From an uncultured Acidimicrobiaceae bacterium (lineage in GTDB: Bacteria; Actinomycetota; Acidimicrobiia; Acidimicrobiales; Bog-793), in the NCBI GenBank assembly GCA_963719125.1, contig CAVRAT010000012.1, forward strand, positions 133,031 through 197,030: a stretch of DNA of 64,000 nucleotides. Direction: 5' to 3'. Under the pieces are notes generated by a model. It was not told the DNA's origin. It did no database searches and was given only the letters and a program-made list of their open reading frames with translations. A program made the position numbers and the translations under genes. This document shows, one piece after another, positions 1 through 64,000 of this stretch (position 1 is the stretch's first letter; each line of letters starts with the position of its first letter).

Positions 1-1
1 C

Positions 2-112
2 ATGGTCGACGGGTCGCTGTGCGCGATGGGCGGGCTCACTCCCCTGCCGGTGCGCAGCGCCTTGGAGCACTTCCCCGAGGATTTCGATCGTGCAGGGGCA
101 GTCCCGCTGTGA
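2..112 (+). CDS. C-terminal fragment of a NuoF-like flavoprotein subunit (formate dehydrogenase beta-like); 5' end outside window
   Basis: Frame open from the window edge. It translates to ..VDGSLCAMGGLTPLPVRSALEHFPEDFDRAGAVPL*, which resembles the Cys-containing C-terminus of NuoF/FdsB-type subunits. It lies directly upstream of the fdsA-like gene. Confidence 0.55.
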   Translation: MVDGSLCAMGGLTPLPVRSALEHFPEDFDRAGAVPL

Positions 113-211
113 CACGCCCGGACGGTTTCGTGGCACCACGATGCCGTAATGGATTCGGCTCGATAACAGCCGGACCGAGGGGGAGTAGTCGATGACCCGA
201 GGAGACCAGCC

Positions 212-3046
212 ATGACGTTGCTCAGAGAGCACGACCTCGGCACGCCGGCTCAACCGGGGCCGGCCACCATCGAGCTCGAGATCGACGGGCTGGCCGTGAC
301 CGTACCCGCGGGCACTTCGATCATGCACGCCGCCGGGCTCGCCGGCATCGACGTGCCGAAGCTTTGCGCCACGGACAGCCTCGCCGCCTTCGGCTCGTGC
401 CGCCTTTGCCTGGTTGAGATAGACGGCCGTCGTGACACGCCGGCCTCGTGCACGACCCCGGTAGAGTCTGGCATGAGGGTCTCCACCCAGACTCCGCGCC
501 TCGAAAAGCTGCGCCGCGGAGTCATGGAGCTGTACATATCGGACCACCCCCTTGACTGCCTCACCTGCGCCGCGAACGGCGACTGCGAGCTCCAGGACAT
601 GGCGGGTGCCGTCGGTCTGCGAGAGATCCGCTACGGCTACGCCGGAGAGAACCACCTCGACACCTCAAAGGACGAGAGCAACCCCTATTTCACTTTCGAC
701 GGCTCCAAGTGCATCGTCTGCTCGCGCTGTGTGCGGGCTTGCGAGGAGATCCAGGGGACTTTCGCCTTGACAATCGCAGGCCGCGGATTCAACTCCAGGG
801 TCGCGCCCGGTGCAGGCGACTTCCTCGGGTCCGAGTGTGTCTCCTGCGGCGCATGCGTGCAGGCGTGCCCGACGGCGACACTCGAGGAAAAGACTGTGAT
901 CAATCTCGGCGTGCCACGCCGATCTGTGATCACGACCTGCGCCTACTGCGGGGTCGGCTGCTCGTTCAAGGCAGAGCTTCGTGGGGACGAGGTAGTCCGT
1001 ATGGTGCCCTACAAGGATGGGGGCGCCAACGAAGGCCACTCCTGTGTGAAGGGCCGTTTCGCCTGGGGCTACGCGACTCACAAGGAGCGTGTGCTCACGC
1101 CGATGGTCCGTGAGGCCATCACGGACGCCTGGCGCGCCGTGAGCTGGGAAGAGGCCATCTCCTACACGGCTGATCGCCTGAGATCCATCCAGGCTCGCCA
1201 TGGAATAAGTGCGATCGGGGGGATCACCTCCTCGCGTTGCACCAACGAAGAGGTGTTCGTCGTCCAGAAGATGGTAAGGGCCGCCTTCGGCAACAACAAC
1301 GTCGACACCTGCGCCCGGGTCTGCCACTCCCCGACCGGATTCGGCCTGAAACAGACCTTTGGCACATCGGCCGGCACACAGGACTTCCGCTCGGTCGACA
1401 GCTGTGACGTCATCGTCGTCATCGGCGCGAACCCGACCGAGGCGCACCCCGTGTTCGCCTCCCGGATGAAGCGCCGGCTCCGACAGGGCGCGAAGCTCAT
1501 CGTGATCGACCCGCGGCGTACCGAGATCGTCCGCTCGCCGCACATCGAGGCCGACTATCACCTGCAACTGCAACCGGGCACCAACGTGGCCGTCGTCAAC
1601 GCCATCGCCCATGTCGTGGTGACCGAGGGCCTCGTGGACGACGAGTTCGTGGCCGAACGCTGCGAACCGGACGACTTCAACAGGTGGGCAGCGTTCATCT
1701 CGGCGCCGGAGTACAGCCCCGAGGCGACCGAGGAGATCACCGGCGTGCCGGCCCCGGACCTGCGCGCGGCCGCCCGCCTCTACGCGACTGGTGGCAATGC
1801 CGCGATCTACTACGGCCTCGGCGTCACCGAGCACAGCCAGGGTTCCACGATGGTGATGGGCCTGGCGAACCTCGCCATGGCAACCGGCAACATCGGCAGG
1901 CAGGGTGTCGGAGTCAATCCGCTGCGGGGACAGAACAACGTGCAGGGCTCCTGCGACATGGGCTCGTTCCCGCACGAGTTCCCGGGATACCGCCACGTGT
2001 CCGACGACACGGTCCGCCACATGTTCGAGGAGACCTGGGGTCGACCACTCGACTCAGAGCCGGGCCTGCGCATCCCCAACATGTTCGACGGGGCGATCGA
2101 GGGGACCTTCAAGGCCCTCTACGTGCAGGGCGAGGACATCGCCCAGTCCGACCCGAACACCCACCATGTGCAGGCGGCGTTGGCCTCCCTCGAGCTGTGC
2201 GTGGTTCAGGACCTCTTCTTGAACGAGACAGCCAAATTCGCGCACGTCTTCCTGCCGGGAACTTCGTTCCTGGAAAAGGACGGGACCTTCACGAATGCCG
2301 AGCGACGTATAAACCGGGTCAGGCCCGTGATGGCGCCGCGCAACGGCAAACAGGAATGGCAGGTGGTCTGCGAGCTTGCCACTGCGATGGGCTACCCCAT
2401 GCATTATGGGACCTCCAGCGAGATCATGGACGAGATCGCGATGACAACGCCCACCTTCGCCGCCGTTTCCTTCGCCAAACTGGACGCGCTCGGGAGCGTG
2501 CAGTGGCCCTGCAACGAGGCCGCGCCTTCGGGCACGCCGATAATGCACATAGACAAGTTCGTCCGCGGCAAGGGCCGGTTCGTCGAGACCCCGTTCATTC
2601 CGACGGACGAACGGACGAACCGCCGCTATCCGCTCATCCTCACGACAGGGCGCATCCTTTCCCAGTACAACGTCGGGGCACAGACGCGAAGGACGGAGAA
2701 CGTCGCGTGGCATCCGGAGGACCTGCTCGAGATACACCCGTACGACGCAGAAGAGCGCGGCGTGGTCGAAGGCGGCTGGGTGACGCTCGCGAGCCGCTCC
2801 GGTGAAACCGAGCTCCGCGTCCACATCACCGATCGCGTGCCCCAAGGGGTCGTGTACACCACGTTCCACCACCCCGTCACCGGTGCCAACGTCGTGACCA
2901 CAGAGTATTCGGACTGGGCCACGAACTGCCCTGAGTACAAGGTGAGTGCCGTGCAGGTGCGAGCGCGCGTGCACGCGAGACGTGCCCACGAGTCCCCGAG
3001 CGTCCCGTCGGACCCGGTTCACGCCAACGTAGCGGCCCTGCGCTGA
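212..3046 (+). CDS. fdsA: NAD-dependent formate dehydrogenase alpha subunit (molybdopterin, Cys-type)
   Basis: 944-aa ORF with N-terminal 2Fe-2S (CRLCLVEIDG) and 4Fe-4S clusters (CIVCSRCVRAC, CVSCGACVQACP). A molybdopterin oxidoreductase body follows, with active-site CARVCHSPT. SD GAGGAG lies upstream. Confidence 0.93.
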   Translation: MTLLREHDLGTPAQPGPATIELEIDGLAVTVPAGTSIMHAAGLAGIDVPKLCATDSLAAFGSCRLCLVEIDGRRDTPASCTTPVESGMRVSTQTPRLEKLRRGVMELYISDHPLDCLTCAANGDCELQDMAGAVGLREIRYGYAGENHLDTSKDESNPYFTFDGSKCIVCSRCVRACEEIQGTFALTIAGRGFNSRVAPGAGDFLGSECVSCGACVQACPTATLEEKTVINLGVPRRSVITTCAYCGVGCSFKAELRGDEVVRMVPYKDGGANEGHSCVKGRFAWGYATHKERVLTPMVREAITDAWRAVSWEEAISYTADRLRSIQARHGISAIGGITSSRCTNEEVFVVQKMVRAAFGNNNVDTCARVCHSPTGFGLKQTFGTSAGTQDFRSVDSCDVIVVIGANPTEAHPVFASRMKRRLRQGAKLIVIDPRRTEIVRSPHIEADYHLQLQPGTNVAVVNAIAHVVVTEGLVDDEFVAERCEPDDFNRWAAFISAPEYSPEATEEITGVPAPDLRAAARLYATGGNAAIYYGLGVTEHSQGSTMVMGLANLAMATGNIGRQGVGVNPLRGQNNVQGSCDMGSFPHEFPGYRHVSDDTVRHMFEETWGRPLDSEPGLRIPNMFDGAIEGTFKALYVQGEDIAQSDPNTHHVQAALASLELCVVQDLFLNETAKFAHVFLPGTSFLEKDGTFTNAERRINRVRPVMAPRNGKQEWQVVCELATAMGYPMHYGTSSEIMDEIAMTTPTFAAVSFAKLDALGSVQWPCNEAAPSGTPIMHIDKFVRGKGRFVETPFIPTDERTNRRYPLILTTGRILSQYNVGAQTRRTENVAWHPEDLLEIHPYDAEERGVVEGGWVTLASRSGETELRVHITDRVPQGVVYTTFHHPVTGANVVTTEYSDWATNCPEYKVSAVQVRARVHARRAHESPSVPSDPVHANVAALR

Positions 3047-3056
3047 GGAGAGACCG

Positions 3057-3272
3057 ATGGTAAGGGCTGACCTGGTGCGAATGGCCAACCAGATTGCGGC
3101 AAACTTCCGCCACCATCCTGAGGCGCAAGCCGCAGCCGAAGTGGCAGATCATATCCGCATGTTCTGGCCGCCTCTGATGCGGCGAGAGCTTCTGGACAAC
3201 GTCCACAATGGCGGCTTCGACCCGCTCGTGGTCGCCGCCGCTGGTCTCCTCGCGGAGGCGACGCCGGCCTGA
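3057..3272 (+). CDS. fdsD: formate dehydrogenase delta subunit (FdsD family)
   Basis: 71-aa ORF (MVRADLVRMANQIAANFRHHPE...) starting 10 nt after the fdsA stop. Size and sequence are typical of FdsD. Confidence 0.75.
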   Translation: MVRADLVRMANQIAANFRHHPEAQAAAEVADHIRMFWPPLMRRELLDNVHNGGFDPLVVAAAGLLAEATPA

Positions 3273-3303
3273 CGCCGTGCACCGACCGGCCCCTCGATGA
3301 CTG

Positions 3304-4272
3304 TCAGGCCTCGAGATCCACCCTTTCACGGTGGCAGTACACGTTGAACCTGTCGCCACGCAAGAACCCGACAACCGTCATGCCGAGCCGCTCGCCCGCT
3401 TCGACTGCGAGGCTCGATGGCGCCGAGACCGCACAGGTGATGGGGATGCCGGCCACGGCCGCCTTCTGGACAATCTCGAAACTCACGCGTCCCGACACGA
3501 GCAGCAACCGGTCTCTGAGCGGCATGCTGCCCGAGAGAAGGCCGTGACCGATCAGCTTGTCGACGGCGTTATGGCGCCCGACATCCTCCCGTGACTCGAG
3601 GAGACGCCCATCTGCGTCAAAGAGCGCCGCGGCGTGAAGGCCGCCTGTCTGCTCGAAAATGTGCTGGGAGCTGCGCAACACGTCGGGCAACGAGACGATC
3701 GTAGAGCGGGCGACCACCGGCCCGGGCCCGGTCACCGGACAGTTGATCGCGACTTGGTCGAGGGAAGCCTTTCCGCAGATCCCACAGCTCGACGAGGCGA
3801 AGAAGTGCCGCTCGGCGAAGTCCACGCTGAACGGCACGGTGAGATCCACGGTCACCACGTTGTAGTGCTGCTCCTCGGGTGCGACATCGCAGTAGCGAAT
3901 GCCCGCAATCTCATAGAGTCCGTGGACGAGCCCTTCGCTCACGAGGAACCCGGCGGCGAGCTCGAAGTCGTTGCCCGGCGTCCGCATCGTCACTGCGACG
4001 CTCACCGGGTCCTGACGCCTGCCCCTGACCTGAATCGCCATCGGCTCCTCGGTGGCAAGACGGTCCGGTCGTTCGAAGCTGGCACCGGTTCCATTCACCG
4101 CCAGCACCTGGACCGCTGTGGTCGCGCGGCGGGCTGCAGGACGGGTCGACAACGGTTCTTGCAGCTGAGCCGACCGACGGGAGGCCTCAGCTGCCGGCTC
4201 GCGCATGGCCGGAAGTCTAACGAGCAGCGTCCGGGACTCTTCCTGCTCTCTCGGCTCACGGCCTTTCGTCAC
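3304..4272 (-). CDS. fdhD: formate dehydrogenase accessory sulfurtransferase FdhD
   Basis: SSCGICGKASLD motif, TPGNDFELAAGFLVSEGL and a GRHNAVDK region. Longest ORF given; an alternative ATG at 4206 fits FdhD length better. Confidence 0.88.
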   Translation of the reverse strand: MTKGREPREQEESRTLLVRLPAMREPAAEASRRSAQLQEPLSTRPAARRATTAVQVLAVNGTGASFERPDRLATEEPMAIQVRGRRQDPVSVAVTMRTPGNDFELAAGFLVSEGLVHGLYEIAGIRYCDVAPEEQHYNVVTVDLTVPFSVDFAERHFFASSSCGICGKASLDQVAINCPVTGPGPVVARSTIVSLPDVLRSSQHIFEQTGGLHAAALFDADGRLLESREDVGRHNAVDKLIGHGLLSGSMPLRDRLLLVSGRVSFEIVQKAAVAGIPITCAVSAPSSLAVEAGERLGMTVVGFLRGDRFNVYCHRERVDLEA

Positions 4273-4325
4273 GCCGTCTGCACAGGTGCTGACCCGATGT
4301 GCTCACACGCCATTTGGGCCTGGCG

Positions 4326-5231
4326 TCATTCCAGCACGGATTCGACTGGCTGGCGATGCCGGGCGGCGACAATCGCGATGGCAGAGAGTCCGGTAAGGCC
4401 ACAGCAGACCTGAACAACGGTCAGGGGCTGGCGGAGGATGACCACCGCGGCTGCGGCCGCGACGATCGGGTTGCTCGATCCGATAACTGACGAGACCGAG
4501 GCGTCGACGTACCTGTGAGCCCAGTTCATCACCAGATGGGCCCCTCCCGGCACGACGGCGAGTAGGGCTATCCACAACAAGTCGCCGGCGTGCACCCGCG
4601 CGAGGGACTGCCCCGACACCAACACCACCAATGTCAAGGTCCCGGCGGCCACGATCGTCACGACGGCGGTGTACTCCAACGCGTTCTGCTTCGCCCTGGC
4701 GTGCTTGGACACGAGCCAGTAGGCAGACCAGGACAGCATGGACCCAGTGGCAAGGAGGTCTCCGAACAGCTGGTGGTGGCTAGTCACTCCCGGACCGATC
4801 ACGGCGGCTGAGACTCCGGCCATGGCCACAAGGATCCAGAAGACGTCCCAGCGTCCCATCCGCTCGCCGAACAAGGGCCGCGCGACCATGAGCACCAGGG
4901 CCGGCTGAACGGCACCGATGACCGTCACGTCGACCACGCTCGTGAGTTTTAGAGCACAGAAGAACATGGCCATGTCCCCGGCCAGGAACAGACCGCCGAG
5001 CCAGGAAACGCGAAAGTGATCCCAGCTCAATCGGCGGCCGGACGCGTACACGGCGATCGAAAGAAGTGCGGCGCCGAGCCACAAGCGATAGAAGCACAAC
5101 ACGAGGCCGGACGCCGACGCGAGCCTCGCGAAGATCGCCGCGAAACCCCAACCGACCGACGCCAGCCCAGAGGCACCGAGCCCGACCGCCTGATGCCTGG
5201 AGCGTGTGGGCGGGGCTGCCAGGGTGGTCAT
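4326..5231 (-). CDS. EamA/DMT-family transporter (10-TM type)
   Basis: 301-aa, strongly hydrophobic, with two-fold internal EamA-like organisation. Confidence 0.8.
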   Translation of the reverse strand: MTTLAAPPTRSRHQAVGLGASGLASVGWGFAAIFARLASASGLVLCFYRLWLGAALLSIAVYASGRRLSWDHFRVSWLGGLFLAGDMAMFFCALKLTSVVDVTVIGAVQPALVLMVARPLFGERMGRWDVFWILVAMAGVSAAVIGPGVTSHHQLFGDLLATGSMLSWSAYWLVSKHARAKQNALEYTAVVTIVAAGTLTLVVLVSGQSLARVHAGDLLWIALLAVVPGGAHLVMNWAHRYVDASVSSVIGSSNPIVAAAAAVVILRQPLTVVQVCCGLTGLSAIAIVAARHRQPVESVLE

Positions 5232-5329
5232 CTCAGACGATCGTACCGGGACACAACCGGGACAACGAAGGTGTCTGCAACGGTGTCACACGCCTGGGTG
5301 GCATTGCAGGTTCCGGGTAGCCTCACGCC

Positions 5330-5602
5330 ATGAGTCTCCAGCGGCTACGTGTGGTCGTCACGGGCCGGGTTCAGAACGTCTGGTACCGCGACAGCTGTCG
5401 CAACGAAGCACTGGCACGAGGTGTCGCGGGATGGGTACGGAACTGCTCCGCCGGCAGCGTGGAGGCCGTGTTCGAGGGGTCCCCCGAGGCTTTGAGCCAG
5501 ATGGTCTCGTGGTGTCGCACAGGCCCTCCGCGGGCGCGGGTCGACGACGTGGAGGTGACAGAGGAGCCGGTGCAGAACGAGGTCGGTTTCCAGATCCGGT
5601 AG
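5330..5602 (+). CDS. acyP: acylphosphatase
   Basis: 90-aa ORF with V-x-G-x-V-Q-x-V-x-[YF]-R (VTGRVQNVWYRDS) and GWVRN motifs. Confidence 0.9.
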   Translation: MSLQRLRVVVTGRVQNVWYRDSCRNEALARGVAGWVRNCSAGSVEAVFEGSPEALSQMVSWCRTGPPRARVDDVEVTEEPVQNEVGFQIR

Positions 5603-6294
5603 TTGGTGGACAGGCTCCGTGAACCACGATTCGGCCTTCGTGGCCAGGATTGCTACCGAGCCAGCAAAGTCACTGTCGGTGCCGTCAAGGAGTAGGTTTC
5701 GCCCGTGGGCTTCATATTCCGCAAGTTTCTCGCCGTGATGCGGCAACGACGGGAACGCCGAAACCGGGCACGCGGACGCTGACCTCGGGGAAGTAGTCGT
5801 CGCCGATCAGGTCATGCGGCCGAGCCCAGTCGTCACCGAAGTCACGAGTTGTCGCGCCGCGAGGCCGTCAACCCGCGGTCCTTGACGACCAGGCTCGCGG
5901 TCATGATGTCCGGGTGAAGGGGCGTGGTGCCGACCCTCGCGATCGGCAGTGGGAGATCGACCTGCCTTCCTATCGTGTCTACTTCCATCGCTCCAGTGGA
6001 GCCAGCGACGAGTACGAAGTCAGCGACGCCGACGTAATCGAAGTTCTCGACTCGGCTGAAGCTCCACGAGCAGGGCGGACGTAGGTCCTGTACGCCCGTG
6101 TACCCCACGACGGCCTTGGCCTCGTACGCCTTTTGGGCACCGATCCCAACAACGCACACTCGCGGCCCGGCACAAAGGCTTTGGACTAGGCCCCGAACTT
6201 TCTCTTTGGCACGGCCCCAAGAGCCGCCGTCTTCGCGGACTTGACCGGGCGCGCTGTCGGGTCCGCTACCCGGTGAACCGTTCGACGGCGGCAA
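5603..6294 (-). pseudogene. possible decayed gene: minus-strand coding signal split over three frames (longest intact piece is the 150-aa ORF 5842..6294)
   Basis: The ORF 5842..6294 ends ...LVVKDRGLTASRRDNS*. Coding-like sequence then continues in a second frame (TTRDFGDDWARPHDLIGDDYFPEVSVRVPGFGVPVVA) and a third (PHHGEKLAEYEAHGRNLLLDGTDSDFAGSVAILATKAESWF). No plus-strand ORF covers this region. No family assigned. Confidence 0.3.
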
Positions 6295-7372
6295 CGAACG
6301 CCGGCTCGTCCTGGGCTATCGCGTCGTATCCCGCGTCGGGAAGGATGACCAGCAACGCATGGTGGAGCTCGGTGGCAAGCTCAGTCGCGTTTGCCGAGGG
6401 AAACACGATGTCGTCAGCGCCCGAGACCACAAGGGCCGGGATCTTCACGCGTGGGAGATAATCCAGCAACTTGGTGCTCTTCCAGATGGACGCTTGGAGC
6501 GCGGCCTCTGCCTTGATGGTCGGCGCCGTGAGCCAGTCAGGGCTCCCTTGGAACAGGTAGCTCTGCCAGCGCGCCCGCTCCTGCAATCCCGTGGTCGTTG
6601 AAGGGAACAGGAGCCCTGACAGTTCCGAGGGTGTGTCACCCGGCGTCGCGAGAAGCCGCACGACCGCGGGTGTGGGCAGCGACGCCCCGGCACCCCCGGC
6701 AGAGGTGTCGACGAGAACAAGCGAGGACGCGATCTCGGGATGACGCTCCGCCAATGACAGGGCGATCTCGCCGCCGAGGCCCCATCCCAGCACGATGGGA
6801 TCGGACAGCCCGAGGGTGAGTACCAGTCCAGCGGTCATGTCCGCCAGCCATGGGAGTGAGAGTGGGCTCGGTGTGGGCCCTGAGTACCCGGCTCCGGGAA
6901 GGTCGAACATGGTCACGGTGTAGTGACTCGAGAGATCCGACAGCAACGCCGGGTCCCACCACGACATGGTTCCCTCCTGGCCTGTTATGAGGAGAAGGTC
7001 CGGACCGCTCCCGAAGGTCTGGTATGCGATCGGGACCATCTTTGACCAGGCGCCACTCCCCTCCGAAATGACAGGAAGCGCGACGTCACCGGCTGGCAGC
7101 GCGGTGACCCGAGCCCGGAAGATCGACGTCCCGGCAATCGGTACGGGACGCGTGGTGGTCGTCGTGGTTGTCGAGGAAGTCGTGGTGGTCGTCGAGGAAG
7201 TCGTGGTGGTCGTCGAGGAAGTCGAGGAAGTCGTAAGGCCGCCTTGGTTCGAGCTGCACGCCGCCGCCAAGACAACAAGCGCCACCGACACTGTCAGTGC
7301 CGTGAGCTGCTCCGCCCCGCGCCGGCGATCGCGCGCGAATCCGGAGGGTCCACGCGCGAGCCTGTGGAACAT
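6266..7372 (-). CDS. secreted alpha/beta-hydrolase lipoprotein with Ser/Thr-rich linker
   Basis: Internal ATG at 7372 overlaps the upstream stop (ATGA). Signal plus lipobox ...VVLAAAC, an STTTTT linker, then an alpha/beta hydrolase fold (GWGLGG nucleophile-elbow-like, C-terminal PDAGY..). The longer 541-aa ORF is an Arg-rich artefact. Confidence 0.82.
   Translation of the reverse strand: MFHRLARGPSGFARDRRRGAEQLTALTVSVALVVLAAACSSNQGGLTTSSTSSTTTTTSSTTTTTSSTTTTTTTRPVPIAGTSIFRARVTALPAGDVALPVISEGSGAWSKMVPIAYQTFGSGPDLLLITGQEGTMSWWDPALLSDLSSHYTVTMFDLPGAGYSGPTPSPLSLPWLADMTAGLVLTLGLSDPIVLGWGLGGEIALSLAERHPEIASSLVLVDTSAGGAGASLPTPAVVRLLATPGDTPSELSGLLFPSTTTGLQERARWQSYLFQGSPDWLTAPTIKAEAALQASIWKSTKLLDYLPRVKIPALVVSGADDIVFPSANATELATELHHALLVILPDAGYDAIAQDEPAFVAAVERFTG
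7152..7229 (-). repeat. 21-bp tandem repeat (two perfect copies 7179-7199 and 7200-7220, plus degenerate flanking copies) encoding the S/T linker
   Basis: gtcgtggtggtcgtcgaggaa occurs twice in perfect tandem, flanked by related partial units. It translates on the minus strand to (S)STTTTT repeats. Confidence 0.85.
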
Positions 7373-8475
7373 CAAGCGGGGCCCTTCGGGGACCGATCCG
7401 GTCCGGCCCCGGTGCTGAGTCTGGAGACGTGACCGGCAGGCGGGACCTCGGTCACGTCCTTCCAAGAGATCCGCGCCAATCGCTTCGCCGACACGTAGTC
7501 GTTCTCGGCGTACCAACGCGCAGAGCGCATGATCGCCTCGACGGCAGGCCGGGACCGGTAACCGAGCTCTCGGCGGGCCCTGGCATCGCTGAAGATCATG
7601 CGGGTCGCGGCCATCCGCGCTCCTTCGAGCGGAACGTTCGGCTCCCGGCGCAGGAGGCGCCCTTCGACCAGGTCCGAGGCGTGTGCCGCAACCAGGGCGA
7701 CCTGCCTGGGGACCTTGAACCTGGCCCGGGGCAGGCCGGTTCCCGCCGCAAGCACGTCGAGGATCTGCCGGAGCGCGAGGTTCTCGCCTCCCAGCACGTA
7801 GCTGCGGCCCTGCGCACCCAGCTCGGCCGCGAGCAGGTGCCCAGCGGCGACGTCGTCCACGGCGACGACGTTCAGCGCCGTGTCGAACCAACCAGGGATA
7901 CGGCCGTTCAGGAAGTCGAGAATCGTCTTGCCGGTTGGCGTCGGTGCCCGGTCACCGGGACCCAGGGGCAACGTGGGCTGTACCAGGACGACCGGCAGGC
8001 CCTGGGCACCTGCGCGAAGGACCTCGTGCTCGGCCACGTACTTCGACTGCTTGTAAAGCCCGAAGAGGTGGCCGATACGCGCCCACGCCATCTCGTCCGC
8101 GGCACAGCCGTTCTCGGTCCCGTCCAGGCCGATCGTCCCGACGGTGCTCGTGTAGACGACCCTCTCGACCCCAGCGGCCTTGGCTGCGTCGATCACGTTC
8201 AAGCTGCCGCCGACGTTGACGTCGTAGAAGTCCGCCGCGTTCGGCGCCCAGAATCTGTACACGGCGGCGACGTGGAAGACCATGCGGCACCCGACGGCGG
8301 CGGCCGCGACGCCAGGGCCGTCGCGCAGGTCCGCCACAATGGGCTCCACGGCGAGGCCATCGAGGTTGTCGCTCGGCACTCCGGGCTGGAGCAGGGCGAC
8401 GACCTGGGCGCCGCGTGCCAGCAGCGCCCGGGTGACAGCCGAGCCGATGAAGCCGGCCGCGCCCGTGACGAGCAT
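7372..8475 (-). CDS. NAD-dependent epimerase/dehydratase (extended SDR, HpnA / dihydroflavonol-reductase-like)
   Basis: Start MLVTGAAGFIGSAV (Rossmann GxxGxxG) and YKQSKYVAE (YxxxK). Overall it resembles hopanoid-associated sugar epimerase-type SDRs, as far as I remember them. The N-terminal part of the 478-aa ORF is discarded. Confidence 0.82.
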   Translation of the reverse strand: MLVTGAAGFIGSAVTRALLARGAQVVALLQPGVPSDNLDGLAVEPIVADLRDGPGVAAAAVGCRMVFHVAAVYRFWAPNAADFYDVNVGGSLNVIDAAKAAGVERVVYTSTVGTIGLDGTENGCAADEMAWARIGHLFGLYKQSKYVAEHEVLRAGAQGLPVVLVQPTLPLGPGDRAPTPTGKTILDFLNGRIPGWFDTALNVVAVDDVAAGHLLAAELGAQGRSYVLGGENLALRQILDVLAAGTGLPRARFKVPRQVALVAAHASDLVEGRLLRREPNVPLEGARMAATRMIFSDARARRELGYRSRPAVEAIMRSARWYAENDYVSAKRLARISWKDVTEVPPAGHVSRLSTGAGPDRSPKGPA

Positions 8476-8537
8476 CCGGTCGCCCGGCCTGATGGCCGTC
8501 GGTGGTTGCACAGCCGGGCCGTTCAGGCCAGGCGAGC

Positions 8538-9926
8538 TCAGGAGGGCTCCCTGCGGAGCGCGCTCTTGGCAAGAGTCCGGCCGAACTCGAACAGGAGCGA
8601 GGAGTTGCGGTGGGCATCGTCTAGCACGTCGTCGAGCGCTTCGACGAAGTAGTCCACCTCCTCCTGACCGATGATCAGTGGGGGAAGAAGCTTGACGACG
8701 TTCATGTTGTCCCCGGCCACCTGGGTCAAAATCCGGTGCCGGTGGAACAGCGGTCCGACTACCAGTTGCGAGAAGAGCCCCTTGCGGGCGCTCTCCATCA
8801 TCTTCCAACGAGATTTCAACCCGAAGGAGCTCGGCTCACCGAAAACAAGGCCGATGATCAGCCCCTTGCCGCGCACTTCGTGGAAGAGCTCGTACTTCTC
8901 GACCAGCGGGGCCAGGCCCTTCATGAAGGCCTCGCCGCTCACCCGCGCCCGATCGACGATGTCCTCGTCGTCGATCGTCTGCAAGGTCGCGAGTGCTGCC
9001 ACCATCGCGAGCTGGTTCCGCCCGAAGGTCGAGGAATGGACGACGGCGCGCTCCATCTTCGAATAGACGCGGTCGAAGACCTCCGCTGAGCACATCATCG
9101 CCCCGACGGGGATGAAGCCGCCCGAGAGCGCCTTCGACACCGTGATGATGTCGGGCCGCAAGCCGTAATGCTCATGGGCCCAGAGCTTGCCTGTCCTGCC
9201 GAGGCCGGTCTGGACCTCATCGATGACGAGCAGAGTCCCGTGCTTGCGGCACAGCGCCGCGGCTGCAGCCCAGTACTCGTCCGAAGCGAGATTCACGCCC
9301 TTTCCCTGGATGACCTCGAGGACCAGTGCCGCGACGTCGTCACGCTGGAGCTCTCGCCCTAAAGCGTCGATCTCCCCGAATGGCACCTCGTGGCAGCCAG
9401 GCAGGAGCGCGCCAAAACCCTCGCGGAACTCCTTGCCGCCGTTGAGCGACAGCGCCCCCAAGCTGAGGCCGTGAAACCCGTGATCAGCGTGGAGGATCCG
9501 GGGGCGCTTGGTCGCATACCTCGAGAACTTGATCGCAGCCTCGATTGCCTCCGCGCCCGAGTTGGAGAAGAAACACCGTTGGATCCCGTCATGGGTCCTC
9601 GCCACCAACGCCTCGGCGAGCAATCCGGGCAGCAGCGCCGCATCGAGCTGAACCAGGTTCGGGAGGTTCATGTCGAGTGCCTCGTGCAACGCCTTTTTCA
9701 CCACCGGATGCCCGCGTCCGAGAGCAAAGACACCGAAACCGGCCAGGAAGTCGAGATAGCGCTCCCCGTTCCGGTCGTACAGGTACGAGCCTTCGCCCCT
9801 GACATAAAAGCGGTCGAAGCCGAGCGTCTTCAGCACCTTCACGAGCTGGGGATTCAGGTACTCACTGTGGAGGCGGAAATTCTCACCTTGGCGGGCCTCG
9901 ATCAACGAGCTGAGCTCGAAGGTCAT
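8538..9926 (-). CDS. class-III (PLP) aminotransferase, putrescine/ornithine aminotransferase-like
   Basis: ATG 9926 preceded by GAGGAG. Motifs FLAGFGVFALGRGHP, DEVQTGLGRTG and TVSKALSGG (PLP Lys). Architecture resembles YgjG/PatA. Confidence 0.88.
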   Translation of the reverse strand: MTFELSSLIEARQGENFRLHSEYLNPQLVKVLKTLGFDRFYVRGEGSYLYDRNGERYLDFLAGFGVFALGRGHPVVKKALHEALDMNLPNLVQLDAALLPGLLAEALVARTHDGIQRCFFSNSGAEAIEAAIKFSRYATKRPRILHADHGFHGLSLGALSLNGGKEFREGFGALLPGCHEVPFGEIDALGRELQRDDVAALVLEVIQGKGVNLASDEYWAAAAALCRKHGTLLVIDEVQTGLGRTGKLWAHEHYGLRPDIITVSKALSGGFIPVGAMMCSAEVFDRVYSKMERAVVHSSTFGRNQLAMVAALATLQTIDDEDIVDRARVSGEAFMKGLAPLVEKYELFHEVRGKGLIIGLVFGEPSSFGLKSRWKMMESARKGLFSQLVVGPLFHRHRILTQVAGDNMNVVKLLPPLIIGQEEVDYFVEALDDVLDDAHRNSSLLFEFGRTLAKSALRREPS

Positions 9927-9958
9927 CGGTATTCTCCTCAGCGCTTGCGTTTCGCCAA

Positions 9959-9977
9959 AGCGTAGTAGCGATACGCT
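9959..9977. promoter_or_regulatory. palindrome AGCGTA-N7-TACGCT in the 57-bp divergent intergenic region
   Basis: Perfect 6-nt arms, 7 nt upstream of the lat ATG and 33 nt upstream of the aminotransferase ATG. Confidence 0.3.
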
Positions 9978-9983
9978 CCGGTA

Positions 9984-11327
9984 ATGAAAACGACCCAAGA
10001 TCAGTGCCATATCGCGCCTGACGAGGTCCGTGAGCGCCTCGCCGAGCACATGCTCGTGGACGGCTTCCCCATCGTGCTCGATCTGTCGAAGAGCCACGGG
10101 TGCCACCTGGTCGATGCCAGGGACGGCACCGAGTATCTGGACTTCTACACCTTCTTCGGCTCGGCGCCCCTCGGGATGAACCCCCCCGGGCTCTTCGACG
10201 ACCCGGCGACGCGCGACGAGCTCGTCGAGGCTGCTTCGAACAAGCCGGCCAACGCCGAAGTGCCGACGGTTCAGCTCGCCGAGTTCGTCGCCACTTTCAC
10301 CCGTGTGCTCGGCGACCCGGCGCTGCCCCATCTGTTCCTCATCGAGGGCGGTGCACTCGCTGTCGAGAACACGCTCAAGTGCGCGTTCGACTGGAAGTCC
10401 CGCCGCAACAAGGCGGCCGGGCGCTCACCGGAGCTCGGGACACGGGTCCTTCATCTGAGGCACGCCTTCCACGGCCGCAGCGGCTACACGCTCTCTTTGA
10501 CCAACACGGACCCGGTCAAAACCGACCGCTACCCGAAGTTCGACTGGCCGCGGATCTCCTCGCCCGCCGTGCGCTTCCCGCTCGAGGCCCACCTGGCCGA
10601 GGTCGAGGCCTCCGAACAGCTCGCCCTCGCCGAGGCGAAGGCCGCCTTCGAGGCGCACCCGCACGACATCGCCTGCTTCATCGCCGAGCCCATCCAATGC
10701 GAGGGCGGTGACCGCCACCTCCGCTCCGAGTTCCTGCTGGCCATCCAGGACCTCTGCCTGCGCTACGACGCCTTGTTCGTGGTCGACGAGGTACAGACCG
10801 GAGCGGGCACGACAGGCACGCCATGGTGCTACCAGCAGCTCGGGCTCTCCCCTGACCTCGTCGCCTTCGGCAAGAAGGTGCAACTCGGGGGCGTCATGGC
10901 CGGCAGGCGCGTGGACGAGGTCGTCGACAACGTCTTTGTGACCTCCGGCCGCATCGATTCGACCTGGGGGGGCAACCTCACCGACATGGTGCGCTCCCGC
11001 CGCTTGCTCGAGCTGGTCGAGCAGACCGGTGCCATCGCGAACGCCGCCAGCGTCGGCAACCACCTCCTCGAAAGGTTGGTGGAGCTCGAGCATTCCTGGC
11101 CAACAGCCGTCTCCAATGCCCACGGGCGCGGCTTTGTCGCCGCCATAGACCTTGCGACGCGCGAGCTGCGCGCCTCTGTGCTCAAGAAACTCTGGAGTGA
11201 AGAGCACGTCATAGCCTTCGGATGCGGCGAGCGAACGCTCCGGCTCCGCCCGGCCCTGTCGATGACGGCCGAAGACGTGGACGCCGGCTGCGACGCCATG
11301 AGCCGCGTGGTCGGGAGTCTTGCCTAG
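9984..11327 (+). CDS. lat: L-lysine 6-aminotransferase (L-lysine-epsilon aminotransferase)
   Basis: 447-aa class-III aminotransferase. Its N-terminus (HMLVDGFPIVLDLSKSHGCHLVDARDGTEYLDFYTFFGSAPLGMNPP) and DEVQTGAGTTG match the LAT family. Confidence 0.82.
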   Translation: MKTTQDQCHIAPDEVRERLAEHMLVDGFPIVLDLSKSHGCHLVDARDGTEYLDFYTFFGSAPLGMNPPGLFDDPATRDELVEAASNKPANAEVPTVQLAEFVATFTRVLGDPALPHLFLIEGGALAVENTLKCAFDWKSRRNKAAGRSPELGTRVLHLRHAFHGRSGYTLSLTNTDPVKTDRYPKFDWPRISSPAVRFPLEAHLAEVEASEQLALAEAKAAFEAHPHDIACFIAEPIQCEGGDRHLRSEFLLAIQDLCLRYDALFVVDEVQTGAGTTGTPWCYQQLGLSPDLVAFGKKVQLGGVMAGRRVDEVVDNVFVTSGRIDSTWGGNLTDMVRSRRLLELVEQTGAIANAASVGNHLLERLVELEHSWPTAVSNAHGRGFVAAIDLATRELRASVLKKLWSEEHVIAFGCGERTLRLRPALSMTAEDVDAGCDAMSRVVGSLA

Positions 11328-13003
11328 GGTTTGGGTACCTTCGACGTGCCCGTGTAGCTCACCTTCATAGGGCCGATCGCGTCGAGGTCCACCTCCACGA
11401 GACAAGGCGCCCGCTCGTCCAGCGCCCGCCGGACTGCGGTCGCGTAGGAGTCGACCGACCTGACGCGCTCGGCCCTGATCCCGAACGCTTCTGCCAACCG
11501 GCAGAAGTCGGGCCGTCCCAGATCTACGCCGATGCGCGCTTCGCGCGACCCGTACTGGCTCTCCTGGATGTTTCGCAGTATCCCGTAGCCGCCGTCCACG
11601 AAGACGACGACCACTATGACAAGCCCTTCGGAAGCGACGGTCGCGAGCTCGGCTGCCGAGAGGAGGAAGCCGCCGTCTCCGACCAGGAGCACGACCGGCA
11701 ACACTCGTGAGCCGACGGCGGCGCCGAGAGCATGCGGCAGGCCGAGGCCGATCGCGAAACTGTTCGGCATGATCGAGGTCCTCGGGCGCATCACGGGCAT
11801 CAGTCGGTTGCCCCACGTATAGGCGGAAATGGTCGAGTCCTTCACGACGACGGTACCGGGATCGACTGATCCGGCCAACACGTCGAGGAGGCCAACCTGG
11901 GGTCCGAGCGTCTCGCGCAGCCGCTCCCGGGCTGACCTTGTCGCAGCCACTACACGGCCCGACCACGGTGGCTCCGCAAGAACCTGCGGCGCTCGGATGC
12001 GGTCCAGCTCTGCCAACAAGGCTGCCGTCGAACGCTTCGCGTCACCGACCACCGCGGCTTGTACCGGGTAATTCTTGCCCGCCACGGCGGGGTCGATGTC
12101 CAGCTGCACGAGCCGCGCCGGCAGCTCCATCCTCCAATTCTCCGTGTTCGTCCCCTGAAAGCGCGTCCCGATCGCTACGAGCAGGTCCGCCTCGCGGCAC
12201 AGCGCCCGGACGTCGGGATCCCAGGTGAGGTTGCCGATACACGCGGGATCGCTTTCGGGGATGACCCCGCGCCCGTTCGGGCTCGTCAAGAGCCCGGCGC
12301 CCAGGCGCCGCACGAACCGCTGCACCTCGGCGACGGCATCGGCTGCAACGACCCCTCCGCCGGCCCACACGATGGGCCGCCGGGAACCGGCGATGACCTC
12401 GGCCGCGCGGGCAACCTCGGCGCCGTCAGGCGAGCCCCCCGGCACGGCGAGGCCCTCGAGCTGAGGCAGCTCCGGCTCTGAGTCTGTCGAGGCGTACTGG
12501 AAGTCGATGGGTATCTCAACCGACACTGGACCAAAACGGCCCGTCGTCGCCTCCAGGACTGCTCGCGCGACCGTGGCACCGGTGGCGTCGGCCGATGACG
12601 GCCTGTAACTGGCCTTGGACAGCCGCGCCAGCATGCCGAGCTGGTCGGGCACCTCATGGATAAAGCCCCGCTGCTCGCCCAGGAACCGGCTGTCGATCTG
12701 GCCCGTCAGGTGCAGGACCGGCGATGACGACGCCCACGCCTCGAGGAGGCCCCCCATGGCGTTCGCCGCCCCGGGACCGGTCGATGTGAGACACACGCCG
12801 AGCCGGCCGGTCGTCCGCGCGTACCCGTCGGCCGCACCAGCGGCGCCTTGCTCGTGGCGAACGCCGATCGCGCGAATCCGGCCGTCACGCCTGATCGCGT
12901 CGTAGATCGGGAGGTTGTGAACGCTCGGGATACCGAAGACGACCTCTACTCCGGCGCGTGCGAGCACCTCCACGACCACCTCGCCACCTGTTCGCTCAGT
13001 CAT
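11324..13003 (-). CDS. thiamine-pyrophosphate-dependent enzyme (acetolactate synthase large-subunit-like)
   Basis: 559 aa. N-terminal TPP-pyrimidine domain (VVFGIPSVHNLPIYDA), a central domain, and a C-terminal GDGGF TPP-binding motif. Confidence 0.82.
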   Translation of the reverse strand: MTERTGGEVVVEVLARAGVEVVFGIPSVHNLPIYDAIRRDGRIRAIGVRHEQGAAGAADGYARTTGRLGVCLTSTGPGAANAMGGLLEAWASSSPVLHLTGQIDSRFLGEQRGFIHEVPDQLGMLARLSKASYRPSSADATGATVARAVLEATTGRFGPVSVEIPIDFQYASTDSEPELPQLEGLAVPGGSPDGAEVARAAEVIAGSRRPIVWAGGGVVAADAVAEVQRFVRRLGAGLLTSPNGRGVIPESDPACIGNLTWDPDVRALCREADLLVAIGTRFQGTNTENWRMELPARLVQLDIDPAVAGKNYPVQAAVVGDAKRSTAALLAELDRIRAPQVLAEPPWSGRVVAATRSARERLRETLGPQVGLLDVLAGSVDPGTVVVKDSTISAYTWGNRLMPVMRPRTSIMPNSFAIGLGLPHALGAAVGSRVLPVVLLVGDGGFLLSAAELATVASEGLVIVVVVFVDGGYGILRNIQESQYGSREARIGVDLGRPDFCRLAEAFGIRAERVRSVDSYATAVRRALDERAPCLVEVDLDAIGPMKVSYTGTSKVPKP

Positions 13004-13073
13004 CTCGCTCCCGTCCGGAGTCTCGCGTGATGGGGATCACCGGTCGGCGATACACCCCACAGGTAGCCTCGCT

Positions 13074-14411
13074 TTGATGGACGATCATTCCCGGACTCCC
13101 GACTTCAGTTTCGTCCATGCCGCGGACCTGCATCTTGATACGCCTTTCAAAGGCATCGGTTCAACGGCTCCACACGTGGCCGCCCAGCTTCGCGAAGCTT
13201 CGCTCGCCGCGTTCGACGCCCTCGTCGATCTTTGCCTTCATCGCCACGTTGCCTTCCTGGTGATCGCCGGAGATATCTACGACGGCCCAGAGCGCGGGCT
13301 TCGCGCCCAGCTTCGCTTCCGCGACGGGCTCGCCCGCCTGTCGAGCGCCGGAATCCCCAGCTTTGTCGTGCACGGCAACCACGACCCGGTCGAAACCGGG
13401 TGGTCCGCCCTCGGTGGCGCCTGGCCCGAGCACGTCACTGTCTTCGGCACCGGGACCGTTCAGGCGGTAGCTGTGGAGGTCGGCGGCGTCGCAGTCGCGA
13501 CTGTGCAGGGCATCAGCTTCGCCCAGCGCAGCGAACGCGAGAACCTGGCGTTGCGCTTCGCCCGCGAGGCCGGCCCCGGTCTCCAAGTCGGAGTCCTGCA
13601 CTGCAACGTGCAAGGTGCCGCCGCCGGCTACGACGACTACAGCCCGTGCACTCTCGAGGACTTGCGGAACATCGGCCTCGACTACTGGGCGCTCGGCCAC
13701 GTGCACACCCGCACGGTCCTCTCGGGCCGAAGGGGCTCTGACGAGGCCTGGGCTGTCTACCCTGGCAACCTCCAGGCCCGCAGCCCCAAGCCGAGCGAAC
13801 GAGGGGCAAAAGGTGCGGTCGTCGTTCACGTCAGCGCAGGGCGGGTCCAAGACGTCGAGCCGGTCGGCTGCGATGTCGTGCGGTTCGATCTCGTCGAGCT
13901 CGACATAGGCGAGTTCGACGATCTCGCCGAGCTGCGCGCCCGACTCGTGAGCGCCGCGCGGGATCGGCTCGCTTGCGCGGACGGGCGCGCCCTTGTGCTC
14001 CGCGGGCATCTCGTGGGCCAGGCAGAGCTGCATTTCGACCTCAGGCGCCCGGGAGCACTGGAGGACTTGCTGTCCGCGCTGCGGGCGGACTTCGAAGAGG
14101 ACCAGCCCTTCTGCTGGTGGGACTCTATTGACGACCAGTCGCGTCCGGCCCTCGACCTCGACGCGGCGCGGGGCGGATCGGATTTCGCCACCGATCTCAT
14201 CGCGCTGGCCGACCAGATAAAGCTCAGCCTCTCAGACGACGACGTTGCAGTGGGCAACCTGGCCGCCGACCTCTCCGATGGGCTCCCCGGACCACTCAGG
14301 ACCCGGCGCGCCATCGAACGGCTGCTCAAGTCGCCGAGCCTGCCGCCGGTCGAGCTCATAGATCGTGCCCTCGTGCTCGCGCTCGGCGAGCTCGAGGGCG
14401 ACAGGCGCTGA
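13074..14411 (+). CDS. metallophosphoesterase DNA-repair exonuclease (SbcD / YhaO-SbcF type)
   Basis: Motifs HAADLHLD, IAGDIYD, HGNHD and GHVH. It is followed after 18 nt by the cognate ATPase. Confidence 0.85.
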   Translation: MMDDHSRTPDFSFVHAADLHLDTPFKGIGSTAPHVAAQLREASLAAFDALVDLCLHRHVAFLVIAGDIYDGPERGLRAQLRFRDGLARLSSAGIPSFVVHGNHDPVETGWSALGGAWPEHVTVFGTGTVQAVAVEVGGVAVATVQGISFAQRSERENLALRFAREAGPGLQVGVLHCNVQGAAAGYDDYSPCTLEDLRNIGLDYWALGHVHTRTVLSGRRGSDEAWAVYPGNLQARSPKPSERGAKGAVVVHVSAGRVQDVEPVGCDVVRFDLVELDIGEFDDLAELRARLVSAARDRLACADGRALVLRGHLVGQAELHFDLRRPGALEDLLSALRADFEEDQPFCWWDSIDDQSRPALDLDAARGGSDFATDLIALADQIKLSLSDDDVAVGNLAADLSDGLPGPLRTRRAIERLLKSPSLPPVELIDRALVLALGELEGDRR

Positions 14412-14429
14412 GGCGGGCTGGAGTCCCCC

Positions 14430-17258
14430 ATGCGCATCGTCGGCTTCCACATCGACGGCTTCGGCGCCTTGTCCGACCTCGGCGTCGACGACCTCTCCCC
14501 TGGCCTCGTGGTCATCAGCGGGCCCAACGAGGCCGGCAAGTCGACTCTTTTCGATTTCCTCACGGCGATGCTGTTCGGCTTCCCCGCCCGGCGCGACAAT
14601 CCCCGGTTCCGCGCACCTGTCCGGGGCGGACGCCACGGCGGGCAGCTCACCTTGGCCGAAGGCCGCGGCAACGGATCGGAGAACGGCCCTCAGTGGCGAA
14701 TCGAGCGTCACGCGAGCCCGCACAAGGCCTTGAGCATCCGGCGGAACGACGGGGCCACCGCTAGTGAGGAGGATCTCCGCAGGGCACTCGGCGGTGCGGA
14801 CGAGGCGCTCTTCCGCGCCGTGTTCGCCGTCGACCTCACCGATCTCGGGAACGCCAATGCCCTGAACAGAGACGATGTCAGGGAGCTGCTCTACTCGGCC
14901 AGCATCGTCGGCCAACGCCGGTCCGCGGCCCGCGCCATGAGCAACCTGCAAAAGCAGCGCCTGGAGCTCGCCCGCCCGCGACAAGACGAGGCTCCGGCCA
15001 ACCGTCTGCTGGCCGAGCTCGAGCGCGTTCGCCGCGACCTCACCGAGGCGAGCCGCGAAGCTGTCGGCTATCCCGCGCGACGAGCCGAGCTGCTGCGCCT
15101 GGAGGGCGAAGTGGCCCAAGCGCGCGAGGCGTTGGACCGGAGCGAGCGCCGGACGCGTGACCTCGACCTCCTGATTCGCCTGTGGGACGTGCTTGAGCGC
15201 AAGCGCAAGGCAGAACAGCGCCTTTCGAGTTGGGAGGAACCCGAACCGCTCGCTGCGTGGCTCGAGACGCAGGCCTCAGAGCTCCAATCCTTGCGGTCGG
15301 CGTGCTCCGGCCACCTCGAGCGCGTGAGACTGCTCGGTGACCTGCGCAACCAACGAAGCGGGATCGAACAGTCCATCCGGACGGCAATGGGCTCGCTGGG
15401 CCCGGACTGGGACGGTGACCGCGTCTGCACCAGTGAAGGCTGGATCGGGCTCATGGACGAGGCTCGGCGCTTCAGAGCCTCGCTGGGGGAACTCGAGACT
15501 AGCTGGCGCACGGCCGTCGCCCTCGCCAAGGACGCCGGCTCTGCGGCGGAGATCGTCGGCCTCGGCGACGAGGACAATGGTGCAACGGCCACCGCCTCAC
15601 CCGGTGTGCCGGTGCCGGACCCCGAGCACCAGGCGAAGTTGGTGGGCGAGCTTCGCAAGAACCTCGCCGAGCAGCGCCTGTTGTCCGCACAAAAGCAGGC
15701 GAGCAGCAGCCGGGGGGGTGCGTCTGCCGGCGCGCTCTGGGCCACCAGCGGTGCCTCGATCGCGCTCGTGGCCTTCGCCATTGTCGGCCTCGCTCTCGTC
15801 GCAGCCCTTGCCCCAGGAGAAGCGGCCGTGCGCGTCCTGTGCGCAGTGCTCGCCGCTGCCGGGTGCGTACTGCTGGCTGTCGCGGTCGCATCAAGGCGAC
15901 GGCTGCGCGTCGCCGTGCCCGCAGAAGAGACGGGCCTGAACCGGGCCAGCCAACGCGTGAACGCACGCGTGGCCGATCTCGCCGCGTGTCTGGGACTGCC
16001 CAAGATGCCGAGTGACTCCGACGTCGAGACGGCCGCAGAGGCGATCGAAGATGCCCGCGCGGTCGAACGGGCGCGCGAAGAAGAGCGCCGCCGGACGACC
16101 GCTGCGCTCGAGCGGCGCAGGGTGGCCCACAAATCACTGGAAAAGGCGTCGGACAGCCTCGACGCCGAGCTCTCGGCGTTCACCGCTTGGAAAGTCGCTC
16201 TCGGGTTGGCACCCGCGCTCTCACCCGACGGCGTCCTCGAGAGCTTGGCTGCGCTCCAGACAGCTTGGAAGGACTTCGGGGCGCTCGATCGCGTCGATGC
16301 CAAGATCGACCAGCTGAGCGTGGAGGTCTCCGAATTCGAGGCACGTCTCGGCAAGCTCTCTGCAGGGCTCGGCGAGCTCGGCGGTGACGTTGACTCGCTC
16401 GAGTCCGACCCAGCAGGTGGCCTCGAAGAGCTGTGCACATCGCTCGCCGAAGTGGTCGAGCTTCGAGCGACGAGGGCCTTTTTGCTCGGGGTCGTCGAGG
16501 ACGCAGGCACGGAGCTGGAGCGCTCGTTCGGCCTCGGCGCCCAGGCACGCCTTCTGCGCGCGGAGCTCGAGAGCGGAGAGCTGCTCGCCTGGAACCAAGA
16601 GCAGGAGAATCTCGCCGCTGAGCGGTCCGAGGCCCGCGACCGGCTGGAACGGCTCCTGCGGGCCCACCAGGACGCCTCGAACGAGCTGCGGGACATCGCC
16701 GGGTCGGCCCGCGTGGCAGAGCTCGAGCAGACATGCCTCGCTCTCGAACAGGAGCTCGACGGCGTGCTCAGGTCGTGGGCCGTCCTCGGATGTGCGCGGC
16801 TGCTCCTCGAAGGCACGCTGAAGCGCCACGAGCAGGAGCACCAACCCGCTGTTCTCGCCCGCGCAGGTGACCGCTTCGCAAAGGTGACCAAGGGGCGCTA
16901 CACGCGCCTTCTTCCGTCGCTCGGGGACGAAGGTGGCCGCGGAACCATCAGGGTCCTCTCGTCGGCGGGAGCCGAGATCGACGCCGGCGACTTGAGCCGT
17001 GGGAGCATCGAGCAGCTCTACCTCTGTTTGCGACTCGGACTCGCGGAGACCTTTGCCGAGCGCTCCGAGGCACTCCCGCTCATCCTCGACGATGTGCTCG
17101 TGAACTTCGACCCCGGGCGTGCGGTGCAGGTCGCGGAGGCGCTCGCGGAGACGGCCGAGCACGATCAAGTGCTGTTCATGACCTGCCACTCGCACCTCGA
17201 GGAGCTCGTCCTCAGCGTCGAGCCGCACGCCCAGGTCGTACGGCTCGAGAGGATCTGA
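14430..17258 (+). CDS. Rad50/SbcC-like AAA ATPase (YhaN-SbcE type) with long coiled coils and a central hydrophobic hairpin
   Basis: Walker A GPNEAGKST at the N-terminus. The C-terminus has GSIEQLYLCLRL (signature-like) and LILDDVLVNFD (Walker B). The middle is Leu/Glu/Arg/Ala-rich. Confidence 0.85.
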   Translation: MRIVGFHIDGFGALSDLGVDDLSPGLVVISGPNEAGKSTLFDFLTAMLFGFPARRDNPRFRAPVRGGRHGGQLTLAEGRGNGSENGPQWRIERHASPHKALSIRRNDGATASEEDLRRALGGADEALFRAVFAVDLTDLGNANALNRDDVRELLYSASIVGQRRSAARAMSNLQKQRLELARPRQDEAPANRLLAELERVRRDLTEASREAVGYPARRAELLRLEGEVAQAREALDRSERRTRDLDLLIRLWDVLERKRKAEQRLSSWEEPEPLAAWLETQASELQSLRSACSGHLERVRLLGDLRNQRSGIEQSIRTAMGSLGPDWDGDRVCTSEGWIGLMDEARRFRASLGELETSWRTAVALAKDAGSAAEIVGLGDEDNGATATASPGVPVPDPEHQAKLVGELRKNLAEQRLLSAQKQASSSRGGASAGALWATSGASIALVAFAIVGLALVAALAPGEAAVRVLCAVLAAAGCVLLAVAVASRRRLRVAVPAEETGLNRASQRVNARVADLAACLGLPKMPSDSDVETAAEAIEDARAVERAREEERRRTTAALERRRVAHKSLEKASDSLDAELSAFTAWKVALGLAPALSPDGVLESLAALQTAWKDFGALDRVDAKIDQLSVEVSEFEARLGKLSAGLGELGGDVDSLESDPAGGLEELCTSLAEVVELRATRAFLLGVVEDAGTELERSFGLGAQARLLRAELESGELLAWNQEQENLAAERSEARDRLERLLRAHQDASNELRDIAGSARVAELEQTCLALEQELDGVLRSWAVLGCARLLLEGTLKRHEQEHQPAVLARAGDRFAKVTKGRYTRLLPSLGDEGGRGTIRVLSSAGAEIDAGDLSRGSIEQLYLCLRLGLAETFAERSEALPLILDDVLVNFDPGRAVQVAEALAETAEHDQVLFMTCHSHLEELVLSVEPHAQVVRLERI

Positions 17259-18535
17259 GGCGCGGCGACCCCGCTCAAAAGTGGGTCATGCAGAACGGCG
17301 CCCGCCGGACACCGAACATTTCGTCCAGCACGTCGCGCGGCGCCTTCGGTGCACTGACCGATGCGGCCCACCTCGGCCATACCGGCAAACGGGACGCCTC
17401 CCAGATACAAGGCCCCTAACGCCTCTATCGGCAGGACGAGGTCGGGCGTGGCCTCGACGCGCTCCACGGTCCCGATGCCCTGGCGGTCGACCGACAGGCG
17501 GAAACGACCTTCGTTCCAGGAGCAGAACGGGTCCTTCACCTCCATGACAAGGGCGTCTCCCTCTTCGTAGCGACGCCGGGCGAGCGCACCCTCGACGTCC
17601 ACCAGGCGGACCCAGGTGCGGTCACCCCAGCTCACCGTGCGAAGGCGCCGTTGGTCCTCGAGCATGTACCGCAAGGGCTCGTCGACCGGCCGGCTGCCCG
17701 TGCGCAGCTGCTCGGTCAGGTCGATGCCGAGCAGGTAGCGCCACAACGACGTGTAGCTCTCGTCGCTCAGCGAGCACAATTCCTCCACGAACACCGCCCG
17801 GCGCCAGTGGTCGGCGGGGTCGATCGGGCCCACCCGGTACACGGCATAGCCGTCGATACTGCCAGCCTGCTCATAACAGGCATAGAAACGGTGTCTCGCT
17901 TCCTCGCTTGCAGCGTTCGGGCTCCCCAGCAACTCAGCCCATTCCCCGTGCCCGCGGTCGAGCTCGCCAACTCTTGTCGGCACGTAGGCGCGGTGCACGG
18001 CGGGGAACGCCTCTGCCGCCTGAGCCAGCTCGAGGAGCCGGACCGAGCCGGGGCCGTCGCCCAGGCTCGGGGCGCACGGTGTTGCGACCCGTGTCCTCGT
18101 TCCGGCGTCTCGCGTGTCGACCTCGTAGCGTGCCCCGAAGGTCGCCGGGCCGTAGCCGTAGCGCCCATAGATGCCGCCTTCACTGGCATAGAGCACCGCG
18201 AGGGTCTCACGTGCCGAACGCAGGTCGTCGAGCTGGCGCCTCATCATCGAGTTGAGCAGCCCACGCCGGCGGTGGGTCGGGGCCACCGAGACGTCGGTAA
18301 CGGCCGCGACCTCGCAGCGGACCAGTCCCGGCAGCGTCATCGGGATAAGGTACGAACTGGTCGTGGCGACGAGGTCCCCTCCGTCGAAGACCGCCAGCGT
18401 CCGGTCGACCTGCAGCTCCTCCGCGAGGCTCTCGAGCTTGTCCGGCGTGTAGCGACCCCCGAACGCGGACGCCTGACAAGATGCGAAGGCGTAGATCTCG
18501 TGTACGTCTATCGGTCGAAGCTCAAAGTCCGTCAT
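17165..18535 (-). CDS. Eis-like GNAT N-acetyltransferase (C-terminus apparently frameshifted)
   Basis: Start MTDFELRPI.. and GNAT motif HRRRGLLNSMMR, with Eis/UPF0256-like overall organisation. The expected C-terminal ...DVLDEMFGVRRAPFCMTHF* is in the +1 frame and ends at 17275. Confidence 0.78.
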   Translation of the reverse strand: MTDFELRPIDVHEIYAFASCQASAFGGRYTPDKLESLAEELQVDRTLAVFDGGDLVATTSSYLIPMTLPGLVRCEVAAVTDVSVAPTHRRRGLLNSMMRRQLDDLRSARETLAVLYASEGGIYGRYGYGPATFGARYEVDTRDAGTRTRVATPCAPSLGDGPGSVRLLELAQAAEAFPAVHRAYVPTRVGELDRGHGEWAELLGSPNAASEEARHRFYACYEQAGSIDGYAVYRVGPIDPADHWRRAVFVEELCSLSDESYTSLWRYLLGIDLTEQLRTGSRPVDEPLRYMLEDQRRLRTVSWGDRTWVRLVDVEGALARRRYEEGDALVMEVKDPFCSWNEGRFRLSVDRQGIGTVERVEATPDLVLPIEALGALYLGGVPFAGMAEVGRIGQCTEGAARRAGRNVRCPAGAVLHDPLLSGVAAPQILSSRTTWACGSTLRTSSSRCEWQVMNST

Positions 18536-18556
18536 CTTGGGAGATCTCCCGCCTCG

Positions 18557-18573
18557 GGCGCGCAAGGCGCGCC
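18557..18573 (-). terminator. GC hairpin GGCGCGC-aag-GCGCGCC, 2 nt after the ispG stop codon
   Basis: Perfect 7-bp stem with a 3-nt loop. No U-tract follows. Confidence 0.35.
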
Positions 18574-18575
18574 GG

Positions 18576-19832
18576 TCAACCGCCGAGGGGGTGGGGTTCC
18601 TGCTCCTGGGCGATCGTCTTTCGGATCATCTGAATCCGTTCTGCAGCGTGGTTGACATCGTCGCCCTTGGCCTCGAACAGTGCCCTGCGGTCCTCCTCGG
18701 CTTCCAATTCGGCGCTCGCGTCCACGGCCGCGAGGCGTGCCTCGATGCCTTCTGTGACGAGCTTCTCCGCCTCGGCAACGAGCGCCTCGACCATCTCGTC
18801 CTCGGGCACGACCCGCACGATCTTGCCCTTGATGAAAAGGTGCCCCTTGTGGCGTCCCGCCGCGATCCCGAGATCGGCCTCGCGGGCCTCCCCCGGCCCG
18901 TTGACGACGCAGCCCATCACAGCCACCTGAAGCGGCAGCGAACGGGACTCCAAGGCCTCTTGGACCTTGCGCGCGATCTCGATCACGTCGATCTCAGCGC
19001 GGCCGCACGATGGGCACACGATCAGGTCCAGGCCCTTGCGCTCACGAAGCCCGAGTGCTTCGAGCAACTGGCGACCGGCCCGGGCTTCTTGCACCGGGTC
19101 GGCCGTCAACGAGTAGCGGATCGTGTCACCGATGCCCTCGGCGAGAAGGGTCGCGATCCCGGCCGTGCCCTTGATGAGACCGGCAGGAGGTGGCCCGGCC
19201 TCCGTCACGCCCAAGTGAAGCGGATGATCGAAAGTCTCCGATGCCAGCCGGTACGCCTCGATCATGAGCGGGACGTTGGAGGCCTTCACCGAGATCTTCA
19301 CGTCCTCGAAACCGACTTCTTCAAAGTAGGCGAGCTCCATGCGCGCGGACTCGACGAGCGCCTCCGGCGTGGCACCGCCGTACTTCTTGTACAAGCTGGG
19401 ATGCAGCGAGCCGGCGTTCACGCCGATGCGGATCGGGACGGAGCGGTCGCGCGCCTCAGAGGCGACGAGCTTGATCTCCTCCGGCTTGCGAAGATTCCCC
19501 GGGTTCAACCGCAGGCCGTGAACCCCGGCCTCGAGGGCGGCGAGCGCCATCTCGTAGTGGAAGTGCACGTCGGCCACGATCGGCACGGGCGAGCGTGGGA
19601 CGATGACCGCCAAACCCTCGGCCGCCTCCTGCTCGTTGCACGTGCAACGCACGATGTCGGCCCCGGCGGCGGCAAGCGTGTACACCTGGGCGAGGGTGCC
19701 TTCGGCATCCGCCGTCTTCGTCACCGTCATCGACTGCACCGACACGGGCGCGCCCCCGCCGACGGCGACCTTTCCTACCTTTATCTGGCGGGTTTTGCGC
19801 CGTTCGGCCAACGTCGCGCCGGTTCTGGCCAT
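18576..19832 (-). CDS. ispG: 4-hydroxy-3-methylbut-2-en-1-yl diphosphate synthase
   Basis: 418 aa, with KVGKVAVGGGAPVSVQSMT and a C-terminal CPSCGR...GCVVNGPGE cluster. Confidence 0.95.
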   Translation of the reverse strand: MARTGATLAERRKTRQIKVGKVAVGGGAPVSVQSMTVTKTADAEGTLAQVYTLAAAGADIVRCTCNEQEAAEGLAVIVPRSPVPIVADVHFHYEMALAALEAGVHGLRLNPGNLRKPEEIKLVASEARDRSVPIRIGVNAGSLHPSLYKKYGGATPEALVESARMELAYFEEVGFEDVKISVKASNVPLMIEAYRLASETFDHPLHLGVTEAGPPPAGLIKGTAGIATLLAEGIGDTIRYSLTADPVQEARAGRQLLEALGLRERKGLDLIVCPSCGRAEIDVIEIARKVQEALESRSLPLQVAVMGCVVNGPGEAREADLGIAAGRHKGHLFIKGKIVRVVPEDEMVEALVAEAEKLVTEGIEARLAAVDASAELEAEEDRRALFEAKGDDVNHAAERIQMIRKTIAQEQEPHPLGG

Positions 19833-19924
19833 CGACGGCCAGCTTAGCCGGGCGCGCGCGACGGCCCCCGGTGGCCGCAGGCACGTGCTCAGCCCACCGC
19901 GCAGGCCGTTCCGGCCGCCGCTCC

Positions 19925-21250
19925 TCAGCCCCCGGGCAGATGGGCGGGGTTGACGATGTTCATATAGAGGGCCCCGAGGCCGACGAGCACCACGAAGAGC
20001 AGGAAGACGTAAGCGACCGGCATGAGCTTGGCGACGTCCGCGTGATAGTTGCGCCCTTTGCGCGAGCGCAGCCGCTCGTAGATCGCGATGGCGACATGAC
20101 CTCCGTCGAGCGGCAGCATCGGGAACAGGTTGACGATGCCAACGAACATGTTGATAGCGGCGAGCAGCACCAACAACTCCGCCACATCCTGCCTGGCCGC
20201 TTGGGCACCTATCTGGACGGCCCCGACGATGGACAGGATCGTCCCGCCCCCTGATCCGTTCCCGGACGTCCCCGAGGTCCCCGAGGCCTGGTTGTTACCG
20301 GCCACGGCGACCTGGTGAGCGAAGTTGCTCAGCCCGTGGAGCGAGAAAACCTGGGCAAGCCCGCTGAAGGTCTGGCCGAACAGGGAACCGAACTCCGCGC
20401 CGGCGTGGCCGGTGGCGGTGAACGGCCCGACCGACACGTTCCGCACATTGGTGAGCTCGACTCCGATCACGCCCTTCGCCGGGCCCGAGGGGTTCGCGGC
20501 CCGGACACGCTCGCCGCCGATCTCCTCCACCACGTGGCGGCCGTCGACCGGTGTGACGCGGAGGGTCAGGTCGTGACCGTTGCGGTCCACGACGAAACTG
20601 AGGGTGTCGCCGGGATGCTTGTTCACGAGGGTGATGAGCGAGTCCAGGTCGGTGACCTTGCGGCCGTCGACGGCCACGATCACGTCGCCGGGCCTGAGCC
20701 CTGCACGCTGGGCCGGGCTCAGGCCCGTCGAGAAATGCCCGAGGCTCGAGATCGTCGGCGAGGTCAAAGTCGGCGCCCCGGAGAAGGCGTAAAGGGAGAA
20801 CAGCAGCACGAAGGCGATGATCATGTGCATGCCCGACCCGGCGAATGCCACCAGAAGTCGCCGCGGGAACGACGCCTGGCGGTAGCTGCGCGCCTCGTCG
20901 GACGGATCGACCTGCTCGAGCATGGTCATGCCCACGATGCGGACGTAGCCGCCTGCCGGGATCGCCTTGACGCCGTACTCGGTCTCTCCCCAGCGTATCG
21001 ACCAGAGCCTCGGCCCGAAGCCGAGGAAGTACTCGGTGACCTTCATCCCGCTCCACTTGGCGGTGGCGAAGTGGCCGAGCTCGTGGAGCATGATCATGGC
21101 GACGAGGGCGAGCACGACGACCAGGACGGGCAACGCGCCGAACGCGATCGCGGCGACGATGCCGGTGACGACGACAACCGCCAGCCGTAACAAGGGCCCG
21201 ATCCCGGCTGCCCACGCGCCGGGCAAAACAGCGCCTTTGGCGTCGTCCAT
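19925..21250 (-). CDS. M50 site-2 (RIP) zinc metalloprotease with PDZ domain (RseP/Rip1-like)
   Basis: HELGHF motif, a PDZ segment (GLRPGDVIVAVDG) and a C-terminal NLFPMLPLDGGH. The ATG at 21250 is preferred over 21319, which overlaps dxr by 32 nt. Confidence 0.88.
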   Translation of the reverse strand: MDDAKGAVLPGAWAAGIGPLLRLAVVVVTGIVAAIAFGALPVLVVVLALVAMIMLHELGHFATAKWSGMKVTEYFLGFGPRLWSIRWGETEYGVKAIPAGGYVRIVGMTMLEQVDPSDEARSYRQASFPRRLLVAFAGSGMHMIIAFVLLFSLYAFSGAPTLTSPTISSLGHFSTGLSPAQRAGLRPGDVIVAVDGRKVTDLDSLITLVNKHPGDTLSFVVDRNGHDLTLRVTPVDGRHVVEEIGGERVRAANPSGPAKGVIGVELTNVRNVSVGPFTATGHAGAEFGSLFGQTFSGLAQVFSLHGLSNFAHQVAVAGNNQASGTSGTSGNGSGGGTILSIVGAVQIGAQAARQDVAELLVLLAAINMFVGIVNLFPMLPLDGGHVAIAIYERLRSRKGRNYHADVAKLMPVAYVFLLFVVLVGLGALYMNIVNPAHLPGG

Positions 21251-21287
21251 CAGGACAAGTCTCCCGCTTCCGAGCCCTGTTTCCTCG

Positions 21288-22505
21288 TCACGCCATGTGC
21301 TCACGGGCGACGACCGCACGCGTGGCTCGCACCCGCACGTGCACGTCCGCCTCCAAGACGTCCTCCACCTGCACGAGGTCGCTGGGCGCGTGCGCCTCGA
21401 GCGTCTCGGCTACGACCGCGGCGATCGCAGTCCAGGGAATACGACCGGCCAGGAATGCCGCCACGGCCACTTCATTGGCTGCATTCAGCCAGGCGGGGGC
21501 GCTTCCACCCGCCCGGCCTGCCTCGTAGGCGAGCCCTAGGCAGGGGAAAGTCTTGAGGTCCGGTGGCTCGAAGTCGAGATGGACCGGTGCGTTGAAGTCG
21601 AGTGAGCCGTAGGGGTGGGAGAGACGGTCCGGATAGCCCAGGGCGTAGCCGATCGGGAGGCGCATGTCAGGAACCGACAGCTCCGCGATCGTCGTCCCAT
21701 CGCAGAACTCCACCATGGAGTGCACGATCGACTGCGGGTGGACCACAACCTCGATGCGGTCGTAGTCGACGCCGAACAGCTCTCGGGCCTCGATGACCTC
21801 GAGCCCCTTGTTCATCAGCGTCGAGGAGTCGATAGTGATCTTCGGCCCCATCTGCCAGGTCGGATGGGCCAGGGCGTCGGCCACGGTCACCGATGCGAGA
21901 TCCTCCGCCGTCCTGCCCCGGAACGGTCCTCCGCTCGCTGTGATCACGAGCCGCGCCACTGCCTCCGGACGCCCGCACGCAAGGCACTGGTGGATGGCAC
22001 CGTGCTCGGAGTCGACCGGTACGAGCTCGGCCCCAACGGTCGAGCGGGCACGCTGCACCACGGGCGCCCCGGCCACGAGTGACTCCTTGTTGGCGAGAGC
22101 GAGCCGACGACCCGCTCGCAGCGCCGCGACGGTCACGCCGAGGCCGGCAAACCCGACAACGGCGTTGAGCACCACGTCAGCGGTCTCCACGAGCGACGAC
22201 AGCGCTCCGGGACCGGCGCGCAGCTCGATGCCGGTGGGCAGCAGGTCTGCGAGCTTTCCTTCGTAGGCGCTGTCGGCAATCGCGACGACCCTGGGGTGGA
22301 ACTCCTTTGCTTGGGCAGCCAGGAGCTCGACCGACCTCGACGCCCCGAGGGCGCTGACGACGAAACGGTCCCGCGCCGACCGGAGGACGTCGAGAGTCTG
22401 GGTGCCGATCGAACCGGTCGAACCGACGACCGCGACGCGCCTTTGCGATTCGCCTCCGGGAGTGGTGGTCCGGACCGGCACCGGCTGGTCCATCGTCACC
22501 GTCAT
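21288..22505 (-). CDS. dxr: 1-deoxy-D-xylulose-5-phosphate reductoisomerase
   Basis: VAVVGSTGSIGTQTLDV and DSEHGAIHQCL motifs. The ATG at 22505 overlaps the cdsA stop (ATGA). Confidence 0.94.
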   Translation of the reverse strand: MTVTMDQPVPVRTTTPGGESQRRVAVVGSTGSIGTQTLDVLRSARDRFVVSALGASRSVELLAAQAKEFHPRVVAIADSAYEGKLADLLPTGIELRAGPGALSSLVETADVVLNAVVGFAGLGVTVAALRAGRRLALANKESLVAGAPVVQRARSTVGAELVPVDSEHGAIHQCLACGRPEAVARLVITASGGPFRGRTAEDLASVTVADALAHPTWQMGPKITIDSSTLMNKGLEVIEARELFGVDYDRIEVVVHPQSIVHSMVEFCDGTTIAELSVPDMRLPIGYALGYPDRLSHPYGSLDFNAPVHLDFEPPDLKTFPCLGLAYEAGRAGGSAPAWLNAANEVAVAAFLAGRIPWTAIAAVVAETLEAHAPSDLVQVEDVLEADVHVRVRATRAVVAREHMA

Positions 22506-24073
22506 CACACGTGAGCTAGGCGGACGAAGTAGTAGGCCGCCGGGAGAACGAACAGCAGGGCGTCGATCCGGTCCAGCATCCCGCCGTGGCCGGGCAGCAG
22601 CGACCCCATGTCCTTCACACCGATGTCGCGCTTGATCATGGACTCGACGAGGTCGCCGCAAGGCGCCACCACTGCGACGATGAGGCCCAGCTCGAGCGCC
22701 GTTGTGACGTGCCAGGGGTGGATCTGGCTTGTGATGCCCGCCGAGGCCGCGATCGCCACCACACAACCGGCCACGAGGCCCTCCCAGGTCTTGTTCGGGC
22801 TGATCGTGGGGGCGAGGCTGTGCCTCCCGAAGCGGCTGCCGACCACGTAGCCACCGATGTCGTAGCCGACGGCGGCGATGATCGCTCCCAGCATGAACGC
22901 GATCCCGTGACGGTCAGGGAAGATCTTCGGGTCGATGATGAGCCCGGCGAACGCGGCCAGCACTCCCGTCCAGCCGAAGGCGAAGACGGTGACCGAGAGA
23001 TTGGTGAGCGGAGAGCGGCGCGTGATCCCGGCGAGATACCAGAGCATCGAGGCGACGATGAAGATCCCGAAGGCGAACGGGATCGCATCCGGCCCTTTGA
23101 AGTAGGCCGCGACGATCACTGCCGGCACGGCCACCACTCCCAAGAGGGTCGCGGGCCTGTAACCGGCGAGCCGCAATGAGTTGAAGAGCTCAGCTGCCGC
23201 AAGCGTCACGGCCACGACCACGAGGGCGAGCACTTCGGGCGGACCGGCACGAAAGCACAGGAGCAGGACGGCGGCCAGCACGACGCCCGTGATGGTGGCG
23301 ACCACAGGATTGCGGGAAGGGGCTTCGTTGCCCCTCTTCGTGACCGCGCCCGACCGCTGAACCCGCCGGCGAACCCGGCGTGCGACATGGCGCCGGCGCC
23401 GGACAGGCGCGGCGGGCGCCTCGTCGGACTCCTCCCCGGTGCCCGGGCTTGCGTCCCCGGCGTCCGGGCCGCCCGGCGCGTCCGGCAGATCGACGAAAGG
23501 CGCCGGCGCTTCGGCCTCAGGCGATGAGTCCCCTAAAGGCGGTGGCTGCGCGGCAGTGTCGGGAGCGTCGTTGCGGGCGACCCAGGGAGCCTCGCCGTCG
23601 TCGTCGAGGAAGTCGTACGCGAATGGGTCGTCGGAGGACGACTCCTCCGACGCCGTGACACTGAGGCCGGCCCTGGCGAGGTCGGCGAGGACGGCGTCGC
23701 TGTCGTTCCAGTCCTCTTCGCGTTCGCGCCACACAGGCCCTCCGGGCGGCGTTGGGAGCGGGCCACCCCGCTCGATCGCCGCCTCCTGCTCGAGGTCCCG
23801 CAGCACACGGGGAAGCTGCAAGGTGGGCGGGTCCGTCCAGTCGGGCAGCTCGTAGGAGGCGAGCATCTCGGCCACCGACTGTGGAGCGGGGGCCTGCGGG
23901 GCGGCGTCGTCTCCCTCCGGGAGGGAAGCGTCCGCGGCCGGCTCGGCCGCAGGACGCGCCACTGCCTCGGCCGAAGGCACCAACCCAGCCGCCACTCCGG
24001 CCTCCACGCCGGCAATCCGGGCCCGTTCGGTAACCGGCTCCCCGGTCCCTTCGGGCTCTTGTCCGTCCTCCAC
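22505..24073 (-). CDS. cdsA: phosphatidate cytidylyltransferase with ~230-aa acidic/Pro-rich N-terminal extension
   Basis: The C-terminal ~290 aa are a multi-TM CdsA with SMIKRDIGVKDMGSLLPGHGGMLDRID. GTG 24073 is preceded by GGGAGG. Confidence 0.85.
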   Translation of the reverse strand: MEDGQEPEGTGEPVTERARIAGVEAGVAAGLVPSAEAVARPAAEPAADASLPEGDDAAPQAPAPQSVAEMLASYELPDWTDPPTLQLPRVLRDLEQEAAIERGGPLPTPPGGPVWREREEDWNDSDAVLADLARAGLSVTASEESSSDDPFAYDFLDDDGEAPWVARNDAPDTAAQPPPLGDSSPEAEAPAPFVDLPDAPGGPDAGDASPGTGEESDEAPAAPVRRRRHVARRVRRRVQRSGAVTKRGNEAPSRNPVVATITGVVLAAVLLLCFRAGPPEVLALVVVAVTLAAAELFNSLRLAGYRPATLLGVVAVPAVIVAAYFKGPDAIPFAFGIFIVASMLWYLAGITRRSPLTNLSVTVFAFGWTGVLAAFAGLIIDPKIFPDRHGIAFMLGAIIAAVGYDIGGYVVGSRFGRHSLAPTISPNKTWEGLVAGCVVAIAASAGITSQIHPWHVTTALELGLIVAVVAPCGDLVESMIKRDIGVKDMGSLLPGHGGMLDRIDALLFVLPAAYYFVRLAHV

Positions 24074-24176
24074 AGTTCCTCCCTCGCGGGCTCCTTCGCT
24101 GCCGCCGGCACCCTTATGGCGTCACGGCATCAAAGGCTCCCGGCGCGGCGACGGCTAGGTGCCGGACCGCCGATGC

Positions 24177-24749
24177 TCAGAGCTCGAGCAACTCCCGTTC
24201 CTTGTGGCTCAAGAGCCTGTCGATCTCCGCGATCTGCTCGTGGGTCAGGCTCTCCAATTCCTTTTCCGCCCGCTCGAGGTCGTCCGAGGAGATGTCGCCG
24301 TCACGCTCCAGGGCCTCGAGGTCGTGGCGGGTCGAACGGCGGACGTTGCGCACAGCGACGCGTCCCTCCTCGGCACGATGCTTGACGACCTTCACGAACT
24401 CCTTGCGCCGCTCTTCGTTGAGCTCGGGGAACACGAGCCTGAACACCTGCCCGTCGTTGGACGGGTTGATGCCCAGGTCGGAGCTGATCAGCGCCCTCTC
24501 GACGGCCTTCATGGCGCCCTTGTCGTAGGGATTGACCACGAGGATGCGGGGCTCGGGGACGCTGAACCCCGCTATCTGCTGCAAGGGGACCTCGCTGCCG
24601 TAGTAGTCCACCTTGAGCTTCTCGACGAGAGCCGGGGAGGCGCGTCCGGTCCGGACCATGGCGAAGTCGGCCTTGGTGTGTTCGACCACCTTGTGCATGC
24701 GTTCGGTGGTGTCGGAGAGCGCGGCTTCAATGAGCGAGTCGTCAGTCAC
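24177..24749 (-). CDS. frr: ribosome recycling factor
   Basis: 190 aa with a full-length RRF-like sequence (..RTGRASPALVEKLKVDYYGS..). Confidence 0.95.
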   Translation of the reverse strand: MTDDSLIEAALSDTTERMHKVVEHTKADFAMVRTGRASPALVEKLKVDYYGSEVPLQQIAGFSVPEPRILVVNPYDKGAMKAVERALISSDLGINPSNDGQVFRLVFPELNEERRKEFVKVVKHRAEEGRVAVRNVRRSTRHDLEALERDGDISSDDLERAEKELESLTHEQIAEIDRLLSHKERELLEL

Positions 24750-25501
24750 CTGATCAGCGTACCTATCCGCTCGCCCACGAGGGCTGCTCGAATGTTGCCC
24801 TCTCGCATCAGATCGAACACGAGGATCGGGATCCCGTTGTCCCGGCAGAAAGTGACCGCGGTGTGGTCCATGACACGCAGGTCCCTCGACACGACCTCCA
24901 GGAACCCGATCTCCTCGTAGCGGGTCGCATTCGGCTCAGAGCGGGGGTCGGCGCTGTAGACCCCGTCCACGCCGGAATGGGTTCCCTTCAAGATGGCGTC
25001 GGCCTCGATCTCGGCCGCCCGCAACGCGGCAGGGGTGTCCGTTGTGAAGTAGGGGTTTCCCATTCCCGCCGCGAAGATGACGACGCGACCCTTCTCGAGG
25101 TGCCTGATCGCGCGACGCCGGATGTAGGGCTCGCAGACCTCCGCCATGTGAATGGCCGACAGCACCCGGGTCGGGCAGCCGACGCGTTCGAGCGCGTCCT
25201 GCAGCGCAAGAGCGTTGATGACCGTGCCGAGCATGCCCATGATGTCCGAGGTCGCCCTGTCCATTCCTTGGCCGGCGCCGGTCGTGCCTCGCCAGATGTT
25301 GCCGCCACCGACGACGATCGCGATCTGGATGTCCAGCTCGCTCTGGGCGGAGCCGATCTCCTTGGCGAGGCGCCCTACGGTCGACGCGTCGATAGTCTCG
25401 TCGGACAACGAGCTTGCCAAGGCTTCTCCGGAGAGCTTCAGCACGACCCGGTGCCAGCGTGGCCGGGCTCCCCCGGCCTGGTCGAGGGCCACTTCGGTCA
25501 C
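24746..25501 (-). CDS. pyrH: UMP kinase
   Basis: VVLKLSGEAL, VVGGGNIWRG and DGVYSADP motifs. GTG 25501 was chosen to avoid the corrected tsf end. The longest ORF extends to 25546. Confidence 0.9.
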   Translation of the reverse strand: MTEVALDQAGGARPRWHRVVLKLSGEALASSLSDETIDASTVGRLAKEIGSAQSELDIQIAIVVGGGNIWRGTTGAGQGMDRATSDIMGMLGTVINALALQDALERVGCPTRVLSAIHMAEVCEPYIRRRAIRHLEKGRVVIFAAGMGNPYFTTDTPAALRAAEIEADAILKGTHSGVDGVYSADPRSEPNATRYEEIGFLEVVSRDLRVMDHTAVTFCRDNGIPILVFDLMREGNIRAALVGERIGTLIR

Positions 25502-26334
25502 GAGTTCCGCGCGGACCCGCTCACGAGCCGACGACGGCCTGAGCAAAGCGAAGCAGCTGGGCGGCGCCGAGAAGCTGCCCGATCGAGAACTGCTCGTCGC
25601 GCACGAACGGCTGGTCGAGCAGGACGCGCTCTTTGTACCAGCCCTGGAGCCGGCCCTCGACGATCTTGTCGAGCGCCGCTTCGGGCTTGCCCTCGTTGCC
25701 GCGCGATCGCGGCCGCGGTCTGGCGGACATCCCCGATCTGCTCGGCAGGCACGTCCTCGCGCCGCAGGTACTCCGGGCGGGCGAACGCGATGTGGAGGGC
25801 GATGTCGTGCGCGAGCGACTCCGGTCCCCCGGCCAACTCCACGAGCACTGCGTTCACGCCGCGGCCGTTCTGCAAGTGCAGGTAGCTGCCGATGATCGCT
25901 GACTCTGGCGCTTCAAAGCGGACCGTCTGGCCGAGGGCGATGTTCTCCTTCGAGACGAGAGTGAGATCCTCGATCCGTCCGGCAAACTGTGCGAGCGCGT
26001 CGTCACCCTTCAAAGCGAGCTCGTTCGCGATCTCCTCCACGAGCGATACGAACTCGGGCGACTTCGCGACGAAGTCGGTCTCGCATTCGAGCATGGCGAT
26101 CGCCCCGACCGGCTTGTGATCGCCATGCACCACCACTGCGACCGCTCCCTCGGTGCGCTCGCGGTGCTGACGCTTGGCGGCACTGATGATGCCCTTCTCG
26201 CGCAGGATGCGCTCTGCCTCATCCATGTCGCCGTCGGCCTCCTCGAGCGCACGCCGGCAGTCCAGGATCCCGGCACTCGTCTTCTTGCGGAGCGCCTGCA
26301 CCTCCTTGGCGGTGATTGCTGCCATCTGTTTCAA
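25498..26334 (-). CDS. tsf: translation elongation factor Ts (reading frame disrupted near 25702)
   Basis: The N-terminal ~200 aa are canonical EF-Ts. The canonical C-terminus [33 protein letters not shown]... is in the +1 frame (ORF 25521..25730). The in-frame tail is Arg/Ala-rich nonsense. Confidence 0.9.
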
Positions 26335-27341
26335 TCCTCCGTAACGTGCTCGATATCCGGGGCGGCGGTGTCCTGTTCCGCCTGCTCTTGTGCGATCTCG
26401 CTGCTCGGCTCGGCTTGGCCGGCCACAACCGGGCTCTCCTCACCGTCTGCGAGCGACTCAGGCTCCGCCGCCTGTTCGGGGACCGGAGCGCGATCGACCG
26501 GAGGGGCCTGCGCGGGCTCGGCGGGAGCAGCCTCCGCGTGTCCGACCGCGGAAAAGGCCGCAGGTTCGCCCATGGCCGGCGCCGGCGCCGGCGCCTGCGA
26601 TATGGGCTCGGGCGTCGCGCGGCGGGCCTTGGTGGCAGCGTCCGCGGCACGACGCGACGCGATGAACTTGCCTTCGACGACGGCGTCGGCGATGACTCTG
26701 CACATGAGCCGGCCCGCCCGAATCGCATCGTCGTTGCCCGGGATCACGTAGTCGATGACGTCCGGGTCACAGTTGGTGTCGACGACAGCCACGACCGGGA
26801 GGTGCAGCTTGTTCGCCTCGGTGACGGCGATGTGCTCCTTTTTCGTGTCGATCACGAAGATCGCGTCCGGCGGCCGGTCCAGCCGCCGCAAGCCGCCAAG
26901 GTTCCGGTCGAGCTTCTCCAGCTCGCGCTCGTGGGAGAGGGCCTCCTTCTTGGGCATGGCGGCGAAGTCGCCGGCAGCGCGCGCAGTCTCGAGCTCCTGA
27001 AGCTTGCGGACCCGGCCCGCAACCGTCTGGAAGTTGGTCAGCATGCCTCCGAGCCAGCGCTGGTTCACATAAGGCATGCCGCAGGCCACCGCGAACTCCG
27101 CCACGGGGTCCTGCGTCTGCTTCTTCGTGCCGACGAAAAGGATCACGCCACCCCCGGCGACGAGATCCCTCACGTAGGAGTAGGCGGCGTCCACCCGCTC
27201 CAGGGTCTGGTTGAGATCGATGATGTAGATGCCGTTGCGCTCGCCGAAGATGAAGCGCTTCATCTTCGGGTTCCAACGGCGGGTCTGGTGGCCGAAATGC
27301 ATTCCGGCCTCGAGCAATTGCTTCATCGTGACGACAGCCAC
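26331..27341 (-). CDS. rpsB: 30S ribosomal protein S2 with Ala/Pro/Glu-rich C-terminal tail
   Basis: Starts [30 protein letters not shown] start preceded by GGGAGGAG. Confidence 0.95.
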
Positions 27342-27506
27342 GCGGTTCTCCTCCCGACGGTTCGAGTCAATCCCGGCACCGCGCCCCGAAGGACGACCGC
27401 GGGCATGCCAGGACGTACTTTGAAAGAGACCCGGCCGGGCCTCGCTGCCATGGTAGCTGGTCAGCCGCAGGCCTTCAGCACCGATGCCGGCGCCAGGCGC
27501 CTGGCG

Positions 27507-28286
27507 TCAGGTCAGCTCGTCGCGCAGCCGCTGCCTCAGGTGGAGCACCGCCTTGGTGTGGATCTGGCAGGCGCGGCTCTCGGTCACACCCAGGATCTCG
27601 CCGATCTCGGCGAGGTTCAGACCCTCGTAGTAGTACAGCGTGAGCACTTTGCGCTCGCGGTCGTCCAGCCTTTGGATCGCCTTCGCGAGCTGTCGCCGGG
27701 TCTCCTCGAGCTCGATGGTCGCACCGGGAGCATCACCTTGGTCCTGCAGGGTGTCGCCGAGCGTCTGGCCACCGCTGCCACCCTGGCGGAACAGGACGTC
27801 GTCGAGTTGCAACAGCCCGGCGCGAGAGGTCTGGCGGAGGATGTCGTCGAGATCGCCCGTCGTCATCTCGAGCTCGTCGGCGAGCTCGCGATCAGTCGGT
27901 GAACGACCGAGCTGACCTTCGAGCTTGGAGAGCGCCGCGTCGACGGCGCGCGCCTTCGCGCGGACCGACCGCGGCACCCAGTCGATCGAGCGGAGCTCGT
28001 CGAGGATGGCACCGCGCACGCGCGGCACGCCGTAGGTCTCGAACTTGATCGCCCGCGAGGGGTCGAACTTCTCGATGGCGTCGATCAGCCCGAGGATGCC
28101 GTAGCTCACGAGGTCGGAGTAGTCGACGTGACTCGGCATGGCGGCGGCGACACGGCCGGCGACGTACTTCACGAGCGGCGAGTAGTGAAGGATCAGCCGG
28201 TCGCGGGCGGACTGGTCTGCGGTCGCCTTGAAATCCGCCCACAGCTCGTCGACGGATTGGATGCGGTCGGTCCCGGTCTGGGTCAT
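27507..28286 (-). CDS. FliA/WhiG-family (sigma-28 type) RNA polymerase sigma factor
   Basis: Regions 2-4 are recognisable (YSDLVSYGILGLIDAIEKFD, LNLAEIGEILGVTESRACQIHTKA). The ATG overlaps the xerC stop (ATGA). Confidence 0.85.
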   Translation of the reverse strand: MTQTGTDRIQSVDELWADFKATADQSARDRLILHYSPLVKYVAGRVAAAMPSHVDYSDLVSYGILGLIDAIEKFDPSRAIKFETYGVPRVRGAILDELRSIDWVPRSVRAKARAVDAALSKLEGQLGRSPTDRELADELEMTTGDLDDILRQTSRAGLLQLDDVLFRQGGSGGQTLGDTLQDQGDAPGATIELEETRRQLAKAIQRLDDRERKVLTLYYYEGLNLAEIGEILGVTESRACQIHTKAVLHLRQRLRDELT

Positions 28287-29170
28287 CAGGCTCTCGGGTG
28301 AGCGCTTCGGTACGCTCCGACCAGTCGATCGGTGGACACGTGGGTGTAGATCTCCGTGGTTCTCAAGCTCGCGTGACCGAGCAGCTCCTGCACGACTCGC
28401 AGGTCAGCCCCGCCGTCGACGAGATGGGTCGCGTAGGTGTGGCGGAGCGCATGGGGATGGGTCGGCACCGGTGAGCGGCGGTCCAGGACCCGGCGCACAT
28501 CGCGCGCGGTCATCTGGCGGCCGCGCCGGTTGATGAACAGCGATCCTTGAGGAGTCGACCCGTTCACGAGCGCCGCGCGCCCGGAGGCGACATAGCGGCC
28601 GACCGCCTCGACAGCCGCGTGACTCATGGGCACGCGGCGCTGCTTGCCGCCCTTGCCCCAGACGGTCACGGACCGGCTCTTGAGATCGACATCACCCAAG
28701 GCGAGCCCACAGAGCTCCGCGACTCGCAGACCACTGCCGTAGAGGAGCTCGAGCAGGGCGTCGTCGCGCCTATCGACCGAAGCGGGCAGCTTGGCCCGCG
28801 ATGGATCTGGCACGGGCTCGAGGAGAGCCTTCAGCTCCAAAAGCGCCAGCACGCGCGGCAGGCGTGCCTCTCCCTGCGGGGCCGACAGGCGCCGGGAAGG
28901 GTCGACGCTTATGAGCTCATGACGGCGCAACCACGCGAAGTAGCGCCGGATTGCGGCCGCCTTCCTTGCGATTGTCCTGCGCGAGTACCTGCGCGTCGCA
29001 AGGTACGCCAAGTAGCGCCGCAGCATGAGACGGTCGACCTTGCCCGGGTCCGAAACTCCGGCCCGCCCCGCCCACGCCACGAACGCCTCGACGTCGCCCC
29101 GGTACGCCCGGCGGGTCGCCGACGCGTCCGAGGCGAGCGAGCGCACAAAGTCTTCGAGCTCAAAGCCCAC
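28286..29170 (-). CDS. xerC: tyrosine recombinase XerC
   Basis: HALRHTYATHLVDGGADLRVVQELLGHASLRTTEIYTHV catalytic region and an N-terminal SAM-like domain. Confidence 0.88.
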   Translation of the reverse strand: MGFELEDFVRSLASDASATRRAYRGDVEAFVAWAGRAGVSDPGKVDRLMLRRYLAYLATRRYSRRTIARKAAAIRRYFAWLRRHELISVDPSRRLSAPQGEARLPRVLALLELKALLEPVPDPSRAKLPASVDRRDDALLELLYGSGLRVAELCGLALGDVDLKSRSVTVWGKGGKQRRVPMSHAAVEAVGRYVASGRAALVNGSTPQGSLFINRRGRQMTARDVRRVLDRRSPVPTHPHALRHTYATHLVDGGADLRVVQELLGHASLRTTEIYTHVSTDRLVGAYRSAHPRA

Positions 29171-29257
29171 CTCTCCACGGTACCCGAGACGCGCGCGGAA
29201 AGTGCTGTTCCGTCATCAATTCGGTCCTGCCCCCCGGAGACTCCAACTTGAGCGACA

Positions 29258-29959
29258 ATGGAGGCCATGGCCCACAGAGTGCTGCTAGTGGAGGACGACG
29301 AACGGATCCGCGCTTCAATGCGTCTTTCGCTCGAGGACGAAGGCTACGAGGTCGAAGAGGCGGGCACCGGCGAGGAGGCGATTGAGCTCCAGACTCAAGC
29401 GCTCGTCTCGAATCCGTTCGATTTGCTCGTCGTCGACATCATGCTGCCCGGCATGGACGGATTCGAGTGCTGCCGTGAACTGCGAAAAGCCAGTGCCGTC
29501 CCGATAATCATGGTCACGGCACGTACAGACACCCATGACGTCGTGGCCGGCCTCGAGGCCGGTGCCGACGACTACGTCACCAAACCGTTCGAGCCCAAGG
29601 AGCTCGCCGCCCGTATCAGAGCGTTGCTGCGACGCGCCCGCGCCGGCGAACCGGGGCTCGTGCAGCTCGAGTTCGGCGATCTCGAGATCCTCCCCGAAGC
29701 CGGTGTCGTGCGACGCCACGGCGAGGAAGTCCACCTGACGCGCACCGAGTTCCTGCTGCTGTGCGAGCTCGCCTCCAACGCGGGCAAGGTGCTCTCGCGT
29801 GAGCAGCTGCTCGAACGTGTCTGGAGCTACGACTACTTCGGGGACGGGCGGCTCGTCGATGTCCATGTTCGGCGACTTCGCACCAAGATCGAGAGTGACC
29901 CGAGTGAGCCACGTCACGTGCTCACCGTGCGTGGCCTCGGATACAAGCTCGCTCCGTAG
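29258..29959 (+). CDS. mtrA: OmpR-family response regulator, MtrA-like
   Basis: Receiver domain (VVDIMLPGMDG, MVTARTDTHDVVAGLEAGADDYVTKPF) plus winged-helix output (RGLGYKL). Confidence 0.88.
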   Translation: MEAMAHRVLLVEDDERIRASMRLSLEDEGYEVEEAGTGEEAIELQTQALVSNPFDLLVVDIMLPGMDGFECCRELRKASAVPIIMVTARTDTHDVVAGLEAGADDYVTKPFEPKELAARIRALLRRARAGEPGLVQLEFGDLEILPEAGVVRRHGEEVHLTRTEFLLLCELASNAGKVLSREQLLERVWSYDYFGDGRLVDVHVRRLRTKIESDPSEPRHVLTVRGLGYKLAP

Positions 29960-29961
29960 TC

Positions 29962-31443
29962 ATGCCGGCCGACGTTGTGGCGACAGATCGCGTTTCGCCA
30001 GCGTTCCCGGCCGTTCCGACAAGCGGCCCCGAGCCCGCCCCCCCGCACAAGAAGCGGCGCCTGGGGCTACGTGCCCGGGTCACGACGGCGTTCGCGCTGG
30101 GGGCGCTCGCCCTCTCCAGCGTCCTTGCAGGTATCGGCTACCTGGCGGTCCGCAGCTCGATCGTCAACCAGCAGCTGACCTCCATGCGGCACCAGGCCCT
30201 GGCGAACGCAGTCCTCTTGCGCGGTGAGCTCAGAGTCCCGACCGCCTACATCCCGGCGCTGATCACGACGCTCGATTCGGGGCCGAACACCGACTCGCTC
30301 ATCTACAGCTCGCAACACTGGTACCCGTCGGCCGCCACCTTGTCACCGACTCAATTGCCTTTGGCGCTGAGAGGACGGGTGCTCACGGGCACGTCGGCCT
30401 GGCAGGTCATCGCGTCCGGCGGAACCGCGGAGCTCATCGTCGGGGTGCCGATCCACGCCCAGTCCAGCTTTCACAGCGTGAACGCTGCCTACTTCGAGAT
30501 ATTCGACTTGTCTGACCTCACGAGAACCCTGCACGCCCTGCTCGTCGCGCTCATGATCGCAGCCCTGATCACCACGGTGGCGGGAGCCGTGCTGGGCCGT
30601 TGGGCGGCCGCCCGCACGCTGCGGCCGTTGCGCGAGACGACGCAGGCCGCCCTCGCGATCGCCGGAGGGCGTCTCGACACACGCCTCGAGAGCGCCGACT
30701 TCGCGGACCTGGCACCTTTTGCTTCGGCTTTCAATCAAATGGTCGACCAGCTCCAGGAACGCATCGAACGTGAGGCCCGGTTCGCCTCCGACGTCAACCA
30801 TGAGCTGCGTTCCCCGCTCACGACCCTCGCCAACTCGCTCTCGGTGCTGGAAGCCCGGCGCGACGAGCTGCCGCCGAGGGCGCTCCAGGCGCTCGACTTG
30901 CTCGGGGCCGAGGTGCGAAGGTTCCGGCGGCTCGTCGACGAGCTTCTCGAGATCTCCCGCTTTGACGCCACGGCCGGCGACATATCCCGCGACGAGGTGA
31001 CAGTGGGCGCACTCGTCGAGCACACGGTCCTGGCGACCGGTGCCGACGTGCCCATACGCTTCGCGCCCGGAGTCGCGTCACAGCACATCCTCGTGGACAA
31101 ACGCCGTTTCGAAAGGATCTTCGCCAACCTTTTCGAGAACGCGCAACGCTATGCCGGAGGCGTGACACTGCTGGCCATCGAGGATCACGGCGATTCCGTG
31201 CGTTTCCTCGTCGAGGACGCCGGGCCGGGCATCGCCCCCGAGGAGCGGGACCGGATCTTCGAGCGGTTCTCGCGTGGCTCCACGGGCCGGCGCCGCGGCC
31301 TTGGTGACGGCACCGGCCTCGGGCTGGCGATCGTCGCGCAGCATGTGAGACAACATGGTGGCAAGGTGTGGGTCGAGGACCGTGCAGGTGGAGGCTCGCG
31401 TTTCGTGGTCGAACTCCCGTCTTGGAGCGAGGTCGTGGCATGA
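29962..31443 (+). CDS. mtrB: sensor histidine kinase, MtrB-like
   Basis: Two TM segments, a HAMP domain, an H-box (DVNHELRSPLT) and N/G boxes (FENAQRYA, DAGPGI, GTGLGLAIV). Confidence 0.85.
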   Translation: MPADVVATDRVSPAFPAVPTSGPEPAPPHKKRRLGLRARVTTAFALGALALSSVLAGIGYLAVRSSIVNQQLTSMRHQALANAVLLRGELRVPTAYIPALITTLDSGPNTDSLIYSSQHWYPSAATLSPTQLPLALRGRVLTGTSAWQVIASGGTAELIVGVPIHAQSSFHSVNAAYFEIFDLSDLTRTLHALLVALMIAALITTVAGAVLGRWAAARTLRPLRETTQAALAIAGGRLDTRLESADFADLAPFASAFNQMVDQLQERIEREARFASDVNHELRSPLTTLANSLSVLEARRDELPPRALQALDLLGAEVRRFRRLVDELLEISRFDATAGDISRDEVTVGALVEHTVLATGADVPIRFAPGVASQHILVDKRRFERIFANLFENAQRYAGGVTLLAIEDHGDSVRFLVEDAGPGIAPEERDRIFERFSRGSTGRRRGLGDGTGLGLAIVAQHVRQHGGKVWVEDRAGGGSRFVVELPSWSEVVA

Positions 31444-32027
31444 GACTCCGCAGGCTCGTCGCGCTCGGGTGCCTCGCTTTGGTCATGACCGCAGTTGCGG
31501 GTTGCGGGCTCCCGGTCGACAGCACCCCACAGGCGATCCCGGCCGACGAGATGCCCCTCGCCCTGAGTGAGCCGAACGCCACCGTCCCCAGCGTCTCGAG
31601 GATCCTCGGCGCCATACCGGAGGAGATTTACCTTCTCGGACCTGACGCCCAGTTGGTGGCGCGAATCCGCTACCTGCGCCCACCGCCCACGCCACAGGAA
31701 ATGCTCGACGCCCTCGAGGCGGGGCCGTCGCCGACGGAATTGGACCAGGGGATCCAAAGCGCCATCCCGTCATCGGCCAACCTCGTTGCAGGTGCCCTCA
31801 CCGGGGGCAGCCTGACGGTGGTGCTCGACTCCAGCTTCGGGTCCCCGCGCCCGGGTCAAGCTACTTACGAGTTCGCGCAGATCGTCTACACCGTGACGTC
31901 CCTGCCGCAGGTCCACGGCGTGTTGTTCGAGTACGACGGCGCCATCATCCAGCCGGTGATCGGCAACGGCTCGTTCGCGACGAGCTTTGTCGTATACCGG
32001 TCCGACTACGCGCAACTGGTCCCCTGA
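31440..32027 (+). CDS. small GerMN-domain lipoprotein in the LpqB position
   Basis: The ATG overlaps the mtrB stop (ATGA). Signal plus lipobox MTAVAGC. The C-terminal half is GerMN-like (LTVVLDSSF..., VHGVLFEYDG). Confidence 0.7.
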   Translation: MRLRRLVALGCLALVMTAVAGCGLPVDSTPQAIPADEMPLALSEPNATVPSVSRILGAIPEEIYLLGPDAQLVARIRYLRPPPTPQEMLDALEAGPSPTELDQGIQSAIPSSANLVAGALTGGSLTVVLDSSFGSPRPGQATYEFAQIVYTVTSLPQVHGVLFEYDGAIIQPVIGNGSFATSFVVYRSDYAQLVP

Positions 32028-32275
32028 CGACCGCGCCGCGGGCGCCCTCGTCAGCGGCGAGTTCACCGGGCCGTGGGAACGTGATGGCCCGGACCGTCCC
32101 CAGACCTTTCGGCCAGTGGTTAAGGATCTCGTACCCGGGCATGGCGCGGTCGAGCAAGAGCGGATCTCTTGTGGCGGCCCGGCGGCATCACCCCGCTTCA
32201 GTCCGCAAGACACAGAGACGGCTGGCCCATCCGACGGCGCCGGCCACGGGTTTCTCCCGAAGCGTCGGGCAGAAC

Positions 32276-32635
32276 CTAGGTCTCGACCCCGACGCGACGA
32301 GCCTTCGGGCCGGGTTGATCCACGCGCGGTGCATCGGACCAGAGCCGCTCCAGGTCGTAGTACCGCCTCGCCTCGTCCAAGAACACGTGGACGACGAAGT
32401 CTCCGTAGTCCAACAACACCCAGCGGGCGTCGTCGAGGCCCTCTATGTAGCGGGGCGAGCCGCCTCCTTGCTCCTTGACGCGCAGCTCGATTTCCTCGGC
32501 GATCGTGCGGACCTGGCGCACATTGCTGCCGCTCGTGATGACGAAATGGTCCGTGATGCCGAGCAGGTCCCCGACGTCGAGCACGACGGTCGGATCAATG
32601 GTCTTGGACGAAGCGGCGTCAGCCGCGGCGAACAC
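32276..32635 (-). CDS. rsfS: ribosome silencing factor RsfS
   Basis: DHFVITSGSNVRQVRTIAEEI...WVLLDYGDFVVHVF...YYDLERLW. The GTG at 32635 gives a typical 119 aa. The longest ORF (to 32818) overlaps nadD. Confidence 0.85.
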   Translation of the reverse strand: MFAAADAASSKTIDPTVVLDVGDLLGITDHFVITSGSNVRQVRTIAEEIELRVKEQGGGSPRYIEGLDDARWVLLDYGDFVVHVFLDEARRYYDLERLWSDAPRVDQPGPKARRVGVET

Positions 32636-32756
32636 GCAGTCGGGGCTCAACGCGGCCGGACGGCCCTTTGCTCGAGCCGATCGAAGCGGACCGTGCCTGC
32701 ACGTCGCACACGACCGGACGCATCTGTCGGTGCGAACCGGAACGTCCCGTGGCGAC

Positions 32757-33368
32757 TCATCTGGGAACAGGGTACAGGCCGCGTTGGCGGATGACGCGGA
32801 TGGCTGGCATAGGAACAAGGAAGTCTAGGGGGCGCCCCGACGCAACTCGGTCGCGCAGGTCCGTGCTCGATATCTCCAGTGCCGGCACCTCGACCATGCG
32901 GACATCCCAGCCTTCCAAAGGGCTGTCCGGTCCCGAGGAGTCGATCGTCGTGCCCGGCCGGTTGACGACGACCAGGACGACCTTGGACCGAACCTCGCCG
33001 ATCCGCTCCCAGCACCCGAGCCCCGCGGCGGCATCGGCGCCGACGATCAGGTTGAGCTCGGCGTCGGGCCACCGTGCCTCGAGTTCGGCCACCGTGTCGG
33101 CGGTGTAGGACGGCCCACCGCGCTCGATCTCGATGCCACTCGCCTCCAGCCCGTCGACGCCTTCGACGGCCGCCTCCACCAGCGCCAAACGGTCGGCGGC
33201 AGGCGTGACGGGGCGGTTGCCCACCTTTTGCCACGGCTCGTTCGCCACGACGAGCAGGACCCGGTCGAGGCCGAGCTCATGTCTTGCGTTCACGGCCGCC
33301 ACCAGGTGACCGACGTGCACGGGGTCAAAGGTCCCCCCGAGAATGCCGAGTCGCCTAAGCCCGCCCAC
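32757..33368 (-). CDS. nadD: nicotinate-nucleotide adenylyltransferase
   Basis: GILGGTFDPVHVGHL motif and a C-terminal ISSTDLR. The GTG at 33368 lies within a much longer spurious ORF. Confidence 0.9.
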   Translation of the reverse strand: MGGLRRLGILGGTFDPVHVGHLVAAVNARHELGLDRVLLVVANEPWQKVGNRPVTPAADRLALVEAAVEGVDGLEASGIEIERGGPSYTADTVAELEARWPDAELNLIVGADAAAGLGCWERIGEVRSKVVLVVVNRPGTTIDSSGPDSPLEGWDVRMVEVPALEISSTDLRDRVASGRPLDFLVPMPAIRVIRQRGLYPVPR

Positions 33369-33446
33369 GAGCGAAGCGTAGCGATCGCCCGAGCCCGTCC
33401 CGGACCGCTGTCGGTCCGCGAGCTCGCGGCTGCCTACGCTGGTGAG

Positions 33447-34862
33447 GTGGCGACCACATCGGATTCTGTGCAACAGGGGCTCTTCGACAACACCGTCCCG
33501 GCGACGCCGGCACCGGCGCCTCAAGCGGGATGGCACCCGGCCTCGTGGCACACACGCCCCGCCGCCCAGCAGCCGTCCTGGCCGGACCGCGCGGCCCACG
33601 CCGAGGCCCTTGCCCAGCTCGCAAAGCTCCCGCCGCTCGTGTTCGCCGGCGAGGCGCGCCGGCTCACCCGCGCCCTCGGAGAGGTCGCCGCCGGCAGGGC
33701 GTTCCTCCTCCAGGCCGGCGACTGCGCCGAGTCCTTCGACGACTTCTCGGCAGACTCGATACGCGACAAGCTGAAGGTCATCTTGCAGATGGCCGTCGTG
33801 CTCACCTACGGCTCGGGCGTGCCGGTCGTGAAAGTGGGGCGCATCGCCGGACAGTTCGCCAAGCCGCGCTCTTCGGCGACCGAGCTCGTCGGCGGGGTCG
33901 AGCTGCCCGTGTTCCGCGGCCACATCATCAACGACGACACGCCGAGCGCGTCGGCGCGGGTGCCCGACCCCCGGCGCATGCTCGCCGCCTACCACCAGTC
34001 GGCCTCCACCTTGAACCTGCTCCGTGCCTTCACCAAGGGCGGCTTCGCCGACCTGTCGCAGGTGCATCTGTGGAACCTCGAGTTCCTCGCCACGAGTGCC
34101 GAGGGACAGCGCTTCGAAGCGATCGCGGAGGAGATCGACAGAGCGCTCCGGTTCATGAACGCTTGCGGCGTCGATCTCTCGGTCGACTCGCCGATACACC
34201 AGGTCGACCTTTTCACCAGCCACGAGGCCCTGCTGCTCGAGTACGAGGAGGCGCTCACCCGGAGGGACTCGCTCACGGGCGGCTGGTACGACTGCTCCGC
34301 CCATCTCGTCTGGATCGGGGAACGCACCCGCGAGATCAACGGGGCTCATGTCGAGTTCGCGTCGGGGATCGGGAACCCGGTCGAAGTCAAGCTCGGGCCG
34401 AGCGCGTCCCCGGACGAGGCCGTAGCGCTCTGCGAGCGGCTGAACCCGGACCGTGTGCCGGGCAGGCTCTCCTTCGTGACCCGGATGGGTGTCGACAAGG
34501 TCAAAAACGCCCTCCCGCCGCTTATTCGCGCGGTCAAGGCCGCCGGCCACCCGGTGGCCTGGGCGTGCGACCCGATGCACGGCAACACCTTCGCCAGCGA
34601 GACCGGCCACAAGACGCGCCACTTCGATGACGTGCTGGGGGAGATCCAAGGGTTCTTCGCGGTTCACAGAACCGAGGGGACCTGGCCGGGCGGGGTACAC
34701 ATCGAGTTGACCGGTGACGACGTCACGGAGTGCCTCGGTGGGATCGAGCACATCCGCGAGGCCCAGTTGCCGTTGCGGTACACGACCACCTGCGACCCGC
34801 GTTTGAACGCCCGGCAGTCCACCGACCTCGCCTTCCGCGTGGCCGAGCTCCTGCGCGGATGA
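33447..34862 (+). CDS. aroG: class II 3-deoxy-7-phosphoheptulonate (DAHP) synthase
   Basis: AAQQPSWPD...FLLQAGDCAESF...CDPMHGNT motifs of class II DAHPS. Start is GTG 33447 or 33468. Confidence 0.9.
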   Translation: MATTSDSVQQGLFDNTVPATPAPAPQAGWHPASWHTRPAAQQPSWPDRAAHAEALAQLAKLPPLVFAGEARRLTRALGEVAAGRAFLLQAGDCAESFDDFSADSIRDKLKVILQMAVVLTYGSGVPVVKVGRIAGQFAKPRSSATELVGGVELPVFRGHIINDDTPSASARVPDPRRMLAAYHQSASTLNLLRAFTKGGFADLSQVHLWNLEFLATSAEGQRFEAIAEEIDRALRFMNACGVDLSVDSPIHQVDLFTSHEALLLEYEEALTRRDSLTGGWYDCSAHLVWIGERTREINGAHVEFASGIGNPVEVKLGPSASPDEAVALCERLNPDRVPGRLSFVTRMGVDKVKNALPPLIRAVKAAGHPVAWACDPMHGNTFASETGHKTRHFDDVLGEIQGFFAVHRTEGTWPGGVHIELTGDDVTECLGGIEHIREAQLPLRYTTTCDPRLNARQSTDLAFRVAELLRG

Positions 34863-34912
34863 GGCCCTCCCCCGGTGGTTGTGGGGTCAGCGGTGAGAAA
34901 GTGACCAAAGTT

Positions 34913-34942
34913 TTGTATTTGTGACCGGGAGTGGTCTAGAAT
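34913..34942 (+). promoter_or_regulatory. candidate sigma-70-type promoter TTGTAT-N18-TAGAAT
   Basis: Lies in the only AT-rich patch between aroG and the giant ORF, ~120 nt upstream of ATG 35062. Confidence 0.4.
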
Positions 34943-34948
34943 CCACTC
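34929..34948. promoter_or_regulatory. inverted repeat GAGTGG-tctagaat-CCACTC overlapping the candidate -10
   Basis: Perfect 6-nt arms. GTGACC direct repeats at 34901 and 34921 lie just upstream. Confidence 0.35.
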
Positions 34949-35061
34949 TTAGCGTTCACAGCCGCTACAGAATGACCACATCGCTCTCCGGGCCGGTCGG
35001 CAAGCAGCCGGTAGTTCACGGCCCGCCTCGAAGCAACGGGGACGCCGGATCATGAGGTGCC

Positions 35062-38000
35062 ATGGCAGTGACATCGATCATGAATAGACGGCGCCGACCG
35101 GGCCGCCTCGCAATGCTCCCCGCCGTGGCGCTCGTCTTCGCGCTCGGCCTCGGCACCGGCGCGTGCTTCGGCGCAAACGGGGCCGCTGCCACGACGCGGT
35201 TCGGCAACGCCGCGGCGGGGCAAAGCACCGGGAGCACCGCGAACACCCCGTCGGGCGCCTCGAAGCCGGGCGGGAGCATGCAGCTGGCCGTGACGCCCGA
35301 GATCGCCTACGACCTCGTCGAGGCCAACGGCGAGGTGGAGTCACTCGGCGGAGCCGCCTACTACGGCTCCGCGTACGGCACGTACCTCACCGCTCCCATC
35401 GTCGCTATCATCTCCACGCCCGATCTGAAGGGTTACTGGCTGATCGGCGCCGACGCCACCGTCTACCCGCTCGGGGACGCCCGCAACGAGGGCGGCGCCG
35501 GGGGCAGCGTGCGGGCGGACCCGGTCGTCGCCGCCGCCGCGACCCCGGACGGCGACGGCTACTGGCTCGTCACCTCCTCAGGCAAGGTGATGGCCTTCGG
35601 CGACGCCGTGAGCTACGGCTCGATCACCCAGCCGATAAGAGCCCACGTCGTGGGGATCGTGGCCACCCCCGACGGGAGGGGATACTGGATCGCCTGCAAC
35701 ACCGGCGGAGTCTTCAACTTCGGTGACGCGGCCTTCCACGGGTCCGCCAAGGCCGGCACGCCAGGTCTCGGCATCGTCGCGATGGCGGCGACGCACGACG
35801 GCGGCGGGTACTGGCTCGCAGATGCGGACGGCACCGTGTTCAGCTTCGGCGACGCGCCTCACCTCGCACCGACATCCCCGGTTGACTTCACATCGCCCGT
35901 TGTGGGCTTCAGCGTCACCCCTGACGGCGAAGGGGCCTGGATGGCGGAGGAGAACGGCACCGTCGTGAACCTCGGCACGGCGACCGCCGACGGCTCGCTC
36001 GCCAGTTCGCTGGCCACCTCCCCGGTGACCTCTGTCGCCGCGGTCGTGGTGCCACCTCCGAGCAATGTCGCCTACGACCTGGCGGAGGCCAACGGCAAGG
36101 TGGAGGCGCTCGGGGGGGCCGCCTACTACGGCTCCGCCTACGACTTGGCACTTGTCGCGCCCATCGTCGCGCTGGTCTCCACGCCCGATCGCAAGGGTTA
36201 CTGGCTGGTCGGCGCCGACGGGAGCGTCTACCCGTTCGGCGATGCCATCTATGAGGGCGGCGCCGGGGGCAAGGTGAGGCCGGACCCGGTCCTTGCCGCA
36301 GCCGCGACGCCGGACGGCGCCGGTTATTGGCTGGTCACCTCGTCCGGCCAAGTGATGGCCTTCGGCGACGCCGTCAACTTCGGCTCGCTCTCGCCGACGA
36401 TCGGGGCGCACGTCGTGTCGATAGTTGCCACGAAGGACGGTGGGGGGTACTGGATCACGCTCAGCTCAGGGGGCGTGTTCACTTTCGGGGACGCGCAGGT
36501 GTACTGGGGGCCGGACGTCGTAGGGCTCCCGATTGTCGCGATGGCGGCGACGCCGGACGGAGGCGGGTACTGGCTCTTGGCCGCGGACGGGACCGTGTTC
36601 AGCTTCGGCGACGCGCAGCAGCTCGCACCGCTGTCCCCGCTGAGTGCCAAGTCTCCGATCGTGGGTCTCACCGTCACGCCAGAAGGCACAGGGGCATGGA
36701 TAGCAGAGGAGAACGGCACGGTCGTCAACCTCGGCACAGCGACCGCCCACGGTTCGCTCACCGGTGTGCCGGCCGCCTCGCCGGTCACCTCGATCACCGC
36801 CATACTGATGCCGACTCCGGACACCCTCGCCTACGACCTGGTGGAGGCAAACGGAAGAGTGGCGGCGGTCGGCAGAGCCGCCTATTTCGGCTCGGCCTTC
36901 GGCAAGCACCTCGTCGCTCCCGTCATCGCCCTCGTCCCCACGCCCGATCGCAAGGGTTACTGGCTGGTCGGCGCCGACGGTAGCGTCTACGCCTTCGGGG
37001 ACGCCGAGTACGAGGGCGGGGCAGGGGGCAAGGTGCGACGGAACCCCGTCGTGGCCGCCGCTACGACTCCGGACGGCGGCGGGTACTGGCTCGTCACCTC
37101 CTCCGGCGGTGTGATGGCCTTCGGTGACGCGAGGAACCATGGATCGATGACATGCCCGGCCTCGGGGCACGTCATCTCGCTCGTGGCCACCACCGACGGG
37201 CAGGGGTACTGGATCGCTTGCAGCACCGGGGGCGTCTTCAACTTCGGCGACGCCAGGTTCTTCGGTTCGTTGAACGCCGCCACCGCCGGGCTACCCATCG
37301 TCGCCATGGCGGCGACGCCCGACGACGACGGCTACTGGCTCGCCGACGCCAACGGGACGGTCCTCAGCTTCGGCGACGCGCGCCACCTCGCCCGGTTCGC
37401 GCCTGTGAGGGCTGCCTCGCCCGTCGTCGGCCTCGCGGTCACCCCCGACGGCACCGGCGACTGGATGGCGGAGGAGAACGGGACCGTCCTCAGCTTCGGC
37501 ACCGCGGCTGTCCACGGCACGCTCACGGGCACTCTCGCGACCTCGCCGGTCACCTCCATCGCCGCCATGCCCGTCCAGACGGTCTCCCCGCTCAGGTACC
37601 CGAGCGGCAGCTTCGGCTACGACATCAACTGGCCCCAATGCGCCGGCCCCGGGTCGCCCGAGACGGCCGCTCTCCCCGGCCCGCCGTCGTATCCGTCCGG
37701 CACCCTCAACTACACCGTCGCCGTCGTCGGCGTCGACGGATGGGCTGTGGGCGATGACAACCCCTGCCTCGAAGCGGAGGTCAAATGGGCGGCGAGTTCG
37801 GTCGGGACCGAGGGCGCACCTTACGAGCTGTACATGTTCCTCAACTCCCCGTCCCCGTCGGACACGACCGACCAGCAGGGCCCGGCCGGCACGTGCTCCG
37901 CCGTCGCCGCGGCGGGCCAGCCAGCCTGCCTCGCCTACAACTACGGCTACAACGCGGCTCAGGCCGCGGTGGAGTACGCGAGCTCGCAGGGCGCCTCGTC

Positions 38001-38379
38001 CCCGGTGTGGTGGCTCGACGTCGAGAACGACCTCTGCGGCCAGTACTGGTCCTGCAACCAGGCGCTGAACTCGCTCACGATCCAGGGCGCGCTCGACTAC
38101 CTGCACTCTTTGAAGATCACTGCCGGGATCTACTCGACCTCTGTGCAGTGGCAGGGGATCACAGGCGGCTACGTGCCGCCCGGCCCGCAGATCCCCATCT
38201 GGGTGGCCGGTGCCTACTGGACCTCACCGCCCTACCCGTCGAGCTACGGTTACTACTCGCCGGCGGCGCTCGAACCTTACTGCGGCGCGAAGTACGCCTT
38301 TGCCGGCGGCGACACATGGTTGTTGCAGGAGACGCCGGGACCGAACGACTATCCCTTCGACCCCGACTACGCCTGCTGA
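35062..38379 (+). CDS. exported 1105-aa protein: 3 x six-blade propeller-like repeat modules plus a C-terminal GH25/DUF1906 (Rv2525c)-like glycoside-hydrolase-fold domain
   Basis: Arg-rich n-region plus hydrophobic core (MNRRRRPGRLAMLPAVALVFALGLGTGAC). It carries 18 copies of a ~42-aa unit (..TPDGxGYWLxxxxGxVxxFGDAxxxG..). The C-terminal domain has GYDINWPQC, WWLDVEND and IPIWVAGA. SD-like GAGGTG lies before the ATG. Confidence 0.85.
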   Translation: MAVTSIMNRRRRPGRLAMLPAVALVFALGLGTGACFGANGAAATTRFGNAAAGQSTGSTANTPSGASKPGGSMQLAVTPEIAYDLVEANGEVESLGGAAYYGSAYGTYLTAPIVAIISTPDLKGYWLIGADATVYPLGDARNEGGAGGSVRADPVVAAAATPDGDGYWLVTSSGKVMAFGDAVSYGSITQPIRAHVVGIVATPDGRGYWIACNTGGVFNFGDAAFHGSAKAGTPGLGIVAMAATHDGGGYWLADADGTVFSFGDAPHLAPTSPVDFTSPVVGFSVTPDGEGAWMAEENGTVVNLGTATADGSLASSLATSPVTSVAAVVVPPPSNVAYDLAEANGKVEALGGAAYYGSAYDLALVAPIVALVSTPDRKGYWLVGADGSVYPFGDAIYEGGAGGKVRPDPVLAAAATPDGAGYWLVTSSGQVMAFGDAVNFGSLSPTIGAHVVSIVATKDGGGYWITLSSGGVFTFGDAQVYWGPDVVGLPIVAMAATPDGGGYWLLAADGTVFSFGDAQQLAPLSPLSAKSPIVGLTVTPEGTGAWIAEENGTVVNLGTATAHGSLTGVPAASPVTSITAILMPTPDTLAYDLVEANGRVAAVGRAAYFGSAFGKHLVAPVIALVPTPDRKGYWLVGADGSVYAFGDAEYEGGAGGKVRRNPVVAAATTPDGGGYWLVTSSGGVMAFGDARNHGSMTCPASGHVISLVATTDGQGYWIACSTGGVFNFGDARFFGSLNAATAGLPIVAMAATPDDDGYWLADANGTVLSFGDARHLARFAPVRAASPVVGLAVTPDGTGDWMAEENGTVLSFGTAAVHGTLTGTLATSPVTSIAAMPVQTVSPLRYPSGSFGYDINWPQCAGPGSPETAALPGPPSYPSGTLNYTVAVVGVDGWAVGDDNPCLEAEVKWAASSVGTEGAPYELYMFLNSPSPSDTTDQQGPAGTCSAVAAAGQPACLAYNYGYNAAQAAVEYASSQGASSPVWWLDVENDLCGQYWSCNQALNSLTIQGALDYLHSLKITAGIYSTSVQWQGITGGYVPPGPQIPIWVAGAYWTSPPYPSSYGYYSPAALEPYCGAKYAFAGGDTWLLQETPGPNDYPFDPDYAC
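35305..37590 (+). repeat. three tandem ~760-bp coding repeats (unit starts 35305, 36070, 36829)
   Basis: Each unit opens gcctacgacct.. (AYDL[VA]EANG). Periods are 765 and 759 bp. Nucleotide identity is roughly 80% by eye. Confidence 0.9.
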
Positions 38380-38398
38380 GCCGGCCGTAACCCCCGTC

Positions 38399-39157
38399 TC
38401 AGGCGCGGGCCACCAGGCCCGGCTCCTCCTGGCCGACCCACGGGGGGGCGGCAATCCGCAGCCCACGCGGCTCACCCGGCCGGCGCGGATCGAGGTGGGC
38501 GGCGTCGTTGAACCGGACGAGCCACCACCGGGACCCCGTGAAGGCCCACTCGGTCATCGACGCGTTGTCCGGGAAGAGCCGGACCAGGCTGCCGTGCGAA
38601 GGCAGGCCGAGGAACCGGACGAGGGAAGCCTCGATGATGCCTCCGTGGCCCGACACCACGACGAGCTCGCCCGGATGCGCCTCGGCGAGGCTGTACAGGG
38701 CGTCCTCCGCCCTGTCGAGGAGCTCGATCCGGCTCTCCCCGCCGGGTGAGAGCGGCCGTTCGGGATCGTCTCCTGGCAACAGGCGCCCGTAGCGCTCGTC
38801 GAACTGGCTCCATGTGAGCCCGTCCGCCTCGCCCGGGTGCCGCTCGCAGAGCGCGCACCTCGCCTCATAGGTGACGTCCCCGAGGGCCGGCAGCAGGATC
38901 TCCGCCGTCTCCACGGCGCGGCGAAGCACGCTCGAGTACAACGCCGCGGCACCGTCGAGCTCGCCCGTGCGTTCGAGGCGGCCGGCGAGGGCGCGGACCT
39001 GCAGCCGGCCTCGCTCGGTGAGCCCCCGGCAGCCGAGATGCCCCCCGATCAGGTCCTCGGCGTTGCTCACGGCCTCGCCGTGGCGGATTACGACGAGCCG
39101 CGTGCCTGGCGCGACCCGCCTTTCGGGCGCGAACTGCCGCGCGAAGGCGATCGCCAT
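38399..39157 (-). CDS. histidine phosphatase (phosphoglycerate-mutase-like) family protein
   Basis: LVVIRHGEAVSN (RHG motif), a downstream VVSGHGG, and ATG at 39157. Confidence 0.82.
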   Translation of the reverse strand: MAIAFARQFAPERRVAPGTRLVVIRHGEAVSNAEDLIGGHLGCRGLTERGRLQVRALAGRLERTGELDGAAALYSSVLRRAVETAEILLPALGDVTYEARCALCERHPGEADGLTWSQFDERYGRLLPGDDPERPLSPGGESRIELLDRAEDALYSLAEAHPGELVVVSGHGGIIEASLVRFLGLPSHGSLVRLFPDNASMTEWAFTGSRWWLVRFNDAAHLDPRRPGEPRGLRIAAPPWVGQEEPGLVARA

Positions 39158-39212
39158 GGCACGAACAATACCGGCTGATCTCACCGCCAGGGCGCCCCGA
39201 GGGGCGCCCGTG

Positions 39213-40715
39213 TCACACCAGGTGCTCGACGAAAGCCTGCAGCTGGCGCAGGTTCCGGCACTCGTAGGCGGCGTCGCAGTACTGGGCGTACTGCTCGAGG
39301 ATCGAGTCACCGCTCCCCCAGTACGAGCGGGGCTCGGGGTTCAACCAGAACACTCTGCGCGCCCGGTTGCGAAGCTCGCGGACGACCCAGGCCTGGGAGG
39401 CGTGGTAGTTGTTCCGGGCATCGCCGAGCAGGAGGATGCTCGCCTTCGGCCCGATCTCATGGCCCCACCGTTCGTAGAAGACGGTGAGGGCGTGCCCGTA
39501 GTCGGAGTGCCCGTCCACCCAGACCACGTCCGCCTCGAGGTTGACGCGGTGCACCGCCTCGGTCACGGTGTCGGATCGGTCGAAGATCCCGGTCACCTCG
39601 TCGATGCCGTCGATGAACACGAAGCTGCGCACCTTGGAGAACTGCGACGCGATCGCGTAGACCAGATGGAGCGTGAAACGGGCGAACGCCGCCACCGAAC
39701 CCGAGATGTCGGCGATCACCCAGATCTCGGGCTTGGACTGTTTGGGATGCTTGAAGCGCGGCTCGGCCGGCACGCCCCCGTAGGAGAGCGAGTGCCTCAT
39801 GGTCGAGCGGAAGTCCAAGGGTCCTTTGCGCAAGTGACGGCGCTTGCGGGCGAGGCGGGTGGCCAGCTTGCGGGTGAGAGGCTGGATTGCCTTGCGCATC
39901 GACTCGAGCTCGTCGCGCGTGGCGTGCATGAACTCGACGTCCTCCGGCAGGGGCTTGCGAACGCTCCGCGCGAGCGCCTCGGCTCCCCGATCGGCGACCA
40001 GCCGGCGCCTTATCTCGGCTTCGATCTCTTTCTTGAGCTCGTCGACGCGGGCCCGGTACTCGTCCTCGAGGAGCCGCTCCTCCAAGGCGGTCAGGCGGCC
40101 CGGGCGCCGGCCTCGCAGCACCGGCCCCCTTGGGGCCTCCTCGTCCGTCGCGCCGGGGGGCTCGCCACCGTCGCTCGCCAGCACTCGTGCCTCGGCCACG
40201 AGCCGGGCGAGCACGCTGTCGAGGTCGAGATTCCGCAGCGTCCTGTACAGGTAGTAGGTGCCACCGACGGGACGCCCCGCCTCTATCGCCGCATAGCGCG
40301 CCACCGCGAGCCGTGCGACGGCACCGAGCAGGACCTGATCGCCCTGCCGGAGGGCTTTGAACAGCATCGCCGCGATCTCCTCGGGCGTGACCTGCTCCGG
40401 GCTGCCGCCTTGCGAAGGCGCCCGACCCTCGCCCTCCCCCGGGGCCTGCCCGAGGCGCACGTCGGAGGAATTGTCATCCTCGCTGACCGAGAATTGCGGG
40501 CCTCGCATCGAGAAGTAGATCTCGAAGGCGGTGTCGAAAGCCCGCCAGTGGTTCGCTGACTTCACAAGTGTCGCGCCGAGGGCGAACTTGATGGCTTGTC
40601 GGTCCTCGAGCGGCAGGTGGCAGACGGCCTCGGCCGCGTCGGCCTCCTCGGCTACCGACACGGGAAGCCCGGCGCGGCGGAGCTCCGCCACGAACCCGGT
40701 GAGGACGTCAAGCAC
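39213..40715 (-). CDS. VWA-domain protein, CoxE-like
   Basis: N-terminal CoxE-type region (MLDVLTGFVAELRRAGLPVS...). C-terminal VWA domain with MIDAS VIADISGSV. Confidence 0.82.
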   Translation of the reverse strand: MLDVLTGFVAELRRAGLPVSVAEEADAAEAVCHLPLEDRQAIKFALGATLVKSANHWRAFDTAFEIYFSMRGPQFSVSEDDNSSDVRLGQAPGEGEGRAPSQGGSPEQVTPEEIAAMLFKALRQGDQVLLGAVARLAVARYAAIEAGRPVGGTYYLYRTLRNLDLDSVLARLVAEARVLASDGGEPPGATDEEAPRGPVLRGRRPGRLTALEERLLEDEYRARVDELKKEIEAEIRRRLVADRGAEALARSVRKPLPEDVEFMHATRDELESMRKAIQPLTRKLATRLARKRRHLRKGPLDFRSTMRHSLSYGGVPAEPRFKHPKQSKPEIWVIADISGSVAAFARFTLHLVYAIASQFSKVRSFVFIDGIDEVTGIFDRSDTVTEAVHRVNLEADVVWVDGHSDYGHALTVFYERWGHEIGPKASILLLGDARNNYHASQAWVVRELRNRARRVFWLNPEPRSYWGSGDSILEQYAQYCDAAYECRNLRQLQAFVEHLV

Positions 40716-40744
40716 GGGCGCTCTATCCGCTCAGTGACCGGCCG

Positions 40745-41662
40745 TCAGTACCCGGACGCGACCGCAAGCTCCTTTGCCGCGACTTCGATGTCGGACCGGT
40801 GTTTCAAAAGCACGTGCAGGGTGGAGCGCGCCGTGTCCGCGTCGACTGCCTCGATCCCGAGCAGCACGAGCGTCCGGGCCCAGTCGATCGTCTCGGAGAC
40901 GGACGGGTGCTTCTTCAAGTCGAGCGCCCGCAGCGACCTGACGATCCTCGCGATCTGGTCCGCCAGCTCCTCGGTCACTTGCGGGACCTTGGCAAGCACG
41001 ATTGCCCGTTCGCGCTCGAGGGTCGGGTAGTCGAGGTGCAAGAACAGGCAACGCCGCTTCAGGGCCTCGGAAAGGTCCCGGGTGTTGTTGGAGGTGAGGA
41101 ACACGAGGGGGATCTGGGTGGCACGGATCGTGCCGAGCTCCGGGATCGAGACCTGGTAGTCGGAAAGCACCTCGAGGAGCAGCGCCTCGGTCTCGATCTC
41201 GAGACGGTCGATCTCGTCGACGAGCAGCACGACCGGATCGGTGGCGCGGATCGCCTCGAGCAGGGGCCGGGCCAAGAGGAACTCCTCGGAGAACAAATCT
41301 TCCTCGAGCGACTCCCAGCCAGGCGGTCGTGCGCCGCCACTTTCTTCGGCCCCGCGCTCGACCTGGATGCGCAAGAGCTGTTTCTTGTAATTCCACTCGT
41401 AGAGCGCCTTGGCCTCGTCGAGGCCCTCGTAGCACTGCAGGCGTATGAGCCGGGCGTGAAGGAACGATGCCGTCGACTTCGCGAGCTCGGTCTTGCCGGT
41501 GCCGGCAGGGCCTTCGACGAGGATGGGCTTGGCAAGCCTGTCGCCGAGGTACACGACGCCGGCGAGGCCATCGTCGGCGATGTAGCCGGCCGATGCCAGC
41601 CCTTCTCGAACCTCGTCGACCGACCGAAAACGAGGTGCAGCCTTCCCGGGACCGGTGATCAC
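40745..41662 (-). CDS. MoxR-family AAA+ ATPase (CoxD-like)
   Basis: Walker A EGPAGTGKT, Walker B VLLVDEIDR, and LQCYEGLDEAKALYEWNY. The GTG at 41662 overlaps the proA stop (GTGA). Confidence 0.88.
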   Translation of the reverse strand: MITGPGKAAPRFRSVDEVREGLASAGYIADDGLAGVVYLGDRLAKPILVEGPAGTGKTELAKSTASFLHARLIRLQCYEGLDEAKALYEWNYKKQLLRIQVERGAEESGGARPPGWESLEEDLFSEEFLLARPLLEAIRATDPVVLLVDEIDRLEIETEALLLEVLSDYQVSIPELGTIRATQIPLVFLTSNNTRDLSEALKRRCLFLHLDYPTLERERAIVLAKVPQVTEELADQIARIVRSLRALDLKKHPSVSETIDWARTLVLLGIEAVDADTARSTLHVLLKHRSDIEVAAKELAVASGY

Positions 41663-42906
41663 GTCCGGATCTGCCCTTCCCCGTACACGACGTACTTGAC
41701 GCACGTCAGCTCCCTCAGGCCCATCGGCCCCCGTGCATGCAGCTTCTGGGTCGAGATGCCGACCTCGGCGCCGAGGCCGAGCTCCCCGCCGTCTATGAAC
41801 CTCGTCGAGGCGTTGACGAGCACGGCTGCCGCGTCCACCTGCCGGACAAAGCGCGTGGCAGCCGCGAGGTCCGAGGTGATGATCGCCTCCGAGTGCCCGG
41901 AGCCGAACCGCGCGATATGCGAGATCGCCGCATCGATGTCGTCCACGACACCGACGGCGAGCTCGAGCGCCAGGAATTCGGTGGCGAAGTCCGCCTCCGT
42001 CGCCGGCCGGGACCCCGGCAGCAGGGGCCTCGCACGATCGTCGGCCGCGAGCACGACACCTCCCAGCGCACGGCTCATCCGCGGCAGGAATTCACCGGCA
42101 ACGTCCGCGTGCACCAACAGCGTCTCCGCCGCGTTGCAGACGCTCGGCCTTTGCATCTTCGCATTGACGACGATGCGCTCGGCCATGTCGAGATCGGCCG
42201 CCGCGTCGACGTAGACATGGCAGTTCCCGTCCCCGTCGAGCACGTAGGGAACAGTCGCCTGCTCGAGGATCATCGAGAGCAGCGCCGGCCCGCCCCGAGG
42301 GATCAGGCAGTCGATGACACCTCGCAACCGGACGAATTCGACAGCCGTCTCGTGGGCGGTGTCCTCTACCAAAACGACGGCGTCGGCCGGCAGCCCGGCC
42401 TTCTCGACGCCCTGGCGAAGCGATGCGGCGATGACGCGATTGGACTCGAGAGCCCCGGCTGACCCCCTGAGCAACGCCGCGTTGCCCGCCTTGAGGCACA
42501 GCGCCGCGGCGTCGGCGGTGACGTTCGGGCGGTTCTCGTAGATGATCCCCACGACCCCGAGCGGGACGCGCACCCGCTCGACGCGAAGCCCATTCGGCCG
42601 CACGTGGCCTTCGACGACCTCACCCACCGGATCGGCCAGCAGTGCGACCGCGCGCAGGCCCCCTGCCATGGCCGCCACCCGTGCCTCGGTGAGGCGGAGG
42701 CGATCGACCACCGTCGGCGACGCACCAGACGCGACCGACCGGTCGACGTCGCTCGCGTTCGCGCTCAGGATCTCGTCGGACCGGTCCAAGAGGCGATCGG
42801 CAGCCGATGCGAGCGCCTCGTTCTTCGCCGTGGAAGAGAGCGTGGCGACAAGCCGGGCAGCCGCCTTCGCGCGCCGGCCGAGCTCGGGCAGTGACGTCGT
42901 CGACAT
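41659..42906 (-). CDS. proA: gamma-glutamyl phosphate reductase
   Basis: 415 aa, a full-length ProA-like aldehyde dehydrogenase (..CNAAETLLVH.., ..GHSEAIIT..). Confidence 0.94.
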   Translation of the reverse strand: MSTTSLPELGRRAKAAARLVATLSSTAKNEALASAADRLLDRSDEILSANASDVDRSVASGASPTVVDRLRLTEARVAAMAGGLRAVALLADPVGEVVEGHVRPNGLRVERVRVPLGVVGIIYENRPNVTADAAALCLKAGNAALLRGSAGALESNRVIAASLRQGVEKAGLPADAVVLVEDTAHETAVEFVRLRGVIDCLIPRGGPALLSMILEQATVPYVLDGDGNCHVYVDAAADLDMAERIVVNAKMQRPSVCNAAETLLVHADVAGEFLPRMSRALGGVVLAADDRARPLLPGSRPATEADFATEFLALELAVGVVDDIDAAISHIARFGSGHSEAIITSDLAAATRFVRQVDAAAVLVNASTRFIDGGELGLGAEVGISTQKLHARGPMGLRELTCVKYVVYGEGQIRT

Positions 42907-42936
42907 TGGCTCAGGCTACCTGCCGGGCGCCCGTGA

Positions 42937-43809
42937 CTATTCGGCGCGGAGCCGCTCCACGAGCCGCCCGACCTGCCACGACCGCTCGGCCTCGCCTGCA
43001 GGCGGGCCGTTCAGGTCGGCCGCGGCCTGGCGTGAGCGCTCGGCCGCATCGCGTGCCGCCACCCACGACGGCGCGTACTTCGGGCCTGCACCGCCCACGG
43101 CGAACCGGCCCCAGGGGGTGTCCACCTGGTCGACTTCTGCCACCTTGCGCTCTTCGTGCGCCTCGTAGCGTCGGGTCTCGCGCTCGGCAAGGAACGGGAA
43201 CGCGACATGGCGAACGGCCTCGACCGCCGCCAGCACGGCGTCACGTGCGGCGGCGAGCGTCTCCCATGCGGGGTCGCTCATGATGTCGACACCTTGGCCT
43301 TCGGCCTGGGCGGCGGCGGTGAAGGCGGCATCGCCGATGGCCGTGCTCTCACGGCGCAGCCGCCTTGCCGCCGCGATGCGCGAGACGAAGCCGAGCCTGT
43401 GGGTGTCCGTGCTGGTGCCGTTGTCGAGGTACTGGCGAGCCGACGCGATGATCTCCCCGAGCGACCCGCCGTCCGGAAGCTCCGCTTCGGCGCTACCGGG
43501 GACAATCTCCAAGATGTGCTCGACGCAATCGAGCGCGAAAGCCGCAGCCTGTTTCTCCGACCAGGAGGTGGCGGCGACAAGCCGGGCTGCGCCGGCTTCG
43601 CCGGCGGGCTCGGCCAGAAAGACGCATTCGCCGAGCTCGTCCAAGAGCTGGTCCGCGTCGAGCACCACCGGGGTACCGTGCTCGTCAGGCTCGACGACAT
43701 CTCCCGGCCGCCAACCACCCGCCTCAAGAACTGGCAACGGCCACCTTCTGCGATGGCCGTTGTGGTGCTGCAGGCCATCGGCATCGGTCGCCACGAATCG
43801 ATCGGACAC
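42937..43809 (-). CDS. hypothetical protein (290 aa, soluble, mostly helical by composition)
   Basis: Intact ORF in operon position between proB and proA (gaps of 41 and 30 nt), with GC3-rich codon usage like its neighbours. I recognise no motif. Confidence 0.6.
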   Translation of the reverse strand: MSDRFVATDADGLQHHNGHRRRWPLPVLEAGGWRPGDVVEPDEHGTPVVLDADQLLDELGECVFLAEPAGEAGAARLVAATSWSEKQAAAFALDCVEHILEIVPGSAEAELPDGGSLGEIIASARQYLDNGTSTDTHRLGFVSRIAAARRLRRESTAIGDAAFTAAAQAEGQGVDIMSDPAWETLAAARDAVLAAVEAVRHVAFPFLAERETRRYEAHEERKVAEVDQVDTPWGRFAVGGAGPKYAPSWVAARDAAERSRQAAADLNGPPAGEAERSWQVGRLVERLRAE

Positions 43810-43850
43810 GGCTAACGACCTCCCGGTCAGCTCAACAAGGCTGTCACACG

Positions 43851-44939
43851 CTAGAGCACCACGAGGTCGTCCCGGTGAACGACCTCGTGAGGCAGGTCGT
43901 CGGCCAACTCACCGCTGTGCAGGCCCACCCACTCAGAGGCTCTCGCCGCGGCGAGCCGGACGATGCCCTTGGCGAACATCACGTGATCGGCGCCGACGAT
44001 CTCGACGGCATCGTCGGCCTCGAACGCGCCTTCCACGGCAAGGACCCCCGCCGGCAACAGTGACTTGTGGCGCTCGATGACGGCGCGCCGGGCACCGTCG
44101 TCGACGACGATCCGGCCGGCCGGGCGCAACGCGAAGGCTATCCAGAGCTTGCGCGCCCCCAAAGACCGGCGGTGCGGCAGGAAGATCGTCCCCACGCCCT
44201 GCTGGCCGCTGACGGCGTCGGCGAGAACCGAAGGACGGCGCGCCGCGGCGATCACGACCCGGGAGCCGGACCACACGGCCATCTTCGCGGCGGCGAGTTT
44301 CGAGGACATGCCACCGCGGCTCATGACGCTCGCGGCGCCCCCTGCGACCTGCTCGAGCTCATGGTCGATCTCGGCGACCTCCTCGATGAGGGTCGCATCC
44401 GAGTTGTGGCGCGGGTCTGCGCTCAAGAGACCCGCCGTGTCTGTCAGAAGTACGAGCATGTCCGCCCGCAACAGGTGTGCGACGAGGGCGGCCAGCCGGT
44501 CGTTGTCACCGAAACGGAGCTCGTCGTCGGCGATGGCGTCGTTCTCGTTCACGATCGGGACGACCCCGAGCTCCAACAGGCGCAGGAACGTGTCGCGGGC
44601 GTGCAGGTAGCGCTGGCGGTGGGCGAAGTCGAGCGGGGCCAGCAGCACCTGGCCGGCGAGGAGGCCCTCCGCGGCCAGGGCGTCCTCGTACACGCGCATG
44701 AGGCGCGGCTGGCCGATCGCAGACAGGGCCTGCAGCGTCTTCGGGTCACTCCGGTACCCGGCGAGCGGCGCGACGGCCGCCACGCCTGCGGTGACGGCGC
44801 CCGAGGTGACGACCACGACCGTATGCCCGTCGCGGCGCAAGCCGGCGACCTCGCTGCAGAGCTTAGAGACCGCCGCCGTGTCGACAGAACCGTCACTCGC
44901 GGTCACCGAGCTCGTGCCTATCTTCGCAACCACGATCAC
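43851..44939 (-). CDS. proB: glutamate 5-kinase (with PUA domain)
   Basis: Starts IVVAKIGTSSVT.., with VVVTSGAV and a C-terminal PUA-like region. Confidence 0.94.
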   Translation of the reverse strand: MIVVAKIGTSSVTASDGSVDTAAVSKLCSEVAGLRRDGHTVVVVTSGAVTAGVAAVAPLAGYRSDPKTLQALSAIGQPRLMRVYEDALAAEGLLAGQVLLAPLDFAHRQRYLHARDTFLRLLELGVVPIVNENDAIADDELRFGDNDRLAALVAHLLRADMLVLLTDTAGLLSADPRHNSDATLIEEVAEIDHELEQVAGGAASVMSRGGMSSKLAAAKMAVWSGSRVVIAAARRPSVLADAVSGQQGVGTIFLPHRRSLGARKLWIAFALRPAGRIVVDDGARRAVIERHKSLLPAGVLAVEGAFEADDAVEIVGADHVMFAKGIVRLAAARASEWVGLHSGELADDLPHEVVHRDDLVVL

Positions 44940-44944
44940 TGCGC

Positions 44945-46282
44945 TCAGCGCTCCGACTCGTAGGTGAAACTCAGGTCACCGATGTGAACCGTATCCCCGT
45001 CGTGCGCCCCGGCCCGTGTGAGGGCACGGTCGACGCCGATCCGCTTCAGGCGGCGGTGGATGTGATCGAGCGCGTCCGGGTCGGTGAGATCGGAGACGGC
45101 AACCGTTCGAGCCGCCTCCCTTCCCGCCACGACGAACACCGCTCCCTCCCGTTTCACCGTGACGCCCTCCGGTTCGGGGCGGTGAACCACGGTGGCGTGG
45201 CGGGGCAGCGGCGTCGCGGCACGGGCCTCGGCGACCAGGGCGGCGAGCCGGCCCAGGAGCTGTGGCAGCCCGGCGCCGGTCACAGCTGAGATCTCGAGCT
45301 CGGTTCCTTCACCAGCCCGGTCGCCGCCTGCGTGCTCAGCCGAGGCGCCGGGGCTGTCACCGGTCCGCTGCGGGCGGCGGTCGGCCCTTGAGCCCACGAT
45401 GACCCGCGGCCGCTCAATGAGCTCGGGGCGGTACCGGCGGAGCTCCTCGAGCAGGATGCGGACCTGGTCGGAAGGTGCACGACCCTCATCTTCCCCAAGG
45501 TCGGCGAGGACCAGCAGCACCCTCGCCCGTTCCACATGACGAAGGAACTTGTGGCCGAGGCCACGCCCCTCCGATGCGCCCTCGATCAAGCCGGGAATGT
45601 CCGCGACCACGAACTCGACGGCATCTTCGTCCTGGCGGTTCGTCCCTCCGAAACGCACGACGCCGAGGTGGGGCTCGAGGGTCGTGAAGGGGTAGTCGGC
45701 GATCTTCGGCCACGCGGCGGAGATCCGCGACACGAGCGTCGACTTGCCTGCATTGGGGAACCCGACGAGGGCGACGTCGGCCATCAGCTCGAGCTCGAGG
45801 TTCAACCAGTGCTCCTCACCGAGCTCCGCCTGCTCGGCAAAGGCGGGAGCGCGCAGGCGATTGGTCAGGAAACGGGCATTGCCCCGCCCACCCCGCCCGC
45901 CGGCTGCGGCCATGTAGCGGTCCCCGCTGGAGGTGAGGTCTGCCAGCACGTCGCCGTCCGGGTGGCGGACGATCGTGCCGACGGGGACGGGCACGACGAG
46001 GTCTGCGCCGTTGCGACCGTGCCGTTTCTTGCTTCCCCCGTGGCCCCCGTCGCCGGCGCGCCGGTGCGGATGGTCGACAAACGACAAGAGAGAGGCCAGG
46101 TTCGTCGTGGCCTCGAGGTAGACGCTGCCGCCGCGGCCACCGTCACCCCCGTCGGGGCCACCCTTGGAGACGTGCGCCTCCCGGCGGAACGAGACCGCAC
46201 CGGCACCCCCGTTGCCACCCTTCACGTGGATCTGGGACTCGTCGACGAAATCCGATGCCACGCTCAGTCCCTCGGCTCGCAA
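44945..46282 (-). CDS. obg: GTPase Obg/CgtA
   Basis: FVDESQIHVKGGNGGAG Obg fold. G1 is GFPNAGKST and G3 is DIPGLIEGA. A C-terminal TGS/OCT-like domain is present. Confidence 0.94.
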   Translation of the reverse strand: MRAEGLSVASDFVDESQIHVKGGNGGAGAVSFRREAHVSKGGPDGGDGGRGGSVYLEATTNLASLLSFVDHPHRRAGDGGHGGSKKRHGRNGADLVVPVPVGTIVRHPDGDVLADLTSSGDRYMAAAGGRGGRGNARFLTNRLRAPAFAEQAELGEEHWLNLELELMADVALVGFPNAGKSTLVSRISAAWPKIADYPFTTLEPHLGVVRFGGTNRQDEDAVEFVVADIPGLIEGASEGRGLGHKFLRHVERARVLLVLADLGEDEGRAPSDQVRILLEELRRYRPELIERPRVIVGSRADRRPQRTGDSPGASAEHAGGDRAGEGTELEISAVTGAGLPQLLGRLAALVAEARAATPLPRHATVVHRPEPEGVTVKREGAVFVVAGREAARTVAVSDLTDPDALDHIHRRLKRIGVDRALTRAGAHDGDTVHIGDLSFTYESER

Positions 46283-46339
46283 GGCCCCGGGACCGATGGC
46301 CGTCGGCCGGGCGGGACCACCGACAGCCGCACCGGGGAT

Positions 46340-46906
46340 TCAGTTCGACGCCAGGTCAGCCGGGTACAAGGAGAGCACGGCGAGCCACCCGCCCTGACGG
46401 CGGAGAACCCGGGACCAGAGTTTCTCGGGGTCGTCCGAAAGAACATCCTGGTCGTAGCCCACGAGCACATGCCACGATCCCGAGCCGATCTCGCTGGCAA
46501 GCTGTCCGGGCCCCCAGCCCGCGTAACCCGTGAACACGCGGATCCCAGAAAAGTGCACCGGGACACTGTCGGGATCCTCGTGCAGGTCGACGGTGCCGAG
46601 ACGACCGAGGAGCGGTGCGAAGCCGGCCGCTTCGGCAACCTCTGGCAGCTCGGTGCGCCCGATGCAGATAGCGGCGGTCGGCTGGACCGGGCCGCCGATG
46701 AACAGGACCGGAGGTGCTGCCGCGAGACTCCCCCATTCCGGGACGACCTCCTCGACGGGGATGGGGCTCGGCCGGTTGAGCACGACGCCGAGAGTCCCTT
46801 CGTCATCGTCGTGGGCGAGAAGGAAGATGACGCTGCGGAAGAAGTTGGGGTCGACAAGAGTCGGCGATGCGACGAGCAACGACCCCTTGCCGGGAATGCC
46901 GACCAT
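46340..46906 (-). CDS. yqgE: YqgE/AlgH-family protein (UPF0301)
   Basis: LLVASPTLVDPNFFRSVIFLLAHDDDEGTLGVVLNRP. Confidence 0.82.
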   Translation of the reverse strand: MVGIPGKGSLLVASPTLVDPNFFRSVIFLLAHDDDEGTLGVVLNRPSPIPVEEVVPEWGSLAAAPPVLFIGGPVQPTAAICIGRTELPEVAEAAGFAPLLGRLGTVDLHEDPDSVPVHFSGIRVFTGYAGWGPGQLASEIGSGSWHVLVGYDQDVLSDDPEKLWSRVLRRQGGWLAVLSLYPADLASN

Positions 46907-46919
46907 CTGCCGTCGGGCG

Positions 46920-47177
46920 TCAGTCCTCGACCGGTACGACGTCCACGAGCCGACGCCCGTGACGCGAGCCGAACTTCACCTTGCCGTCGGCAAGGGCGAA
47001 CAGCGTGTCGTCGCGGCCGCGCCCGATGTTGTGGCCGGGGTGGAAGTGCGTGCCGCGCTGGCGCACGACGATCGTGCCGGCGCTGATCGCCGTGCCGTCG
47101 AAGACCTTCACGCCGAGGCGCTGGGCGTTCGAGTCACGGCCGTTGCGGGTGGAACCCCCGCCTTTGGTCTTTGACAT
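46920..47177 (-). CDS. rpmA: 50S ribosomal protein L27
   Basis: [24 protein letters not shown]... Confidence 0.95.
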
Positions 47178-47189
47178 GAAACTGCTCCT

Positions 47190-47576
47190 TCAGTCCTCGA
47201 CGACCGCGGTGGGCTCGTCCTCTAAGTCCGCAGGCACCGGCGGCGTGGCGCTGTCTCCCGCCGCCCCGGGGAAGTCGATCGCAGTGATCTCGACGGTGGT
47301 GTACCACTGACGGTGCCCGTACCGGCGCCGTCCCCGTGCCTTGGCCTTGTAGGTGAACCCGACGATCTTCGGTCCCTTCGCCAGGCCGATCACGCGGCCT
47401 TTGACACTCGAGGCCTCCAGCGGGTCGCGTTCGGTCACGATGTGGTCGCCGTCGACAACCAGCTTGGGCACGAAGCTCACCTCGTCGCCCGGCCCGGCGC
47501 TCAAGAGCTCGACATCGAGCTGTTCGCCGACCTGGACACGTGCTTGCTTGCCACCTGCGTCAATTACCGCGTACAT
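47190..47576 (-). CDS. rplU: 50S ribosomal protein L21 (with acidic C-terminal tail)
   Basis: MYAVIDAGGKQARVQVG...GHRQWYT.. Confidence 0.94.
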   Translation of the reverse strand: MYAVIDAGGKQARVQVGEQLDVELLSAGPGDEVSFVPKLVVDGDHIVTERDPLEASSVKGRVIGLAKGPKIVGFTYKAKARGRRRYGHRQWYTTVEITAIDFPGAAGDSATPPVPADLEDEPTAVVED

Positions 47577-47601
47577 ATGACGGCAACGATAGCGCAGGGA
47601 A

Positions 47602-49458
47602 TCACAAGTCCTGATCGGGGAAGATGATCCCCCGTCCGGCGCAGGTCGGGCATGTCTCCGACAGGGCCTCGACCAGGCCTTCTCCCACGCGCTTGCGCGT
47701 CATCTCCACGAGGCCGAGCTCCGAGATCTCATAGACCTGCGTCGGTGTCTTGTCACGAGCGAGCGCCGCTTTGAACGCTGCCAGCACCGAGGTGCGGTTC
47801 GCCTTGATCTCCATGTCGACGAAGTCGATGACGATGATCCCCCCGATGTCCCGCAAACGCAGCTGGCGGGCGATCTCCTCGGCGGCCTCGAGGTTGTTCT
47901 CGAAAACGGTCTCCTCGAGGCTCGAGGAGCCGACGTTCTTACCGGTGTTGACGTCGATGACCGTAAGCGCCTCGGTGCGCTCGATGATGAGCGACCCGCC
48001 CGAGGGCAGCCAGACCTTGCGGTCGAGCGCCTTGTGAAGCTGCTCGTGGACGTGGTGGCGCTCGAAGAGCGGCAGCGGCTCGTTCGAGAGGTCGTAAAGC
48101 TCGACGCGCTCGGCGAGCTCGGGGTTGAACTGCGAGACGTAGTCCCGCACGATCGCGAACAGCTCGGGATCGTCGATGAGGACCGAGCGGTGCTCGTCTG
48201 TCAGCTCCTCGCGGATAATCCGCACCGCCATGTGCGGCTCTGAGTACAACAGCGCCGGCGCAGGCAGCTTGCGTGTGCGCTCATCGATCTCACGCCAGCG
48301 GCCGACGAGCATCTCGACGTCGCGGCGGAGGTCCTCGGCGCTTGCCCCGGCCGCGGCCGTCCGCACGATGAGGCCGTGGCCGTCCGGGCGGACGTCGTCG
48401 AGGATCCTTCGCAGCCTGCGGCGCTCATTGTCGTCGAGCCGACGTGAGATCCCATAGGTCGCTGACTCGGGCACCAGCACGACGAAGCGGCCCGGGATCG
48501 ACACCTCCTGGGTCAGCCGAGCCCCCTTCAGCCCGATCGGGTTCTTCGTGACCTGGCAGACGATCGTCTGGCCCGGCCGGAGCAGGTGCTCGATCCGATC
48601 GGCTCCGGCCTGGCGCTCGACGTCGTCCCGGTCGTAGGAAACGTCACCCCAGTAAAGGACGGCGTTCTTGGGGGTCCCGATGTCGACGAAGGCGGCTTCC
48701 ATGCCCGGGAGCACGTTCTTCACACGCCCGCGGTAGATGTTGCCGACAATCTGGTTCGCGTCGTCCTGCGGACGGGCCACGAAGTGCTCGATGAGCGCCC
48801 GGCCTTCGAGCACGGCGATGTGGGTCGCCTCGTGCTCGACGTGCACGCACATGAGGTAGCGGCCGACCGGCCGGCCCCGCCGGTCCCGGGCCAGCCTCTG
48901 TACCGGGCCCGCATCGGACCCGGCCGAAGCCGCCGCCTGGTTCACAGGCGCCCGCCGCGACTGGGCGCTGGTGCCGGCCTTGTTCCTCGGCGCACGTGGG
49001 GCGCTCGTACGGTTGGAACCTGCGCCGGCGTCAGTCCCGGAGCCGTCGGAGCCGGCCCCGTTCGCTTCGGTGGATGCCGCCAAAGAACCGGCGCTGCTGT
49101 TCGCGCGGCGTGACCGCCCACGCCCGCCGCGCCGTCGTCGTGACGAGCCACCCCCCGGTGCAGTTGCGGCGGCGGTGCCATCACCGTTCTCGGCGCGCTG
49201 CAATTCGCCCTGTTGGCCCGACTGTGCCCTGCGCTCGTCACCCGGCGCCGCGACGGGCTCGGCCGGCTTAGAGAACGGCGGTGCGGGCCTCGTATCGCCG
49301 ATCTTCGGCCTTTGGGGTACCGCCGTCGCGCTTGTGCCACTGGCAAACGGGCCGAGCGGCTCTTCGTTGCGCGCGCCGCTCGCCACCTCGGGCGCACCGG
49401 CCGCGCGTTTGGGCGCGTCCGGTACAGACGCCGGGCGGCCGGTCGTCGGATCCAACAT
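47602..49458 (-). CDS. rne: ribonuclease E/G family endoribonuclease with Arg/Ala/Pro-rich N-terminal region
   Basis: S1 domain (GNIYRGRVKNVLPGMEAAFVDIG), catalytic core (VIDVNTGK, IIVIDFVDM) and a Zn-link CPTCAGRG. ATG 49458 is preceded by GAAGGG. The longest ORF reaches 49581. Confidence 0.85.
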   Translation of the reverse strand: MLDPTTGRPASVPDAPKRAAGAPEVASGARNEEPLGPFASGTSATAVPQRPKIGDTRPAPPFSKPAEPVAAPGDERRAQSGQQGELQRAENGDGTAAATAPGGGSSRRRRGGRGRSRRANSSAGSLAASTEANGAGSDGSGTDAGAGSNRTSAPRAPRNKAGTSAQSRRAPVNQAAASAGSDAGPVQRLARDRRGRPVGRYLMCVHVEHEATHIAVLEGRALIEHFVARPQDDANQIVGNIYRGRVKNVLPGMEAAFVDIGTPKNAVLYWGDVSYDRDDVERQAGADRIEHLLRPGQTIVCQVTKNPIGLKGARLTQEVSIPGRFVVLVPESATYGISRRLDDNERRRLRRILDDVRPDGHGLIVRTAAAGASAEDLRRDVEMLVGRWREIDERTRKLPAPALLYSEPHMAVRIIREELTDEHRSVLIDDPELFAIVRDYVSQFNPELAERVELYDLSNEPLPLFERHHVHEQLHKALDRKVWLPSGGSLIIERTEALTVIDVNTGKNVGSSSLEETVFENNLEAAEEIARQLRLRDIGGIIVIDFVDMEIKANRTSVLAAFKAALARDKTPTQVYEISELGLVEMTRKRVGEGLVEALSETCPTCAGRGIIFPDQDL

Positions 49459-49590
49459 CGGGGAGATCCCTTCTAAAGGTCGCGCCAGCAAGCGGCGCGG
49501 GCGGCCTTCCTCGAGCAGCACCGCTGTGAGTCGCCTCTCCGGTGCACTCGGACAGATGGCCGAGACTGAATGCGAAAGCACGTTCTTTGT

Positions 49591-49628
49591 CGTCTCGTTC
49601 GCGGGGCCCCGCGAAAGATTGGGAGACG
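49591..49628 (-). promoter_or_regulatory. nested stem-loop in the rne leader: CGTCTC-g-[18-nt perfect palindrome TTCGCGGGGCCCCGCGAA]-agattgg-GAGACG
   Basis: The base-pairing is read directly from the sequence. It lies in a low-GC ~300-bp non-coding stretch upstream of rne. Confidence 0.4.
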
Positions 49629-49861
49629 TTACGGTCGGTGACAGCGAAAATGACGTAGCAAGCTACGGCCGCAGCAGCAATCGAAACGGCTCTAACGACC
49701 GAGTTCGATTGTGTGAAGGCCCTTGACGTCGTCATCCTGGCCAGCAGTTTAGTCACCCCCCTGGTCCGCCCCGCGCCAGCCAAGTTGACTGATAGAAACC
49801 TCCGCGGAGCCCGGCTGACGACTGCGCCAAGGCGAGAGCGTGTGAAGTGCCCGTGAGGCGA

Positions 49862-52000
49862 TCAGGGAACGTTCGACGGGGGGCGCAGATCCGGAGAACC
49901 GACGGGGTGGTTGGTCAGGTAGGTGAAGATCTCACGCGCCACGGGTGCCGCCGCTGCGGCGCCGTAGCCCGCCTGGTCGATCACGACGGCGACCACATAA
50001 TGCGGGGCGCTGGTGGGTCCGAAGGCGACGAACCACGCGGTCGGCTGCACGTTCGTGTTCGAACTCTCGGTGGCCGTACCTGTCTTGCCCGCCAGCGGCA
50101 TCCCATTGTAGCCCAGGAACGTGGCATAGGCAGTGCCGTTCGAGGAGTATATGGCGCCCTCGAGGCCGCTCAGGATCTGCTGATAAGTGCTCGCTGGCAG
50201 CTCGACGTGCCCCATGACGCGCGGCTTGAACTGTCTCAGGACCTTGCCGGTCGGCGAGACGATCGAGTTGACGACCTGTGGGGCGTATCGGGTGCCGCCG
50301 GTCGCGAACGTCCCGTAGGCGACCGCCTCCTGCAGCGGGGTGACCAGGGTCTCGCCCTGCCCGAAGGCCATCTCGATGTTGTCGGCGATGCCGTAATAGG
50401 TGCTGGGGAAGGCCTGCGGCGCCTCAGAGTGCTGCACCTGGCGCAGCCGCGGGCTGTCCACCTGGCCGAAGTACTCGTTCGGGAGGTCGATTCCAGTGAG
50501 GCGCCCGAAGCCGTACTGCTCGGCGACGTCCTGGATGGGCGTCTGGCCGTAGGTGCCCGAGTCGTACCAGTAGTCGGCCCCGAGGGTGTAGAAGAACACG
50601 TCGTCGGAGGCCGTGAGGGCCGTCGTCACGTTGATCGGCCCCTGCCCCTTCTCGTTCAGGTTGTTGTAGTAGATGCATTGTCCGCTGCAGGGCGGGCCGA
50701 TCTGGTAGTAGCCACGGTCGTCGATGTAACCCCCGAGACTGCCCAGAAGGCCGTCGTTCAGGGCCGCCGTCGCAGTCGCGAGCTTGAAGGTGGAACCGGG
50801 GGCCCAAAGGCCCTGGATCGCCCGGTTGAGCAGAGGATCGTGATCGGCCTGGCTCGTCAAGAGCTGATAGTGCTGGTCGGAGATGCCCCCCACCCACCAC
50901 GACGGGTTGTAGGAGGGGACCGACGCCATGGCGAAGACGGCTCCGGTCTCGGGGTCGAGCACGACCGCCGCGCCGGAGTCGGCCGGCAGGCCACTCCCCT
51001 GCAGCTTGAGGATCTGGTTGGTGAGAGCCTGCTCGACCTCCTGCTGCAGATTCAGGTCGAGGTTGAGCACGACGTCGTCACCGCTCGCCGGGGGCACAGT
51101 CTTCACCGTCCCGACGGGGTTGCCGGAGGCGTCGACCTTGATGACCTCCGATCCGGGCCGGCCTCGCAACCACAGCTCGTCGGTCGCCTCGAGACCGGAT
51201 TGGCCGACGACATCGTTGGAGTTGTAGCCGTACTTCGCCAATGCGTGGAGCTCGCCCGCGTCGATATCGCCCGTGTAACCCAGCACTTGCGCCGCGGTGT
51301 CGCCGCGCGGGTAGGTCCGCTCGGCCGTGAAGTTGACCGAGACGCCGGGGAACATGGCCTTGTGCTCGGACAGGTAAACAATGGTCGCCTGGGGTGCCCC
51401 GATCGCTATCGGCACCGGCTGATAGGGGCTCGCCTGCGGGTTCGCGAGCGACGTGTTGACATCCGCGACGCTTTGGCCGAGCAGCGCCGCCAAGCGCCCG
51501 ATGACCGCCGGGGTCGCCTCCGAGCGGCTGAGCGTGACTACCGGGAGCACCTGGTCGCCCACGAGAACCTGTCCCCCGCGAGCGATGATCAGGCCGCGCG
51601 CCGGTGTGATCGGGACCGTCTGTTGTTCGAAGACTAGAGCGGCGTTGCGGTAGTGCGAGCTGTGAAGGACTTGGAGGGACCAGAGCCGGACGACCACAGC
51701 CGAGAAGGCCACCAGCACGACAAGGCCCATGACCGTGAGCCGAAGACCGAAGCGAGCGCTCTCCCGTCGGCGCTGCTGTTCGCGTTCCTCCTCCTCGAGG
51801 CGCTTCAGCGGGCTCGAGCTCACGATCCTCGTTCTGTGCCGCTCACCCTCTTCGTCGGCCGGGAAGTACGGGGCCTGTACCGGCTTGGGCGCTCGCGTGC
51901 GGGCCGGATCTCGCGAGTCGTGCGAGAGGCGCGGGTCTCGGGGTGTGCGGGGATGGCGGGACCGCTCCGGCGGCTCGGGACCTGTGCCCGAGGCGCTCAC
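49862..52000 (-). CDS. mrdA: penicillin-binding protein 2 (elongasome transpeptidase)
   Basis: TM anchor, PBP dimerisation domain, SxxK (GSTFK) and KTGTA. GTG 52000 overlaps the mreD stop (GTGA). Confidence 0.88.
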   Translation of the reverse strand: MSASGTGPEPPERSRHPRTPRDPRLSHDSRDPARTRAPKPVQAPYFPADEEGERHRTRIVSSSPLKRLEEEEREQQRRRESARFGLRLTVMGLVVLVAFSAVVVRLWSLQVLHSSHYRNAALVFEQQTVPITPARGLIIARGGQVLVGDQVLPVVTLSRSEATPAVIGRLAALLGQSVADVNTSLANPQASPYQPVPIAIGAPQATIVYLSEHKAMFPGVSVNFTAERTYPRGDTAAQVLGYTGDIDAGELHALAKYGYNSNDVVGQSGLEATDELWLRGRPGSEVIKVDASGNPVGTVKTVPPASGDDVVLNLDLNLQQEVEQALTNQILKLQGSGLPADSGAAVVLDPETGAVFAMASVPSYNPSWWVGGISDQHYQLLTSQADHDPLLNRAIQGLWAPGSTFKLATATAALNDGLLGSLGGYIDDRGYYQIGPPCSGQCIYYNNLNEKGQGPINVTTALTASDDVFFYTLGADYWYDSGTYGQTPIQDVAEQYGFGRLTGIDLPNEYFGQVDSPRLRQVQHSEAPQAFPSTYYGIADNIEMAFGQGETLVTPLQEAVAYGTFATGGTRYAPQVVNSIVSPTGKVLRQFKPRVMGHVELPASTYQQILSGLEGAIYSSNGTAYATFLGYNGMPLAGKTGTATESSNTNVQPTAWFVAFGPTSAPHYVVAVVIDQAGYGAAAAAPVAREIFTYLTNHPVGSPDLRPPSNVP

Positions 52001-52536
52001 CTGGCGCTCCCGCTCGCGAACGCACCCGCGTCTCGGTGGGTCCCCGGGGCGACGGCGAGGGTCCACTCGATGAGGCGGTACGCGGGGTTGGCGAACAGCA
52101 CACAGCCGGCCGCGACGACCACCGCAATTACCACGAGCTGGTGGTGCGGCACGCTCGGCTGACCGATGAGAGTCCCGAGCCCGGCGAAGAGCAATGTCCC
52201 GCCCACCCCGCCCAGCAGCGCCGTAGCGGCCTGGAAACCGAAGGTCGGCCGCGTGGTCGCCGTCCCCGCCGCCAGGCCCACGGCGAAGGCTACAAGCACG
52301 TAACAAAGCGAGGACAGGCCGTAGGGCGTCTGCACGAACACATCGGCGACGAGCCCCAGCGCGAAACCCATCACAGCCCCGCGTTGAGGGCCGGCCACGA
52401 GGCCGGACGAGATTGCCAGCAGCAGGAATGCGTCAGGATGAGCGCCGCCGATCACGATCTGGTTCAGGACGCATACCTGGACGAACACCACCACCAGGGT
52501 GATGACTGCGAGCCGGCCCCAAGTCCGAATAGTCAC
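51997..52536 (-). CDS. mreD: rod shape-determining protein MreD
   Basis: 179-aa polytopic membrane protein in the mreC-mrdA position. Confidence 0.8.
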   Translation of the reverse strand: MTIRTWGRLAVITLVVVFVQVCVLNQIVIGGAHPDAFLLLAISSGLVAGPQRGAVMGFALGLVADVFVQTPYGLSSLCYVLVAFAVGLAAGTATTRPTFGFQAATALLGGVGGTLLFAGLGTLIGQPSVPHHQLVVIAVVVAAGCVLFANPAYRLIEWTLAVAPGTHRDAGAFASGSAR

Positions 52537-52594
52537 GGCAAAGCCGTCATTCCTCGCCCCGCTGGCTGGGCCGCGAGCTCACATCGGGGATGAG

Positions 52595-53428
52595 TCAAGC
52601 TGGCGGGAACCACTGCAGCACGGCCACGTACTGGAGGACCAAGAGGTTGACAAGCGGCGTCACGAGAACCTGGGACGTGAGCGACCCACCAGTGTGATGC
52701 ACCGACGCCACGGTACCCACCGGGATGCCCGATGGGTAGGCGGCAAGGTCGAGGCCGCTCGTGACCACGGCCGCGCCGCGGCTCGTGACGCTCGTCTCGG
52801 ACACGTCCTGCAATTGCAGGGGCTCACCTTCGCCCTGGCCGACGGCGACGGCGACGTTGCCGGTCCCGAAGCGGACACCGACTTCAGATCTGGGATCGGT
52901 CAGCACTTGGACGATCGCCGTGTGCTGCCCGGCCGAGATCACCGAGCCGACCAGCCCGACACCGGACACGACGGGCATCCCCACGCCGACCCCGTTCGAG
53001 GTACCGCGGTCGATCTCGATCGTGAGGTCGAAATTCGACGAGGGGGAGGAGATCACCTCACCCAGCACCTCAGGGATCCCATCCGCGAAAGGAAGATTCT
53101 GCTCCGAGCGCAGCTGGTCGAGCTGGCTTTGAGACTGCGCGGCTTCGATCAGCTGGCGGCGGAGCTGGCCCACCTCGAGTTGCAGCCGCTGGTTCTCGCC
53201 GAGAGCACCGCCGTAGCCCGCCATGCCGGCAAAGAGGTTGCCGATCGGATGCAGGACAGCCGCGACGCCGCGCTGGAACGGTGCGACCACGTCCGCGGCG
53301 CCGTTTCGGACCGAGCCGATGGCGCGTCGTGCTTCGCCCTTGTAGGCGACCGTTATCACCGTGATCGAGGCGAGAAGCAGGATGACCAGCGTGAGGCGCT
53401 GGCTGGTGTTGCGGCGAGAGGCGGCCAC
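52595..53428 (-). CDS. mreC: rod shape-determining protein MreC
   Basis: TM anchor, coiled coil (LQLEVGQLRRQL) and beta-rich domains (GMPVVSGVGLVGSV). The GTG at 53428 lies just after the mreB stop. Confidence 0.85.
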   Translation of the reverse strand: MAASRRNTSQRLTLVILLLASITVITVAYKGEARRAIGSVRNGAADVVAPFQRGVAAVLHPIGNLFAGMAGYGGALGENQRLQLEVGQLRRQLIEAAQSQSQLDQLRSEQNLPFADGIPEVLGEVISSPSSNFDLTIEIDRGTSNGVGVGMPVVSGVGLVGSVISAGQHTAIVQVLTDPRSEVGVRFGTGNVAVAVGQGEGEPLQLQDVSETSVTSRGAAVVTSGLDLAAYPSGIPVGTVASVHHTGGSLTSQVLVTPLVNLLVLQYVAVLQWFPPA

Positions 53429-53442
53429 CGCGACCCCGGAGG

Positions 53443-54474
53443 TCAGCGGTTGGTCGAGGAGATGAGGACCTGCTTCAGGGCCTCGAACTCCTCGAGGCAC
53501 ATGCCGCTGCCGAGCGCAACGCAGTTGAGGGGATCCGGAGCCACGACGATCGGCATGTGCGTCTCCGCCTGGAGCCTGCTGTCGAGCCCGTGCAAGAGCG
53601 CGCCGCCGCCCGTGAGCACGATGCCTTGTTCCATGATGTCCGCCGCCAGCTCGGGCGGAGTGCGGTCCAAGGTGACCTTGACCGCGTCGACGATCGCCGA
53701 GACAGGCTCTTCGATGGCTTTGCGGATCTCCTCGGTTGTCGTGACGACAGTCTTCGGAAGGCCGGTCACGAGGTCGCGACCACGGATCTCGGCATGAAGC
53801 TCTTCTTCGAGCTCATAGGCCGAGCCGAGAGCAATCTTGATCTCCTCTGCCGTCCGCTCACCGAGAGCGAGGCTGTACTCCTTCTTCACGAACGAGATGA
53901 TCGCCTCGTCGAGCTCGTCTCCACCGATCCGGATTGACTGGCTGACGACGATGCCGCCGAGTGATATCACCGCGACCTCTGTCGTGCCGCCACCGATGTC
54001 GACGACCATGTTGCCGGTCGGCTCGTGGATGGGCAGGCCCGCACCGATGGCGGCCGCCATGGGCTCCTCGATGATGTAGGCCTTGCGGGCACCGGCGTAC
54101 TCGGCGGCCTCCTGCACAGCGCGCTTTTCGACACCGGTGATGCCCGAGGGCACGCAGATGACCATGCGCGGCTTGGAGAAACGATGGGGGTGGACACGGC
54201 GGATGAAGTAGCGCAGCATCATCTCGCAGATCTCGAAATCGGCGATCACGCCGTCCTTGAGGGGCCGGATCGCCTGGATGTTGCTCGGCGTCCTGCCGAT
54301 CATCCGCTTGGCCTCGACACCGACTGCGAGCGGGTGGCCGTCCTTGACATTGATCGCGACAACAGACGGCTCGTTGAGAACGATCCCGCGACCACGGACG
54401 TAGACGAGCGTGTTAGCGGTGCCGAGGTCGACGGCCATGTCACGACCGATGAAGGAGAACCTGCTCTCAGGCAT
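53443..54474 (-). CDS. mreB: rod shape-determining protein MreB
   Basis: [23 protein letters not shown] and a full-length actin-like ATPase fold. Confidence 0.95.
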
Positions 54475-54704
54475 ACAAGTGCTCCAGGACTAGGCGGGCT
54501 TGTAGCACCAGGCTACGGGATGCGTGCCCAGGTCACAAGAGCGGTCGGGGCCCACGGCCGCCAACGTCCGGCCGCCGCCGACCCAAACCGGCCCGCGGCG
54601 CCGCCGGAGTTCGGGCCTGGCCGGGCGAGAGTGGCGCCGGACGACGGCGGCGACGGGACCTTCGGCCCTAACGCACGGCATGCGCGACGACTTTCATCAT
54701 TGCA

Positions 54705-56123
54705 ATGACGCTTGATCTTTCGCGCTGGCAGTTCGGGATCACGACCGTCTTCCACTTCATGTTCGTCCCGCTCACGATCGGCCTCGCCCTGCTGCTTGCG
54801 ATCATGCAGACGGCCGCTTATCGGACCCGTCAAGACGCGGAGAGACACGACAAGTGGGACCGCATCACGCGCTTTTGGCGGCGCCTGTTCCTGATCAACT
54901 TCGCCATCGGCGTGGTCACAGGCATCGTGCAGGAGTTCCAGTTCGGCATGAACTGGTCGCTCTACTCACGCTATGTGGGCAGCGTCTTCGGCGCCCCGCT
55001 TGCCGTCGAGGCGTTGCTGGCCTTCTTCTTGGAGTCGACATTCCTCGGGGTCTGGATCTTCGGAAAGGGCCGGGTCACGGCGCGGGTCCACTTGGCGTCC
55101 ATCTGGCTCGTGAGCATCGGGACCATGCTGTCGGCCCTGTTCATCCTGGCGGCGAACGCCTGGATGCAGCACCCGGTCGGCTACAAGGTCGTCGGCAACC
55201 GTGCCGTGATGACCAACTTCTGGGCGGTAATGACCAACAGCACCCTGATCGGCTCGTTCCTGCACGTCCTGTTCTCGGCGCTCGTGACCTCGACGATGCT
55301 CATCTTGGGCGTGAGCGGCTGGCACCTGCTGAAGGACCGGAGCGCCGGTCATGCACCCCGGCCGGTCTTCGCCACCTCGGCCAAACTGGCCCTCGTCGTA
55401 GGGGTGGTCGCCATCGTTGCCACGATGTTCTTCGGCGACAACCAGGCAAGGATCATGGAGCGCCAGCAGCCCATGAAGATGGCCGCTGCCGAGGCCATCT
55501 ACAACACCCAGAACGGTGCGAGCTTCTCGCTGCTCACGATCGGGGATCTCTCGGGCAACCCGATATTCCAGATCCGGCTCCCCCACATGCTCTCTGTGCT
55601 GGCCGACAACAACTGGGACGGTGCGGTGCAGGGCATCAACCAGATCCAGGCCCGGGAAGCCGCCAAGTACGGACCGGGCAACTACAAGCCCATCTTGTGG
55701 GTCACCTACTGGACCTTCCGGATAATGGTGGGCTGTGGGATCCTCATGCTCGTCTTGCTGGCCGCGGGCCTTTGGCTCGTGCGCCGACGGCGGCTGGAGC
55801 GGTCGGCCTGGTTCTTGAGGATCTCGGTCTTCGCCATAGCGCTCCCCTTCGTCGCCAACACGACGGGTTGGATCTTCACCGAGATGGGCCGCCAGCCGTG
55901 GGTCGTCTACGGGCTGCTCAAGACCTCCCAGGCCGTGTCGCACATCGGCACCGGCTACGTCGTGACGACGTTGGTCGGTTTCACGGCCATCTACAGCCTG
56001 CTGGCCGCGATCGACTTCGGGCTCATGACCCGCTATGCCCGCGGCGAGGGGATGAGCGAAGAACACGACGACGAGCCTGAGCCCGAGCCCGGTGACGACC
56101 GGGTACCGGCGCTCGTCTACTGA
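54705..56123 (+). CDS. cydA: cytochrome bd oxidase subunit I
   Basis: MTLDLSRWQFGITTVFHFMFVPLTIGL..., a Q-loop, and GWIFTEMGRQPW. Confidence 0.95.
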   Translation: MTLDLSRWQFGITTVFHFMFVPLTIGLALLLAIMQTAAYRTRQDAERHDKWDRITRFWRRLFLINFAIGVVTGIVQEFQFGMNWSLYSRYVGSVFGAPLAVEALLAFFLESTFLGVWIFGKGRVTARVHLASIWLVSIGTMLSALFILAANAWMQHPVGYKVVGNRAVMTNFWAVMTNSTLIGSFLHVLFSALVTSTMLILGVSGWHLLKDRSAGHAPRPVFATSAKLALVVGVVAIVATMFFGDNQARIMERQQPMKMAAAEAIYNTQNGASFSLLTIGDLSGNPIFQIRLPHMLSVLADNNWDGAVQGINQIQAREAAKYGPGNYKPILWVTYWTFRIMVGCGILMLVLLAAGLWLVRRRRLERSAWFLRISVFAIALPFVANTTGWIFTEMGRQPWVVYGLLKTSQAVSHIGTGYVVTTLVGFTAIYSLLAAIDFGLMTRYARGEGMSEEHDDEPEPEPGDDRVPALVY

Positions 56124-56137
56124 GGGAAGGAGGATCG

Positions 56138-57294
<1,157 letters not shown>

Positions 57295-57298
<4 letters not shown>

Positions 57299-59079
57299 CT
57301 ACGTCCGAACGACGCCTGGGGGGGCTCATCGATTCTCGCTTGGCCCGCAAGACCGCGGTCACCCGCCGCTATCTCGCGGCAGCCGCGGCCGTCGGAACCG
57401 CTTCGACCCTGTGCCTGGTGCTCCAGGCCGTCCTCATCGGTCTGGTCGTCCAGCGCGCGTTTCTCGACCACCGCCCTCTGGGTCGGCTGGTCGGTTTGCT
57501 CGCCGGTCTTGGCGGCGCGTTCCTCGCCCGGGCGGCGTTGGCATGGCTGGGCGAGTTGGCGGCGCACCGCACCTCGGCGGGCGTGACCTCCGCGCTGCGC
57601 CGCCAGCTGTTGTCGCAAGCGGTCGCGCTCGGACCCTCGTGGCTGGCCGGCGAGCGCACCGGTGAGCTTGCCTCGGTGGCGACACAGGGCGTGGAAGCAC
57701 TGGAGGTCTATTTCGCCCGCTACCTGCCGACCGCCGTGGTAGCTGTTATCGCGCCACCGATGCTGCTGGCGTGGGTGCTGTGGTCCGACTGGCGCTCGTT
57801 TCTCATCCTCGCGGTGACAGTGTCGGTTATCCCACTGTTCATGGTCTTGCTGGGCCTCGAGGCCAAGCACCACGCCGAACGGCAGTGGAAACGCCTCTCC
57901 GGCTTGGCGGCCGCCTTCTTCGACCTGCTCCAGGGCCTGCCCACCCTGCGGGCCTTCAACCGCGCGCACGACGGGCGTCGCACGCTCGAAAGGGCCGCGG
58001 AGGACTTCCGGCTCACCACCATGAGCACGCTGCAGCTCGCCTTCCTCTCGTCCCTGGCCCTCGAGGTACTTGCCGCGGTGGGCACGGCGCTCGTGGCGCT
58101 GTTCCTGGGGCTGAGGTTGCTCGACGGCTCGCTGCACCTCGCGGTCGGCCTTGCGGTCCTGGTGCTGGCTCCTGAGGTGTATCTGCCACTGCGGCGAGCA
58201 GCTTCCGAGTTCCACGCCAGCACCGCGGGTCAGGCGGCAGCCGACCGGATCCTGGACATCCTGGACGAGCCGGTACCGGCTGCGCCAGTTCGAGCACAGA
58301 CCGGGGCCCCTACGGGCGCTCCAGCCGCTGGGTTCGACGTGGCGGGCGCGGCGGACCTGGCCGTGCTCGCCCGGAGCACGCTCAGGCTGTCCGATCTGCG
58401 GGTCTGCTACGCCTCCCGGGTCACCCCGGTCCTCGACGGGCTCAATTTGGACGTCGCGTTCGGCGAGCATGTGGCGGTCACCGGCGAGTCCGGGGCGGGC
58501 AAGTCCACCCTGCTCGCCGTCCTCCTCGGGTTCGTCACCCCCGCCGCCGGCATGCTCACCGTGGGCGGCGTCGAGCTGGGCGACCTGCCCATCCGGGACT
58601 GGCGACGGCAGGTCGCGTGGGTACCGCAGCGTCCTTACCTGGTCCGCGGCACCATCGCCGACAACATCTGCCTGGCCGACGCCAAAGCCAGTGGCAGAGC
58701 TGTCAGTCGCGCCATAGAGCAGTCGGGCCTCGCAGGGGTTCTCGAGCGACTGCCACGCGGTCTCGGGACCCCGGTCGGCGAGGGAGGCCTCACTCTCAGC
58801 GCCGGAGAGCGCCAGCGCATCGCCATCGCACGCGCCATCTTGCGGGACGCTCCCCTCGTGCTTTTGGACGAGCCGACAGCCCATCTCGATGCCGGCCGCG
58901 AGCTGTCGCTCGCGAAGACACTCGGTCCGTGGCTCGAGAGCCGGACCGTGATCGTCGCCGCCCACCGCCTCGGCCTCGTCGGGCGTGTGGACCGCACTCT
59001 CGCCTTAGCCGACGGTCGGCTCGTCGGTGTCGACGAAGCGGCCGACCCCGCGTTCGTGCCAATCGGGGCGAAACCATGA
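57295..59079 (+). CDS. cydD: thiol reductant ABC exporter subunit CydD (start codon uncertain)
   Basis: ABC TMD plus NBD (GESGAGKST, LSAGERQRIAIARA, VLLDEPTAHLD). There is no in-frame ATG/GTG near the conserved N-terminus. Candidates are CTG 57295 (CTGA overlap with cydB) or TTG 57340. Confidence 0.82.
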
Positions 59080-60773
59080 ATCTCCCCGACGCCGAGCGTC
59101 ACTCAGCGGTTGACACCCTGCGGGCACTGCTCGCCATAGCCGCCCCTCCCAGGGGCCGTTTCCTGCTCTCCGTCGCTCTCGGGGCCGCGGCTGCCATGAG
59201 CACGGTCGGGCTCATGGCTTGCTCTGGCGCGCTCATCGACAAGGCGGCGCTCCGGCCGCCTCTCTACACCTTGACGGTGCTGATGGCTGGCGTGCAGATC
59301 CTCGCCATCGGCCGCGGGCCTCTGCGCTACGGCGAACGGCTCTTCGGCCACGACTCGGCACTTCGGGCTGTAGGGCGCCTCAGGCTGTGGCTCTACGACG
59401 AGGTCGAGCCACGCACTCCCGCGGCCCTCGGCCAGTGGCGCAGCGGTGACATCCTCTCCCGGGCGACGGCCGACGTCGACTCGCTCCAGGACCTGGCTCT
59501 GCGAGGCCTCTCGCCGGTGCTGGTGGGGGTCATCACCTCCGTGTTCGCAGTCGGTCTGGTGGCGATCATCCTCCCGGCCGGCGGCCTCGTGCTCGCGGGC
59601 TGCCTTGCCTGCGCCCTCTGTCTCACATCAGCGGTTGCGTGGGGGCGCCAGCGCGGGCTCGGGGCCAGGGAGACGGCGCTCAAGGGCGCGCTCTCAGCCG
59701 ACGTCGTCGAGCTCCTCCGTGGAGCTGCGGACCTTGTGGCTCTCGGGCGTGATGAGCAGTACCTCGAGCGGGCCCTTGCCGACGACGAGGAGCTCGTCGG
59801 TCTCGCACGCCGCCGTTCGTGGACCGCGGGCGCCGCGTCCGGCCTCGCCGTCACCTTTGCCGGCACTGCCGTCATCGGCCTGTTGGCGGTCGCGATCCCG
59901 GCGGCCGGCGAGCACCGTCTCCCCGGTTACATGCTGGCCGTGCTGCCACTGGTGGCGCTTGGCGCTTTCGAGATCGTATTACCGGTTGCCGACGCCGCCG
60001 CGAGGTTCTCGCACCACCTCGCCGCCGCCCGCCGCGTGCTCGCGATCGCCGATCTCCCGACGCCGGTTCACGACCCCGCAGAACCCGTGGCCGAGCCCAC
60101 CGAGACCGATGTCGCCCTGAAGGACGCCCGGCTCCGCTACGGGCCGGACCACCCGTGGGCCCTGGACGGCCTCACGGTGTCGGTCCCGGCGGCAAGACGC
60201 GTGGCCCTCGTCGGGGCGAGCGGCGCAGGCAAGAGCAGCGTCGTGAACGCGCTGCTGCGCTTTTGGGCGTTGGAGGGAGGCGAAGCCACACTGGGGGGAG
60301 TCCCGCTGGACCGTCTCTGCCAAGAAACGCCCCGCCGCATGATTGCCTGGGTCGCCCAGGACACGCACCTGTTCAACACGACGATACGGAGGAACATCGC
60401 GCTCGCTCGGCCCGATGCGAGCGCAGCCGAGATCGCCGAGGCCGCCCGGGCAGCACAACTCGGGGACTGGATCGACTCGCTGCCCGAGGGCCTCGACACC
60501 GAGGTCGGCGAGCAGGGCGCCCAGCTCTCCGGAGGCCAGCGCCAACGCCTCGCGCTCGCCCGTGCCCTGTTGGCCCGGACGCCGATCCTCGTCCTCGACG
60601 AGGCGACCTCGGGACTGGACGAGGCGACGGCCGAACGGCTGCTCAGTGACGTTTTCACCACCACGGCCGACAAGAGTCTCCTTTACGTCACCCACCGGCT
60701 CGACGAGCTTGCTGGTTTCGACGAGATCGACGAGATCGACAACGGCCGCGTGGTCAGCCGGTCCGTGCCATAG
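59076..60773 (+). CDS. cydC: thiol reductant ABC exporter subunit CydC
   Basis: The ATG overlaps the cydD stop (ATGA). Motifs GASGAGKSS, LSGGQRQRLALARA and LVLDEATSGLD. Confidence 0.9.
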   Translation: MNLPDAERHSAVDTLRALLAIAAPPRGRFLLSVALGAAAAMSTVGLMACSGALIDKAALRPPLYTLTVLMAGVQILAIGRGPLRYGERLFGHDSALRAVGRLRLWLYDEVEPRTPAALGQWRSGDILSRATADVDSLQDLALRGLSPVLVGVITSVFAVGLVAIILPAGGLVLAGCLACALCLTSAVAWGRQRGLGARETALKGALSADVVELLRGAADLVALGRDEQYLERALADDEELVGLARRRSWTAGAASGLAVTFAGTAVIGLLAVAIPAAGEHRLPGYMLAVLPLVALGAFEIVLPVADAAARFSHHLAAARRVLAIADLPTPVHDPAEPVAEPTETDVALKDARLRYGPDHPWALDGLTVSVPAARRVALVGASGAGKSSVVNALLRFWALEGGEATLGGVPLDRLCQETPRRMIAWVAQDTHLFNTTIRRNIALARPDASAAEIAEAARAAQLGDWIDSLPEGLDTEVGEQGAQLSGGQRQRLALARALLARTPILVLDEATSGLDEATAERLLSDVFTTTADKSLLYVTHRLDELAGFDEIDEIDNGRVVSRSVP

Positions 60774-60842
60774 GAGGGCGAAGGCAATCGCTCGCCCGCG
60801 CCTTCATCCCTTACCCAAGGCTCTGTGCACCGGCATTGAACC

Positions 60843-61253
60843 TCAGGCGAGGCCGGGAAAGAAGATCTCGATCTCCCGCGCGGCCGACTCCGGGCCGTCG
60901 GATCCGTGGATGAGGTTCTCGGTCATCTCGGTCGCAAGATCGCCGCGGATCGTGCCGGGCGGTGCGTCGGCTGGATTGGTGGGCCCCATGAGCGTCCGCA
61001 CGATCCTCCACGTCCCGGGCGGGCCGGCGACGACCATGACCATCGCCGGGCCACGCCCGATGAACTCGACCAGATCGCTGTAAAAAGGCTTGCCGACGTG
61101 CTCCGCGTAGTGCCGGCTCGCAGTCTCGGCGTCGATGGTACGCAGGTCGGCCGCCACGATGCGGAGGCCCTTGCGTTCGAGACGGCTGATGATCTCCCCG
61201 ATGAGACCGCGCTCGACGGCGTCGGGCTTGCAGATGACGAGGGTGCGCTCCAC
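60843..61253 (-). CDS. ndk: nucleoside diphosphate kinase
   Basis: [12 protein letters not shown]...NLIHGSD. The GTG at 61253 gives 136 aa. Confidence 0.94.
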
Positions 61254-61318
61254 GGGCGGCGACCCTAATCGCCCCGGGGCCGACCGGGCAATCTGCAAGC
61301 AGACAAGTCGCTGACCGA

Positions 61319-62698
61319 TCAGGACAGCGCCGTGCGCGCGGCCCCTACGACGTAGAGGGAGCCCGTGACCAAAACGAGGTCGTCGCGGCCGGCGAGCTCG
61401 AGGGCCCGGTCCAGCGCCTCGGCGGCCGTCCCGGACTCTTCGGCCACGAGCCCGAGGGCCTGCGCCGCTTCGACGACGCGCCCGGGCTCCTGAGCCCGGG
61501 GAGAAGGGGGTCGGCATGCCACAACCGCGGCAATGCGCTCGGGCCCGAGCGCGGACAGGAGCTCTCCGGGATCGCGGCCACGAAGGCAGCCCATCACGAC
61601 GATCACTCGTTGCGCGCCGGCGAAGTCCTCCTTCAGCGCCCAGCCGGCCGAGGCTGCCCCGGCCGGGTTGTGAGCCCCGTCGAGCACGACGAGCGGATGG
61701 CGCCCCACAACCTCGAGGCGGCCGGGAACCCTGACCGTGGCGAGCGCGTCGCAGACTATGTCCTCTTCGATCGTCGTCCCGAGAAAAGCCTGCGCGGCGG
61801 CCACGGCACAGGCGGCGTTGTCAGCCTGGTGCGCGCCGTGAAGAGGAAGGTGCACGTCGGAAAACCGCCCGAGCGGCGTCCACAGATCGATCAGGCGCCC
61901 CCCCACCGCGAGCCGATTGGAGCTGCAACCGAAGTCCGTGCCACGACGCCAGATCGCCCGCGCCCCGATTGTTTCGGCTTCGGCCTCGAAGATCGCGGAC
62001 ACGACCGGGTCCTCCTCGCCTAACACGAGAAGCGAACCGCTCTTTATTATCCCGGCCTTCTCCGCCGCGATCGACTCTCGCGTCGTCCCGAGGATCTGGG
62101 TGTGGTCGAGCTCGACGTTGGTCACCACAGCCACATCGGCGTCGCCTACGTTCGTGGCGTCGAATCGGCCCCCGAGGCCGACCTCCGCCACCACAGCCTC
62201 TGCGGCCATGTCGGCGAACCACGCATAGGCGGCCGCCGTCACGAGCTCGAACCAGGTCGCGCGAATACCCAGGAAACGCTCGATTTCCGCCACCGTCCCG
62301 AGGACGCTCACGAAAGAGTCGTCGGTGATCTCGGCGCCGGCGAACTGCAGCCTCTCGTTGATCCGCTCCAGGTGTGGGCTCATGTACGTGCCGACCGACA
62401 GCCCGCAAGCCTGAAGGATCGCGGTAGTCATCCGCGACGTCGAGCCCTTGCCGTTCGTCCCGGTGATGTGGACGATGGGGTACGTCGCCTGCGGGTCGCC
62501 GAGCGCACCCACGAGCGCGCTTATGCGCTCGAGGCTCGGCAGGCCCAGGCGCCCGGCGCGGCCCTGCTCGATCGCCTCGAGATTGACGTGCCGGTCGAGC
62601 CAGGCCAGCGTCTCGCCTAAAGAGGGAGCCCCCGCGCCTGGCAAAGGGAGCAAAGGCGGCTCGGCGGGGAGGCCGAACTGGTGGTCAGACTGGGACAC
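61319..62698 (-). CDS. folC: bifunctional folylpolyglutamate synthase / dihydrofolate synthase
   Basis: [12 protein letters not shown]-loop and a Mur-ligase fold. Confidence 0.9.
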
Positions 62699-62730
62699 GC
62701 CTCGCGAAGGCTGGGGATCCCCGGCGCGGC

Positions 62731-64000
62731 TCAGGAAGCCACGCGGCGCGAGCGCTCGGTCTTCTCCTGGCCAGTCGTACGGGGTACCAGGCTCGGCGCG
62801 ACCCTCTGCAGCACGACGGACTTATCGACCACGCAGCGGCCGATGTCCTCCCGGCTCGGCAGGTCGTACATGACCTCGAGGAGGACCTCTTCGAGAATGG
62901 CGCGCAGGCCCCGGGCGCCCGTGCCCCGCAGCATCGCCTGCTGGGCGACGGCCTCCAGGGCGTCATCGGTCAGTTCGAGCTCGACGTTGTCGAGCTCGAA
63001 CACGCGGCGGAACTGCTTCACCAGGGCATTCTTGGGCTCGACGAGGATACGGACGAGCGCCTCCTCGTCCAGACTTCGGACCGCCCCGATCACGGGGAGG
63101 CGACCGACGAACTCGGGGATGAGGCCGAACTTGAGCAGGTCCTCGGGGAGGACCTGCATGAGGACCTCGCCCTCCTCGCGGTGCTTGGAGTGGCGCACGT
63201 CCGCACGAAAACCGATTCCGGCGCGGCCGATGCGGTTCTCGATGATCTTGTCCAAGCCGGCGAATGCTCCACCGCAGACGAACAGGATGTTCGTCGTGTC
63301 GATCTGGATGAACTCCTGGTGGGGGTGCTTGCGGCCGCCCTGGGGTGGTACCGATGCCGTCGTGCCCTCGAGGATCTTCAACAGGGCCTGCTGGACTCCT
63401 TCACCCGATACGTCCCTCGTGATTGAGGGGTTCTCGCTCTTGCGGGCGATCTTGTCGATCTCGTCGATGTAGATGATCCCGGTCTCGGCTTTCTTGACGT
63501 CGTAGTCAGCGGCCTGGATCAGCTTGAGCAGGATGTTCTCGACGTCTTCGCCGACGTAACCCGCTTCGGTGAGCGCCGTCGCGTCGGCGATGGCGAACGG
63601 GACGTTCAACATGCGCGCCAGCGTCTGGGCCAGGAGGGTCTTGCCACAACCGGTCGGACCGAGAAGAAGGATGTTGGACTTGGCGATCTCGACGTCGCCG
63701 TCGCGGTAAACGCCGGCCTGCACGCGCTTGTAGTGGTTGTAGACAGCCACCGAGAGGATCTTCTTCGCCTGCTCCTGGCCGACCACGTAGTCGTTGAGGA
63801 AGTCGAAGATCTCCCTTGGCTTGGGAAGGTCCTCGAATCGGACCTCTGTCGGCTCAGACAGCTCCTCTTCGATGATGTCGTTGCACAGCTCGATGCACTC
63901 GTCGCAGATGTAGACGCCTGGCCCGGCGATCAGTTTCTTAACCTGCTTCTGCGACTTGCCGCAGAAGCTGCACTTGACTAGCTCTCCACCGTCCCCGAAC
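62731..64000 (-). CDS. clpX: ATP-dependent Clp protease ATP-binding subunit ClpX (5' end just outside window)
   Basis: The frame is open to the window edge. Read on the minus strand it gives ..[42 protein letters not shown].. (Zn finger), then [15 protein letters not shown] and IIYIDEIDK. Confidence 0.95.

Follow-up and report, generated by a model that had tools for sequence, protein, structure and literature searches.

The open reading frame at 35062..38379 (+) of the window, meaning the whole 64,000-nt stretch of DNA that was analysed, is a real gene of an uncultured member of the Acidimicrobiales, with an ATG start, that encodes a protein of 1105 aa, in which three tandem six-bladed β-propellers are followed by a C-terminal domain (CTD) remotely homologous to the GH25 lysozymes. 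It probably represents a housekeeping, muramidase-like autolysin with propellers that would target it to the cell wall, as judged from sequence comparisons and structural models. A preliminary description had held that the architecture matched nothing characterised. No characterised protein of this architecture was found, and a literature search returned no description of the propeller repeat or of its combination with the CTD. The architecture is, however, not unique, since at least ten orthologues have three propellers.

The translation start at 35062, rather than the ATG at 35080, is supported by the conservation of CATGAGGTGCCATG/TTG, which is kept in 8 orthologous loci; neither the version from 35062 nor that from the alternative start had an exact protein match in the gene-position collection. 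The N-terminus (MAVTSIMNRRRRPGRLAMLPAVALVFALGLGTGAC) consists of a basic n-region (RRRRPGR) and a hydrophobic core of about 20 residues (Kyte-Doolittle peak 2.5), and the hydrophobic segment is common to the orthologues. Export of the protein, proposed earlier from an Arg-rich signal, is plausible, although the twin-arginine appearance is not conserved: RRRR continues with P-G-R-L, not with hydrophobic x-F-L-K, and RR is absent from orthologues L004, L007, and L009. A Tat signal is not supported on these grounds, nor is a lipoprotein signal, since Cys35 is not kept in orthologues. The conserved hydrophobic N-terminus, together with six invariant or nearly invariant cysteines in the CTD, points to an extracytoplasmic location; the protein would be secreted via Sec, or would be held by its N-terminal anchor and the flexible linker that follows.

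The placement of the gene between housekeeping genes, noted in the preliminary description, holds on both sides (Table 1), while the suggestion of a lineage-specific insertion does not. The order aroG - gene - HisPhos/VWA/AAA/proA recurs in MAGs of the Acidimicrobiales at about 45 loci, some with a CTD only about 40% identical, and GC and GC3 (0.89 for this reading frame) are similar to those of the flanking genes, so a recent horizontal insertion was rejected. It is because of this fixed place among housekeeping genes across the Acidimicrobiales that the protein is read as a housekeeping autolysin, one that would serve wall remodelling or cell separation. The syntenic orthologues carry one, two, or three propellers. 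The form with three propellers and the CTD was found in at least 10 MAGs (ten complete orthologues and one truncated among species-representative genomes), and orthologues with one or two propellers are many more. Identity to the orthologues is 63-94% for each of the four domains. Several paralogues occur per genome, an observation compatible with non-housekeeping roles and one that counts against the autolysin reading.

Upstream of the gene, the AT-rich region described earlier is only mildly so (GC 0.63, against 0.68 for the window), and it contains a conserved element of about 60 bp. This element includes a direct repeat (GTGACC-N14-GTGACC), a -10-like hexamer (TAGAAT, 34939-34944), and a small inverted repeat (GAGTGG/CCACTC), and is likely to be the gene's own promoter or operator. 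A sigma-70 consensus scan of the upstream region gave no match. A riboswitch or structured leader was rejected, since an Rfam search upstream of the gene gave no match and no covariation was found in the 5'UTR. The GTGACC repeat is not enriched within the window, and no regulon was found for it.

Table 1. Features of the gene and its surroundings (positions in the window).
Feature	Position	Strand	Basis or remark
nadD	32760-33470	-	same flank as DAHP synthase
Class-II DAHP synthase (aroG)	33228-34862	+	flank of gene
Conserved upstream element, ~60 bp	34897..34955	+	near-identical in orthologous loci L001, L013, L002, L006
Shine-Dalgarno-like GAGGTG	35054..35059	+	sequence inspection; ends 2 nt 5' of ATG 35062
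Predicted N-terminal export signal or membrane anchor, aa 1-35	35062..35166	+	hydropathy and orthologue N-termini
Ala/Gly/Ser/Thr-rich low-complexity linker, aa 36-81	35167..35304	+	32-69% identity to orthologues, against 63-94% for domains
Propeller module 1, aa 82-327, six blades	35305..36042	+	module HMM E 2e-145; blade HMM; orthologue identity 63-91%
Propeller module 2, aa 337-580, six blades	36070..36801	+	module and blade HMMs
Propeller module 3, aa 590-835, six blades	36829..37566	+	AlphaFold-modelled module
CTD, GH25-like (β/α)5-β3 barrel, aa 845-1105, 8 Cys	37594..38376	+	model, fold matches, hhalign
Asp854 codon (GYD854INW), end of barrel strand 1	37621..37623	+	aligned to Cpl-1 Asp10 (FVD10VSS)
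Asp986-Val-Glu988 (D-x-E) codons, end of barrel strand 4	38017..38025	+	aligned to Cpl-1 Asp92/Glu94
HisPhos, VWA, AAA, proA, proB, obg			other flank of gene

The repeat region was earlier described as three modules of about 255 aa, each with six repeats of about 42 aa, amounting to 18 blades in three six-bladed propellers. Three modules of six blades are indeed present, with a length closer to 245 aa. A blade HMM found all 18 blades: 15 canonical repeats of 41-42 aa, which show the motif drawn up in the preliminary description, scored at E<=2.5e-21, and three divergent blades at the starts of the modules scored between 4e-7 and 7e-6 (shuffled sequence gave 0-1 matches). An AlphaFold model of module 3, taken alone (pLDDT 90.1, pTM 0.88), is a closed propeller of 18 strands, three in each of six blades, in which closure is achieved through an exchange of terminal strands, the C-terminal strand (module aa 241-245) pairing with two N-terminal strands. 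In a Foldseek search against the PDB this model gave more than 1200 propeller matches at E<=1e-3, all of them generic WD40/YVTN-type propellers, and a search of viral folds likewise returned generic propellers only. The three modules are 69-72% identical to one another in protein and 74-78% in DNA and are the product of an old triplication. Neither an assembly artefact nor a recent tandem duplication fits this level of DNA identity and the presence of the same three modules in independent MAGs, and a TRF tandem-repeat search found nothing; both were rejected.

None of the curated repeat models covers the propeller repeat. RCC1-like and WD40/YVTN-type propellers share with it the closed β-propeller and the exchange of N- and C-terminal strands, and weak RCC1_2 and WD40_RLD sequence signals occur among the propeller proteins: RCC1_2 reached 27.9 bits over the whole protein with no single stretch passing (test with PF13540 and PF25390), and WD40_RLD reached 24.7 bits in orthologue P0002, against a cutoff of 150. 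RCC1-like domains, however, have seven blades of 51-68 aa, where the modules here have six, each 41-42 aa long and made up of three strands by DSSP, and an RCC1 repeat or RCC1-like domain was rejected on the basis of these scores and dimensions.

The CTD, in which the motifs GYDINWPQC, WWLDVEND, IYSTSVQW, and IPIWVAGA follow from aa 845 (nt 37594), had been proposed to be a GH25/Rv2525c-like domain. Its model (pLDDT 84, pTM 0.87) contains 8 strands and 5 helices in the (β/α)5-β3 order, and the six best PDB matches in a fold search were all GH25 lysozymes (2x8r, 1jfx, 4jz5, 2ww5, 2ixv) with probabilities of 0.99-1.0, although the Foldseek E values were only about 1e-3, with TM scores of 0.44-0.61 and identities of about 14-16% in the fold alignments. 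No Rv2525c structure was among the top 50 matches. A profile of the CTD family aligned by hhalign with a profile of 10 diverse phage GH25 domains gave a probability of 73.5, P 3e-5, and a score of 40 over 143 columns at 17% identity, against scores of at most 21 for 20 column-shuffled control profiles; alignments with Cpl-1 alone or with its 81-96% identical relatives were weak (E 0.046 and 0.018), with a misaligned N-terminus.

Pfam searches of the whole protein and of the CTD alone gave no match for the CTD even at E<=10, PF01183 and PF08924 included, and none was found in NCBIfam, PHROGs, or PDB sequences, also when a 46-sequence profile was used; tblastn of the CTD against phage and plasmid collections gave none either. 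The preliminary description had named the lack of a significant GH25/DUF1906 match as something that would refute its proposal; this formal lack is overridden here because the fold and profile-profile comparisons point to GH25. Sub-threshold matches do occur among relatives, to PF08924 in 5 of 116 CTD-family members (best E 3.6e-5), which makes it the curated model most often touched, and to PF01183 in 2 of the 116 (best E 0.0012); P0229 scored 16.3 bits against PF08924 (cutoff 27.2, E 0.011). The CTD family, for which Pfam has no model, splits at 50% identity into at least 2371 clusters and is a large unannotated sister family, distantly related, of the GH25 lysozymes and Rv2525c-like proteins.

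The D-x-E motif pointed out earlier is present as D986-x-E988, and the profile alignment pairs D854, D986, and E988 with D10, D92, and E94 of Cpl-1. E988 is invariant in all three alignments of the family (46, 140, and 116 sequences). D854 and D986 are conserved to at least 90% in A1, A3, and A4, with D986 showing no exception in A1; D854, D986, and D1100 each reach at least 90% across the 140 sequences. In weaker hhalign alignments, FDPDY of the CTD was aligned with FD182KN of Cpl-1. It is most likely that the CTD cleaves the MurNAc-GlcNAc glycan backbone of peptidoglycan, in which case cleavage would depend on D854 and on D986-x-E988 as acidic residues of the GH25 type, possibly with help from D1100.

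A peptidoglycan context is suggested by the company that both domains keep, because other members of the CTD family carry CWB2, LysM, Amidase_2, M23, and SH3b domains, and because the propeller repeat, present in more than 6400 proteins, is fused among the proteins listed to CHAP (6), Amidase_3 (3), Amidase_6 (3), and SpoIID (2), as well as to the CTD (about 49). These fusions are seen in both domain orders. The three tandem propellers would most likely be multivalent wall-binding modules that place the enzyme, playing the part of the choline-binding, LysM, SH3b, and CWB2 repeats of other modular lysins. The propeller is also joined to GH5, GH43, lipase, peptidase, and PKD/Ig domains, for which reason its role may not be to bind peptidoglycan but, more generally, to anchor proteins at the surface or to bind other proteins. 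The same repeat occurs in a tail protein of a phage, encoded next to the tape-measure gene.

A more far-reaching version of the autolysin reading is offered tentatively, as less probable than not. The 41-42-aa GYWL/FGDA propeller would then be an undescribed envelope-binding domain and the main wall-targeting module of the Acidimicrobiia, used by autolysins with the GH25-like CTD, CHAP, Amidase_3, or SpoIID and borrowed by phage tails; avidity or reach would be adjusted through the number of whole propellers (1 to 3), with repeated, independent gains in this one syntenic gene, and the CTD would constitute a muramidase family new at the CAZy level, with GH25 as a relative.

It is unlikely, though it deserves consideration, that the CTD is instead a glycosidase whose substrate is not peptidoglycan but another polymer, for instance a secondary wall polymer, the organism's own exopolysaccharide, or peat and soil glycans, with the propellers as lectin-like carbohydrate platforms. 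The distance of the CTD from canonical GH25, the fusions of the propeller to GH5, GH43, and polysaccharide deacetylase and its CBM-type contexts, and the origin of the source organisms in peat and soil would all suit such an enzyme. The identifiable partners of the CTD family are nevertheless mainly peptidoglycan-related, the GH25 catalytic residues are kept, and the conserved housekeeping synteny suits an endogenous substrate.

A non-catalytic CTD that binds glycan strands, in a protein that is a structural, scaffolding, or sensing part of the envelope, is less probable still. Rv2525c, the nearest named relative of the CTD family, is not known to have lytic activity; this, the position of PF08924 as the curated model most often matched, and the interaction platform suggested by three large propellers fit a binding role. 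Against it, the invariance of E988 and near-invariance of D854, D986, and D1100 across diversity on the scale of 2371 clusters is the pattern expected of an active site under selection. That the protein is secreted to lyse competing bacteria, with propellers that recognise foreign walls, is highly improbable: GH25 enzymes such as Streptomyces Cellosyl (1jfx, among the top CTD fold matches) are secreted lysozymes and the family is expanded within genomes, but the gene has a fixed position among core genes with no adjoining immunity gene or secretion system found at the locus, its N-terminus and linker resemble a tether, and the use of the same repeat by the host's own phage argues for recognition of the self envelope.

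Peat, soil, and water harbour abundant Acidimicrobiia, almost all of them uncultured, and we know of nothing that has been established about wall remodelling in this class. Proteins with the CTD or the propeller repeat are annotated as hypothetical because curated models are lacking for both domains. Thousands of proteins would gain a testable function from the assignment of the CTD, whose catalytic residues are intact, to the GH25/Rv2525c superfamily, and likewise from recognition of the propeller as a candidate module for wall binding, and the CTD family may offer an enzymatically tractable relative of Rv2525c of Mycobacterium tuberculosis.

Among known systems, the GH25 muramidases compared were Streptomyces Cellosyl (1jfx), phage Cpl-1 (2ixv/1oba), pneumococcal LytC (2ww5), an Aspergillus enzyme (2x8r), and Ply40 (4jz5). 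They share with the CTD the (β/α)5-β3 barrel and the aligned strand-1 Asp and strand-4 D-x-E, and Cpl-1 and LytC are also modular, combining the catalytic barrel with tandem wall-binding repeats. The CTD differs in lacking a PF01183 match and in having extra disulfide-bearing insertions (GPAGTC...C.AYNYGYN); propellers here take the place of choline-binding, SH3b, or LysM repeats as the putative binding modules, and the catalytic domain is C-terminal. The Rv2525c-like domain (PF08924, formerly DUF1906) is likewise an exported, actinobacterial GH25-like barrel. Rv2525c, however, is a single-domain Tat substrate, whereas the protein here has no PF08924 match, carries its barrel after three propellers, and does not conserve the twin arginine. 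The same logic of one peptidoglycan-cleaving domain with variable, repeated targeting modules is found in the modular autolysins and endolysins of Gram-positive systems (LytA, LytC, Cpl-1, and CWB2 or LysM lysins), but the repeated unit here is an entire propeller of about 245 aa, in 1-3 copies among orthologues. No concept is overturned by this protein: the combination and the family are new, but the design, a catalytic domain plus targeting repeats, is a familiar one.

The open reading frame (table) encodes a protein of 1105 amino acids and has a third-position GC of 0.89, the same as its neighbors. The ATG at 35062 follows 2 nt after the end of a GAGGTG ribosome-binding site. Eight orthologous loci preserve this CATGAGGTGCC-ATG/TTG arrangement, so translation is taken to begin here and not at the internal ATG at 35080. 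The ~115-nt leader (5'UTR to 35061) is likewise kept in eight loci. Upstream of it, a ~60-bp element (GTGACCAAAGTTTTGTATTTGTGACC..GAGTGGTCTAGAATCCACTC) is near-identical in the orthologous loci L001, L013, L002, and L006; with its direct repeat 20 bp apart and a TAGAAT -10 sequence, it looks like a promoter plus operator. The element and 5'UTR gave no Rfam match and no covariation, and the direct repeat is not enriched elsewhere within the 64-kb window. An extracytoplasmic location is supported by the basic, hydrophobic character conserved in orthologue N-termini and by six (nearly) invariant cysteines in the family of the C-terminal domain (CTD), which has eight in this protein. That this is a real, exported multidomain protein is close to certain. 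Support is lacking both for a Tat signal (several orthologues have no twin arginine) and for a lipobox (Cys35 is not conserved).

Features of the protein and its gene neighborhood (nucleotide positions in the window; aa, residues of the protein)
Feature	Position	Strand	Remark
Sigma-70 family factor, XerC/D-type tyrosine recombinase	27507-29170	-	upstream of the two-component system
MtrA-like (OmpR-type) regulator, MtrB-like (HAMP/HisKA) kinase, GerMN ('Germane') protein	29258-32027	+	upstream
rsfS		-	between GerMN gene and aroG
nadD (CTP_transf_like)	32760-33470	-	between GerMN gene and aroG
664-aa antisense ORF	32757-34751	-	overlaps aroG
aroG (DAHP synthase), longest ORF	33228-34862	+	directly before the propeller gene
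Upstream element	34897-34955		
Propeller+CTD gene	35062-38379	+	
Basic, hydrophobic N-terminus	aa 1-35		
Ala/Gly/Ser/Thr-rich linker	aa 36-81		
Propeller modules 1, 2, 3	aa 82-327, 337-580, 590-835		
Junction blade	36778-36897 (aa 573-612)		
CTD	aa 845-1105		
Cys-pair loop	38035-38055 (aa 992-998)		
HisPhos, proA, proB, obg (order: HisPhos, VWA, AAA, proA, proB, obg)		-	after the propeller gene
CoxE-type VWA, MoxR/CoxD-like AAA ATPase	39213-41704	-	after the propeller gene
290-aa ORF	42937-43809	-	between proA and proB

The preliminary description had read the protein as three repeat-built modules comprising 18 blades, and this reading holds. The motif P-[IV]-V..A.TPDG.GYWL....G.V..FGDA is borne by 15 repeats, and an HMM built from these also detects, where each module starts, a divergent blade (E 4e-7 to 7e-6 for the three), for a total of 18 versus 0-1 matches in shuffled sequence. 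Identity between modules, 69-72% at the protein and 74-78% at the DNA level, shows that the triplication is old and no assembly artefact. Modelled alone from an alignment of 21 modules (pLDDT 90.1, pTM 0.88), module 3 has 18 strands, or six blades of three DSSP strands, as the six-bladed propellers proposed earlier would have. In this model its last strand, VTSIA, packs against the first two, YDLVE and RVAA, a predicted arrangement that is the classical strand-exchange ('velcro') closure. At the junction before module 3, a last strand, the 9-aa linker, and the next module's first two strands are scored by the blade HMM as one unbroken blade in the linear sequence (E 4e-7); the module 1/2 junction can be read equivalently. 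In the full-length protein, adjacent propellers might donate or swap strands instead of closing on themselves. Self-closure is the ancestral design, because single-module homologues have no extra N-terminal strand. Every one of the more than 1200 PDB chains that Foldseek matched to module 3 at E<=1e-3 is a beta-propeller (WD40, YVTN, designed 7-bladers), and no specific family stands out among them; a viral fold library again gave generic propellers and no specific family. The sequence itself gave only RCC1-type signals, all sub-threshold: RCC1_2 (with no single significant stretch) and WD40_RLD (24.7 bits, cutoff 150).

The CTD belongs to a large family, with 394 matches in a word-indexed search, 2371 clusters at 50% identity in an exhaustive search (E<=1e-3), and, among species-representative genomes, no fewer than 571 loci. 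Its AlphaFold model (pLDDT 84, pTM 0.87) comprises eight strands and five helices, ordered as in a (beta/alpha)5-beta3 barrel, the GH25 topology known from the Cellosyl structure. GH25 lysozymes take all six top places among the PDB fold matches (A. fumigatus 2x8r, Cellosyl 1jfx, Ply40 4jz5, LytC 2ww5, and Cpl-1 2ixv among them; probability 0.99-1.0, E 1e-3 to 9e-3, target-normalised TM <=0.61); unrelated TIM barrels rank next, at lower probability. When a CTD profile of 279 sequences was aligned by hhalign with one built from ten diverse phage GH25 domains, the score was 40.0 (probability 73.5, P 3e-5, 143 columns), against <=21 in 20 column-shuffled controls. The alignment pairs GYD854INW and WWLD986VE988 with FVD10VSS and LVLD92YE94 of the phage muramidase Cpl-1, and GIYST and IWVAGA with PIYYS and LWIAGY of GH25; weaker alignments pair FD1100PDY with FD182KN. 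In three CTD alignments (46, 140, and 116 sequences) E988 is invariant and D854, D986, D1100, and Q1089 are invariant or >=90% conserved. Sub-threshold matches to PF08924 (Rv2525c-like, formerly DUF1906) occur in 5 of 116 family representatives (best E 3.6e-5) and to PF01183 (GH25) in two of the 116 (best E 0.0012). The GH25/DUF1906-like assignment made earlier therefore stands at the level of fold, profile, and relatives, but this CTD itself has no Pfam match even at E<=10. It also has none in NCBIfam or PHROGs, nor among PDB sequences even with a 46-sequence profile, and neither the curated GH25 HMM nor that for Rv2525c recognizes the protein. Fold, profile alignment, and family matches together identify the CTD as a distinct, unannotated sister family in the GH25/Rv2525c superfamily, with catalytic residues retained; homology to the GH25 superfamily is very probable. 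Directly after the catalytic D-V-E motif lies a clade-specific cysteine pair, DLC992GQYWSC998, at a place where the insertion differs or is longer in the wider family; a disulfide between the two may staple a loop across the active site.

The window is Acidimicrobiales-like, with its closest loci in soil and peat MAGs of uncultured Acidimicrobiaceae; neighbor proteins in L013 and L001 are 91-96% identical. The suggestion that the gene is a lineage-specific insertion fails within the order: about 45 of the 80 best loci, with CTD identity as low as ~40%, preserve the slot aroG, [propeller(s)+CTD], HisPhos/VWA/AAA/proA, and GC gives no sign of foreign origin. The gene in this slot has one, two, or three propellers. 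Three-propeller orthologues of ~1100 aa number ten complete and one truncated, and the best protein-database matches are two-propeller forms. In a rough neighbor-joining tree module 3 is orthologous across three-propeller proteins, and the extra modules would reflect several independent whole-propeller duplications. Identity to orthologues is 63-94% across all four domains and 32-69% in the linker, so every propeller is under constraint. One MAG has two paralogous propeller+CTD genes in tandem (L037, 4276-6837 and 7188-9101), and the three or four CTD-family loci in several others (e.g., clean1446, TC-S_metabat2.bin.17) indicate expansion within genomes.

The regulator, kinase, and GerMN row resembles the actinobacterial MtrA-MtrB-LpqB wall-homeostasis system and precedes the gene of the putative wall hydrolase by 3-6 kb; a regulatory link is a guess. 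The VWA/AAA pair lies downstream in most syntenic loci, and its convergent orientation excludes a shared operon. A MoxR chaperone has reportedly been linked to the export of RipA, a wall hydrolase of mycobacteria. The 3' part of the antisense ORF is nadD, and the remainder, overlapping the DAHP synthase gene, is spurious. The true start of DAHP synthase is probably near 33500, because its Pfam domain begins at residue 102 of the longest ORF. The ORF between proA and proB has a weak, below-cutoff Imm5-like match (E 1.5e-4).

It is proposed that the protein is exported or N-terminally tethered, that its three multivalent propellers would dock on the wall, at peptidoglycan glycan or an attached polymer, and that the GH25-like barrel would cleave the glycan backbone via its D-x-E pair. 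CTD-family members also bear CWB2 (4), LysM (2), Amidase_2, Peptidase_M23, and SH3b, the usual companions of peptidoglycan hydrolases, and an active peptidoglycan glycosidase is the somewhat favored reading of the CTD. Of 139 family representatives, 54 are stand-alone proteins of secreted size and 30 bear blades, some C-terminal to the CTD. In P0355, P0288, and P0367 the order is reversed (GH25-like domain first), which suggests independent fusions, the two domains having joined more than once. The propeller repeat is present in more than 6400 proteins; its identifiable catalytic partners among the matches listed are mostly peptidoglycan-active (this CTD, about 49; CHAP, 6; Amidase_3, 3; Amidase_6, 3; SpoIID, 2). 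It also occurs there with GH5, GH43, lipase, peptidases, and Ig/PKD/FN3 domains, a range beside which a non-peptidoglycan glycosidase with lectin-like propellers is the first alternative to consider. On a 64-kb phage contig, a 1268-aa tail protein (P0034, L082 10001-13807; also P0022) has about six propeller-lengths of the repeat; its gene directly follows a 1703-aa tape-measure-like gene and has three 'Collar' tail-fibre genes nearby. This phage use fits a host-envelope recognition module. Binding of the cell wall by the propellers is plausible, if tentative. A non-catalytic binding protein is less likely, with the retained catalytic residues against it. A secreted antibacterial lysozyme is the least favored reading here, fixed synteny among core genes pointing to a housekeeping autolysin.

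Literature searches found no description of the propeller repeat or of its combination with the CTD. The protein embodies no new principle; of interest are the two families, both very large and unannotated, and the propeller as a candidate for wall binding in a class of Actinomycetota about which little is known. By analogy, its working mode would be like that of the modular GH25 lysins Cpl-1 and LytC; unlike these, it has a different, undescribed targeting module, the propeller repeat.
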